The position numbers and the translations under genes are program-made. Positions 1 to 64,000 of a stretch of DNA of 64,000 nucleotides are shown here, one piece after another; within the stretch, counting starts at the first letter, position 1, and each line of letters opens with the position of its first letter. Source of the DNA: Selaginella moellendorffii (lineage: Eukaryota; Plantae; Lycopodiophyta); NCBI RefSeq assembly GCF_000143415.4, contig NW_003314273.1, positions 2,542,719 through 2,606,718 on the forward strand, read 5' to 3'. Below the pieces are notes generated by a model. That model did no database searches. It was not told the DNA's origin and worked only from the letters and a program-made list of their open reading frames with translations.

Positions 1-250
1 AAACTGGTTGATAAATCATCTGCTCTTTCATAGTACCTCAGAAACGTTTAGAACCATCGCGATGGAGCCCGAGGTTCCAAGAGATCTGCATCTTTTCATC
101 CACCACCGAGTGCTTCTTGAACGATCCAGAGCGAGACGCGGTTTGGTGTCAAGGGCGAGACGATCAAGTGCGAGATCAACTCATCTAGAACCCGTCCTCC
201 TAACTCCTAAATCCGCCTCGAGCAGCGAGAATCTCGTCCAAAATGCCATG
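1..250 (+). repeat. Inverted copy of the P450 3' flank
   Basis: 1-250 is the reverse complement of ~28381-28632 (and of ~18483-18732); from ~255 the sequence switches to a direct copy of the P450 upstream flank (~30615 onward). Confidence 0.9.
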
Positions 251-1567
251 CTTATCAAATTCAAAGTAGAGTTTAAACTGTTTATAATACTGTTTTGATA
301 TGGATACATATATTTTTCGAGCCATTGGATTGAAACAGCATAGTTTAGAATATAGCCATCAATCGGCATTATGGAATAGACAGGACTGCCATAGTGGATC
401 ACATTCTAGTTTGGGCTTGCATTGCTTCACCAGCCACTGCACAATAGAAACTACCCCTGCAAAATCAGTGATCCACTCTGAATTGAAAGGAGATGGAAAA
501 CATATATCTTAGATGTACCACCACCGCTAACACTGAATTTACCAACAGGAATCAACGTCCATCAATGACTTGTGATATGCATTACATATTTGCTCTAATA
601 TATTAATTATAACATTTTGTACTTAGTGAAGGATATTAGTATTAGCCACAACCACACCATCAACATCCACTATAATATAGTTTGATGGAATACAAAATAA
701 TTTAATATTAAAAACAAAGTACCATATGCAAAGTTGTCTAAATTTTTTAATTAATTATTTTACACATAAATATTAAATATAATAATGCAATGTTGCATTA
801 ATATAAAAGATTAACTAATGTTAAATATAATTAAATATTTTCGGTCACTTAGTAATTAAATCACTTCAACATTTTGGATAAGTTTATTTTAAGTTTTCCA
901 ATATTGTAAATGTAGTTACAAAATTAATTATGTCAAAAGTAAAGATGTTTATAATATTGCAACCTGAAAGTGTAAATCTTGACCTTTTTCTATGTAAAAA
1001 AGTCTTTGCAACCATATCCACTGTAGTATTTGAATATATAGATTCTTCATAAGTTGTGAATAAATCTTTGCTCAAAATCAATCAAGCTAACTTTTATGTG
1101 TGGAAACAGTTCATACAAACCAAGTATAATATCATTGCTATGTCTTCACTGAAGTATTGGGCCAAAAGTTTAAACATAAGGGTAATAAAAGTCCAAGAAT
1201 CAAGCATTATATCTTTTTGTTGCATTCGTATGTAATTTATGGGGTTATAGGCCTACTTATCCAAAAAAAATTATTTCTTTTTAATGTATTCTTTTACATT
1301 ATAACCTAATCTAAGTACATTCTAACCGTTAGGTCATAAAATATGCTAAAATATACCTAGAAGTGTTTCAACTGTACATTTAGAATATACCTGAATATTC
1401 TAGCATACTATTTATAACCCTGCCAGTGATCAGAATTCTTCTCATCCCTTCATCGTTTTTTCTTTCCTCAGTGCCGATCAGGGTAGGTGAGTGAGTGAGA
1501 GACTTAGACAAGATCTTAGTAGCATCACATCAAGAAGAAAGAGGAAGAAGAAGAAGAAGAAGAAGAC

Positions 1568-1680
1568 ATGGCTTCTCCAAGGCGATGCTCCATCCTCTTT
1601 AAATGAAGGCGTTTGCTGCCAGAGATCGATCTACTCACTCACACTGGAGGAGCTCCAGAATTCAATGCAGGACGAGTTCA
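1568..1680 (+). pseudogene. Group-A bZIP (ABI5/AREB-like) N-terminal fragment in leader of F-box copy 1
   Basis: Translates CQRSIYSLTLEELQNSMQDEF, matching the conserved C1 region RQxSIYSLTLDE..GSMNMDEF; no bZIP domain follows. Confidence 0.75.
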
Positions 1681-1729
1681 CTCCTTATGGTTACCTTTTA
1701 AGAATAGGTTAAGATCACTAGGGTTGCAA

Positions 1730-3238
1730 ATGAATCAAGAGATTGAGGAGGAAGTGTTGCAGCAGCTGCCGCTGTGCGATGTCTGGCGGATGAGAGCAGT
1801 GTGCAAACAGTGGCGGGAATTGATCGACTCCCCAGGGTTTGGCAAGCATTCCAGCAGCTGTTCCGGAAGAAATGCACAATACAGCACCCCTCACTCTTAC
1901 ATGGTTGCCCCTTTGCCACGCTCACTCCTTGCTTCCTCCGTGGCACGCTTAGTCACGCCCAGCTCTGCACCCTAAATGTTTAACGTTAAACTTTAATTAG
2001 TAGATGCTGTTAACGGATATGTTAAGGACTATAATTTTATAATTAGCCAGTGAATGAACGGCTATAATTTATAAGTATATAACCTACGATTGGTTTAGGT
2101 TTTTCCTCATTGTGTTTTATGTTTGTGCTCCTTATATTTTCTTTCTTATTTTATTCATTCTCTTTAGTATTGGAATATTCTTTTAGGTTTTGTATTACTG
2201 TTGGTCTTCTTCCACAAGAGAGAGAAAGGAAGCTACATTTAATATTCTATGCAGTCATATTAAGCTATACAATCAAGATAATGCTGTTATAGTAGAATAA
2301 ATAATATATTTGATTTTGTACTTTTAAATACTTAAAAATAGTTGAAAATAATATACAGTAAGTGCATGTAAGCAATGAGGTAGCATGCAAATCCAAATAA
2401 GCAAACAGGGCCCACCCTAAATAAGGGGGGGTGCTGTATTATGCATTCTACCCCAACTGGATAGAGATGGAAGTGTGCCCATAGGGGGGGTTTCTTATAG
2501 GAAGTGCTGGTGGATTGCTCTGCTTTGTGAAAGGGAACCAGGTCCTAGTAGGCAATCCACTCACTGGATGCTTTAGAGTGTTCAGGGCTAAAAGGCTGAT
2601 TTCATCCTCTTACATGGGCATTAGTCAAGACTTCAAGGAATACACAGTCTGCTTTGTAAGAAGTGGTTCTTGTGAAGAAAAAAAAGTTGAGATCAGAGGT
2701 AAGGCGAGAAGTGTCTACACAATGTTTACAACAGCTCATGTATACAACTCGAAACTTGGATGTTGGAGGGCTGCTAGCACACCATTGGGATGGTGTCAGT
2801 TGGAGAATGGTGGGCAACACTTTGTATTTGCTTTGTGGTCACTACAAGAAGTTGAATGATCCAGAGTATGTTGGTCTGTTCACTTTGGATTTGGAAGGGT
2901 TGAGGTTTGAATTAAAGCAGACTTGGCCATGGGATGAGCGGCTACACAGGAATCATGGTGTATTTGTTTCCTGCCATGGTCGGACAGGTTGCACTCAATT
3001 CAAAAACAGCATGCAGCTATGGTATATGCAAGGAGAAACAGGTGGTGGTGTTGAAGGTGAAAATCTGGCTAAAGGTGTTAGTAAAGAATGCAATGCTATT
3101 TGTTTGAATGGAGCTGTTTTATTTGTGGAGGAGAAGTCTTTGAATTTATCTACTACAGATGCAATTGCTTTCCCATTTCAGATAAATTCCGATCTAGCAA
3201 ATTTGGTAAAATTTACACCTTCACTTTTATTACCATAA
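1730..3238 (+). pseudogene. F-box protein pseudogene (copy 1)
   Basis: F-box motif EEVLQQLPLCDVWRMRAVCKQW. Relative to intact copy 4 it has a TIR element at 1865-2453, CAG>TAG at ~2482, and frameshifting deletions. Confidence 0.88.
1865..2453. mobile_element. Non-autonomous TIR element (MULE/MITE-like), ~590 bp
   Basis: Left end GGAAGAAATGCACAATACAGCACCCC versus reverse complement of right end GGTAGAATGCATAATACAGCACCCC; AT-rich non-coding interior; absent from the other F-box copies. Confidence 0.75.
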
Positions 3239-3756
3239 CTTGTGTTGTGTTTCTTTTTATAATATAAATTACTTAGTCTTGTCTATCTAAGCTAGATATT
3301 TTCTTTTATTGGGCAATTTCACGAGCGCTGGGCCAAGCGCCTGATACGAATGCATGAGGCATGTGCATCTCTCTCTTTGTTTCTCTCACTCCTTCTAGGG
3401 TTTCCTCCCTAGTGCTCTTGATGCATGCTCTGGAGCTCCGTGCTGCTTGTGATCAATAGCTCATTCATGTGATCTGTTTATCCTCCTCCTTTCTTCTCTT
3501 TCTCCCCATCTTTTTCTGCAAAAGTTGGAGACTTGATCAAGAGAGAAGCATGCACCTGGAAATGGTTATATCACTATATAAAATATAAAAAATTGGAGGA
3601 ATATAATCATGTTGTGAGTGCTAGGAATATGGAAAGGGAATACAGAAAATGTGCATATCAATTAGCTCAAAAACCATAGCTTATATACAGGAGTGAGTGG
3701 TCCGGATTGAAATCAATCCGACGGGAGCGGGTGTTGCGGGGACCTCGGGTGCCCCG

Positions 3757-3827
3757 CTCGCTCTGAGGATCCCGATGAAGGCCACATCGTCGACGGGAAT
3801 TCCTCCCAGGTTCATCAGGTGGTAGAG
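3757..3827 (-). pseudogene. PPR-repeat fragment
   Basis: LYHLMNLGGIPVDDVAFIGILRA fits the PPR consensus (LF..M..EG..PD.VTF..IL.A); lies in a GC-rich patch (~3690-3827) missing from the other units. Confidence 0.5.
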
Positions 3828-3829
3828 TT

Positions 3830-4776
3830 TACATTTCAACACATTGCACCTGTGAGTCAAGGACACCTAAGATGATCTCTATTTCCACACCTTGTCTATT
3901 CACTATGGTGACTTGGCTCAATCAGATATAAGCACCCCTATCCAGAAGATCCAAGGCCCATGCCTCCTTGCCAACCATGTTGCTAAAAGAGTTGATAACC
4001 AATATTATCGCTCTTGAACTGTCTTATCCATAGATGTGAGCCAACAATCCACTCCTCATTCTCATTGACACAAATATGATCATCCATGAAGTCATGTGGT
4101 CTTGAGAAGTGAACGAGATTCACTAAATCTGCTGGAGCTTTTCCTTTCTGATCTAACTTGGTTTTGGACCAACTATGTATGGCTTGTGCTGAAAAGTTTG
4201 CTGCTGTGGAGGCCAAGGAGTATGTGTGGAAACAATAGCATACTTTCCCCATGCCATATATTCTTGTTTTGCTCTGTAAGGTTCCTTATCATGACCATAA
4301 AGCTGACAAAACTCATATTGGGGTGGATATTAGGTGTTGGCATTTGCATTGTCTAAGTAACCTCATGGTGGTGGAATTTGGTTATAGCCCTACTCCTAAG
4401 CAGCATCAACTGGTCCTTGCCCCCAACCAAAGTATCCTTGGCCTTGGCCATGGCCAGCCTATTGTTACTCAATGAAGTTGTCTCTATTTCTATCCAATTT
4501 AACCTCTCAGTCATCTACTACTGACTTTCCTTGAAAGTGCCATCAGAGAGCATTTAAGTTTAGGAATGAGTAGATCTCTACCAATACACTGTATGGCAGT
4601 CCTCCTCATGCACTGCTGTTCTCTGCTAAAGCAACCTCTTGTGTTCTTGAGTGATAGCATATTGTATAAATTTGTCCAGCTTCTTTAAGCACTTCCCACA
4701 AACTTTGTGAGCAAAAATACATATATACAATTCATATACACCTTTACCACCTGAGCTTCATTGCATTAAATGTTCA
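3830..4776 (-). mobile_element. Degenerate retroelement-like remnant (zinc knuckle + G-patch), unit 0
   Basis: YEFCQLYGHDKEPY (~4275-4318) is a decayed CX2CX4HX4C; SDNIGYQLF*QHGWQGGMGLGSSG*G (~3937-4014) is a G-patch; many stops. Confidence 0.55.
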
Positions 4777-5071
4777 CTAGTATTGCCCAGAAAATGCTGT
4801 ATTGTGCAAAACTTCTGAATATATATAAACATAATGCTAGACAAATGCCAGATGAGCACAAAAATCAATAATTTTATATAATGTTTTTTGCTCTTTTGAT
4901 ATATATACACAATATAACATAGACAATGCTCTTGGGAATATGAATATATTAAAACACTAAGATTTTTAGAAAAGTAACACTTAACTCAGAAAAAAGTAAA
5001 ATATGAATTGCTAAGAATAAATACTTTTATAGATATTAGATGCAAAGTATAAGTCAAGAATCTATAAAATT

Positions 5072-5151
<80 letters not shown>

Positions 5152-5722
5152 ATTTCTCTACTTGGAATATGAATAAATATATAACACTAAGATTTAAGAA
5201 CATTAATATTGCTCAGAGCCAGAAAATTCTAAAAGTAAAGGATATTAGCTTAATATTAAGTTAAGTAAACAATAAGATTTTAAGAACACTAGAACTATGT
5301 ATTAGATACAAACTATAAATTCAAAAGCTGATATTCCACAGTATTATTATATGCTAGTAAACTATATTTGTAGTTAGGCAAAAGATTTTAAAGTGTTAGT
5401 GCTTAATCAATAGTTTTTAAGGCAATTTTTTGTCTGTACTGATCAAGAAATTACAGCTGTTCCATAAGCATGAGACTTCAACTAAACAGTTTTTCTTCTT
5501 TATTTTTAATCACATTTCAAACATGGAGCCCAAGTGATGACAATCTGAATGCAAAAAAATTAAACACCTGAAATCATGTAGAATTGGTGAGGTATCAACC
5601 AAACATAATGTATGATAGACCTTAGTTATATGTCATTAGCAAGTCTGAATTAAAACAAATTATTAATCAGAGCTTGTTTAACAATATTCTTGGCCAAATG
5701 GTTTTGCCACCTGAGTGACATC
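4777..5722 (-). mobile_element. Non-autonomous Helitron, 3' portion, minus strand
   Basis: Minus strand ends CAGCATTTTCTGGGCAATACTAG|T, similar to the termini at 12788 and 51864. Inserted at the A^T of GTTCA|TG seen intact in the other units. Interior is a reverse-complement homolog of ~52755-53800. Confidence 0.65.
5077..5146. repeat. (TA)n microsatellite
   Basis: Uninterrupted TA run. Confidence 0.97.
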
Positions 5723-5811
5723 TTGGCAATATACCAACCTATATTCATCGTTTTCTATCATGCAAGGGATTTACTTCTTTTATATTGTGTATTCCAAGTG
5801 AAAACCTTTCT

Positions 5812-6710
5812 TCAAAAAAGCAGGACTTGTGCAATCTGATCGACCATCTCAGTGTAAGTTAAGATTGTATTTTTAAAATTTTCTACTTTCCTACTGTCAC
5901 CTTTTTTTTGTAGATTGACACAGAAAACCCATGTGTGATTATGTCTCAAGACATGAGTCGAGATTTTCTGAGTGCTGGTAGTGAGAAAGAGAAATTCAAG
6001 GTAACAATAGCTTTCGTTTCCAAGCTGAAGGTGGTTTGACATATGCTTATGCTGTAGTTTTACTTCAAGGCAACACTTTTGGAGAAAGTTTCGAAATTGC
6101 TGGATATGAACATGAAGACTATTCAAGTGTGTTGTGATTGCCTTCAAAAGGATAGGAAATCTTTTGAAGTGCTCGAACAGGATCTGGTGAAGATAGAAGA
6201 GAAACTTCTCCATGCGGAACAAGTGGATGAACTTGCCAAAGAAGTTCACACCTTGCGAAAGAGATTGGCTTGGGCTGTAGTTTATGAGACAGACAAGAAA
6301 CTCGAAGACATCCAAGCGTTTGTAAGAGAACTCAAGCAGCTTATACTTTTAGTTGAAGAGGACACCGAGATGCAAACAGTGAGCCGTTTGGTCTTTTATT
6401 TGTTGGATGTCTGAGGTTTTTACGTTGCAGCAATTACTTGCAGAGACATGGCTTTCCCATTTCCACCTAGAAGAAAACATCTCTGATCTTGTAGCAAGGA
6501 AAGACAAAGCTGAGGAGACATGTACAAAACTCATGGAAGAGCTAGTTGAGGTGAAGTCCTCAAATTTTAGTTCAACGTATTTGATGTTGTAGTACAGATT
6601 TCAGTTGAGGAAGCACAGCTAAAAGGGGGTGTTGAGAACAAGGAAAGTGTCTTGCATGCAAAATGAATTAGAAAGCAGTCTTTGGAGCAGCATGTCTAGG
6701 AGATGGAAAA
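5812..6710 (+). pseudogene. SMC6: SMC6 internal gene fragment with introns
   Basis: Exons ~5812-5852 (KKQDLCNLIDHLS), 5914-6000 (IDTENPCVIMSQDMSRDFL..EKFK), 6058-6378 (FYFKATLL..RKRLAWAVVY), 6431-6550; GT-AG introns; later stops; cut by the LTR at 6711; no N-terminal Walker A region. Confidence 0.85.
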
Positions 6711-7575
6711 TGTCGTGAATGTGACTTTGGGTATCGAAAGTTACTTGTCAATTGTCTTTTCAGATATTCTTTCTTTACTGCCATGACGGCAGGAGGTCAG
6801 TATTGTTGGTTCCCTTTATTAGCCCCTCTTATTCAAGTGTTAATAAACTGGGCTTAGCACTTGTATTTAGTCAGATGGATATAAGGTAGGAACTCTTATG
6901 TATTTCTAGCTAAGCATACTTGGCCTGGCTCTTAATTCTCTTTTGCTCTGTCTTGCATTGGCTTGACAAAAACCCTCATGTATTAAGACTAATCCCTCAA
7001 TATTGTTAGATAATAGCTTACCATGTCTGCCAAATACCCTCGTTATCATGCCCTTTGTGTTAGTCTCATTTCAGTCTTAAATACTATTTATAGAAAGTGT
7101 CTAGGTTTACTCATTTAGCATATCTACGGAATATATAGATTGTCCTGAACATAATGGTATTTGTCCTGTGTCCAAATTCACAATCTAGGGACGTCCAACT
7201 TGGGTTTAAGCCCAAGTTCCATTCCATGCTAGCTAATGAAGTACCCATATCCTTGTGTTAAGCCATCGATATGCTGAAATAGTGCTAGACTCCATATGGC
7301 TCTGTTTTGCGTGCTAGTCCTAGCATTATGATGTTGGATACTCTAGGACTATTCCAAGTCACTCCGTATTTCGGTCCCTTCGCTCCTTGGTTCTATGCTT
7401 AGAAGTTTGGCTCTATACCTTTGTTCAATGGTCTAAGGCCTTGAAACTCAGACTTCGTATTACTGTCCTTTAGACACGTGGCATGTGATATGTATATGGA
7501 GGGTTTAGATTCCACTTCATGGTTATCCTATAGTAAATCACTATAGAATAAAGGGTAAAAACCATGCGTGCTACA
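6711..7575 (+). repeat. 5' LTR of LARD copy 1
   Basis: TGTCGTGAATGTGA...GTGCTACA followed by PBS; internally deleted relative to 59666-60808. Confidence 0.85.
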
Positions 7576-10500
7576 TTTGGTATCAAATGATATATCTCAA
7601 CAAGTATTATCCAATGAGTTGGGCAACTAATCTCGTTGCATATGTAGAGATGAAAACGATAATCCAAGTGGGTACACGTTTGGGTGCAAAGGCTTCACAT
7701 TCATTCCTTGGGTATGGATTCTGGTTACTTTTTTGTACCATAATAATGTGAGCTTGCTCTTAGGCTCATAAAAGGGATTGAGTTATTCCATTTGCACAAG
7801 TTTGCACTTGGGCTCATGAGTGAGGCACATTAGCAACTCGAGGTTACACTTTAAGTTGGTAGGATTAATGTTAGCATATTGGTGGTTCCATGAGTTGTTC
7901 CATGTACCGTGGGTGGAAGTAAACTTTCCCTGAGTTTGCTATGAGTGGCAAATAGGCTAGTCCATAACTGTTTAGCATGGCAGTAGTGGATCCTTCCTAG
8001 GTATAATTACAAGTGGATCAATCAAGAGTGTAGGGATGAGTCTATTGATTCAAATAATCATTACTGTGCTCTTTCATAAACTTTTTTTGGATTGGACTGA
8101 AAGTAGTGCAAAAACAAGCTTGAGGTTTGATCAAGGTAGAGACCGAAAAGAGAGTCATCAAGGATGAAGGATCAAACATGTAAATCATTTTTTCTTCTTG
8201 GAGAGATGATTTGCAATGAAGTATGACTTATTGTTTGTGTTCACATTATGCAATTGAGAGACCCTATCTTGATGCATATTGGTTATGATGGTCTTTGAAA
8301 TAGTGAGTTATAGGATGGATAGTGATGAAGCGCTATACCATTTTGTTTAGGCTTGTTATTGAAGACTTGAGTCATAATGCTTAATTCTTTTCTAGAGAAC
8401 TTTACTATTACTCCTTGAGTAGCTTGGTGTTGGATTAATTTTGAGTTTGGTCGAAAAGAAAGTGACATGAGCTTGTCCGTGTTGTAAACAAAAGTTAGCG
8501 GTGTTAAGTGTTGTAAATCTTTATCGATAGAGTGTGGCATCTATGTTGTATTTTGTCGAATCGAGTTGGCACTTGATAGTCACATAAAGCTTTGAAGTAA
8601 TGATTTGGGTGTTGCTCATGGTGTTGCTCAATTGATGATCAAAACATTGTGATTTTTATATCATATCTATATAATAATGAGCAATGTGTTTACGAAGTTG
8701 CTTAGGTAAATGATGGTCAACCCCAAAGTGGTTAATGCTGAAACTAGTCTATTTATATATAGTAACTAGCATGGTAGTAGCTTTGACTAAATTCTTGATG
8801 GTGGTCCATTATGCTAAGCTTAAGTTAGTTCTTTAGTTCCTTGAATTTGCCCATAAAATGTTGGAAAGGGTTATAGCATTCCTTTGTTATGGCTTATTGG
8901 TTTATCTATTAGCATTTAGAGTAGATTATTGGATGGAAAAGGTGTGTAGTTGAAGCGTTGACATCACTAACACTTGTGTTAATAGAAGTGGCATTGTTAT
9001 TTCGAGTGATGAGGAATTTTCTTTAGAACTTGATTTTCCATGTCAATTTTTTTATTAGTGTTTTGGCTTTACATTAGATCTTAAAGGTGGTTGAAGAAAG
9101 GTGTTAATACAATATAGATATCTGAAGATGTGGTCCTTGTGATCAAGCCTTGGATGTTCATTTTGAATTCTGCGGATATCAATGTTGGATGTTGGCAAAA
9201 TGGGTAAGATGTTCGATGCTTAAACATATTGTTGGGTCATGAGAATTAGTGTTGAGGTGAATCTATTTTAAGTTGTTGGTAGGAGGAAGTTAGTTGAGTT
9301 TTGAAAGTTTCATTCTTTTTCTAGGATAGAAATTTTCCACAAATTTTCTTAAGCTTTTCTAATGACTAATTTGTTGATCACTTTGCTTGAAAACCATTTC
9401 ATTTTTTGTAAGTCAATACAAACTAGTGAAAGGGTTGGAGTTGACTTTGGTTAGCCTAAACCTTCGTAAGTAATTTGTATGATGCACCCGAAAGGGATGT
9501 TGATTTTTGAGGCTAAGGCAATTGAGTTGGATAGAGTCTGGAGTTGGTGTGGAAAAATGGCTGTTGTGCTTTCTAGAAAGGTGACCCTTGTGCCTTTCTT
9601 TTAGCATTGTGTTTGGTGGTAGGTTGCACCTTGCATTTTATTAAACTTTATAAGAGTAGTGAGCTCTCACTAATTTTGATTTAGTCTTGATAGCTTTGCG
9701 CCTTGGCTGAGTATGATGATGTCCAGCTTAGTTGTTTAAAGTTGAGATGTTGATACCCATACTATAGCTTTGTCTATAAAGAGGTTGTGTACTAATATGA
9801 GTCTATCTCATGGTTTTCACTTTAGTTTCGAATAAGTGTTGATCATGCATAACTAGCCTCTTCAAAGCATGCTCAGAGCTACTGACTAAATGCATTAGTG
9901 AGTTTTTTACAGTTGAGTTAGATTCGAGTGGTTATTTAGTTATACTTGTCCATGAACCTTTATCTTATACCTGGGGTATTATGTTCATATTGGTCAAGTA
10001 TATGACTTGATGGCATGAGTTTAATGTTTAGGTCTTGTGAAGGCAAGTTAAAGAGTGATTGTTAATTGCTTTACAACTAGTGGTTGCTTATAGACTTTGT
10101 CGAGGATTGTGACACTTGCTTATTTAGCAGTGATAAATTTGCTTTACTAGATGGTGTTACGAAGGATCATGTTATTAAACTAATATGGGTTTTCCATGTT
10201 GGCATGTTAACTCTACTTTTGTCAATATCATTTAGTTACGTTTAGTCTATGGTGTTAGATTTCATTAAGTCTTGGATGTGGTGAATCACTCCTTGATAAT
10301 GTGTTATTTGTAATTGAGTATTGTTGGAGGATTGGTCTTGGATACTGAATAAGGTATCTTTGACTTTGGTTAGCTTAATTGTTAGAGAGTTTTGGGTGGT
10401 GATTCACTCTTGCTTTCTCCTAGCTTTATTCTAGTGTTGATGGCATTGAACTGATTCCTGGTCGTTAATATTGTTGGTGTTGAGATTCGAGTGAAATGAG

Positions 10501-12517
10501 ATGTCTCTTCATAGGATTGATATTGAGTTTTATTAGTCTTGATGAAGATAGTGCTGATGGTTTGGTTGTATCTTTATGTTATTAGCATTCATGTATTTGC
10601 TAATTAACAACTGTATTGGCATTCAAACAAACTGAGTGGCAAGTTTGAGTTAGTTGTATTCTAGATGAGATTATTTAGTAGGGGTTGAGCTTTAGCTTTT
10701 CCTTGAAAAGTGATTCAATCATGGACTATGTAAGCCTTACGAATGAAAGAATTAGTGATTGATATTAGAATGTTTGAATCCTTATTAGATTTGAGTTAAA
10801 ATATATTAATCATTGATGATTCTTTTTGTGTTTGTTATAAAGTGAGTTATGTCCTACTATAGATGGATTCATGAAGGATCATTTAGTGATCACTTATTGA
10901 GCATAACTTTGTTATGCTTAGTTTTTGGATTGATACAAAAGTGCTCTTCATTAACTTTGCATTATGAAATTTAACTTCTGGATATGCTGATGAGCATATT
11001 ATGGGTGGTACCATGATTTCTTCTTTAACATTACAGTTAATTCATGCAAGACTTGTGATCATTATTATACAAGACTTGGTTATAGGGTTTTTTGAGCTTT
11101 TGGTTCCTTGAGTTTTTATGCTTGTGGTCCATTTGTTGAAAGTTGTTGGGGAAGGCATTCTGGCTTATTAATTTTGATGTTAAAGTTAGCTTTTGCATCT
11201 ACCAATCATTAGTGATGATTGACTATCATGTAGGACAGTTGATTATCCTTGTCAAAGGTTTTGTTTGATTATTATTAATATAAAAGTATTTGCCATTCTT
11301 CAGGATAGTGGATTTCTTTTTCAATGATGATTATGCATCTCTCTTTTGGTAGGATGATTGATGATCTTCTATGATAATTAGTTGTGCTATTTGATGGTTT
11401 TTGGCTTTTCGCATTACCACATATTCTTTATAGTTTGCCTTGGATTGGTCTCTTGGGTTTGAAATATCAGTAAAATGTTGCTAATGTTTGCTTAAGAAAT
11501 TTTGGTTCCTTAGTATTATTAACTAAGATTTATTCAGTTTAGCTAATATGATAGTTGGCATGAATGAGTGTTTGTTAGCCTTACCGCATTCATTCTATTT
11601 TGTTGATTATTATTTGAGTTAGTTTTGATAGATTGGGATGTTATTATCTTTGGGTGATACATTCACGAGCATCTTGCTTACCAGTCAATGATACTTTGTG
11701 TTCTTCTAGTTATCTTATGTAAGTTGTTTAGTATGCTATCTGTAATATTTGATAGTTAAGTTTTATCATTAAGTTTTTTTGATGATACACTAGCTATTGA
11801 ATATTATTGAATGGTTAATCCTATGTTTTCCAACTATAGTAATCTCAGTGGTTTCAATACTCTTATAATGGTTTATTGGATGATAATTTACTTGGAATAC
11901 TTTTTGTGTTCTAATATAAACTTTATTCATTGATAATTTAGTCTCTAAGATATCATTGTCTATGACTTTAATATTGTCCATCTATTGATCTTTAAGTTTA
12001 GGCCAGTATAGGCAAACTGGCTTCGGCACTTCGTATGCATGGTGAAATCTTTAGTCATGGGGTAGCTACTGTCAATTGGTCACATCATTCGTCTTTTTGT
12101 CAATATTCCTTATTCCATTCCAAGGGCATGACTCTAACTGCCTATTTATAGTATTCTATTTAAACTTTACTGACGGGTTTGGCTTATGAGGGTTAGGGCC
12201 TCTGGCTTCTCTTTCTATATCTCTGCAAGCAGGGGCATATCACACTTTCGTAAACTTGGTGACACTCGAAGCAGCAAGGGTGGCTAACTTCGTTGGTCAT
12301 TTCCTTGTCGGCAACGGCCAAAAGGTGTCTGAGTTGGTAGTGCATCCGCATTAGACAAAAATGCTACCTTAACTCATTTAATTTGATGCATTTCTCACAT
12401 AGTATGATCATTGTGAACTTTTTCTGGAATTGTTTCCTTAGCGGTGGTCTACTGAAATATGCATCGACGAAGATGTCGATCTTCCCTAAGGGGGGGAGAG
12501 TGTTGCGAATGTGATTT
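6711..12517 (+). mobile_element. Large non-coding LTR retroelement (LARD-like), copy 1, 3' LTR truncated
   Basis: 5' LTR TGT..ACA 6711-7575, PBS TGGTATCA (tRNA-iMet type) at 7578, ORF-less T/G-rich interior, PPT 12488-12500, then only ~17 bp of the 3' LTR; colinear with 59666-64000. Confidence 0.85.
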
Positions 12518-12530
12518 AATGCGAATGTTA

Positions 12531-12788
12531 AGCATTAAAGTACATAACACATCACTCTAAGGACAGTTATTCTCTTTCACCATTCAGTTATGAGTCTTGT
12601 ACTTTCACCATTAACACAGTCTATAAGGAGGTTTTATATTAAATGCTCCATGCATTGTTTATAACACTGAAAGAAATTCTTGATATAAGTCTCATAAACA
12701 CATAAAAAGGCCTTGAAAGCTTGTATTATAACTATAACATTCAAAACAGTATTTGTTAATAGGATAGCATATGCTAGGCAAGTGCTAG
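12531..12788 (+). mobile_element. Helitron 3' terminal fragment
   Basis: Homologous to ~51620-51864 (end of helicase, N.VYKEVLY*); palindrome TAGCATATGCTA at 12765-12776 and terminal CTAG|T. Confidence 0.85.
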
Positions 12789-13549
12789 TATAATTATATA
12801 CTTTAATCTTGACAACTACCCTGACCCAAACTAATCTTTAATAATAAGGTGGCAGGCCTACATAAGCATTGAGGGATAAGTTCCCAAGATCCAGATTACA
12901 TTTGATTCTCAATCTGAAAGAGATCATTCATTGTATTCTGCAATCCCATGATGGAGTGTTTTCGTCTTGAGGGCCTTGAGAGTGGTCAAGCCATACAATA
13001 TTTATAGTAAGGATCTAAAGAACTCCACACCAAATTTGAAAAGTTTTTATTTCTCAGCTTTCTAAACTCGTCACCCTGCCATTTGTTGAATTCTCTAAGC
13101 CTCACACGCAGTACCACACAGCCCATGCAATCTCTCAAGCATGGCACCACCGTCACTTTGGCCCTTGAATCCACGTATCTTAGAGATTGGGCTATTAATC
13201 TGTGGAAGAAATCACCGCCAAAGAAATTTTCATCAGAGCCCACTTCGGTTAAGGTTCGGAGACCGCTCTCACTGACCAGAATGCATCTTCTAAGGTTTCC
13301 TCTTAGCTCTTGTGCACTCCTGATTTGTGAGCTTGGATCCTCCCTCCTTTCTTCTCTTTCTCCCCTTTTTTCCTTCTCATCCCTTCTTCACAGTTTAAAA
13401 ATCTCATGCAGAGTTTTTTTTCTTCGTTTTTTCTTTCCTCAGTGCCGATCAGGGTAGTCCATTGGTGAGTGAGTGAGAGAGCTAGACAGGATCCAATCTT
13501 TCTTAGTAGCATCACATCAAAAAGAAAGAGGAAGAAGAAGAAGAAGAAG

Positions 13550-13680
13550 ATGTGGCTTCTTCGAAGACGCCCCTCCTCTAAATGGAGGCGTGGGCTGCCA
13601 GGGATCGATCTACTCGCTCACCCTGGAAGAGCTCTAGACTTCAATGCTGGACCAGGGAAAAATCGGCAGCATGAACATGG
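13550..13680 (+). pseudogene. Group-A bZIP (ABI5/AREB-like) N-terminal fragment in leader of F-box copy 2
   Basis: GVGCQGSIYSLTLEEL*TSMLDQGKIGSMNM; the only copy that retains GK.GSMNM. Confidence 0.8.
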
Positions 13681-13725
13681 CACTCACTTCCTTTTAAGAA
13701 TAGGTTAAGATCATTAGGGCTGCAA

Positions 13726-14997
13726 ATGAATCAAGAGATTGAGGAGGTGTTGCTTGTGACTTTGCTCCTACTACATTGTAATTAGTGTTGCCAAGACTTG
13801 ATCAATGAAAGTGCATAGGTAATTACAAGAATTAATAGATACAACTATGCAGCTATGAGCCACAAAAGCACTGTAGAGAAAACATATAACGATAAAGAAG
13901 ACGTATAAGCGTTACCGTTAATGCACTTTGTCACCAATTCCCAGGATTTTGGCAGCAACTTGAGACTTTAGTGCATGCTCTTGGTGTGGCTTCCTGCGCG
14001 ATGTCTGGCGGATGAGAGCAGTGTGCAAACGGTGGCAGGAATTGATCGACTCCCCAGGGTTTGGCATGCGGCACACACAGGCAAGCATTCCAGCAGCTGT
14101 TCCTTATGTTCTTGCAGGCACGTTGTGCGGAAGGATGTTCAGGGGCAACCCATTTAACAACAGCAACGCCTTCAACTGGATAGAGATGGTGCCCACAGGG
14201 GGGTCTCTTATAGGAAGTGCTGGTGGATTGCTCTGCTTTTTGAAAGGGAACCAGGTCCTAGTAGGCAATCCAGTCACTGGATGCTTTAGAGCGTTGCCAG
14301 ATCTCAGGGCTAAAGGGCTGATTTCATCCTCTTACATGGGCATCAGTCAAGACTTCAAGGAATACACAGTCTGCTTTGTAAAAAGTCGTTCTTGTGAAGA
14401 AAAAAAGTTGAGATCAGAGGTACGGTGAGAAGTGACTACACAATGTTTACAACAGCTCATGTATACAACTCGAGACTGGGATGCTGGAGGGCTGCTAGCA
14501 CACCATTGGGATGGTGTCAGTTGGAGAATATGGGGGAAGTGGTGGGCAACGCTACTTTGTATTTGCTTTGTGGTCACTACAAGAATTTGAATGATCCAGA
14601 GTATGTCGGTCTGTTCACTTTGGATTTGGAAGGGTTGAGGTTTGAGTTAAAGCAGACTTGGCCATGGGATGAGCGGCTACACAGGAATTATGGTGTATTT
14701 GTTTCCTGCCATGGTCGGACAGGTGTGTTGTGCTGCACGCAATTCAAAAACAGCATGCAGCTATGGTATATGCAAGGAGAAACAGGTGGTGATGTTGGAG
14801 GTGAAAATCTGGCTAAAGGGGTTGGTAAAGTATCCAATGCTATATGTTTGAATGGAGCTGTTTTATTTGTGGAGGAGAAGTCTTTATCTACAACCATTTT
14901 GAATTTATCTACTACAGATGCAGTTGCATTCCCATTTCAGAAAAATTCCGCTCTAGCAAATTTCGTAGAATTTACACCTTCGCTTTTATTATCATAA
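13726..14997 (+). pseudogene. F-box protein pseudogene (copy 2)
   Basis: 240 bp insertion (13754-13993) inside the F-box motif and a -1 frameshift in the A-run at ~14400. Confidence 0.88.
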
Positions 14998-16199
14998 CTT
15001 GTATTGTGTTTCTTTTCATAATATGAAATTACTTAGTCTCGTCTATTACTTTTATTTTCCTCCTTGGGTAATTTCACGACAGCGCTGGGCCAAGCGCCCG
15101 ATACGAATGCGTGAGGTATGCGCAGCTCTCTCTTTGTTTCTCTCGCTGCTTCTAGGGTTTCCTCCCTAGTGCTCCTGATGCATGCTCTGGAGCTCTGTTC
15201 TGCTTGTGATCAATAGCTCATTCGTGTGATCTGTTTATCCTCCCTCCTTTCTTCTCTTTCTCCTTTTTTTCTGCAAAAGTTGGAGACTTGATCAAGAGAG
15301 AAGCATGCACCTGGAAATGGTTACATCAGTATACAAAATATAAGAAAATGGAGGAATAAAATCTTACAGTTTAGAAAATGTTTTTTCTTTTAATTGTGCT
15401 GTTGTTTTTTCTTCCAAATATATGTATTATTTCACTTTAAAAGGAAATAAAATATAACTCTTAGTCAACCGTTTTAGGTTTCAAAGAAATGTCTTAAAGT
15501 TTCACAACCAATCAATACTATAAATACAATCATGGTAGAAATACATTGTTCATTTTGATTATGTTGGAAAGTGCATGATTATATTTTAGAGTTTTGTTTG
15601 CTATTGACAATTACTTGCTGAAGAATGTTTGAATGTTTTATTGTGAAGAGAAAATTGGGAATGTTAAGTTTTCCAAGAGCAAAGAGTCAATAAAAATGAT
15701 GCAATCAAAGAGAATTAACCATAGAAGGGAACTATATTACTAAAGAATTTGTTATGCCAAACAGCAACATGGTTTCCTTTATTTTTTATAGTTTTTATGC
15801 AATTTATTTTTATGACTGGTTTATCTTTAATTGTATGAATGCTATAGCACCTAATAAGGCTAAGTGCTTGTTTAGATTGCATAGCATTGAATATTAATGT
15901 TAATATCTTAGCCATTGCACATCATGATAAATGGTGGGTAATGGTGTTGCCACTATGGCCTCTTACCCTCCAGGTAAGAACTCTGTACTCCATTGAGACT
16001 GTTCTAACGAAACTTTTTTAAAGCCCTCAGTTTTCAAAAAGCTAGAACAATTTTTATGCCCTCTAGACTGAGAAAGAAACCATGGAGAGCTCAATAATAT
16101 TATTTTCAGAAGGTTAATGACTTGGCTTTTAGGTTTACTGTTACAAACATCCTTTTAACTTAGAGGATAATATATAGTTTTATATATAGAAAGTGAGAG

Positions 16200-17300
16200 T
16201 TCTAAAGGATGGCAAAACATCATCAACTCATCATCTTGGGTGACTACTAGCTTTTTAGCTTCCAACTCATAGTGGCTGAGCTTGAGTTACAAGTTGTAGT
16301 AAACAGCCTTCTTCATTGAGACTGATTGACATGAAGGCAAAGCATTGTCTACTAAATGTGGCATCAATGGATAGTGTGCCTCCTACCTTTGCGTGGTGAT
16401 AGCAAATGTTTCCAAGTTTTAGGGGGAATCTGGTGAGCCTGGAGACTCTGTTTACATTTCAACATACTTCACCTGTGAGTCGAGGATCTCTGTTCCCACA
16501 CCCTGTCTATTCACTATAGTGACTGGATATAAGCACCCCTATCCAGAAGATCCAAGCCCTGTGCCTCCCTACCAACCATATTGCTGCAAGAGTTGATAAC
16601 TAATATTATCACTCTTGAACTGTCCTATCCATGGATGTGAGCCAGCAATCCACTCCACATTCTCATTGACACCAATATGATCATCTATAAAATCATGTGG
16701 TCCTGAGAGCTTCACTAAATCTGCCAGAGCTTTTCCTTTCTGATCTGGCTTGTTTTTGGACCAATTGTACATGGATTGTGCTGAAAAACATGTTGTTGTG
16801 GAGGCCAAGGAGTAGGTGTGGAAACAATAGCATGGTTTTCCCATGCTATATATTCTTGCTTTGCTCTGTAACTCATATTGGGGTGGATACCAGATGTTGG
16901 CATTTGCATTGTCTAAGTAACCTTATGGTGGTGGAATTTGGTTATAAACCTACTTCTAAGCAACATCAACTGTTCCTTGCCCCCAGCCAGACTATCCTTG
17001 GCCTTGGCCATGGCTAGCCTGTTGTTGCCTTCATGAAGTTGTGTCTAGAGGAAGGAGTAGATCTCTACCAATACATTGTATGAAAGTCCTCCTCATACAC
17101 CATTGTTCTTTGCTAAAGCAACCTCTTATGTTCTTAAGTGATAGCATATTGCATAACTTTGTCCAGCTTTTTTAAGCACTTCCCACAAACTTTGTGAGCC
17201 AAAATAGATGCATACAATTCATATACACCTTTACCACCTAAGCTCCATTGCACTATATGTTCATGCTCTCACACTTACAAATATATTTTTGAAGTAGATA
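16200..17300 (-). mobile_element. Degenerate G-patch retroelement-like remnant, unit 1
   Basis: Paralog of 3830-4776; SDNISYQLLQQYGW*GGTGLGSSG at ~16540-16613. Confidence 0.5.
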
Positions 17301-17871
17301 NNNNNNNNNNNNNNNNNNNNNNNNNNNNNNNNNNNNNNNNNNNNNNNNNNNNNNNNNNNNNNNNNNNNNNNNNNNNNNNNNNNNNNNNNNNNNNNNNNNN
17401 NNNNNNNNNNNNNNNNNNNNNNNNNNNNNNNNNNNNNNNNNNNNNNNNNNNNNNNNNNNNNNNNNNNNNNNNNNNNNNNNNNNNNNNNNNNNNNNNNNNN
17501 NNNNNNNNNNNNNNNNNNNNNNNNNNNNNNNNNNNNNNNNNNNNNNNNNNNNNNNNNNNNNNNNNNNNNNNNNNNNNNNNNNNNNNNNNNNNNNNNNNNN
17601 NNNNNNNNNNNNNNNNNNNNNNNNNNNNNNNNNNNNNNNNNNNNNNNNNNNNNNNNNNNNNNNNNNNNNNNNNNNNNNNNNNNNNNNNNNNNNNNNNNNN
17701 NNNNNNNNNNNNNNNNNNNNNNNNNNNNNNNNNNNNNNNNNNNNNNNNNNNNNNNNNNNNNNNNNNNNNNNNNNNNNNNNNNNNNNNNNNNNNNNNNNNN
17801 NNNNNNNNNNNNNNNNNNNNNNNNNNNNNNNNNNNNNNNNNNNNNNNNNNNNNNNNNNNNNNNNNNNNNNN
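17301..17871. other. Assembly gap (571 N)
   Basis: Run of N; the paralogous interval in the next unit (~26910-27185) is only ~275 bp. Confidence 1.
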
Positions 17872-18184
17872 AAAATCCTCAAATCCCTACACAAACCTAG
17901 CCATTTTGGATTTATTGGATAGATTATAATGTGGCACCTCTTTTACAACAAAAATCAGCTCAATCAACTCTATATCCTGCAAGAATTCTTGGTCCAAAGT
18001 CCATAGATCAAATCACCCAAAACTTCAACTTTCAGTTTTCATTCCTCTGGGACGTTCTTTTTGCAGATTCAAAGGGTGAACAAGCCAAGAAGTCACTCTA
18101 CCATGTCTGAAGAGAGGTATGTTTTGACCTTGAAACCCTAAAATATACTATATATGCTTGACATATTCCCATACCAAGCTCCTT

Positions 18185-18415
18185 CCATCTTCATTTGCAA
18201 GCCAGCCTTGAAGCTCTCTCCATTTCATTCAGTGGTATGCTTCATACGAATGACTAATGTCTATAAGCAAGAAAAGACCTACCAAGAGCAATGAAGGTAA
18301 GACCTCGACTTCCACTTGACAAGGTAATGCTTCATCAGCTCTTCTTCTGCCTTCTTGCCTTCCTCCGTCTTCCTTCTCCGTGAGAGTGCATGAAACTCCT
18401 GTTAGTGCTTCCCTC
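18185..18415 (-). pseudogene. PKL: CHD3/PICKLE chromodomain fragment, unit 1
   Basis: MKHYLVKWKSRSYLHCSW, then a GT intron, then IPLNEMERASR; shorter than the unit 2 copy. Confidence 0.72.
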
Positions 18416-18789
18416 CCAATATTGGCGTGACTCACTGTTAAACAAAATCTTTGCCGGTTTACTTTCCTAATAGCCAATCTGGCATGGCGTTTTGGACGAG
18501 ATTCTCGCTGCTCGAAGCGCGAGATCAACCCATCTAGAACCCGTCCTCCTAACTCCTAAATCCGCCTAATCGCCTGGCCCCTTGACACCAAACCGCGTCT
18601 CGCTCTAAGCCGAGTTCACTCGGTGGTGGATGAAAAAATGCAGAAACCTCTGTTGGAACCTCGGGTTCCATCGCGATGGTTCTAAACGTTTCTGAGGTAC
18701 TATGAAAGAGCAAATGATTTATCAACCAGTTTGGTTCAAGAACTCCAACAAACATAACTTTTATAAACTCGTAATGCCACGAACATGCA

Positions 18790-20552
18790 TCACATTTTAC
18801 TGAGTACAAGCGGCACTCCATGGATAGGCTTCAAGCCAAACTTCATCGCAGGATTATGGCGGTAGTTCGGTGAAAGCCGGAACGAGAATCGCTGTAGTAT
18901 CATAGCCAGAATGACTTTGGCTTCGATCATCGCAAACGACTGGCCCACGCACACCCGCGGCCCAAACGAAAACGGCATGAAAGCATTTGGATGCTTGCAC
19001 GCGCTTGAGATCCCATCTTTGAAGCGATCAGGATTGAATTGGCCTGCATCTTCTCCCCAGAGCTCCTTATCCTGATGCAATCCAGCGATTGGAAACGACA
19101 CAGATACTCCTTTTGGAACGTGTAAATCTTGCAGCCAAGACTCCTCCATACACTCCCTGGTCATCTCGATTGCTGGTGGATACAGCCGCAGAGTTTCGTA
19201 AAGGATCATTCCCACCTGTTCAAGAATCAAGATGTTAAGTTTTGGAATTAGGAGATATTGATTGACTTACGAGCTTGAGCCTGCTGACACTCTCGCCATC
19301 AGGAATCTCATTGCCACATACTTCGTGTACCTCAGCACGGGCGCGTTCTTGCCATTCAGGATAGCCTCCCAGTAGCATCAAAGTCCAGGTTAGTAAGGTC
19401 GCTGTGGTCTCATGCCCCGCAATGTAGAATGTCTTGCATTCCTCTATCAGATCCCTGCTTGTGAAATTACTGCTGCTGTCACACTCCTTTAGCATCAGTC
19501 CGAGTAAGTCATTCCCGTATGTATTGCTCCCCCCTGACTTCACTGAGTTCCGACGCTCGTCTATGATCCCAGTGATCAGAGAATCCAACTCCTGATGAAG
19601 CTTCCACATTCGGAGGTTGATTGGAAGTGGGAGAAACCTGTAAGCAAGTGAATATGATTCAGTTCAATAGATGATCGAGCATACCTGAAGCCTGGAATCC
19701 ACGAAAAGCTGACGAGTTTGGGCAGTAGCTCTGGGATTTTCTTAGACAATATCTCAAAAACTCTCTGGCCTTTGAGATAGCTAGTTCCAAATGCTGTATG
19801 GGAGATAACGTCTCCTGTGAGCTTACGCACCTCTCCAGAGATTTCAATCTCGGGATTCTGCTCCATCGTAGCTTCACATTGATCAAGCATGCGAGATGCG
19901 CACCCTGCGATTGTACCGGTCATTTGCTGTGTACAGGAGAATCAGAAACACTTATCAGCCAGACTTCATTGGAAGATAATAGTATGAATACCCACTTTAA
20001 TACGTTCATGAAAGAATGCCGGTGCTACGAGTCGGCGGTGATGACTCCATTCCTCTCCAGTAACAGAAACTAATCCACGACCAAGGAACAAGTTCGCCAA
20101 CCGCAGCCCGGCCTCCGATTTATCAAACTGAGAAAACTTCTTAGACAAAACCTCCCTTACGATCTCAGGCTCCGAGACCGATATCCTTGGCTCAGTTCCC
20201 CACCAGAACACAAATCTCTTCCCTGGACCATGATCATCAGGAACGAAGCTTTGAGATTCATCAGGGATGACAAGAACATACCATATTGCTTCCGCCATTT
20301 GAGCAACGCAGGATGTACCCGATGGAAAATGTCGTGGCTGAAACTCTCCATGTCGTGATCCTTGATGGCGCTCCTCATGTTCTGGATTTCAGCTATTTGG
20401 CCTACCATGAATCGGGGTGGAGGCCCCTGAATGCCCTCCTTCTTCAGCTGCGCCGCGATCGCCCTGGGGCGCCACCAGTAGACCGTCACGAATCGCCATA
20501 GCGCTGCAGTGAAGAGGACGATGCAAATGCTCAAGATCCATCTCCCTTCCAT
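18790..20552 (-). CDS. Cytochrome P450, CYP72 clan (copy 1), 5 exons, 510 aa
   Basis: Exons 20552-20282, 20222-19996, 19926-19685, 19637-19271, 19215-18790 total 1533 nt in frame with GT-AG introns. N-terminal anchor, GIQGPPP hinge, I-helix AGHETT, ETLR, FNPDRF, heme motif FSFGPRVCVG. Confidence 0.95.
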
Positions 20553-22514
20553 TTGCTGGACTAAGGGTAAAATGTGTGGGAGATGTGCCAGGTGGGCGAG
20601 TGCATTTAAGCCAAGCAGATGGAGTGTTGTACAAGTAAGGATCTATCCTTAAGAAACTACTTGGAACTTGTAGCGTTACACTGTTACTCATTCGTTTGTG
20701 GTGGTTTGATTGGACGACATCCCAAGTACGTCAATTTCAAACCAGAATTTTAAACTGTTTATAATACTGTTTGGATATGGATACACTCAGTATACATATA
20801 TTTTTCTAGCCATTGGATTGCAACAGCATAGTTTAAAATGGCATTGTGGAATAGATAAGACTGCCACAGTGGATCACATTCCATGGGCTTGCATTGCTTC
20901 ACCAGCCACTGCACCATAGAAACTACCCCTGCAAAATCAGTGATCCACTTTGAATTGAAAAGAGATGGAAAACATATATCTTAGATGTACCACCACCGCT
21001 AACACTGCATTTACCAACTGGAATTGAAGTCCATCAATGGCTTCTCTCACCCGTGGGGTGTCGCTCAGATGGCAGGGATTGTCGGGGCAGAGTTACACGC
21101 TGGGCCTCAACAACGTGGTGGAGCATCGCAACAGGGTTGAAAGTGTGATGGGATCACCAAGAAGACGATCACCCTCCCAGACTGTGACGACGATCACCAC
21201 CACCCACAACAGTGCAAAGTCTTCAACGGTGAGTGGCAGACACAGTGGCAGCCACAGGGAAAGAATGCCTTCAATACGCTTTAAAATGATACAAATTTGT
21301 TTAAACATTAACTCTACTTGTTTTAGACAAAGAATCCTCACACTGGAAAGATGAAAGTGATCCATTGAAAAACATAGTTTTTCATGTAAATTGCAAGATG
21401 TCCACAACACCGGTTGAGCTTGGTGTTATACTCTCTAGACAGGTCCTTGGAAAACTAGAACCATCCAGTCTGGTCCAGTCTCATTGCATATAGTCAATGA
21501 GTGTTTTTTAAAGCACCACCTAAGCACTATCGTTCTTGAGGAATGAAAACTCCATGCTGTAGATGTGCAGGCCTTGAGCAATCTAGTAGAATTCTTTTGC
21601 CCAACAATTCAGTTTCCAGCACAATGCAATTCAAAACCTTTAGTGTTAAAAAACACAGCACAATTGCAATATTAGTAATGTTGCAATCAAGTGAGTTTTC
21701 ACAGTAATTTTAAGAAGACAAAACAACAAAATAGTGTGAAGATTTGTTGTTGTATTTTTAACAAATTGTTCCATTTTCACAAAATAATCAAAAATTCTCA
21801 TTTGGACTTTGGTAAACTGTTAACTTATTGTGACAAGTGCACTAAAAAATGTAAGAGATAGAAAAAATGATAAATTGAAAATTCATTAGTGCTAATATTT
21901 AGATTTCAAGATGATGCTAAACCCAATTTAGCATCACATTATCAAGAAAAGTCAATGTAGTTTCACAAAACTCAAAACAACCCATGCAAGTTGAACAAAT
22001 GCAGAATATTTGTTGTTGTTTTGGAAGTTGTGATATGCATTACATATTTGCTCCAATACATTAATTATAATATTTTGTACTTAGTGAAGGATATTAGTAG
22101 TAGCCACAACCACACCATCAACATCCACTATAATATATAATTTTTGATCGAGTTTGATGGAACACAAAATAATCTAATATTAAAAATAAAGTAGTTATTT
22201 GTTTTCTAAATTTTTAGTTAACTATTTTACATATAAAGATTAAATATAAAATTTTAATGTTGCAGATCACTTTGAAATTAGTAAAAAATAATCACTTCAA
22301 AATTTTGGATAAGTTTATTTTAAGTTTTTCATCATTGTAAATGTAGTTATACAGCATACAAAATTAATTATGCAAAAGTTATCCACCATAGTACTTGAAC
22401 ATATGCACTTTTCATAAGTTGTGAATAATTTATTTCTCAAAACCAAGCTCATACAAACCAAATATAACATCATTGCTATTTGTGAACCAAAGTATCAAGC
22501 CAAAAGTTTAAACA

Positions 22515-22815
22515 TCTATAATAATAAAGAGGAGTTGCTGAACTTTTTATCCAGCCAATAGCATGGGGGTAACTATCAAAAAGTTATTTTTTTAACCACG
22601 TCTTAATGAATAATCATAGTAATGTTTGCTCTTAGCCAATGAAAAGTGGCCAATTGCATAGGGCCCAATAGAAGAAGGTGCTATGATGCATGTCACGTGC
22701 AAAGTGTTGATCAGTGGAGATTAGCTGCTGTATCATCTGGATCTTGATAGTTCCCTCTAACGAATTTGATAATTTCCTTTGAGGAAGCACAGCTTTATAA
22801 TTATTTCCTCAATTT
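22515..22815 (+). mobile_element. Helitron 5' terminal fragment
   Basis: Starts A|TCTATAATAATAAAG; homologous to 51865-52080 and 33581-33700; absent from the other spacer copies. Confidence 0.65.
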
Positions 22816-23438
22816 GCTTTGTCTGCACCAAAGGGGCCAAAAGTTTAAACATAAGTGTAATAAAAGACTAAGAATCAAGCATTATCTTTTTTATTGCATC
22901 TGTACATAATCTAAGGCCTACTTGGCTTGACTTTCAAATATATTCATTTCGTTTAATGTAATCTTTTACATTATAACCTAACCTAAGTACATTTTAACCG
23001 TTAGATCATAAAATATGCTAGAATATACCTAAAAGTGTTTTTAAAGGTTTATAAATTACAAACATAAGATTAATCTAAATGTATATGTTAGAATATCCAG
23101 GCATATTCTAAATGTATTGGAATTTTTTGTAGAACCGAAGGTTGATGCCACTCTCACTAATCCTGTCCAGAATGCATCTTGTTTCCTCTTAGCTCTTGTG
23201 CATTCCTGATTTGTGAGCTTGGATCCTCCCTCCTTTCTTCTCTTTCTCCCCTTTTTTTCCTTCTCATCACAGTTTAAAAAACTCATGCAGAGTTGTTTTT
23301 CTTCTTTTTTTTTCCTCAGTGCCGATCAGGGTAATCTCATTGGTGAGTGAGTGAGAGAGCTAGACAGGATCCAATCTTTCTTAGTAACATCACATCAAGA
23401 AGAAAGAGGAAGAAGAAGAAGAAGAAGAAGAAGAAGAC

Positions 23439-23562
23439 ATGGCTTCTCCAAGGCGATGCTCCATCCTCCTTTAAATGAAAGCGTTTGCTGCCAGGGATCG
23501 ATCTACTCGGTCACACTGGAGGAGCTCCAGAATTCAATGCAGGACGAGTTCATGAAGAACAT
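23439..23562 (+). pseudogene. Group-A bZIP (ABI5/AREB-like) N-terminal fragment in leader of F-box copy 3
   Basis: CQGSIYSVTLEELQNSMQDEFMKNI. Confidence 0.8.
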
Positions 23563-23591
23563 CACTCCTTATGATTACCTTTTAAGAATAG

Positions 23592-24588
23592 GTGTTGCAG
23601 CAGCTGCCGCTGCGCGATGTCTGGCGGATGAGAGCAGTGTGCAAACGGTGGCGGGAATTGATCGACTCCCCAGGGTTTGGCGTGCGGCACGCACAGGCAA
23701 GCATTCCAGCAGCTGTTCCTTATGTTCTTGCAGGCACGTTGTGCGGAAGGATGTTCAGGGGCAACCCATTTAACAACAGCAACGCCTTCAACTGGATAGA
23801 GATGGTGCCCACAGGGGGGTCTCTTATAGGAAGTGCTGGTGGATTGCTCTGCTTTTTGAAAGGGAACCAGGTCCTAGTAGGCAATCCAGTCACTGCCAGA
23901 TCTCAGGGCTAAAGGGCTGATTTCATCCTCTTACATGGGCATCAGTCAAGACTTCAAGGAATACACAGTCTGCTTTGTAAAAAGTCGTTCTTGTGAAGAA
24001 AAAAAAGTTGAGATCAGAGGTACGGTGAGAAGTGACTACACAATGTTTACAACAGCTCATGTATACAACTCGAGACTGGGATGCTGGAGGGCTGCTAGCA
24101 CACCATTGGGATGGTGTCAGTGGGAGAATATGGGGGAAGTGGTGGGCAACGCTACTTTGTATTTGCTTTGTGGTCACTACAAGAATTTGAATGATCCAGA
24201 GTATGTCGGTCTGTTCACTTTGGATTTGGAAGGGTTGAGGTTTGAATTAAAGCAGACTTGGCCATGGGATGAGCGGCTACACAGGAATTATGGTGTATTT
24301 GTTTCCTGCCATGGTCGGACAGGTGTGTTGTGCTGCACTCAATTCAAAAACAGGTATATGCAAGGAGAAACAGGTGGTGATGGTGGAGGTGAAAATCTGG
24401 CTAAAGGTGTTGGTAAAGAATGCAATGCTATTTGTTTGAATGGAGCTGTTTTATTTGTGGAGGAGAAGTCTTTATCTACAGCCATTTTGAATTTATCTAC
24501 TACAGGGAAAGCAGTTGCTTTCCCATTTCAGATAAATTCCGATCTAGCAAATTTCGTAAAATTTACACCTTCGCTTTTATTACCATAA
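23592..24588 (+). pseudogene. F-box protein pseudogene (copy 3)
   Basis: A deletion removes the ATG and MNQEIEE; 17 bp frameshifting deletion at ~23895. Confidence 0.85.
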
Positions 24589-25789
24589 CTTGTGTTGTGT
24601 TTCTTTTCATAATATGAATTACTTAGTCTCGTCTATTACTTTTATTTTCCTACTTGGGCAATTTCACGAGCGCTGGGCCAAGCGCCCGACACGAATGTGT
24701 GAGGTATCTCTCTCTTTGTTTCTCTCGCTCCTTCTAGGGTTTCCTCCCTAGTGCTCCTGATGCATGCTCTGGAGCTCTGTGCTGCTTGTGATCAATAGCT
24801 CATCTCGTGTGATCTGTTTATCCTCCTCCTTTCTTCTCTTTCTCCCCCTTTTTTTCTGCAAAAGTTGGAGACTTGATCAAGAGAGAAGCACCTGATATCA
24901 GTATACAAAAAGAAAATGGAGGAATAAAATCATGTCAATAATATAGGATACTTACAGTTTAGAAAATGTTGTTTCTTTTAATTTATTGTTTTTTCTTCCA
25001 AATATATGTATTATTTCACTTTAAAAGGAAATAAAATATAACTCTTAGTCAACCTTTTTATGTTTCAAAGAAATGTCTTAAATTTTCACAACCAATCAAT
25101 ATTATAAATACAATCATGGTAAAAATACATTGTTCATTTTGATTATGTTGGAAAGTGCATGATTATACTTTAGAGTTTGTGTTTGCTAATGATGATTACT
25201 TTCTTAAGAATGTTTGAATGCTTTATTTTGAAGAGAAAATTGGGAATGTTAAGTTTTCCAAGAGCAAAGAGTCAATAAAAATGATGCAATCTAAGAGAAT
25301 TAACCATAGAAGGCAACTATATTACTGAAGAATTTGTTATGCCAAACAGCAACATGGTTTCCTTTATTTTTTTTTATAGTTTTTATGCAATTTCTTTTTT
25401 ATGACTGGTTTGTCTTTAATTCTATGAATGCTATAGCACCTAATAAGGATCTTGTTTAGATTGCATAGCATTGAATATTAATGTTAATATCTTAGCCATT
25501 GCACATTATGATAAATTATGGGTAATGGTGTTGCCACTATGGCCTCTTACCCTCTACTCTTTATTCCATTGAGATTGTTCTAATGAAATTCCTATGAAGT
25601 CTCCAGTTTTTAAATAGTTAGAACAATTTTTATGTCCTTCAGTGTGGAGAGCTCAATAATATTATTTTCAGAAGTTTAATGACTTAGCCTTCAGGTTTAC
25701 ATAGCTATGTTTGGCCAGACATCCTTTTAACTTAGAGGATAATATATAATTTTATATATAGAAAGTGGGAGTTGTAATTCTTCCTAGAG

Positions 25790-27450
25790 AGATCTAAAAG
25801 ATGGCAAAACATCATCAACTTGTCATCTTGGGTGACTACTAGCTTTTCAGCTTCCAACTCAACAACTACTAGTGGCTGAGCTTGAGTTACACTTTGTAGT
25901 AACCAGCCTTCTTTATTGAGACCGATTGACATGAAGGCAAAGCATTGTCTACTAAAAGTGGCACCAGTGGATACTGTGCCTCCTACCTTTGTGTGGTGAT
26001 AGCAAATGTTTCCAAGTTGTAAGGGGAATCTGGTGTGTCTGGAGACTCTGTTTACATTTTAACATATTGCACCTATGAGTCGAGGACACCTAATATGACC
26101 TCTGTTCCCATACCCTATCTATTCACTATGGTGACTGGCTCAATCGGATATAAACACCCCTATCCAGAAGATCCAAGTCCCATGCCTCCCTGCCAACCAT
26201 GTTGGTGCAAGAGTTGATAATCAATATTATCACTCTTGAACTGTCTTATCCACAGATATAAGCCAACAATCCACTCCTCATTCTCGTTGACACCAATATG
26301 ATCTTGAGAAGTGAACGAGATTCACTAAATCTGCTGAACCTTTTCCTTTCTGATCTGACTTGGTTTTGGACCAACTGTGCATGGCTTGTGCTGAAAAACT
26401 TGCTGCTGTGGAGGCCAAGGAGTAGGTGTGGAAACAATAGCATGGTTTCCCCACATTTGTATTGTCTAAGTAACCTCATAGTGGTGGAATTTGGTTATAG
26501 CCCTACTCCTAAGCAGCAGCAACTGGTCCTTGCCCCTGGCCAGAGTATCTTTGGCCTTGGCCATGCCAGTCTGTTGTTGCCTCAATGAAGTTGTCTCTAT
26601 TTCTATCTGATTCAACCTCTTGGTCATCTGCTATTGACTTTCCTTGAAAGTGCCATCAAAGAGCATCTAAGTAGAGGAAGGAGTAGATCTCTACTAATAC
26701 ACTGTATGACAGTCCTCCTCATACACCACTGTTCTTTTTTAAAGCAACCTCTTCTGTTCTTGAGTGAATTATATAACTTTGTCCAGCTTCTTTAAGCACT
26801 TCCCACAAACTTTGTGAGCCAAAACAATTCATATATGCCTTTACCACCCGAGCTTCATTGCACTATATGTTCATGTTCTCACACTTATGAATATATTGTT
26901 TGAAGTGAATATGATACTCATAGATGGACTCTTACAATTGCATCTTGTATGCATTAAGCTTAGCCATGATGAAATCAAATGTGTGCATTATCTCAAATCA
27001 CTGCACCAAACACTAAAAATCTCAACTCACTTCAAGATATTTGATGACTAGACAATCACTTGCATGCAACTCATTTTATCACCAAATGAATCAAGAAAAC
27101 ACTTTCTAGACAGCTCAAGTCCAGGTGCTTCCACCCATATACCCCATTTACAAATCCAACATAGATCTAACAAGAAACAAACATCAAAATCCTTAAATCC
27201 CGACACAAACCTTGCCATTTTGGATTCATTGGATAGATTATGTTATGGCACCTCTTCTGCAACAAGAATCAGCTCAATCCACTCTATATTTTGCAAGAAT
27301 TCTTCCATATATCAAATCACCCAAAACCTTAACTTTTCACTTCCATTCCTCTCAATCCTTTTGCAGATTCAAAGGGTGAACAAGCCAAGAAGTCACTCTA
27401 TCCTGTCTGGTGCACCAAAAATGTGGAGGAGAGATATGTTCTAACCTTGA
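25790..27450 (-). mobile_element. Degenerate G-patch retroelement-like remnant, unit 2
   Basis: FKSDNIDYQLLHQHGWQGGMGLGSSG*GCLYPIE at ~26139-26240; paralog of 3830-4776. Confidence 0.5.
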
Positions 27451-27554
27451 AACCCTAGAATACACTATATACTATAGAATATGCTTGACATCACTTGACA
27501 AGATACTCTAATAATTTAGTGTCAACATGCAAGAAAAATCATCGTAAGCAAACC

Positions 27555-28210
27555 TTTCATCCCTATCAACAGTGATTCATTCCACTCGAGTTGGACATTG
27601 CTTCATGGCCTCACACGTTTTGTGGAATTGGTTCATCTTCATTCGCAAGCCATGATACAGCCTTGAAGCTCTCTCCATTTCATTCAGCGGTATCCTGTGA
27701 TGCTTCGTACGAATGACTAGTATCTATAAGCAAGAAAAGACTTACCAAGAGCAATGAAGGTAAGACCTCGACTTCCACTTGACAAGGTAATGCTTCATCA
27801 GGTCTTCTTCTGCCTTCTTGCCTGCCTCCGTCTTCCTTCTCCGTGAGAGTGCATAAAACTCCTGTTAGTGCTTCCCTCTTGCAGCAAGATAACCTTTGCC
27901 AAGCCAATACCAATAATTTGAGAATCTACTTAGCGGCTCCTCCTGAAACAAAAATAAATACATAATGCCAGTATGAGAAACGAAAGACATTCGTGCACAC
28001 TAACACAACAAACCAGGGCATCTCGAGCTACTTTGCCACCACTCTTGCAAATGGTGCAAAAATCTTTCCTCACCGCCCCATCCAGCTCCATCTCCCCACG
28101 AAATAGGATGCCTTCCTCCCTGGACGAAAACCTAGAACTAAAAAACAATGGAAGAAATATGAATGCCATACCTTCCAGCTCGATTGGGAGATGGATCGGA
28201 GGGAGGACAT
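27555..28210 (-). pseudogene. PKL: CHD3/PICKLE 5' fragment (partial PHD, chromodomain 1, start of chromodomain 2)
   Basis: DFCTICKSGGKV..RCP, intron, EEPL; then MKHYLVKWKSRSYLHCSW, intron, IPLNEMERASRLYHGLRMKMNQFH..RVE*ITVDR; deletions and stops; no SNF2 ATPase. Confidence 0.78.
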
Positions 28211-28698
28211 CCTTCTTCTCGCTGAGAAAGTACCATGTCCTAGCCGATGCCAAGAGCCTGCATTCCCTGGTCGTTTTCAGCAATACCACTGTGGAAGCCC
28301 TCTCCAAACCGACCTCACTCCATTAATGTTGTTGTTTTTATTGCCGGTTTACTTTTACACTTACCTAATACCCAATCTGGCATGGCGTTTTGGACGAGAT
28401 TCTCGCTGCTCGAGGCGGATTTAGGAGTTAGGAGGGCGTTGATCTCGCGCTAGATCGCCTCGCCCCTTGACGCCAAACCGCGCCTCGCTCTGGATGGTTC
28501 AAGAAGCCCGCGAGTCCACTCGGTGGTGGATGAAAAGATGCAGAAACCTCTGTTGGAACCTCGGGCTCCATCGCGATGGTTCTAAACGTTTCTGAGGTAC
28601 TATGAAAGAGCAGATGATTTATCAACCAGTTTGGTTGAAGAACTCGGAGTAGTTCAACAAACATAACTTTTTTAAACTTCTAATGCCACGAACATGCA

Positions 28699-30461
28699 TC
28701 ACATTTTACTGAGTACAAGCGGCACTCCATGGATAGGCTTCAAGCCAAACTTCATCGCAGGATTATGGCGGTAGTTCGGTGAAAGCCGGAACGAGAATCG
28801 CTGTAGTATCATAGCCAGAATGACTTTGGCTTCGATCATCGCAAACGACTGGCCCACGCACACCCGCGGCCCAAACGAAAACGGCATGAAAGCATTTGGA
28901 TGCTTGCACGCGCTTGAGATCCCATCTTTGAAGCGATCAGGATTGAATTGGCCTGCATCTTCTCCCCAGAGCTCCTTATCCTGATGCAATCCAACGATTG
29001 GAAACGACACAGATACTCCTTTTGGAACGTGTAAAACTTGCAGCCAACACTCCTCCACACACTCCCTGGTCATCTCGTTTACTGGTGGATACAGCCGCAG
29101 AGTTTCGTAAAGGATCATTCCCACCTGTTCAAGAATCAAGAAGTTAAGTTTTGGAATTAGGAGATATTGATCGACTTACGAGCTTGAGCCTGCTGACACT
29201 CTCGCCATCAGGAATATCATTGCCACATACTTCGTGTACCTCAGCACGGGCGCGTTCTTGCCATTCAGGATAGCCTCCCAGTAGCATCAAAGTCCAGGTT
29301 AGTAAGGTCGCTGTGGTTTCATGCCCCGCAATGTAGAATGTCTTGCATTCCTCTATCAGATCCCTGCTTGTGAAATTACTGCTGCTGTCACACTCCTTTA
29401 GCATCAGTCCGAGTAAGTCATTCCCGTATGTATTGCTCCCCCCTGACTTCACTGAGTTCCGACGCTCGTCTATGATCCCAGTGATCAGATAATCCAACTC
29501 CTGATGAAGCTTCCACAGTCGAAGGTTGATTGGAAGTGGGAGAAACCTGTAAGCAAGTGAATATGATTCAGTTCAATAGATGATCCAGCATACCTGAAGC
29601 CTGGAATCCAGGAAAAGCTGACGAGTTTGGGCACTAGCTCTGGGATTTTCTTGGACAATATCTCGAAAACTCTCTGGCCTTTGAGATAGCTAGTTCCAAA
29701 TGCTGTATGGGAGATAACGTCTCCTGTGAGCTTACGCACCTCTCCAGAGATTTCAATCTCGGGATTCTGCTGCATCGTAGCTTCACATTGATCAAGCATG
29801 CGAGATGCGCACCCTGCGATTGTACTGGTCATTTGCTGTTTACAGGAGAATCAGAAACACTTATTAGCCAGATTTCATGAGAAGATAATAGTATGAATAC
29901 CCACTTTAATACGTTCATGAAAGAATGCCGGTGCTACGAGTCGGCGGTGATGACTCCACTCCTCTCCAGTAACAGAAACTAATCCACCACCAAGGAACAA
30001 GTTCGCCAACCGCAGCCCGGCCTCCGATTTATCAAATTGAGAAAACTTTTTAGACAAAACCTCCCTTACGATCTCAGGCTCCGAGACCAATATCCTTGGC
30101 TCAGTTCCCCACCAGAACACAAATCTCTTCCCTGGACCATGATCATCAGGAACGAAGCTTTGAGATTCATCAGGGATGACAAGAACATACCATATTGCTT
30201 CCGCCATTTGAGCAACGCAGGATGTACCCGATGGAAAATGTCGTGGCTGAAACTTTCCATGTCGTGATCCTTGATGGCGCTCCTCATGTTCTGGATTTCA
30301 GGTATTTGGCCTACCATGAATCGGGGTGGAGGCCCCTGAATGCCCTCCTTCTTGAGCTGCGCGGCGATCGCCCTGGGGCGCCACCAGTAGACCGTCACGA
30401 ATCGCCATAGCGCTGCAGTGAAGAGGACGATGCAAATGCTCAAGATCCATCTCCCTTCCAT
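28699..30461 (-). CDS. Cytochrome P450, CYP72 clan (copy 2), 5 exons, 510 aa
   Basis: Constant 9909 bp offset from copy 1: exons 30461-30191, 30131-29905, 29835-29594, 29546-29180, 29124-28699; all motifs intact. Confidence 0.95.
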
Positions 30462-32762
30462 TTCCTGGACTAAGGGTAAAATCTGTGGGAATGGATACAA
30501 ATAAGGATCTATCCCTAAGAAACTACTTGGAACTTGTAGCGTTACACTGTTACTCATTGATTTGTGGTGTGGTTCCTCACTCTTCAATGATATTGGACGA
30601 CATCGCAAGTACGTCAAATTCAAACTAGAGTTTTTAACTGTTTATAGATATGGATACGCTCAGTATACATATATTTTTCTAGCCATTGGATTGAAACAGC
30701 ATAGTTTAGAATATAGCCATCAATCGGCATTGTGGAATAGATAGGACTGCCACAGTGGATCACACTAGTTTGGGCTTACATTGCTTCACCAGCCACTGCA
30801 CAATAGAAACTACCCCTGCAAAATCCTCTGAATTGAAAAGAGATGGAAAACGTATATCTTAGATGTACCACCACCGCTAACACTGCATTTGAAGTCCATC
30901 AATGGCTTCTCTCACCCGTGGGGTGTCGCTCAGATGGCAGGGATCATCAGGGCAGAGTTACATGCTGGGCCTCAAGAACGTAGTGGAGCATCGCAACTGG
31001 GTTGAAAGTGTGATGGGATCACCAAGAAGACGATCATCCTCCCAGACAGTGACAATGATCACCACCACCCACAACAGTGCAAAGTCTTCGACGGTGATGA
31101 GTAAGAGTGGCAAACACAGAGTGGCAGCCACAGGGAAAGAATGCTTTCAATACAACTAAGACAGGATTCATTGTCTAAAACAATTATATATGTTTTAACA
31201 ATGAATCATTGGACATATGAAAGTGAGCCATTGAAAAACAAAGTAGTTTTTCATGTAAACTGCAAGTACTTCTAGGAGATGTCCACAACACAGGTTGAGC
31301 TTGGTGTTATACTCTCTAGACAGGTCCTTGGAAAACTAGAACCATCCAGTCTAGTCAAGTTTCATTGCATATAGTCAATGAGTGTTTTCTAAAGCACCTA
31401 AGCACTATCGTTCTTGAGGAATGAAAACTTCATAACATGTAGATGTGAGCAATCTAGTAGAATTCTTTTGCAAGCCCAACAATTCAGTTTCCAGCACAAA
31501 AACCCTTAGTGTTCAAAAACACAGCACAATGATTTTAAGTGTTGTAATAAAACCTAAAATTTAATTCAAAACTTTTATATAAAAAAGAAAAGTATTTTAA
31601 GAATGAAAATAGATTGGATGTTGTATTTTTAATAAATTGTTCCATTTTCACAAAATATCAAACTTAATTGATAATACCAAGTTGTCATTCAGACTTTGAT
31701 AAACTGTTAACCTATTGTGACAAGTGTGAAAATTCATTTGTGTTAACATTTTGATTTTGAGATGATACTAAATCTAATCTGGCATTGGAATATATACATT
31801 TTTACATTATCAAGATAAGTCAATGTAGCTTCTTCATCAAAACTCAAAACACGCCATGCTAAATTTATTCTTTATAATTTGAATAAATGTAAAATGTTTG
31901 TCATTTTTTTGGAAGTTGTGATATGCATTACATATTTTCTTTAATACATCAATTATAACATTTTTCACTTTGTGAAAGATATTAGCATTAGCTACAATCA
32001 CACCATCAACATCCACTATAATATATATATATTTTTAATCGAGTTTGATGGAACAAAAAATAATTTAATATTAAAAATAAAGTACCATATCATATGTACA
32101 GAGTTATTTTTTATAAAAATTTAATTAATTATTTTGCACATAATGATTAAATATAATATTGCAATGTTTTTCTTAATATAAAAGATAACTAAAATTAAAT
32201 ATAATCAGATATTTTATCTGTAGATCAGGGATAGAGTAATCAGTAAAAAATAATCACTTCAACATTTTGGATAAGTTCATTTTAAGTTTCTCAATATTGT
32301 AAATGTAGTTACACAACATACAAAGTTAATTATGCAAAAGTAAAGATGTTTATAATATTGCAACCTGAAAGTGTAAATCTTGACATTTTTCTATGTAGAG
32401 AAGGCTTTGCAACCATAGTACTTGAATATATGCATTCTTCATATGTTGTGAATAAATCTTAGCTCAAAATTAATCAAGATAGCTTTTGTGTGTGGAAGCA
32501 GCTCATATAAACCAAGTATGACATCATTGCTATATCTGCACTGAAGTATTGGGCCAAAACTTTAAACATAAATGTAATAAAAGTCCAAAAATCAAGCATT
32601 ATACCTTTTTGTTGCATTTGTATGTAATGTTTGAGGTTATGATAGGCCTACTTGGCTTGATTTTCAAATATATTTATTTCTTTTTAATGTAATCTGTTAC
32701 ATTATAACCTAATATAAGGAACCCTTTTTTAACACTGATATGTTTCTCGAGAGAGCACTTAC

Positions 32763-32830
32763 TGAGTGATCAGTTCTCTCATTGAGTGATCGGTTCATCA
32801 GGAAGCTCTTCCTGAGTGATCGGTTCATCA
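32763..32830 (+). repeat. Three short direct repeats TGAGTGATCRGTTC
   Basis: Copies start at 32763, 32783 and 32813, just before the WEE1 fragment. Confidence 0.8.
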
Positions 32831-32860
32831 CTATATTCAAGAGAATTTTTCTCTTTGCAG

Positions 32861-33580
32861 GAGGAAAGCACTGAGAGAAGTTCAGGCACTTTCATGTCTT
32901 GGTGAGTTGGCTTTTTTCTTTTAGTATTACCACTGGCTTCCTCAAAACTTATCCAGCTTCTAGGTTACCATGAAAATGTAGTGCGCTACTTCTCTTCATG
33001 GTTCAAGAATGACTTTTTATATATCCAAATGGAGCTGTGCGAGATGAATCTATGAGATGAGATGGACATTCACGAAGAAGAAGCTGATCGAGGCAATGTT
33101 TCAAGTAAGCAGCTCAGTTGTGTTCTTTTCTTAGTTTGTCATGCATGACAGCTCTTAAATGCTTTGAAGCACTTACACTCACATGGCCTCACTCACCTAG
33201 ATGTGAAGTCTGACAAGATCTACATCCGCAATTGTGTCTACAAGATTGGTGACTTAGGCCTTGCTAGTCGAATTGATGGAACCATTTCCATCGAGGATGG
33301 CAACTTGAGATATCTCCTGATGGAGCTCATCAACGATGATCACAGCCACCTTGACAAAGCTGACATGTTTTCCCTGGGGGCAACATTCTACAAGCTCACG
33401 AGATACTCACCACCACCAGTGTCTAGAAGGCAGTATCAAGCCATCTGCTAGGGAAAGCTCACTCTTCTTCTTGGATTTTCTCTTACGTTCCAGAGCTTGA
33501 TCAAGTCTCTAATGCATCCAGCAGCAAAAAATCACCCCTCGGCTGCTCAAGCTCTCAAGAACACACTCTTCAAGAAGTCC
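32861..33580 (+). pseudogene. WEE1: WEE1 kinase C-terminal fragment with introns
   Basis: RRKALREVQALSCLG | YHENVVRYFSSWF..LYIQMELCE | HLDVKSDKIY..YKIGDLG..IEDGNLRY..HLDKADMFSLG; in-frame stops, degenerate catalytic loop, N-terminus absent. Confidence 0.88.
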
Positions 33581-35344
33581 TCCAATAATAAGGAAGAAGT
33601 GCTAATGTTTGCTCTCGGCCAATGGGAGGCAGCCAAACTGCATGGGGTGGGAGAAGAAGGTGGTGTGACACATGTCACATGCAAATGTGTTGATTGTGAT
33701 TGTGCTTGTTGCCTGTCTTGTTGAGCGAAAAAGCTATTGCGAGTTTTGCATGTGCCCAATGACATGGCAAAAATTAAGCAAGCCTTTGGGCCAATAGTTG
33801 TGATTAACCCAAAGTTAATCAATTGTTTCATTCAGGATCTCTCTCTCTAGTTAGTGATTCTAATGTGGGGTCTCAAGACTATGTATATTACAATTACCAG
33901 TCATTGCCAAATGATGTTTTCTTGCAGCAGCAACAAATTCTAGATGATGTAAAGATGGGTGAAGAGAGTAGTGAATTAGGTTTGTGTTTATCTTGATAAA
34001 GTAAAATTTAATCACTTTTCTTTCCAGAATCTAAGCACTTCACACAGCTTAGTGCTTCAGCTACTTAGTCTATTCTAATATAGTGTTTTACAGCTTGAGG
34101 AATAGGTGTACAAGAAGACTTTAAACATCTGTTACATTTTCAAAGTCCCTTTGCTATTTCAGTGGTACTAACACTTGGCTTTTTTGCTTCTTAAACCTTC
34201 TTTATAGCTAGATCCAGACATTTAGACACAGACTTCCAGCCAAGTGCCCCGTGGGTTTTAGAATATTTTTTTTAGTTATGGGCTTGTAATGGGATTTTTT
34301 AGCTAAGCACAAATTATATAGCATTCTAGACCCTAGCGTATGGAATCTGATTGCTTCCTTTGAGGAAACACAGTATGCATGTGTTCATATTATGGATCTA
34401 TAGCTTCATTCAAGTGGTGAGCTGCTTCTTATATATGTATTATCTCGGTATAGCAGTTATGATTTCCAATATAAGGTCCACTCAACAAGTATGGCGTCAA
34501 CATTAAGGTTCCTTAACATTGATTTCACTGACAGCTATGGCATGCACCTTGTGATAGCTTCAATGGCAACTAACATTGCTGATAAATACAACCACCTTTT
34601 CAAGCCATCTAACTAGCTGTGTATTCAACATTACAAGGTTAGAGTTAAGAATCTGAAATATCATTTTGGGCTCCATTGTTTCTCATTAGATATTTCTATG
34701 GCCGCACATGTTCGAGCATGGCCAGAGAAGGCTCCTCCAATGCTTGATTTTGTCAGACCATCAAACATTGTTTTACTGAGTTAGTTTGTAGGGGATGCTT
34801 TTGCTGTAACAGTTGTTGTGGCAATCACTAGTGTAGATCAAACGCTTAACACTACAAACATCATATTCATTGATGATGATCTGAAGCTGAAAACATCTAT
34901 AAGGTATTTGTAATATTATGACTGGATTTTTTGGATGAATTTCAAAAGTAGGTGCATATGCTAGGTGATATGGACCATGTCTATCATGAGCTCAAATCAT
35001 CATGGTTTGCTGGGGATATGCCAAGTTGTAGTTTCTACAATCTTCGAGGAACTAAAGATAAAAATGTGTTCAAGATTGCACCCTCAACTATTGTCTTGAA
35101 AATTCCACCTTGGGACCACATACAAAAGCAGTTGCACTCTATCTTATTCATATATGGAAAGAACTTCTTTGGGGTATATCTTTCTTGATGTATACCAGTA
35201 GTTTAGAATGTATGTTTTGTTAATAGGTGCATGGGCATTTCATCCTTGAAAACCCTCAAACAATTTTTATTTGTTGCAACTGCCATGTTTGCAAAAAGTT
35301 TAGGGTCAAGAAACAAATGTGAGATATTAGTTGGTGTCACCATT

Positions 35345-36018
35345 TGTAGCGTATGTGATCATGGGATGAGATTTGGATATACTATCATCGTGAATTCTTG
35401 GAACCTTGGGGGATAAATGGGGATAAAATAGCCATTAAGGGCTCTTTCATCAAGCAATTGCCCTTTTTCCAGTTGGCTTAAGGGGAGAGAGATAAGGTGC
35501 GCTACAGTTGGTATTGGAGCAAATGGCACGGGTTCGATTTCCATTAATTAGTGGCTACTTAAAAGTATAATATACCCTTGAGCAAGGTATATTCCTACCC
35601 CTAAATTTAAAATCGTACGTATTGCGCATCCATGCGTACGTCCTTCCTCTTGTGTGGTGTATCCACGGACGAAGGTATCCATTGTGGGATTGCGGTACGG
35701 GTGGATGACTAGTTGCCTCACATGGAATAGCTGGTTTACACAATGGAAGGATTGGTAGATTGAGTGCGGAAATGGAGGTGCTGGTTCCCCTTGGCTTAGT
35801 AGGGGTTGCTAGTCAATAGTCAATAAGGACATTGACATTTCTAAAGGGGGGGTGAGTGTAGCGCATGTGATCATGGGATGAGATTTAGATATACTGTCAC
35901 CGTGGATCCTTGGAACCTTGGGGGATAAATGGGGATAAAATAGCCACTAAGGGCTCTCTCATCAAGCAATTGCCCCTTTTCCAGTTAGCTTAAGGGGAGA
36001 GAGATAAGATGCACTACA
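35345..36018 (+). mobile_element. TRIM (miniature LTR retrotransposon), 674 bp
   Basis: LTRs 35345-35506 and 35857-36018 (162 bp, TG..CA), PBS TGGTATTGGAGC, PPT AAAGGGGGGGTGAG, 5 bp TSD CCATT on both sides. Confidence 0.95.
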
Positions 36019-37922
36019 CCATTGCAAGAACAAACGAACGTTTTTTCAAAATTTGCAAGTTCATGGAAAATTTTATCTAGATACTGGCCACCCCTAAGAC
36101 ATTTACATGGAGGACACTTATATAGACCAAACATATGATCTCACTCCTAGCCAATTTCTAAGAATGCTCACTTCTACTCGAATGCCTAGGGCAATCAAAC
36201 TTTTGGAGACAAAGAAGCCATCAACAGGTCACTTCTTATTCTTGACTGGTGCTGATTAAAGCTCGCTAAAAGTTATTGCATTCAAGACTGATTAAAGTAT
36301 TGTGCACTTTCATTTCTTGTTCTAATATACTTTCATTTTCTGTTTGTACAATATATTGTCTATAAGCTTGTTGCATAGTTGTATAGGGGATCTATTGTAT
36401 TATTACAACCTCAAAATCTCTTGCAAGACTCTCCACCAAAGCAGGCATCCTAATCATCTTAGTGACTTCTTTAAAATGTCATAGATGATAATTTTGAACT
36501 ATACACTGCGGCTTTAAATTCAAAATTGTGTGGTACACAATTTAACTTGGTGGCTACACCATTTCTAACGGTACCTGTGGCCTTTGTTTAACTGGCCAAA
36601 GAACAAACATCTATCTCGCCTACAAGCTGCTAACCTCAAGCTTGGGAGCTTTGTTGCTCATTTCTTCGTCACTTGAATTGAGTGGACAATTTTGCATGGT
36701 ACAAACATAAGGGATTGATAAAATGAATCAAAATATACACTTATCTTCAATAAATTTGGCAATGCCAGGTGTAGAGGCTACTCCTCCAACCTGTAAGGCG
36801 ATTGAGTCATGCTCGATTAGAAAAAAAAAGAAAGGCTTACCAGGAGGATATATGACAAAAACTTCATCTTTAAGTACTACATACAACTGGATGGCTTTCA
36901 ATAACCACTGATGCAACTGACACATACTTCAAATCTTTCTTAGTACCAGCTATCTACATGCAGCACAAGTTATTTGTAAAGCTCAAGGGCCGCTATCACT
37001 GAAAATTGTGGCTAAGTTCAAGTGACACATTAGGAATGTCCCTAAGATTTAATAAATGACAGTATACCTAACTTTCTCTATAAACAAGACCATTCATGAG
37101 GAGGCATGGATATACTTCGAATAAACCAAGCTTGTATACAAACCAGTTGCTTCCAAATGCTTCCTTTCTATAATCTTCACCATTCTTCAATTTGGAAAAA
37201 AACTCCATAGCATTGGCTTTTGTCATAATCCTATGAATTTTGCAAGCATTAGCATCGGAGTTCAAATTAACAGCAAGTTACCTTAGTGACTAACAAATCC
37301 TTTAGCGAAGGGAATTGGCCTTGGTATAGTTTTCTTCAGAATCTTCAGAATAAGAGTCCAAAACCTACAATGCAAAGAAGTCTCATCATACTGGAAATCC
37401 CAGGAAACTCTCATATTTCTTAGAAACTCAAAAGCATTATAAACTCCTCTTGTATTCTAACGGTTTTTATGAGGGGCCAATTCCTGTGCTGTTGTTGGAC
37501 CCATAAAAGACATCTTGATATGTCCTACAATTCATGTGAAGTTAGAAAAGCACGTGAACTCACATGATGTACCTCTCCACCATATGCAAGAATTTTCTGA
37601 CAGACTAATATAGACACTTTGTCCTAACAATAGAAAAAAATTATAGGTAAAATAGCAATGAAAATTTTACACAGCCTTGCCTCAACACAAATTATAGAAG
37701 TGACCTAAGCCCCCATTTAAACTACACATGCAGATGAAACGTCATTCCCAAATGTAGCTGAAATGCATTCTTACACTTGACATCATCAAACTTAAGCATA
37801 AGGAAGCTGGAGAAGAGGTACTTGGTGTACAACTATAGATTTAGTTTTTCCCTTCACCTGTGTGCCTGGCTTGATCTTGTGCTGCTGCTGGTGCTGTTGG
37901 AGCGCTTGACCCTCTCAAAAAT

Positions 37923-38107
37923 TGTTGGGGAAGGAGGGGTGCCTCCCCAACACTCGCTCAAACACAAGAAATGCTTCAATGCTCTCTACAAAATGCTCCC
38001 CCTTGCTCTGGTGGGGCAAGGGTTTTATGTAAGGAAGATGGAGAATATTCTGAGGACCAGAATATTCCCTCTCTCTCTCTCACTCTTTCAATGGCCACGC
38101 CCTAACA
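37923..38107 (-). repeat. 3' LTR of Tat-like element
   Basis: TGTTGGGG...CCCTAACA, direct repeat of 46726-46888. Confidence 0.92.
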
Positions 38108-41100
38108 TGTGACCACGGGGATCATGTTGGCTCCAGACACATGAGAACCTTCCAAAGAGTGTAGAGTGTACCACTGCTACTGATGCCAAGTGCTAGTAAC
38201 TACATGCAGTAAAAACTCTAAAAAACAAAGTGGAAAAAGAAAGAAAAGACGTAGGTGTGAAGTTTGGAGACAGGGAAGAAAACCCGGTGGGAAACCCTAT
38301 AGTCAAATTGGACCCTGAAGTTAAAGAAAAAGTGCAGAAAAAATGTGAAAAGTGGAGAAAAATAGAGGAAAAAGAGTGAGTACTTAAAGAACTTAATCTA
38401 TACCTGAATTTTGGCTCAGGAAAGTGTGATATGAAAATGAAGCCTCTTGATGACTTCCAGTATGCTCCAAGGATTGGCCAAAATCGAGAAAAAAAGAGAG
38501 GTAAAAGAGGGGATGCATTGCCCAAGGGTGGTAAGTGTAGAAATGATGAAAGATGGAGTGATATGGTGGAGTGCCAAGATGGTGGTGGCACTCTAAAAAG
38601 GTGGCCATCTCTAAAATAAGAGTAATAAGGGTGAAAATAGAAGGAGACATATGCCTCAAACACATATAACTGTTGACCCGTAGAGTAAGCCCTGACCTCT
38701 CGGAGTAGCCGGTAACCAATAACCAGTAACTCGTAACCAATAACTAGGGACCTGTAACCGGTAACCACCTGCTCTCGCTCCTACTCTTGTGCCTGCTCCA
38801 GCACCGATATGGTGGAGTGATATGGTGGAGTGATGGTGGTGGCACTCTAAGAAGGTGGCCATCTCTTAAAGTGTTAGGCCAATGGTCTAATGTGTCGGAC
38901 TGAAGAAGACAACAGCTGAAAAGGACAGCGTAGTTGCTGGGTTGCTGGTAAAGAGAGGTGGCATATGTCCACTGAGTGCTGGAGGAAAAAAAAGTGGCTT
39001 CGGCTTCTGTGGCCTCCCCTAAAGATCCACCTAGGTGCCTTGAGTGAACAAGTTCACCCAGTTGGAAGAAAGTCGCTCCAAAAAAGCTAGTGCATTGTCG
39101 GCAAATAGTCATCAGGATATCTCGGAAATGGCATGTCCAAATGAGGTGGTGTCTTTTGCTACTGGTGCATGTATGTGTGTCCGTGGTATGGTGTAAATGT
39201 GACCTCAAATGGAGATGTGAATGATGGTGAAAGAATGAAAGATGCAAGACAAACATCTTGAGATAAGTGCAGGCAATGCTGCTGGAAATGATTGGTGATG
39301 GAATTGTGAGTGCAAATGATATGGAATGGGTGAGGCAAATGTGTGGGGTGTAGTAATGGTAAGGGAAGGGCCAAAAAACTTGGAACATAGACCGAGCCAA
39401 GTGAGGAACCTCCATACAAACAGCAATGCAGCATGAGCACGAAATCCAAAGCATGGGCCATGGTCCAATGGAGAAACACCCTCTGAAAGTAAGAAAAGGA
39501 GCCATGAAAGTAAAGTTAAAGAAAAGAAGAAAAAGAAAAAGAAGAGAAGAGGAATGCCTCACCAAATGAAACGTTTGAGGTGAGAGTGGTTGTGAGTGTG
39601 TGGGAGCTCATATCCATCATCATCAATTAGCACATATGCTTCACCTCCAATGTGTCACTGGACAAAGTAGGGCCCAGTCTAGCGAGGGGAGAACTTCGAA
39701 GGTGGCATGAACTCCTTGAGTAGAACAAGATCGCCACCCTCGAATGGTTCAGTAGACTGCCAGTGATCAATGACTAACTTGATGTTCTTCTTGCCTCGAA
39801 GGAGACATTCAGTCATGGATTGTCGCTGTTCTTCCAAGGCAAGAACCTCCAAGTCACATGCATGAAACTTGTCCTCATCACTAAGCAGCATCGTTGCTGC
39901 GTATTGAAGTGAAAGTGAGAGTGATGGCATCTGGATCTCCATTGGAAGCATGGCCTCTGTCCCATAGATATTGGAGAATGGGGTTGCAGAGATGGATGTC
40001 TTGAAGGATGTCCGAAAAACCCATAACACCATAACCAAGTGTTCGTGCCAATGCCTTGGGCGATCCTCCATAAGCTTTGAGATGACTGTCTTCAATATCT
40101 TGTTGCTAGACTCGGCCTGGCCATTGCACTCAGGATAATATCTGTTGTTCTTCATGTGCTTGACCTATAGCCCTTGGAGAAGATGCTGCATCACCTGTCC
40201 AAGGAAGCTATTGCCATGATCGGAAATCAAAATGACAGGAACTCCGAATCAAAAAATAATGTACTCGTAAACAAACTTTGCTGTAGAATATTGATTTGCC
40301 TGTTGCAGAGGGGTTGCCTCAACCCATTTCATGAAATAGTCCATCGCCATGATGATGTATCGTTGTCCTTTTGAGCTCAGTGGGTTGATCGGGCTGACGA
40401 AGTCAAGTCCCCACTAGAAAAAAGGACCCGGAGAAGTGATGAGCTGGAAAGGAAGACGTGGAACATGGCTCCGGGGGTTGAATTGTTAGCATCGCTCACA
40501 CGCTTGTGCATAGGCCAAGCTGTCTTGGTGAATCCAAGGCCAAAAGTAGCCATGGCACAAGAGGAACTATGTTGTGATCTATCCCGAGAAATGCCTCACA
40601 CAAGAGTGGAAAGTGTGAAAGAGCTCATGTTCACCCACACACCGCAACAAAACTTCCTAAGAAGTTCTCTTGTAAAGGTGTCTGTCGAATAGGCAAAACC
40701 CCCATGCTCAAATCTCCAATGCCTTTTGTCGCTCTGGTGAGGAATCTATTGGGAACTAACCTGAATCCAGGTATGTTGCAATGTCCTGTAATGCTGCTGG
40801 GACCACAAAGGAAGTAGCTTTAGCAACCAGGAACTTGCTCGGATCCATCACACGCTTCCGCCGCATGTGAAAAGTTGGCTGGAACTCTTGGATGGTCACA
40901 ATCCAAGATAAAGTACAAGGCAATCGCTGTAAAAGAAAGGCTAGCACATTAAAATAGACATGGAAATGGATAAAGGCTTCAATGAGAAAGTGACAAAATC
41001 GCTCCAAGGTGTAAACAACAGCCACTACTTCTTTTTCTATATCCACGTACCTCTTCTCAGTCTCCTTGAACTAATGTGAGGCATAGTATGTTGCATGTGG

Positions 41101-44100
41101 TGGCTTGCCAAGCTGTGAACATTGGCAAAGGCATACTCCAAAAGCCTCTGTACCTGTTGTGATGTAAATGTCGAAAGGAAGTTGTTGTTCTGGTGGTTAG
41201 AGTACCAGGGCCATGTGGAGTGACTACTTCAGTGATTCAAAGGCTTGTTGTTGGGACTCACCCTAGACAAATGGAACATTGTGTTGTAGCAGAGCTATTA
41301 GAAGCCGTGAATGTGCAGCATAGTTGTGGAGGAAACGGCGAAAGAAACCTGTTTGCCTGAGGAAGTTGCAAAGCTGCTTCATGTTGGTTGGTGGGTTCCA
41401 ATCCAGAATCTCATGAGTCTTGGCTAACTAGGGCTTGATCCCATCCTGCAAGACATCAAAGCCTAGCAATCGGCCTTCAGTCACCCCGAATTTACACTTT
41501 GCTGGGTTCAATGAAAACCTGTGTTGTTGGCAGCAAGTGAAGATCTGTTCCAAGTGCACAAGGTGGTCCTCAAAAGAGTTAGAGGTCATGCACAGATCAT
41601 CCATATACACCCTCAAGGTGCCTCCAATCAAGTCGTGAAAGGCGTGGGTCATAAAGCACTGAAAAGTAGCTCCGGTGTTATACAAGCCAAATGGGAGGAT
41701 GTTGAAAGCGAAGACACCCAAGGTGTCCAAAAGGCTGTAAGATCTCAATGATCAAGATGAATGAAGATCTTATTATACCCTGAAAAGCCATCCATAAAAG
41801 AGTAGTAATGGTGCTCAGCCATCTCATCCACAATTGCATCGATAAATGGAGCCAGAAAGTGATCTTTCATAGTTGCCTTGTTCAAGTCTTGAAAGTCAAT
41901 GCAGAGGCGGAGTTTTCCATTTGCCTTGCATGCAGGGACAAGATTGGCCACCCACTCTAAGCTCTCCAAAGGGTAAATAAAGCCGACTGCCAGAAGTCGC
42001 TCGATCTCCAACTTCATCTCTGAGTGAGCTGCCGGGCTGAAACGCCACATCTTTTGACGGACTGGTTTGGCTGACTCTGAAAGCACAATATTGTGCATGA
42101 TTGTGTCCATGGGAACTCCTAGAAGCTGGCTATAGTCCCAAGCAAACACATCCTTGAAACAGTGAAGGAGATCCAAGAGCTTTGCTGCGTTTGTTGAAGC
42201 AAGTGATATGGTGATAAAGACCAGGTCCTTGTCATCACCTAGGAAAACAGCACAAACCCTGGAGTCTAGAGAAACCTTGGGCTCAGGGGGCTCATCTATC
42301 TTAGATTCCTCCATGACCTTGGAAACCAAAGAGCAAGGAGTGCCTTTTGCCTCTCGCATCATGGTGATTGCTTGATGTGATAACTTGTCCGCCCAAAAGT
42401 TTTCTTCATGAGGGATACTTTGAAAAGTCACATGAGAGAACTCATCCTTCATGTTGACTGCCTGCTGCCATAGCTCTTTCAAGTTCTCTTTTCGGACTTA
42501 ATATTCTCCAGTAAGTTGGCGTATGATGAGTTGTGCATCTTCAATGAAAGTGACTCACCTAAACTTGAGATCTATGGCCAACTTCATGGCAAAGTGATAG
42601 AGAGGTCGGCTACTTTGGTCTCTGCAAAATCAATCATCCAAACTCCAATGCCGGCAACCTGGTTTTTGGGGCAGAAAGCACTGTCAAAATAAGCTGTAAT
42701 CATAGGAGTGTCCTCTTCTTCAAATAAAGATGCTAGGGACACCACATCTTGCAAGACTATCTCTAGCAAGTCAGCCAAAAACATTTCTGTTAGATTTGGA
42801 GTCTTTGTCTGTTGTTCTCTTTGCTTCTGATGCTCTGAGCACTCAATGTCCAATGCAAGGACTGTAGCCAAGTACTCTGCAAGTGAAGGAAGATCCTCCA
42901 CCAAAGTCAAGTCCAAGTCTGATGCTAAAGTTTCAGTGTAATACACTTGGATTTGTGCCAGGAGCTCCACGGTAGGAAATTTTGAACTCAAAGAGCTATA
43001 ACTCACATACAGCACATCTGATTGGCTTGATTCTTTCTGCCAATTCTGTGTCTGAATGTCATCTTCCATCTCTAAGAAACAGCATGACAAAATGCGCTTG
43101 GAGTCATCAGCTACCACGATTTCAGTAGGAAGATGCTGGCTGTGTGACACCTCAGATAGTTGTTGAGGAGGATTGAGTTCAGCTGTGTCCTGTGAAAGAT
43201 GGACCTGATCTAAAGTGACTGTATCATCAAGTTTCATAAGAAAGAGTTGGTCCCATGCAAGAAACGAATCGAGAAGCCCTTCCTCTATCAAGAAACACTC
43301 CAAAAAGCTGGATATAGAAGCCCATACACTATAAGCCCTGCCATCAAATAAAGAGGGCGTGGTTAGAGGCTCGGCCTTACTCTCAAATAAAGAGAGTGAA
43401 GCTGAGAGATGTCTCGAGCTATCTGACTCACCTCCAACCATGTCAATCGCATTGTATGAGAAAGCATTTGTCCTATAAATGGTCGACACCACCGCCAACT
43501 CAGGAAAAACCTCTATGAGCTCAGGAGGGAAGTGTGGTGTGGAGGCCATCTTAGCCTAAGCCTACTGGGCTTGCTGAGAAAGAGCTCTACCGTGGTTGTT
43601 GAGAAAGGTGGTGCTATGGATTCCATTGCTAATTTCCATCTTGCCTTGTGCGCTGTCAATGGTGCAATGGGCTGTGACTTGCCATGAGTGGCCAAGAATG
43701 ATAGAGTCCTTCAAAGAAGATGTTCCAAGACATTGGTGGTCAACCACGAGGAAATCCACCTCAGAAATAACACCCTGCACTGAGACCTTGACACCACAGT
43801 AAATGCCTATTGAAGGAACAATGTGGTTGGCGAAGGTCTTGAGCACGATGGAGGAGTTTTTAATGATCTGTAGCTATGCTGAAAGGGTAGCTTTGAGAGA
43901 GATAATGTTGCTTCTAGAACCGGAATCAACCAAAGTATCCATCCTACAAGAGGAAGTACCAATCTGCACTGGGATGAAGACTGGACCAGGATCTCTACCA
44001 TATCTTGTCATGTCGACAATGTGCACCTCTTGAGGAATCCTCTTGAGAGTGCTCTCTAGTGTTCTTGACCGTGCAAACTCCTCTAAATGCTGGCCGAATC

Positions 44101-46725
44101 CTGGGACAAGACACAATATGTTTCGAAGCGAAAAGGTGTCGGGAGTGTCAACCACCTATTGAAGAACTAGCTCCAGAATAGAAATAGCTACTAGTGAGAT
44201 CTCAGAAGGAGAAGAGAATAGTGACTTGAAGGGGAGCTTACAAGCCACCCTTTGTGTCACTAGATCTGATGCCAACAGAGATTCACTCTCAATTTATGCC
44301 AGGGGATCTATGGGAGGCTGAGTGGCTACCTTCTTCTTCGTTTGGGCTCGAGTGGCTGTGGTTTGCTATTGTTGCCTATAGAGTTCCTCGGCTACCAAAA
44401 TTATGTTGACCGATGAGGTGGGTGCCTTGCCTTTGCTTGACGAAGGGGCTGCCTCAATTGCTTTTTGCTCCAACTGCTCCTGATATGTCTCTGGGCCTCG
44501 AGACAATGTGGAATTATCAACAAAGGAACATTGTTGGACACATTGAGAAGGTGGAGGCCAAAGCTCTGGGTGAAGCTTGAAGCAGCACTGTGTGTTGTGT
44601 GTGTTCGTCTCGCAATGAGTGCACCAATGGGACTTAAATCTGCGTTCCCGAGCTGTAATGGCCTCTTTCCTGGACTCCACCAGCTCTTGGAGTAGTTTGT
44701 CATGGTGTGATTGTTGCTGAAGAATGATCTCCTTCAGTTGCGGCATCTCATTGGTAAAGTTCTCAAGAGCCGAAGGTGTATGCTCAATACTGATGGGCTT
44801 TGGTGTGGACGGGTGAATAGCTGCACAAGGTGACTCTGACGGGGTGATGGCTTGGTCAAAATCAACTCTAGCGATCCCCAAGTCGACAAAAAACTCTCTT
44901 TCCTACTTCATGGCAAACAAAAATGCCTCATGGCAAGACCTGAATGTCTTCTTGAGAAGTTTCCACTGGAAGTTCCCACACAGACATACTGTGAATGCCG
45001 TATCCCCTGTTGCTCATCTTGGACCACTTTGTGATCCCAACATTGCTTCTAACATGCTTAAAACTGGGTGATATAGTCAGGAAAACACTCATGAGCACCT
45101 TGCTGAAATGAAAAGAGGTCGACAAGTAGCCAATTTATGGGTTTTTCTTCAACGAAACATTCTCTAAAAGAAGCAAGTAGTGTCTGGAAATCTGTCTGGT
45201 CCTTTGGGAGGAGAAAATCTACCCAAGTTGCTGCTATGCTTTCGAGAGACTACAAGAAGTCGCAGCACATACAATCATCATCGACAATCATGTTTGAGGT
45301 GTAGTAGTAATCAAAGCGACTAATATGTGATGTTGGGGAGAATGTTCCAACACCTGAGATGGTCGGGAGATCACTCCTTTTCTGCAAAACATGAAGCTGA
45401 GGTCAAGCTAAAGGTGGCTGCGCCATAGCTCATAAATCTAAGTCACTGCAATTTGCTGAGGATGAAGAGGACTCAGCTCGAGAAGGTGTTGTGTCATACC
45501 TAAGTTGCTTTTAAATGTTAGAAAGTTTACTCCATACCTTAGGGCTTTGAGGTATGGTAAAAGGGTGCCAATTTGTCACATGTCTAGTTTGTACTAGCAT
45601 CAAATACCCTGAACATTGCAAATGTTTGGTTAAGGCAACTGGGTTGACAAGAGCAAGAAGATTGTAAGCTAGTGCTCAAGTCTCAAAGTTGCCCAAAATG
45701 CCTATGACGAAGAGAAATAAGGGTGAAAATGGAAGGAGATGTAGGCCTCAAGCACACATAACCATTGACCTGTAGAGTAAGTGCTGACCTCTCGGAGTAG
45801 CTAGTAATTGGTAACCAGTAACTAAGAACCTGTAACTTATAACCGGTAACCCCCTGCTCTCGCTCCTACTTCTGCGCCTACTCCAACACCAACTCCTACC
45901 CTTGCGCCTACTCCTATCCTCGTGCCAACTTCTATTCCTACTCCTATTCTTGTTCTTACGCTTACTCCTACTCTTTGAAGATTGCTTCATTCCCAAGGAA
46001 CTCCCAACAAAGTTTAGCCCAACAGAGAAAAATGAGTCCTTTGGTCTCGATCTTTCCCCATTTTGACTGTTGGTGGGCTTATTGGAAAGGGCTCAGCTTT
46101 TTCTATCCTCTATCGCAAGAATTTGTGAAGAAGATGCCTCAACATTCCTCGAAATCCAAGAAGAGGTAGCCCAAAACACAAATATTGTGGAAAAACATGT
46201 GCATGTCACTGATGTAGATCGATATTAAGGCGCTATTGGTATTTTTGGAAAGCCTAGGACCAAGAGCACCTCTAAAAATAAATGGTATCTAAAACAAAGC
46301 CTGGAGGAGCATGAATTCTTGCTACAAAGATGACCCAATTTAGCTGAAGAAGAAAATCTTATTGCATGCCGTTAATTTGCCCAAATCTAACGCCAAGAAT
46401 CACCACTACTCATAGATCTAAGCCAGATCTTCAAGCCCAAATGCACTACTTTGAGAAATTGGGCCGAGCATCTAGGCAAGAAAGTGAAAACCCCAAAATG
46501 TTCATCAAACTAAGCCAAGAAACGTTGTATCTCTTTAAATATTGTATGGTTTAATGAGTGCCATACCTTGCTAGAAAGAGGAGCTCCCAACCTATCCAAC
46601 ACGCCTAAGATCAAGCAAAACCACCACAAGACGAACAAAAAATTCCTTCCCAAAGTCTGCGGCCAAAAGAAAAAAAGAGAAATGATGCCTCCGAAAGTGT
46701 TGCGCATCACATTGGATTCACCATT

Positions 46726-46888
46726 TGTTGGGGAAGGAGGGGTGCCTCTTCAACGCTCACTCAAACACGAGAAATGCTTCAATGCTCTCCACAAAATGCC
46801 CCCCCTTCTCCTTTGGGAAGATGGGGAATATTCTAGGGACCAGAATATTCCCTCTCTCTCTCACTCTCTCAATGGCCACGCCCTAACA
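46726..46888 (-). repeat. 5' LTR of Tat-like element
   Basis: Followed on the minus strand by PBS TGGTGAATCCAATGTGAT (46723-46706). Confidence 0.92.
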
Positions 46889-47516
46889 AAATCTAGATTA
46901 GACTGCAAGGAAACCTTTGTTGCCAGAGATCTCTTGGCAATCAGAGGGGGATTGAAATCCATGGCGCTCTTGTGGTCAATCCATCGCTGCTGTTAACAAT
47001 TTCCATGCCTTGGATCAGCTCCACTGTGACTGTCACTCTGTGGTGGCGCTGGAGATTCTTGAGCTATGGTGATGACTGATCTGACACTGCTACCGTTGTA
47101 GCTAAGGCAGCCACAAACCTCGATGCCTTGCGATGCCGTGGAAATCCCAATCGCCCAAATGGGCTAGATCCAATATGTATTCGGCATGACATACTTTTTT
47201 AGCTCTTGCTTCACATAACCCTAAATCTCACAATTAGGTTTTGGGCTTGAGGGCACCACCAAGAATCACAATAGCTTGCAGCAAAAGGTCAGTCTTTCTT
47301 CTTAGTTTGTGGCACACCTTTCTTCGGCAAGCAATTGGAAAACCCTAGACAAACACACAGAACTAAGCACACACTAGGTTCGTGTTTGTTTATATCCTTA
47401 GTCTCCACCACATATTAAACATTATTTCATATTTCTCTTGTAAATTTGAGTTTGTTTACAAATACGAACCTGTATAAGCTATAGTTTTCTAGCTTTGTAC
47501 TTGAAAATTTTAAATT

Positions 47517-50500
47517 ATGCCTCGCCTTCATCATCTTCTTAGAACTATAAGAAATACCAATCATTTAGATAAGAATTTTGATACTAACAATTCTGATAAA
47601 CACCCTGAGCCGCTTCAAACTACTTCAGATCAAAATGAAATATATACATATCAAGCAATATCCACTACACACTCTCCATCTACACAAAACACACTAGCAA
47701 GTCACACTATTTATAAAGATTCATAAATTTCAACTTTTGAAATTGGTATTTTATCATCTATTTGTGTTTTTTGTAATGCATCACATTTTAAAAATGACAT
47801 TAAATTGAACTTTTGTAAGCTATATTCTTATATAGATCACATCTTTAAACTCATTGAGGAAAGCCTTTTAAGAACATTGCTATGTGTTATTAATATGGTC
47901 AAGTGATATTGCCACCTGTATTACCTTTGCCAAATACTTTACTTACGCTTTACAAACAAAACAAAAACTCAAATTTCAGAACTAATATTAAACACTATAA
48001 TAGTGCCCTTGCATTTGCATCAATGGGTGTTAACATTGACACTTTATGGGGTAACAGTCTTTATTGCTTTAGAATTCATGGGCAGATTTACCTTAGTGTC
48101 ATATTATCACATTTTTCTGGTGATCAAACTCCATCTTACAGGCAACTTTATATGCTAGATACACAAGAAGCCACAGATAAAGGAATCAAAACCCATTTAA
48201 TACAAGTTGTGAGTGAGATTTACTATTATATCTTGATACACTCCTTTATCATATTAATCCATATGTACATGCTTATAGAATGATGTATAAAATAAAATAA
48301 AAAGAACTTCATGAAGTAGCAGTTATAAGCTGTCCTTTACGTGGTGTTTATATGTTACTAAGGAATGAAGGAACAGATAATCAACATTATAATATACCAC
48401 AAACAAATGATGTTGCTGTTGTTTTTGTTAATGAGAATGAAGAACCCCTACGTGGATGTGAAATTTATATATATCCTATAGCAAATCATTTTCAAAAGAT
48501 TTCAACACTTGGTGTTAATTATGATCCTATGGTTTATCTTTTGATATTTCCTTTTGGTGATAAAGAATGGCATATAAATATTTTGAATACGTGACAATGT
48601 CAAACTATATTACTTCTATATTATATATAATGCTTATCTAAAAGAAACACACTACAATTAGGTTTAGACCAAATCTTACATGCTGGCAAGCTTACTCAAC
48701 AATACATTGTTGATGCATAATTCTTTTTGGTGGGTACGATAGTAATATAGGTTATTACCTATATTACTATTGTACCCACCAAAAACAATTATGAGTAGAA
48801 ATGTATACTAGTCTTATGGATTATGTTGCAAATCGTGTTTCAAATGAAAATATAAACCTCAGTAAAATTGTTATACTACCTTCAACTTTTGGTGGTGGAC
48901 CTAGAGCAATGCAAAAAAATTATCAAGATGCAATGACAATTGTTACTCATTATTCAAAACTAGATATTTCCATTACTTTCACTTGCAACCCTAAATGGCT
49001 AAAAATTAAAAAAAAATTACATCCAAATGAAAGTCCTAAAGACTGTCCTAATTTTGTCTCTAGAGTTTTCCATATTAAACTTAAAGAATTTTTGAAAGAC
49101 ACAATAAAAAGATATGTATTTGGGAAATGTATAACATATATATATATGTAATTGATTTTCAAAAAAGAGGTATCCCACATTGTTATTTTCTAGGAATTCT
49201 AGCCCATGAAAATAAAATTAAAGACCGTGATGCAATTAATCAATATATCATGGCTGGATTACTAAATCCTCGTGACAAATCTGAACTTTTTGAAATAGTT
49301 ATATGCATGAACCGTGTGGAAATTTTTTATCCTAATAGTCCTTGCATGGAAAATGGTTCTTGCTTGAAAGGTTTTTCAAAAAAATTTAATTATGAAACAA
49401 CATTTTCAATTAATAGATATCCAGATTATTATATACTAAAAAACAGACATACAGTTTTTAAATATGGTTATCATATGGATACCCATTGGGTTGTACCTTA
49501 TAACAAGTACCTCTGTAAAATATATAAGGCTTATATAAATATTGAAATATGTGCAACTATAAAAAGTATTAAATATCTATTTTAATATGTTTATAAAAGT
49601 TATGATTGTGCCACTATTAAAATCCATTCAACAACTCAACAACATGATAATAGCTTAAACTAGGATTAAATTTCAAGTTTTTTAAATACTTATTATGTTT
49701 TTGCTCCAGAAGCTATATGGAAACTTTTCCAATTTAAAATGCATGGTCATTCAACACTTATAATTTGTCTTCCTCTTGATCTAGAAAATATTCAAAATGT
49801 CTATTTCATCAAAGGTAATAAGCAAATTAAGCTTCAAAGAGCTACTCAAAATAATACTATGTTAACAAAATGGTTTGAATTAAATAGATATGATCCAAAT
49901 GCAAGGCAGTATACATATCTTGAAATTCCTTTACATTATACATATAATAAATGCACTCACTGTTAAATATTAGCGAAATATTATCTCACAAATGTATTTT
50001 GTTTCCCTATCTAATACTAAACGTTATTATTTACGTCTTATATTACTTTACAAAAGAGGCACTACTTCTTTTAATGATCTAAAAACAATTCATAGTATTT
50101 ATTTTGAAATATTTCAACTTACTGCATCTGCTATGGGACTTCTAGCAGATAATACAAAATGAGAAAAATGTTTAGAAGATGCTTGCTCTTTTAAAATGCC
50201 ACCACATTTAAAAAAATTTTTTTTTTTTATGTGACTTTTGTAATCCAAAAAATCCTTATTTCTTGTGGGAAAAATTCAAAAACTCTTTTTGTAAAGATTT
50301 TATGCTAATAGATCCATTACTTTGTTATGAGTGTGCTTTACATGATATAAATAGGAAATTCAATCTATATAGAAAATCTAATCAAGATTATGAATTGCCT
50401 TTATTTTATACAATTTTTGATGCAAATAATCATATTAATTTCACACAGTCCATTCATTCTGTAGAAAAAAAATTACTTCAGTTTAATGACTTAACACTGT

Positions 50501-51721
50501 TATACATACGTTTCAAGTTCTAAACAAAAATATAATTAGTATGTTTAGACAGATATTGCAAGCACTTTACTGCATAATGACTTTTAAACTTTTAAACTTC
50601 CTGTTCCAATAAATGAAATTTCTAGTTCTACTATTACAGCTAATAGTAAAGCAAGCCAGAAAATTAAAAATGCACATATGGTAATATGGGATGAAATTAG
50701 TATGGTTCATACACGTGCATTTTCTGCCATTAATTTAGCATTACAAGATATAAAAATAAATGAATTACCTTTTGGAGGAATTGTTATTATTACAAGTGGT
50801 GATTTAGACAAACATTACAAATTATTCCACATGGTCATCAAGCACAAATTATTTCAAATTCAGTAAAAATGAATACGTTATGAAAATTTTTTAGAACACT
50901 TCCACTAAAAAGGAATATGAGACTAATTGAAACAACTCTTTATAGACTGATTAGCTTCTTCAAATTGGAAATAGTAATAATTTACCCAATTTGCCTTCAG
51001 AATCTATTGTATTACCTTACATATGGTAATAATATCCTCTGTTTGTTGATTTTGTTTTCCCATCTCTACAGAATATTCCAGACCTCTACATTGCATTTAA
51101 TAGTCATACTTACCCCACATAATGATGATACTTCCTATTAATAATGCTATAGTCTCTTCCTTACCTAATGATATACATATTTATAAAAGTGTTGACTTTG
51201 TTGATACTAAACACCCAAAAGATTTTTCAGTTGAATTCTTAAATTCCATTACTCCTTCTAGTCTTCCACCACATAAACTCTTGCTTAAAGAAGGTATTAT
51301 CCTTATTCTATTAATGAATATATGTCTCGACTAGACTATGTAATGGTACATGCTTCATACTTAAACATGCATTACCAACAGTTCTAGACTGTGAAACTGT
51401 ATTAGGCTAATTCAAAGGTACATGAGCTTTCATCCCTTGAATCACACTCACACCTTCAAATATAGAAATTCCATTTAAAATGTCTAGAAGACAATTTCTA
51501 GTGCGTTTAGGGTATTGCCTTACAATCTCTAAATGTCAAGGCCAAACATTTGACCGAGTCAGAATACACTTGCCATATCCAATTTTCACCCATGGCCAAC
51601 TTTATGTTCACTAGCAGGATTAGGCATTAAAGTACAGAACACATCACTCCAAGGATAGTTATTCCCTTTGAGTCCTTCTACTTTCACTATCAACATAGTA
51701 TATAAGGAGGTTTTATATTAA
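47517..51721 (+). pseudogene. Helitron Rep/PIF1-helicase (RepHel), degenerate
   Basis: NIKHYNSALAFASMG; LPSTFGGGPRAM..YQDAM; ITFTCNPKW; DFQKRGIPHCY (decayed HUH); KYLF*YVYK; IWDEISM; LPPHKLLL; TISKCQGQT; FTHGQLYV; many stops and frameshifts. Confidence 0.95.
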
Positions 51722-51864
51722 ATCCTCCATGCATTGTTTGTAGCACTAAAGCAAATTCTTGATCAAGAATGCTGTCCTATTAGCAAGCTGCTTTATTTGT
51801 TCATTAGACTTACCATTCAAAACAGTATTTGTTAACAAGACAGCATATGCTAGGCAAGTGCTAG

Positions 51865-53795
51865 TCTATAGGGAATGCTGAACTTTCTGGGCCGCCAGAT
51901 CCAGCCAATCGCAGCCATCCGATAGGGGGTAATTGTAAAGTTGTTATTTCTTTAACCACGTCTTATTGAATAATCATGCTGATGTTTGCTCTCGGCCAAT
52001 GGGAGGTGGCCAAGCTGCATGGGGCAAGAGAAGAAGGCATTGCAACACATGGCACATGCAAATGTGTTGATTGTGACTGTGTTTGTCACATGTCAAGCGA
52101 ATTGGTATTGATTTTTGTTTTTCTAGGGTTTATGAAATGGTGAGACAGCCCTTGCCACTATTGCCAATTCGCAATCCAAATCTGAGGCACTGTGTCAACG
52201 CTGCTAGAATGAGCCATGTCCTGGTATTGTTTGTGTCAAGATCTTGCTTCTTGCTTTCTTATGTGAGTTTCATTTTCTTAGCATGCCTATTTAATGGGCT
52301 CTTGTATTGCTTGCTCTGCACAGCTAGGCTGTGTTGCTGCCTCTCTGCACACTACAGAACCAAGCCTTGGGGCTGCCTGGATCACGGAGCCAGGATTTTA
52401 TCTCCCATTGCTTCTGCTCACTCGTGCAAGAGTTCCAGCAGCAGAAGGCTGAGAGTGTCAAGTCCACTGTGGTTAATCACAGTCGGGGTAAGCACAAACT
52501 CTTTCGCTGTTCCACCTTCCTCCGGTTGTGGGCGAAGGTTGGGTGCTGGGGTAGAGAATTGTTGGAGCATAAGCCATAGACATTAAGTGACAAAAAATGT
52601 TGCCTACTGTGGTTCTGTGGCCCTCCTACATTGTTTATCAATTTTTTTTTTGGCTCCTACAAAACTCTTGCAAGGGATTGTGTGGGCACAAGAACAACAG
52701 CTCTTGGGGTTCCCATAGGGCATGGCTCCTAAGTCTGCTAGTGATTGTACAGGAGATGTTGCTTAGGTGGCAAAACCATTGGGGCAAGAATATTGTTTCC
52801 TAGCTTGGATACTATGATTAAAATTCATTTTGATTTAAACTTGCCTCAATCAGTTAGTATAATTAAGATGGCAGTTAATTTTCTTCTTTATGTATATGTT
52901 TAGTTGACAAATAGAGAAGCTGTGCTGATGTATTGATCAGGCAATTACAATATGCTCAAGATGTGGGTTAGCTTAGTCTTAATATAAACAAATTAAACAC
53001 CTTCATAAATCTTGCAAATACAGGATATCAGGTTTTAAATTTATAGTTTATATATTAATAACAGTTATTTTTTGTATTTCTTTTCTTAGTTTTACTTGGG
53101 TCTGGGTAGTAGATTAGTGTTCTTAAAATTTTATTGTTCTATATTCTAAAAAAGACACATGGCAAAGTAACTCTTTACTAAATCTATATTACTTAAAATT
53201 AAATTAATTTATTTTGATTCTATTTCTAGGTGTTTGAGTTTAAAGGTTACATACAATTTTTTAATTTTAGGTTATGTTTAGGTCTGAGTAATATATTAAT
53301 GTTCTTAAATCTTAGTTATATATTTATTCATATTCCAAGTAAACACATAATATTTAAATGATGCTTCCCTAAATTAATGATAATTAATCTTAGTAGTTCT
53401 TCTTTATATTTCTATGAGTTGGGGTAGTAATATATTAGTTTTCTTAACATTTTAGGATTCTAAATTTATTTATATCTCAAATAAAAAATACTTTACATGT
53501 AACATCTAATTAATAAATTTATTTTTTGTAATTCTTATTTTATTGTTTTTCTCTTGAAGTGTACTAAATATATTTATTCTTATATCTATAAAAAAACTCA
53601 TTCTTAAAATTTTTTATTTTAATTTGTTCTAGGTTGAGTATTAAATGTATTAAAATCTTAATAGTCTAAACATATCTGTATTCCTAAGTAATACTGCATA
53701 TATTATCTTTATCAATAATATTTACTTAGTAATTCTTATTTTACACTTTTACGAATATATCAATGTTCTAAATATATAGTCTATGCTAGTGTGTG

Positions 53796-53871
<76 letters not shown>
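51865..53871 (+). mobile_element. Non-autonomous Helitron, 5' portion, abutting the previous Helitron's 3' end
   Basis: Begins TCTATA directly after CTAG; first ~200 bp match the 5' ends at 22515 and 33581; ~52755-53800 is homologous to the minus-strand Helitron at 4777-5722. Confidence 0.65.
53790..53871. repeat. (GT)n(TA)n microsatellite
   Basis: Short GT run followed by a long TA run. Confidence 0.95.
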
Positions 53872-53874
<3 letters not shown>

Positions 53875-55139
53875 TAAAATTACTAAGTTTTGTACTCATC
53901 CAGCATCTGTTGAGCAATACTAGGAAGTTGTAGCCAAAGAGGGAAAAACTCTCCTTTTACCACAGCCCCTCCTATTCTACCCTTGCAGCCAAGGAAATTT
54001 TCTTTATCACAACTCCTTGACACCAAAGTTTCACTTGCTCCAGGTTTCTCTTCTTTACTGCAACTCCTTAGCCTCAAAGTTTGCAGAAGAAGAAGCAGTG
54101 CCGAGTGCTAGAGATGGAGGCCCAGGAGCTTGTGTTGGTCAAGCATAAAGGTTTATGGATGGATGATCGTCATATGCTGCACAAGAATTTTCCACTCATC
54201 TTTGTAGGATGCCTTAGCTAGGAATAGGTAAGATTTTTTTGTTCTTTCAGAGGAAATTCTATTTTCAAGTTTTGTGCTGGGTTTTAATACGAAAGAAGTT
54301 GGCTCTCACAATGGTAGCCATACTGCCATGGTTGGGCAAGTGCAATTGAAAGCATTCATTTTACCAGTAGTGGATGACTTTGAACTCTTGATTTTATGTA
54401 AGTGAATTTGCAGGACGTCGATATTTGGCAGACAGTTGGCCTTTGGAAGTACTCATCACCTGGACTTTTCCTTCTGGCCCAATATGCTCTCGGTGTTCTT
54501 GTTGCGACTGACTTATTTGTGGGAAATAGCATTTTAAAGAGTGCCAATGAAGTAGAAGGAATCGCTGAAGATGACACCTTTCGAGAGGATGGTATGCATT
54601 CTGTTATCGTGGACATTCCTATCTAACTTCACTTCTTTCTTTCAGAGCTAAGAAAGAAATGGATTCTGTTTATTGCGGTGATAAACAGAATCTAGGTTGG
54701 CTGTGAGATCGATGTTGTCCCACTCATAGTCACTGGAGTAGTTCCCAGTGAGAAATTCTTTATGTCTCTTTCTACAGCTACAATTCTCTTATACAAAACA
54801 CTGCAGGAAAATTAGAGCTATGCTTCAAGCTGTCATAAAACTCTTTGCCAATGTATTTGTCTTTTGGCTCAGAATTAGGTTTTTTCAATAACTTCACCTT
54901 GCCAACTCGCCAGCTTTTTGCTGGGCAATTTTTAGTGCATCTTCTAAGGTTTCCTCTTACTCCTGATTTGTGGATGCTCCCTCCTTTCTTCTCTTTCTCC
55001 CCTTTTTTCCTTCTCATCCCTTCGTTTTTTTTCCTCGGTGCCGATCAGGGTAGTCTCATTGGTGAGTGAGTGAGAGAGCTAGACAGGATCCAATCTTTCT
55101 TAGTAGCATCACATCAAGAAGAAAGAGGAAGAAGAAGAC

Positions 55140-55243
55140 ATGACTTCTCCAAGGCGATGCTCCATCCTCCTTTAAATGAAGGCGTTTGCTGCCAGGGATC
55201 GATCTACTCGCTCACACTGGAGGGACGAGTTCATGAAGAACAT
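55140..55243 (+). pseudogene. Group-A bZIP N-terminal fragment / uORF in leader of F-box copy 4
   Basis: CQGSIYSLTLE, frameshift, DEFMKNI; ATG at 55140 now opens an 11-codon uORF (MTSPRRCSILL*). Confidence 0.75.
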
Positions 55244-55294
55244 CACTCCTTATGATTACCTTTTAAAAATAGGTTAAGATCATTAGGGTTGCAA

Positions 55295-56347
55295 ATGAAT
55301 CAAGAAATTGAAGAGGAGGTGTTGCAGCAGCTGCCGCTGCGCGATGTCTGGCGGATGAGAGCAGTGTGCAAACGGTGGCGGGAATTGATCGACTCCCCAG
55401 GGTTTGGCGTGCGGCACGCACAGGCAAGCATTCCAGCAGCTGTTCCTTATGTTCTTGCAGGCACGTTGCGCGGAAGGATGTTCAGGGGCAACCCATTTAA
55501 CAACAGCAACGCCTTCAACTGGATAGAGATGGAAGTGTGCCCACAGGGGGGGTTTCTTATAGGAAGTGCTGGTGGATTGCTCTGCTTTTTGAAAGGGAAC
55601 CAGGTCCTAGTAGGCAATCCAGTCACTGGATGCTTTAGAGCGTTGCCAGATCTCAGGGCTAAAGGGCTGATTTCATCCTCTTACATGGGCATCAGTCAAG
55701 ACTTCAAGGAATACACAGTCTGCTTTGTAAAAAGTCGTTCTTGTGAAGAAAAAAAAGTTGAGATCAGAGGTAAGGTGAGAAGTGTCTACACAATGTTTAC
55801 AACAGCTCATGTATACAACTCGAGACTGGGATGCTGGAGGGCTGCTAGCACACCATTGGGATGGTGTCAGTTGGAGAATATGGGGGAAATGGTGGGCAAC
55901 GCTACTTTGTATTTGCTTTGTGGTCACTACAAGAATTTGAATGATCCAGAGTATGTCGGTCTGTTCACTTTGGATTTGGAAGGGATGAGGTTTGAATTAA
56001 AGCAGACTTGGCCATGGGATGAGCGGCTACACAGGAATCATGGTTTATTTGTTTCCTGCCATGGTCGGACAGGTGTGTTGTGCTGCACTCAATTCAAAAA
56101 CAGCATGCAGCTATGGTATATGCAAGGAGAAACAGGTGGTGATGTTGGAGGTGAAAATCTGGCTAAAGGTGTTGGTAAAGTATCCAATGCTATATGTTTG
56201 AATGGAGCTGTTTTATTTGTGGAGGAGAAGTCTTTATCTACAACCATTTTGAATTTATCTACTACAGATGCAGTTGCTTTCCCATTTCAGAAAAAATCCA
56301 ATCTAGCAAATTTTGTAGAATTTACACCTTCGCTTTTATTACCATAA
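55295..56347 (+). CDS. Intronless F-box protein, 350 aa (copy 4, intact)
   Basis: Open from ATG 55295; N-terminal F-box; LIGSAGGLLCF..VLVGNPVT and VYNSRLGCWR motifs typical of plant F-box/kelch-like or FBA-type C-termini; ends FTPSLLP. Confidence 0.9.
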   Translation: MNQEIEEEVLQQLPLRDVWRMRAVCKRWRELIDSPGFGVRHAQASIPAAVPYVLAGTLRGRMFRGNPFNNSNAFNWIEMEVCPQGGFLIGSAGGLLCFLKGNQVLVGNPVTGCFRALPDLRAKGLISSSYMGISQDFKEYTVCFVKSRSCEEKKVEIRGKVRSVYTMFTTAHVYNSRLGCWRAASTPLGWCQLENMGEMVGNATLYLLCGHYKNLNDPEYVGLFTLDLEGMRFELKQTWPWDERLHRNHGLFVSCHGRTGVLCCTQFKNSMQLWYMQGETGGDVGGENLAKGVGKVSNAICLNGAVLFVEEKSLSTTILNLSTTDAVAFPFQKKSNLANFVEFTPSLLLP

Positions 56348-56786
56348 TTTGTATTGTGTTTCTTTTTATAATATGAATTACTTAGTCTCGTCTATTACTT
56401 TTATTTTCCTCCTTGGGGAATTTCATGACAGCACTCTGCCAAGTGCCCAATACGAATGTATGAGATATGGGCATCTCTTTGTTTCTCTCACTCCTTCTAG
56501 GGTTTCCTCCCTAGTGCTCCTGATGCATGCTCTGGAGCTCCTTGTTGCTTGTGATCAATAGCTCATCTCGTGTGATCTGTTTATCCTCCCTCTTTTCTTC
56601 TCTTTCTCCCCCTTTTTTTCTGCAAAAGTTGGAGACTTGATCAAGAGAGAAGCATGCACTTACAAGTATATAAAATATTAAAAAAATGGAGGAATATAAT
56701 CATGCCAAAAATGTAGAATACTTACAGTTTAAAAAATATCATTTTTTTTAATTGTGTTGTTGTTTTTTCTTCCAAATATATATATT

Positions 56787-58410
56787 AGTTCAACTTCTTG
56801 TAGTCGATCCAACATTTTATGAACATCACAAAAGTGTTTCTCCCATGTCCCCTTTGAGTGGATCAAGACATCATAAATGAAGTCAGTAATCACCTTTGGC
56901 ATATTGTAAAGAATCTCATTTATCATCCGTTAAAAAATTGTTGAAGCATTATTCAAACAAACAGCATCACAATGAACTCGTACAAACTAAACAATGTATG
57001 AAAAACAGTTTTAAGAATATCTTTTTCAGCCATCGGTACTTGCTAGTACCCAGAAGCAAGATATAACTTGGTAAACCAATAACTTTTCCAAACGATCCAA
57101 AAAATCAATAATGTGAGGAAGAGGGTACACATCTGGGATCATCACTTCATTTAACAAATGATAGTCAATGTAAAAACGAATACTCCCATCAAGCTTTGTC
57201 ACAAGATGAGGTTCACATACCCAAGGATTTCGCGACTTTTGAATAACTCCCTTTTTTAACATTTTTTGATGTAAAATCTTGATCTCTTTGGGTGACTGAT
57301 GACAAATAGAAACCTCGATTAAACAAGCATCCCTAGTTGGAATCAGATGACATATGCCACTATTGGCCCCACACGATAGGTCAAAGTCAAAGAGTTTAAC
57401 ATACTCCTTCATGAGTTGATCAACCGCTGCAACACAAAGATTGTCAGAAGGATCAGAAAAGGGAAGAGTGGAACAAGATGGAAACATAATAGGAAGTAAT
57501 AGGGAGACAAAAGTAATGGAAGAAGAAGTAAAAGTAGAAGGACGAAAAAGTACAGAAGTGAAAGGAATAAATAAAATATAAAGAAGTATGAAATAAGGGG
57601 GAGAAGCCTCAAAATCACACTTGGCATGATTGTGCTACAACCAATCTATACCAAAGATAAGGTCAAAAACTTAACTCGGCACCACCCACAATGATTGCAA
57701 CCCAAGCTTCAAATCGCCTATATGCACAATTAGATCCACCTCATCTTGTGCACATACCTTTGCTATAAAGAATGAAAATTGGCTCTACTGCACAACACAA
57801 ATGTAGACGGCAATGTATGGCAATAGAACAAGCAATAAAAGATAAACTCGAATCTGTATCAATTAACATAGAGAAAATAATAGAAGACCTCTTGTTATAA
57901 AAACAAGTTTGGAAAGTAAACACTAGATGAATTGATATCAAATGAACCCTTTGATGATATTACCAAAAGAAAGATAGAGGGCTTATTGACTTAATCACGC
58001 AAGGTCCTTCTGCTACTCATGTGACTTCTTGTTTCCTAGAAGCATCTTGTTGTCCAAACCTTCCACTGCAGCAACACCAATGGGACATTATTGACACCAA
58101 GGTCTCTACCCAAGAAATGGAGAAAACGCTAATAATATTAATAGGTGTAACAATGATGTGTGGCAATTTTGGCCCACACGATAAGTCAAAGTTAAAGAGT
58201 TTGGCATACTCTTTCATGAGTTGATCAACCGCTACAACACAAAGATTGTCAAAGGGATCGGAAAGGGAAGAATGGAACAAGATGGAAATATAGAAAGACA
58301 TAATAGGAAGACAAAAGTAATAAAAGCAAAGGTAAAAGTAGAGGGATGAATAAGTACAGAAGTGAGAAGAATGGATGAAATATAAGAAAATATGAAATAA
58401 GGGGGAGAAG
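56787..58410 (-). mobile_element. Ty3/gypsy relic: protease and N-terminal RT (inverted segment)
   Basis: LIDTDSSLSFI; KGVIQKSRNPW..DGSIRFYIDYHLLN..DVYPLPHI; FIYDVLIHS..LDRLQE; internal duplication 57362-57633 / 58149-58410. Confidence 0.85.
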
Positions 58411-58954
58411 GGGAAGTCTAAACTCAAAAGCTTTGTGACCAAAGTAAAGGGGCATGGCCTTAGCGTAACGGGCTGATGTGTCGGTGGTACCTTGGGGTGT
58501 CGGTCATGGGATCGGACACGTGGAGCACTTGGATCAAGTGCAAAGGTTGAGTGGCGGGGATGCCATTCTCAGGGCTAACAAGCCCAAGTCTAAAATAGGA
58601 CTTATGGAAGTTGTGAGTGAGACTCCTCCAGGTGGTTGGAAGTGTGGTTAAGTGACTAAAATAGAATGGAAAATTTAGTCGCTTACAAAAAGCCTCAAAG
58701 TCACACTTAGCATGATTATACAAATATGTATATCAATTAGCCTAAAAACCTTAGTTGATTGGTATGAATTAAAACTAATCCGACGGTTACCAAAATCCCA
58801 CTATACTAATATTAGTATACAGCATCATAGCTGTACACTTGGACCTCACACTAGCATGATTGTATTTATAATATTGATTGGTTGTGAACTTCAAGACATT
58901 TCTTTAAAAACTAAAAAGGTTAGACTAAGAGTTATATTTTATTTTCTTTTAAAA

Positions 58955-59665
58955 ATTGGTTTAAAGTTGAAGTGGTTGAAGTGCGTGTTTGGGTCCAAGA
59001 ACACGACTTATCTTGGGTACCATATTTCTCATAAGGATTTACAAATTGATCTTGACAAACTTATGGCTGTTCTATAGTTCCCTACTCCAAAGTGTGTGAA
59101 TGATGTGTAACATTTCTTGGGCAAAGTGCAGTATATTAATTGTTTTGTGACTGCACCATTACAAGCATTGCTAAAGTCATCAACGTCATCTTTCATCTAG
59201 TCTACAGACTATGAGCAAGTGTTTATGTATCTCAAAGAGTAACGACTTTTCCATTTTGGCATATCCCAACTATACTCAACTTTTCATTTTGCACATGGAT
59301 GCTTTTAATATTAGTATTGGAGGTGTGTTGATGCAAAAGAGCCCAAATATGCTTTCAACACCATCTCATTACATATATAAATTATACATTACAACCAGTG
59401 GAGGCAAACTACTCCACGACAGAGAAGGAGTGTTTAGTAGTAGACTGGGGTTTTGAGAAACTTCATGTATATCTACATGGTTCTTGAATATTACTAAAAG
59501 GTGATCATCCTACCATTATTTCATTATTGAAGTAAAAAATCCTAGTTGGTCGTACTGTTTGGTGGGCTTTGAAGCTTCAGATATATAATTTTGATATTGT
59601 TCATTTCTTGAGAAGTTCTATAGCTGATGTTGATGCTCTTTCTCAAGCTCCTCTTCCTTCTTTGC
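58955..59665 (+). mobile_element. Ty3/gypsy relic: C-terminal RT and RNase H
   Basis: GLKLKWLKCVFG..YLGYHIS; LAYPNYTQLFILHMDA..IGGVLMQ; NYSTTEKECL; ADVDALS; cut by the LTR at 59666. Confidence 0.85.
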
Positions 59666-62600
59666 TGTCGCGAATGTGACTTCGGGTATCGAAAGTTACC
59701 TGTCGGCTAGTCCTTATGGACACTCTTACCTTACTGCCACGATGGCAGGAGGTCGGTATTGCTGGACCCATTATCAGTTTCCCACTTGAGCTAGTTAAGA
59801 AACTGGTCAATGACCATGAACTTAGATTGGATAAACATAAGGTAGGAACCCTATGTGTTTCTTGCTGAGCTTACTTGGCCTGGTTTGAGAAACTTGAGTC
59901 ATTGGCTTGCACTTGCTAGTATCAAGAACCCCCGTGATATTGAGATTGGTCCCTTAATATCGCTAGATGATAGCTTACCGTGTTTGCCAAACACCCTCGC
60001 TATCATGCCCTTTGTGTTAGTCTCATTTCAGTCCCAAATGCTATTTATGGAAAGCGTCCAGATTTGCTCATTTGGCATATCTACGGAATGTAAAGATCGT
60101 ACTGAACACAATGGTGTTCATCCCGTGTCCAAATTCGCAATCTAGGGACATTCCATATTTAGTAAGTTTCAAGCTTATCCCAGAGACTAACTTCTGATAC
60201 TAAGGGAGGCTTGGAGTGAAAGCCCAAAGCGTGTGTTCCTCAAGAAGGGGCCTGTGGGGGGTTCCAAATGTATAGTAGGGATAGTGGGTAGGTCGGGCAT
60301 GGCTAACCAACCTGAGGCATAGTTTAGCTCTCGCTTGCGTGCCTGTCCTTGTTCTGCGTCCGGCTTGGGTCTAAGCCCAAGTTCCATTCCATGCTAGCTG
60401 GTGGAGTACCCATGTCCTCGCGTTAGGCCACTGGTATGCCGAAATAGCGCTAGACTCCATTTGGCTCCATTTTGCGTGCTGGTCCTGGCATTGGGATGTT
60501 GGTTGCTCCAGGACTGTTCCAAGTCGCTCCGGGCTCCTGTCCCTTCGCTCCTTGGGCTTTATGCTCGGGAGTTGCTCCGTGGTTCAGTTCCGTCACTCCT
60601 TGGTTCCATGCTTGGGAGTTTGGCACCATTCCTTCGTTCAGTGGCCCAAAGCCTTGAACCTCGGGTTCTTGTGGACACATGGCATGGACACGTGGCATGT
60701 GACATGTGGCATCTATCATGTGGCATAAAGAGGGTTTAGGTTCTGCTTCGTGGTGTTATCCTATGGTAAATCACCATAGGATAAAGGGTCAAAATCACAT
60801 GCGCTACATTTGGTATTAGAGAATGAGTCTCAGCAAATACTATTCAATGAGATTGGGCAACTAGTCTCATTGCATACGCAGAGATGAAAACGATGATCCG
60901 AGTGGGTACACGTTTGGGTGCAAAGGCTTCGCAATCGTTCCTTGGGTATAGTTTTTAGTTACCTTTTTTGTACCGTAATAATGTGAGCTTGCTCTTGGGC
61001 TCATAGGATGGATGTGAGATGTTTCGTTTGCACAAGTTTGCGCTTGGGCTCGTGAGTGAGGCACATTAGCAACTCAAGGTTACACTTTGAGTTGGCAGGA
61101 TTAATGCTAGCCTATCAGTGGTTCCATGAGTTGTTCCATGTACCATGGGTAAAAGCAAACTTCCCCTGAGTTTGCTATGAGTGGCTAATAGGTTGGTCTG
61201 TAGCTGTTTAGCACGGCACTAGTAGATCCTTCCTAGGCATGATTACAAGTGGATCAACTAAGACTGTAGGGATTAGTCTATTGGTTCAAGTAATCATTGC
61301 CGTGCTCTCTCATAAACTTTTCTTGGATTGGACTGAAGGCAGTGCGAACGCAAGCTTGAGGTGTAGTCAAAGATGAGACTGAAAAGAGAGTAGTTGGGGA
61401 CGAAAGATCAAACACGTAAATCATCTTCTCTTCTTGGAGAGATGATTTGCAACGAGGTGTTAACTCATTGCTCGTGTTCACATTATGCAATCAAGAGTCC
61501 CTACCTTGATGCATGTTGGAAATGATCGTCTTACAAGTGGTGAGTCATGGGATGGATAACGATGAAGTGTTATACCATTTTGTCTAGACTTGCTATTGGA
61601 AGACTTAGGTTACAATGCTCAACTCTTTTCCGGGGAACCTTGCTATTGCTCCTTGAGTAGCTTGGTGTTGGATTAGTTTTGAGTTTGGTCGGAAAGAGAG
61701 TGGCATGAGCTGTCTATGTTGTGAACAAAAGTTAGTGGTGTTGAGTGTTGTAAATCTCTATCGGTGGAGTGTGGCATTTATGTTGCATTTTGTCAAATCG
61801 AGTTAACACTTGATACTCACATAAACCTTTGTAGTAGTGACATGGGCATTGCTCATAGTGTTGCTTGATTGATGATCAAGTCATTGTGATACTTATATCA
61901 TATCCATGTGATAGTGGGCAATATGTTTACGAAGTTGCTTGGTTAACGATGATCAACCCCAAAGTGGTTGATGGAGAAGCTAATCTACTTGCACGTAGTA
62001 GCATTGTAGTAGCTTTGACTGGATTCTCAATAGTGGTCCATTATGCAAAGCTTAAGTTGGTTCCTTGTTCCTTGAGGGTTTGCCCATAAGGTGTTGGAAA
62101 AAAGTTATAGCGTTCATTTGCTATAGCTCATCGGTTGTTCTGTTAGCACTTGGAGTAGATTATTGGATGGAGAAAGTGTGTAGTTGAAACATTGACATCG
62201 CTAGCACTTGTGTTAGTGGAAGTGGCATAGTTATTTCGAGTGATGAGGAATTTTCCTTAAACCTTGATTTTCCATGTCATTTTTCTTGTTAGTGTATTAA
62301 GCTTCACATTAGATCTTGAGAATGATTGAAGAAGAGTGTTAGTGCAATATGGATATCTGAAGATATGGTCTTCTTGTTCAAGCCTTGGATGTTCCATTTG
62401 CATTTTACGGATGTCGGTGTTGAAAGAATGGGCAGAAAGATGTTCGAGGCTTAAGCATACTATGGGTCATGAGAATTGGTGTCAAAGTGAACCTATGTGA
62501 AGTTGTTGGTAGGAGGAAGTTGGTTGAGTCTTGAGAGTTTGCATTCCTAGACTGAGAGTCATTCTTTCTCTGGGATGGAAAATTTTCCACAAATTTTTTT

Positions 62601-64000
62601 AGACTTTTCCAATGGCTGATCTGTTATCACTTTGCTCGAAAACCATTCCATTTTCGTAAGCCAGTACAAATTAGTGAATGGGTTGGAGTTAACTTCGGTT
62701 GGCTTAGACCTTAGTAGGTAGTTTGTATGATGCGGCCCGAAAGGGATGTTGACTTTTGAAGCTAAAGCAATTGAGTTGGATAGAGTCTGGAGTTGATGTA
62801 GAAAAGTGGCCATTGCATTTTTCTAGAAAGGTGACCCTTGTGCCTTTCTTTTGTAGCATTGTGCTTGGTGGCAAGTTGCATTTTGCATTTTGTTAGACTC
62901 TATGAGAGTAATAGGCTTACTAGCTTCGGTCTAGGTCTGACGATAAGCTTATCCGCCGAAGAGCCAGAAGGCTATGTTTGTGGGCTACAGCCTCGATCAC
63001 AAAGCCTATCGTCTCTGGAATCCAATCACGAAGCAGGAGATCCTGAGCAGAGATGTGGTTTTCAACGAGAATTCGTTTCTTCCTTAGTGAGCTCTCACTG
63101 ATCTTGACTTGGTCTTGGTGGCCCTGCGCCTTGGCTGAGGATGGTGATGTCCAACTTAGTTGTTCGAGGTTGAGATGTTGGTACCCGTATTATAGCTTTG
63201 TTTATGAGGAGGTTGTGTACCGATATGAGTCCATCTCATGGTCTTCACTTTAGTTTCGACTTAGTGTTGATTATGTGTAGCTAGCCTCTTCAAGGCATGC
63301 TCAGACCTATTGACTAGATGTGTTGGTGAGCTTATCGCGGTTGAGTTGGATTTGAGTGGTCATTTAGTTTATGCTTGTCCATGAAACTTTATCTCATACC
63401 TAGGGTATTACGTTTATATTGGACAAGTGTATGACTAAATGACATGAGTTTAGTGTTTGGGTCTTGTGAAGGCAGGTTGAAAGAGTGATTGTTAGTTGCT
63501 TTGCGACTAGTGATTGCTTGTAGACTTTGTCAAAGATTGTTAATACTTGCTTCACTCGATGATGATTTAACGGTGATGGGTTTGCTTTACCAGATGGTGT
63601 TGCGGAAGATCGTGTCGTTAGACTTACATGGGTTTTCCATGTTGGCAAATTGACTCTACTTCTGTCGATATCATTTGGTTGCGTTTAGTTAGTGGTGTTG
63701 GATTTCATTGAGTCTTGGATGTGGTGATTCACTCCTTGATGAAGTGTTATCTGTAACTGAGTATTGTTGAAGGATTGGTCTCGGATACTGAGTTAAGTAT
63801 CTTCGACCTTGGTTAGCTTAGTTGCTAGAGAGTTTTAAGTGGTGATTTACTTTTGCTTTCTTCTAGCTTTGTTATAGTGTTGATGGCATTGAAGTGATGC
63901 CTTATCATTGATATTATTGATATTGGGATTCAAGTGAGATGAGATGTCTCCCTTTAGGATTGATATTGAGTTTCATTAGTCTCGATGAAGATAGTGTTGA
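59666..64000 (+). mobile_element. Large non-coding LTR retroelement (LARD-like), copy 2, runs off window
   Basis: LTR 59666-60808 (TGTCGCGAATGTGA...GCGCTACA), PBS TGGTATTAGAG, interior colinear with ~7576-10560. Confidence 0.87.
62911..63086 (+). mobile_element. Ty1/copia integrase C-terminal (GKGY/SH3-like) fragment
   Basis: DKL.PKSQKAMFVGYSLDHKAYRLWNPITKQEILSRDVVFNENSF; absent at the matching site (~9658) in copy 1. Confidence 0.8.

What the first reader, a model, noticed from the sequence alone, without database searches (positions are those of the whole stretch)
54937..56347. Chimeric gene: F-box ORF placed behind the 5' end of an ABI5/AREB-type bZIP gene
Seen: all four F-box copies are preceded ~30-160 bp upstream by a pyrimidine-rich leader, a GAA repeat, an ATG and sequence encoding the group-A bZIP C1 motif. 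The copies together reconstruct QGSIYSLTLEELQ..GK.GSMNM.DEFMKNI. The R of RQxS is C in every copy, and the bZIP ATG is reduced to a short uORF in copy 4. Known: this motif is the SnRK2-phosphorylated region of ABI5/AREB/ABF factors. Inference: an intronless F-box ORF acquired the leader (and perhaps promoter) of an ABA-signalling factor, giving a new gene with possible ABA/drought-type expression, uORF control, or small-RNA cross-talk with the donor bZIP.
Basis: partly seen in the sequence, partly recalled or inferred. Interest (0 to 1): 0.78.

Follow-up and report, generated by a model that had tools for sequence, protein, structure and literature searches.

The report
Dead bZIP gene-start before F-box copies
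In the spikemoss Selaginella moellendorffii, a local tandem duplication most likely placed the promoter-side DNA and first 55 codons of an ABI5-like gene in front of an F-box gene. That piece is now a decayed, untranslated relic copied with a mostly dead gene array, so this is an ordinary by-product of duplication, not a new regulated gene.

Summary
The window is Selaginella moellendorffii scaffold GL377577.1, 2542719-2606718. All four F-box copies carry, just upstream, DNA from the 5' end of a group-A bZIP gene.

I found the donor. It is the full-length "ABI5-like protein 5" gene (P0007, 336 aa), about 54 kb downstream on the same strand. A decayed F-box remnant lies directly upstream of it.

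- **Extent of homology.** It runs from about -360/-400 to codon 55 of the bZIP. The rest of the bZIP is absent from every F-box copy.
- **Second bZIP piece.** A second piece of bZIP upstream DNA follows each F-box ORF, as it does at the donor locus.
- **Likely origin.** This fits a tandem duplication with one breakpoint in bZIP exon 1 and the other 53 bp upstream of the F-box ATG, followed by amplification.

The functional reading is not supported.
- The bZIP frame was already broken in the common ancestor: a shared 1-nt deletion, a shared 21-nt deletion and R to C.
- The relic diverges about as fast as the near-neutral F-box ORF (dN/dS about 0.5-1.2).
- Eight of nine copies examined are frameshifted.
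- RNA contigs from close paralogs stop matching the genome at an AG 9 nt before the F-box ATG. No contig covers the relic.

Expression of copy 4 itself remains untested.

The parts
54936..55139 (+). Copy 4: DNA derived from the upstream region and 5'UTR of the ABI5-like bZIP gene. It holds the pyrimidine tract, a 28-nt block identical to the donor (55061-55088) and the GAA repeat.
   Evidence: Alignment to L001 9170-9526; BLASTN 90-92% over the blocks; exact 28-mer.
55140..55241 (+). Copy 4: relic of bZIP exon 1 (codons 1 to about 55). It carries the shared 1-nt and 21-nt deletions, R to C, and a 20-nt deletion shared with the copy-4-type paralogs. bZIP homology ends at 55241 (...GACGAGTTCATGAAGAAC).
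   Evidence: A sister relic (copy 3) matches P0007 residues 4-59, E 9e-13.
55140..55175 (+). Frameshift product of the bZIP ATG: an 11-codon ORF (MTSPRRCSILL*).
   Evidence: The 1-nt deletion after ATGGCTTC is shared by all copies.
55176..55277 (+). Second short ORF (33 codons, MKAFAARDRSTRSHWRDEFMKNITPYDYLLKIG*). Its length differs between copies.
55242..55294 (+). Junction stretch that is not bZIP-derived: 53 bp before the F-box ATG. An AG at 55285-55286 marks where RNA contigs begin to match the genome.
   Evidence: The JGI models P0002 and P0006 use the same acceptor.
55295..56347 (+). Copy 4 F-box ORF, 350 codons. It is the only intact copy of nine and forms part of the annotated model SELMODRAFT_410451.
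56474..56621 (+). Second piece of bZIP upstream DNA (donor about -326 to -168) in the 3' flank of the F-box gene, colinear with the natural F-box-then-bZIP arrangement.
   Evidence: 80% over 163 bp.
1438..3517 (+). Copy 1: relic (bZIP ATG-equivalent at 1568), F-box ATG at 1730, ORF broken by an insertion of about 590 bp and several deletions, and a 3' bZIP-upstream piece at 3348-3517.
13272..15272 (+). Copy 2: relic that keeps GKIGSMNM (41-nt exact match to the donor) with ATG changed to GTG, F-box ATG at 13726, ORF broken by a 228-bp insertion and frameshifts, and a 3' bZIP-upstream piece at 15105-15272.
23163..24857 (+). Copy 3: relic (ATG-equivalent at 23439), F-box ATG removed by a deletion, further frameshifts, and a 3' bZIP-upstream piece at 24709-24857.

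Best explanation
The bZIP-like stretch is a non-coding relic of a duplication junction. In the ancestor, an intronless F-box gene lay head-to-tail just upstream of an ABI5-like (group-A) bZIP gene; a remnant of that pair still exists 54 kb downstream. A tandem duplication had one breakpoint about 53 bp upstream of the F-box ATG and the other after codon 55 of the bZIP. This placed about 360-400 bp of bZIP upstream DNA plus the first 165 bp of its coding exon in front of a second F-box copy. The bZIP frame was lost early, through a shared 1-nt deletion, a shared 21-nt deletion and CGC to TGC. The composite unit was then amplified by segmental and tandem duplication together with P450 genes on two scaffolds. 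Since then the relic and most F-box ORFs have decayed at about the neutral rate. In the transcripts that can be seen, the relic is not part of the mature mRNA. Shown: homology and its limits, donor identity, shared lesions, pseudogene status, and the contig pattern. Inferred: the order of events and the lack of function.
For: Donor and neighbourhood: the F-box paralog and a bZIP_1 gene lie 2.5 kb apart. The donor N-terminus reads MASSKTMLHPPPNGGVGPQRSGLGRQGSIYSLTLEELQNSMLDQGKIGSMNMDEFMKNVWTAEE. The F-box remnant at L001 8264-8845 sits directly upstream of the bZIP, and the same holds on GL377580.1. Limits of homology: the donor upstream region and its first 174 nt match all leaders, while the remaining 1026 nt match nothing else. 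The 3' flank of every F-box copy continues into bZIP upstream DNA. All copies share derived lesions. Copies carry independent partial deletions of the relic, and L003a and L004a lost most of it. Leader p-distance is 0.094 against 0.071 for the ORF. Pairwise dN/dS is 0.5-1.2. Eight of nine ORFs are broken. RNA contigs match from 55286 only, and none lies on 54763-55285. No terminal inverted repeats were found. The mechanism is documented elsewhere: tandem duplications with breakpoints in two genes of the same orientation make chimeric or truncated genes at the junction and leave intact genes at the edges (PMC7605254; PMC4069613).
Against: The RNA evidence comes from assembled contigs of four runs whose RNA nature is only guessed, though a GT..AG joint in all four supports it. 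Contigs cannot show absence, starts or rare isoforms. The F-box contigs are about 99% identical to copy 4 but come from none of the nine copies I hold, so copy 4 itself is untested. No ABA or dehydration sample was knowingly examined. Copy 4 keeps an intact ORF and has only 5 private substitutions, so a functional gene cannot be excluded. No F-box copy with its original, relic-free promoter was found, so the first duplication step is reconstructed, not observed. Today's unit boundaries (leader starting near donor -395, 3' piece ending at -168 followed by a common spacer) need further rearrangements that I did not resolve.
Confidence: 0.75

Rival explanations
1. One reading: a working chimeric gene. 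The captured bZIP promoter and 5'UTR drive the intact F-box copy 4, perhaps under ABA or drought, and the two relic uORFs or relic-derived small RNAs add regulation.
For: About 360-400 bp of the donor's upstream DNA, including a 28-nt block identical to the donor, is retained. The copy-4 ORF is intact. Two short ORFs lie between the old bZIP ATG and the F-box ATG. Exact matches of 30-41 nt to the donor CDS exist in copies 1-3. GenBank model EFJ28217.1 (P0001) starts inside the relic.
Against: No RNA contig lies on the relic in four runs, and F-box contigs join foreign 5' sequence at the AG at 55285-55286. The relic is no better conserved than the near-neutral ORF and is partly or wholly deleted in several copies. 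The leader and the donor's 627 bp upstream have no ACGTG core. The family shows dN/dS of 0.5-1.2 and 8 of 9 ORFs are broken. P0001 is an unsupported ab initio model.
Confidence: 0.1
2. A different order of events: the 5' part of the bZIP gene was duplicated first, as a truncated copy, and an F-box copy was later inserted or recombined behind it. The junction would then not be the breakpoint of one tandem duplication.
For: Present unit boundaries are not those of a simple one-step tandem duplicate. Three classes of upstream flank exist: copy-4 type, copy-2/3 type and copy-1 type. No relic-free F-box copy was found.
Against: The model needs two events where one suffices. It does not explain why the F-box 3' flank is bZIP upstream DNA in every copy, exactly as at the donor locus.
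Confidence: 0.1
3. Transposon-mediated capture: a Helitron, Pack-MULE or retroelement picked up fragments of the bZIP and F-box genes and spread them.
For: The unit has many copies. Another foreign gene fragment (54402-54690) sits 250 bp upstream of the relic. There is a weak Helitron_like_N hit at 49127-49582 (E 0.028, below the cut-off). Retroelement ORFs lie nearby.
Against: No terminal inverted repeats flank the unit. Copies sit inside 10-12 kb segmental repeats that also carry P450 genes. The order of the pieces mirrors the natural F-box-then-bZIP neighbourhood. All copies lie in two arrays linked to the donor. The F-box remnant next to the donor is also intronless, so retroposition is not needed.
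Confidence: 0.05

Closest known systems
Chimeric or truncated genes made at tandem-duplication breakpoints (Drosophila surveys, PMC4069613; Arabidopsis large tandem duplications, PMC7605254)
   Same: The two parent genes have the same orientation. One breakpoint lies inside the downstream gene's first exon and the other lies in front of the upstream gene. The junction puts the 5' end of one gene before the body of the other, and an intact gene stays at the edge (here).
   Different: Here the F-box-side breakpoint lies upstream of the start codon, so no fusion protein was ever encoded. The captured coding part is frameshifted. No transcript across the junction was seen. The product was amplified into an array of mostly dead copies.
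Group-A bZIP factors (ABI5/AREB/ABF) with three N-terminal and one C-terminal conserved domains (PMC2978318)
   Same: The relic derives from the region that encodes the first N-terminal conserved domain (C1). The donor P0007 has C1, C2, C3 and the bZIP domain and is named ABI5-like by NCBI.
   Different: The relic lacks C2, C3 and the bZIP domain, has no open frame from its ATG, and carries C in place of the R of RQxS. It is a pseudo-exon, not a family member.
Gene-fragment capture by Helitrons or Pack-MULEs, and retrogene chimeras in plants (from my own knowledge)
   Same: Multi-copy mosaics of pieces of unrelated genes.
   Different: No element termini were found. The copies are linked to the donor. 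The order of the pieces reflects the native gene neighbourhood.

Membership tests
Group-A bZIP (ABI5/AREB/ABF): the relic in the window | Basic-leucine-zipper domain | tested here: not met
   The donor CDS beyond nt 174 (1026 nt, including the bZIP domain) matches nothing in the window or at any other F-box copy.
Group-A bZIP (ABI5/AREB/ABF): the relic in the window | N-terminal conserved domain C1 (RQxS...SLTLDE.Q...GSMNMDE.LKN.W) | tested here: inconclusive
   The DNA clearly derives from C1. However, it is split over frames, R is changed to C, and it is out of frame with the ATG.
Group-A bZIP (ABI5/AREB/ABF): the relic in the window | Conserved domains C2 and C3, and an open reading frame from the start codon | tested here: not met
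   Homology ends at codon 55. A stop follows 11 codons after the ATG in copies 1, 3 and 4, and copy 2 has no ATG.
Group-A bZIP (ABI5/AREB/ABF): the donor P0007 | Three N-terminal conserved domains plus a bZIP domain (PMC2978318) | tested here: met
   C1, C2 (RQSSVSIPRTLSQKTVDEVW) and C3 (GEMTLEDFLIRAGVV) align with named ABI5-like proteins. bZIP_1 scores E 2e-11. The nearest named relatives are ABI5-like proteins. The C-terminal motif is degenerate (LQRCRSFP against LRRTxSxP).
F-box protein | N-terminal F-box domain | tested here: met
   PF00646, E 2.5e-8, residues 4-38 of the copy-4 ORF. A precomputed weak FBA_3 hit on the C-terminal part is recorded for P0001 and P0006.
Expressed chimeric (fusion) gene | A transcript that joins sequence of both parent genes | tested here: not met
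   No contig lies on 54763-55285. F-box contigs match only from 55286. Caveat: these are contigs of close paralogs, so copy 4 itself remains open.
Transposon-captured gene fragment (Pack-MULE or Helitron) | Element termini (TIRs with target-site duplications, or Helitron ends) bounding the mosaic | tested here: not met
   No significant inverted repeats flank the unit. The copies are embedded in larger segmental duplicates. Helitron ends were not specifically modelled.

The most novel reading that the evidence does not exclude
Copy 4 (SELMODRAFT_410451), the one intact F-box ORF, is transcribed from the captured ABI5-like promoter under conditions not sampled here, such as ABA or dehydration. 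The two relic-derived uORFs would then gate its translation. Alternatively, the nine or more relics give rise to small RNAs that act on the donor ABI5-like mRNA.
Probability: 0.07. Interest if true: 0.5.

Novelty: new member of a known kind. Interest (0 to 1): 0.25.

Why it matters
The locus is a clean, datable example in a lycophyte of how tandem duplication shuffles promoters and first exons between neighbouring genes. The donor, the junction and the later decay are all still visible within one 110-kb region.

It also corrects public annotation. EFJ28217.1 (P0001) starts translation inside the relic. EFJ29495.1 (P0006) borrows an unrelated inserted exon fragment. RNA contigs support neither.

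It does not, on present evidence, add a new player to ABA signalling.

Tried and rejected
- **Earlier scan notes**: nothing on this place or on bZIP.
- **Exact look-up of the copy-4 ORF**: not on record, because the annotated model is the longer P0006.
- **Source of the 5' sequence of the expressed F-box contigs** (...GAACGATCGCTG), and of the neighbouring exons of the 8.7-kb transcript: not found in the window or in L001-L006, even allowing 4-5 errors.
- **Matching the expressed contig to a copy:** its seven variant sites and its 14-nt deletion fit none of the nine copies.
- **Selection on copy 4:** only 2 synonymous and 3 non-synonymous private changes, which is uninformative.
- **Pfam on the inserted exon fragment:** no hit.
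- **Direct repeats flanking the unit:** these first suggested an LTR-like element. They are instead the two bZIP-upstream pieces.
- **Leader versus donor coding-part distances:** inflated by misalignment around the copy-specific deletions, so I did not use them.
- **Steps not run:**
  - The large representative-protein search, because it was not needed once the donor was found.
  - A joined, spliced bZIP model. Only exon 1 was searched, by reference (L001:9527-10342), and the database protein P0007 was used for the whole protein.

Full report
**What is there**

The window contains four copies of one composite unit. A 20-mer from the stretch that would encode GSIYSLT occurs at 1623, 13602, 23495 and 55196. 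None is expected by chance.

A four-way alignment shows the same parts in each copy, in this order:
- a pyrimidine-rich tract;
- a conserved block;
- a GAA repeat;
- an ATG-equivalent (1568, 13552 as GTG, 23439, 55140);
- the C1-like stretch;
- a short junction of 53 bp in copy 4;
- an F-box ORF (ATG at 1730, 13726, 55295; deleted in copy 3).

The F-box domain is confirmed by Pfam (PF00646, E 2.5e-8). Only copy 4 (55295-56347) has an intact 350-codon ORF.

**Organism and place**

The F-box protein matches only Selaginella moellendorffii proteins. Locus L005, fetched for the annotated model SELMODRAFT_410451 (P0006), is 100% identical to window 44114-64000. The window is therefore GL377577.1:2542719-2606718, plus strand.

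**The donor**

A paralogous F-box copy, P0004, lies on the same scaffold. Only 2.5 kb downstream of it is a bZIP_1 gene (L001).

Its first exon begins MASSKTMLHPPPNGGVGPQRSGLGRQGSIYSLTLEELQNSMLDQGKIGSMNMDEFMKNVWTAEE.

The protein (P0007, 336 aa) is named ABI5-like protein 5. Its nearest named relatives across land plants are ABI5-like, AREB and ABF proteins. It aligns with them over C1, C2, C3 and the bZIP domain. These are the domains that define group A (PMC2978318).

The donor ATG is at GL377577.1 position 2651747. That is about 53.7 kb downstream of the copy-4 ATG, on the same strand. A second copy, with an identical exon-1 protein and 96% identical flanks, lies on GL377580.1.

**Extent of what was captured**

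DNA alignments and BLASTN by parts show the limits.
- Homology runs from about -357 to the end of codon 55 (...GACGAGTTCATGAAGAAC, window 55241). In copies 2 and 3 it starts at about -395.
- The remaining 1026 nt of the bZIP gene match nothing at any F-box copy.
- A relic translation from copy 3 matches P0007 residues 4-59 with E 9e-13.

**Origin**

Three observations point to a local tandem duplication rather than import of a leader.
1. Directly upstream of the intact bZIP sits a decayed, 5'-truncated F-box remnant (L001 8264-8845; the same is seen in L006). The two genes are therefore natural head-to-tail neighbours.
2. The 3' flank of every F-box copy runs into bZIP upstream DNA, for example at 56474-56621, exactly as at the donor locus. 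This explains the direct repeats flanking each unit, which at first looked LTR-like.
3. No inverted terminal repeats bound the unit. The copies lie inside 10-12 kb segmental repeats that also carry P450 genes.

A duplication with breakpoints 53 bp before the F-box ATG and after bZIP codon 55 yields F-box, bZIP 5' part, F-box, intact bZIP. This is the documented way in which tandem duplications make chimeric or truncated genes at the junction and leave intact genes at the edges (PMC7605254; PMC4069613). The present unit boundaries need further rearrangements that I did not resolve.

**State of the relic**

All nine copies I could examine descend from one ancestor. Four are in the window, one in L001 and four on GL377580.1. 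The seven copies that still hold the coding part of the relic share these lesions:
- a 1-nt deletion after ATGGCTTC, which turns the bZIP start into an 11-codon ORF (MASPRRCSILL*) and puts the C1 motif out of frame;
- a 21-nt deletion;
- CGC to TGC, so R becomes C.

The copies then lost different parts.
- Copies 1, 3 and 4 lack GKIGSMNM.
- Copy 2 lacks DEFMKNI.
- Copy 4 and its close paralogs lack 20 nt more.
- L003a keeps only about 15 nt.
- L004a lost the coding part altogether.

Substitution divergence in the leader (0.094 pooled) is not lower than in the ORF (0.071).

**State of the F-box family**

- Eight of nine ORFs are frameshifted or interrupted.
- Pairwise dN/dS is 0.5-1.2, mostly 0.7-0.9.
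- Copy 4 is close to the family consensus, with 5 private changes. Its intact frame fits either function or youth.

**Transcripts**

Twenty public runs hold about 35-40% of the sampled words of window 54700-56800. Contigs of four runs from four studies were laid on 53800-57000.

All four runs show a GT..AG joint (54590 to 54645), so they behave as RNA. No contig lies on 54763-55285, which covers the whole bZIP-derived leader.

In two runs, F-box contigs cover 55286-56366. They differ from copy 4 at 7-11 sites and by a frameshifting 14-nt deletion, and they fit none of the nine copies.

Upstream of 55286 these contigs carry 240-257 nt unlike the window. I could not find that sequence in the window or in any fetched locus. 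Position 55285-55286 is an AG, 9 nt before the ATG, and two JGI models use it as an acceptor.

So, as far as contigs can show, the mature F-box mRNA excludes the relic. The limits are that contigs cannot show absence or starts, that copy 4 itself is untested, and that I had a single read-laying run.

**Other checks on the functional reading**

Neither the donor's 627 bp upstream nor the copy-4 leader contains an ACGTG core.

Exact matches of 30-41 nt between the relics of copies 1-3 and the donor CDS exist. Small-RNA cross-talk is therefore physically possible but has no evidence.

**Annotation**

GenBank EFJ28217.1 (P0001) starts translation inside the relic (MALAARDRSTRSHWRDEFMKNITP...). EFJ29495.1 (P0006, copy 4) uses 54411-54590 as a coding exon spliced to 55287. 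The RNA contigs instead join that exon to 54645, and they belong to a different, 8.7-kb transcript.

**Verdict**

The mechanism is an ordinary tandem-duplication junction. The idea of a functional new gene is not supported.

Noticed in passing
window 54402-54690 (+): A 289-bp piece (exon 54413-54590, GT..AG intron, exon 54645-54683) is 100% identical to 2.1-8.7 kb RNA contigs in four runs. The neighbouring exons of those contigs are not in the window. The piece is missing at the same spot in the paralogous segments L001 and L002, where ACACC stands instead. It looks like a recent DNA-level insertion of a fragment of a large gene. The JGI model P0006 treats it as an F-box exon.
   Followed up: partly
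window 13272-22400 versus 23163-32718, and 1-4776: Tandem segmental repeats of about 10-12 kb (81-95% identical) each carry an F-box unit and a cytochrome P450 gene or fragment. A similar array lies on GL377580.1 (L002-L004), with 510-aa P450 genes.
   Followed up: partly
L001 9527-10726 and L006 10001-11200: The ABI5-like donor gene is present on two scaffolds (GL377577.1 and GL377580.1). The exon-1 protein is identical and the surrounding DNA is 96% identical. On GL377580.1 the F-box array is inverted relative to the bZIP. The two scaffolds are either diverged haplotypes or a recent large duplication.
   Followed up: partly
window 49127-49582 (+): This ORF has a weak Helitron_like_N match (E 0.028, below Pfam's cut-off). 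It may be a decayed Helitron remnant, 5 kb upstream of copy 4.
   Followed up: no
window 38193-44881 (-) and 57026-57487 (-): Retroelement-like ORFs show only faint RVT_1 and RT_RNaseH hits (E about 0.1). The one at 57026-57487 lies just after the end of the copy-4 unit (56796) and separates it from sequence that continues the repeat (59666-64000, similar to 6711-10557).
   Followed up: no
window 17301-17871: An assembly gap of 571 N lies inside the copy-2 repeat unit.
   Followed up: no
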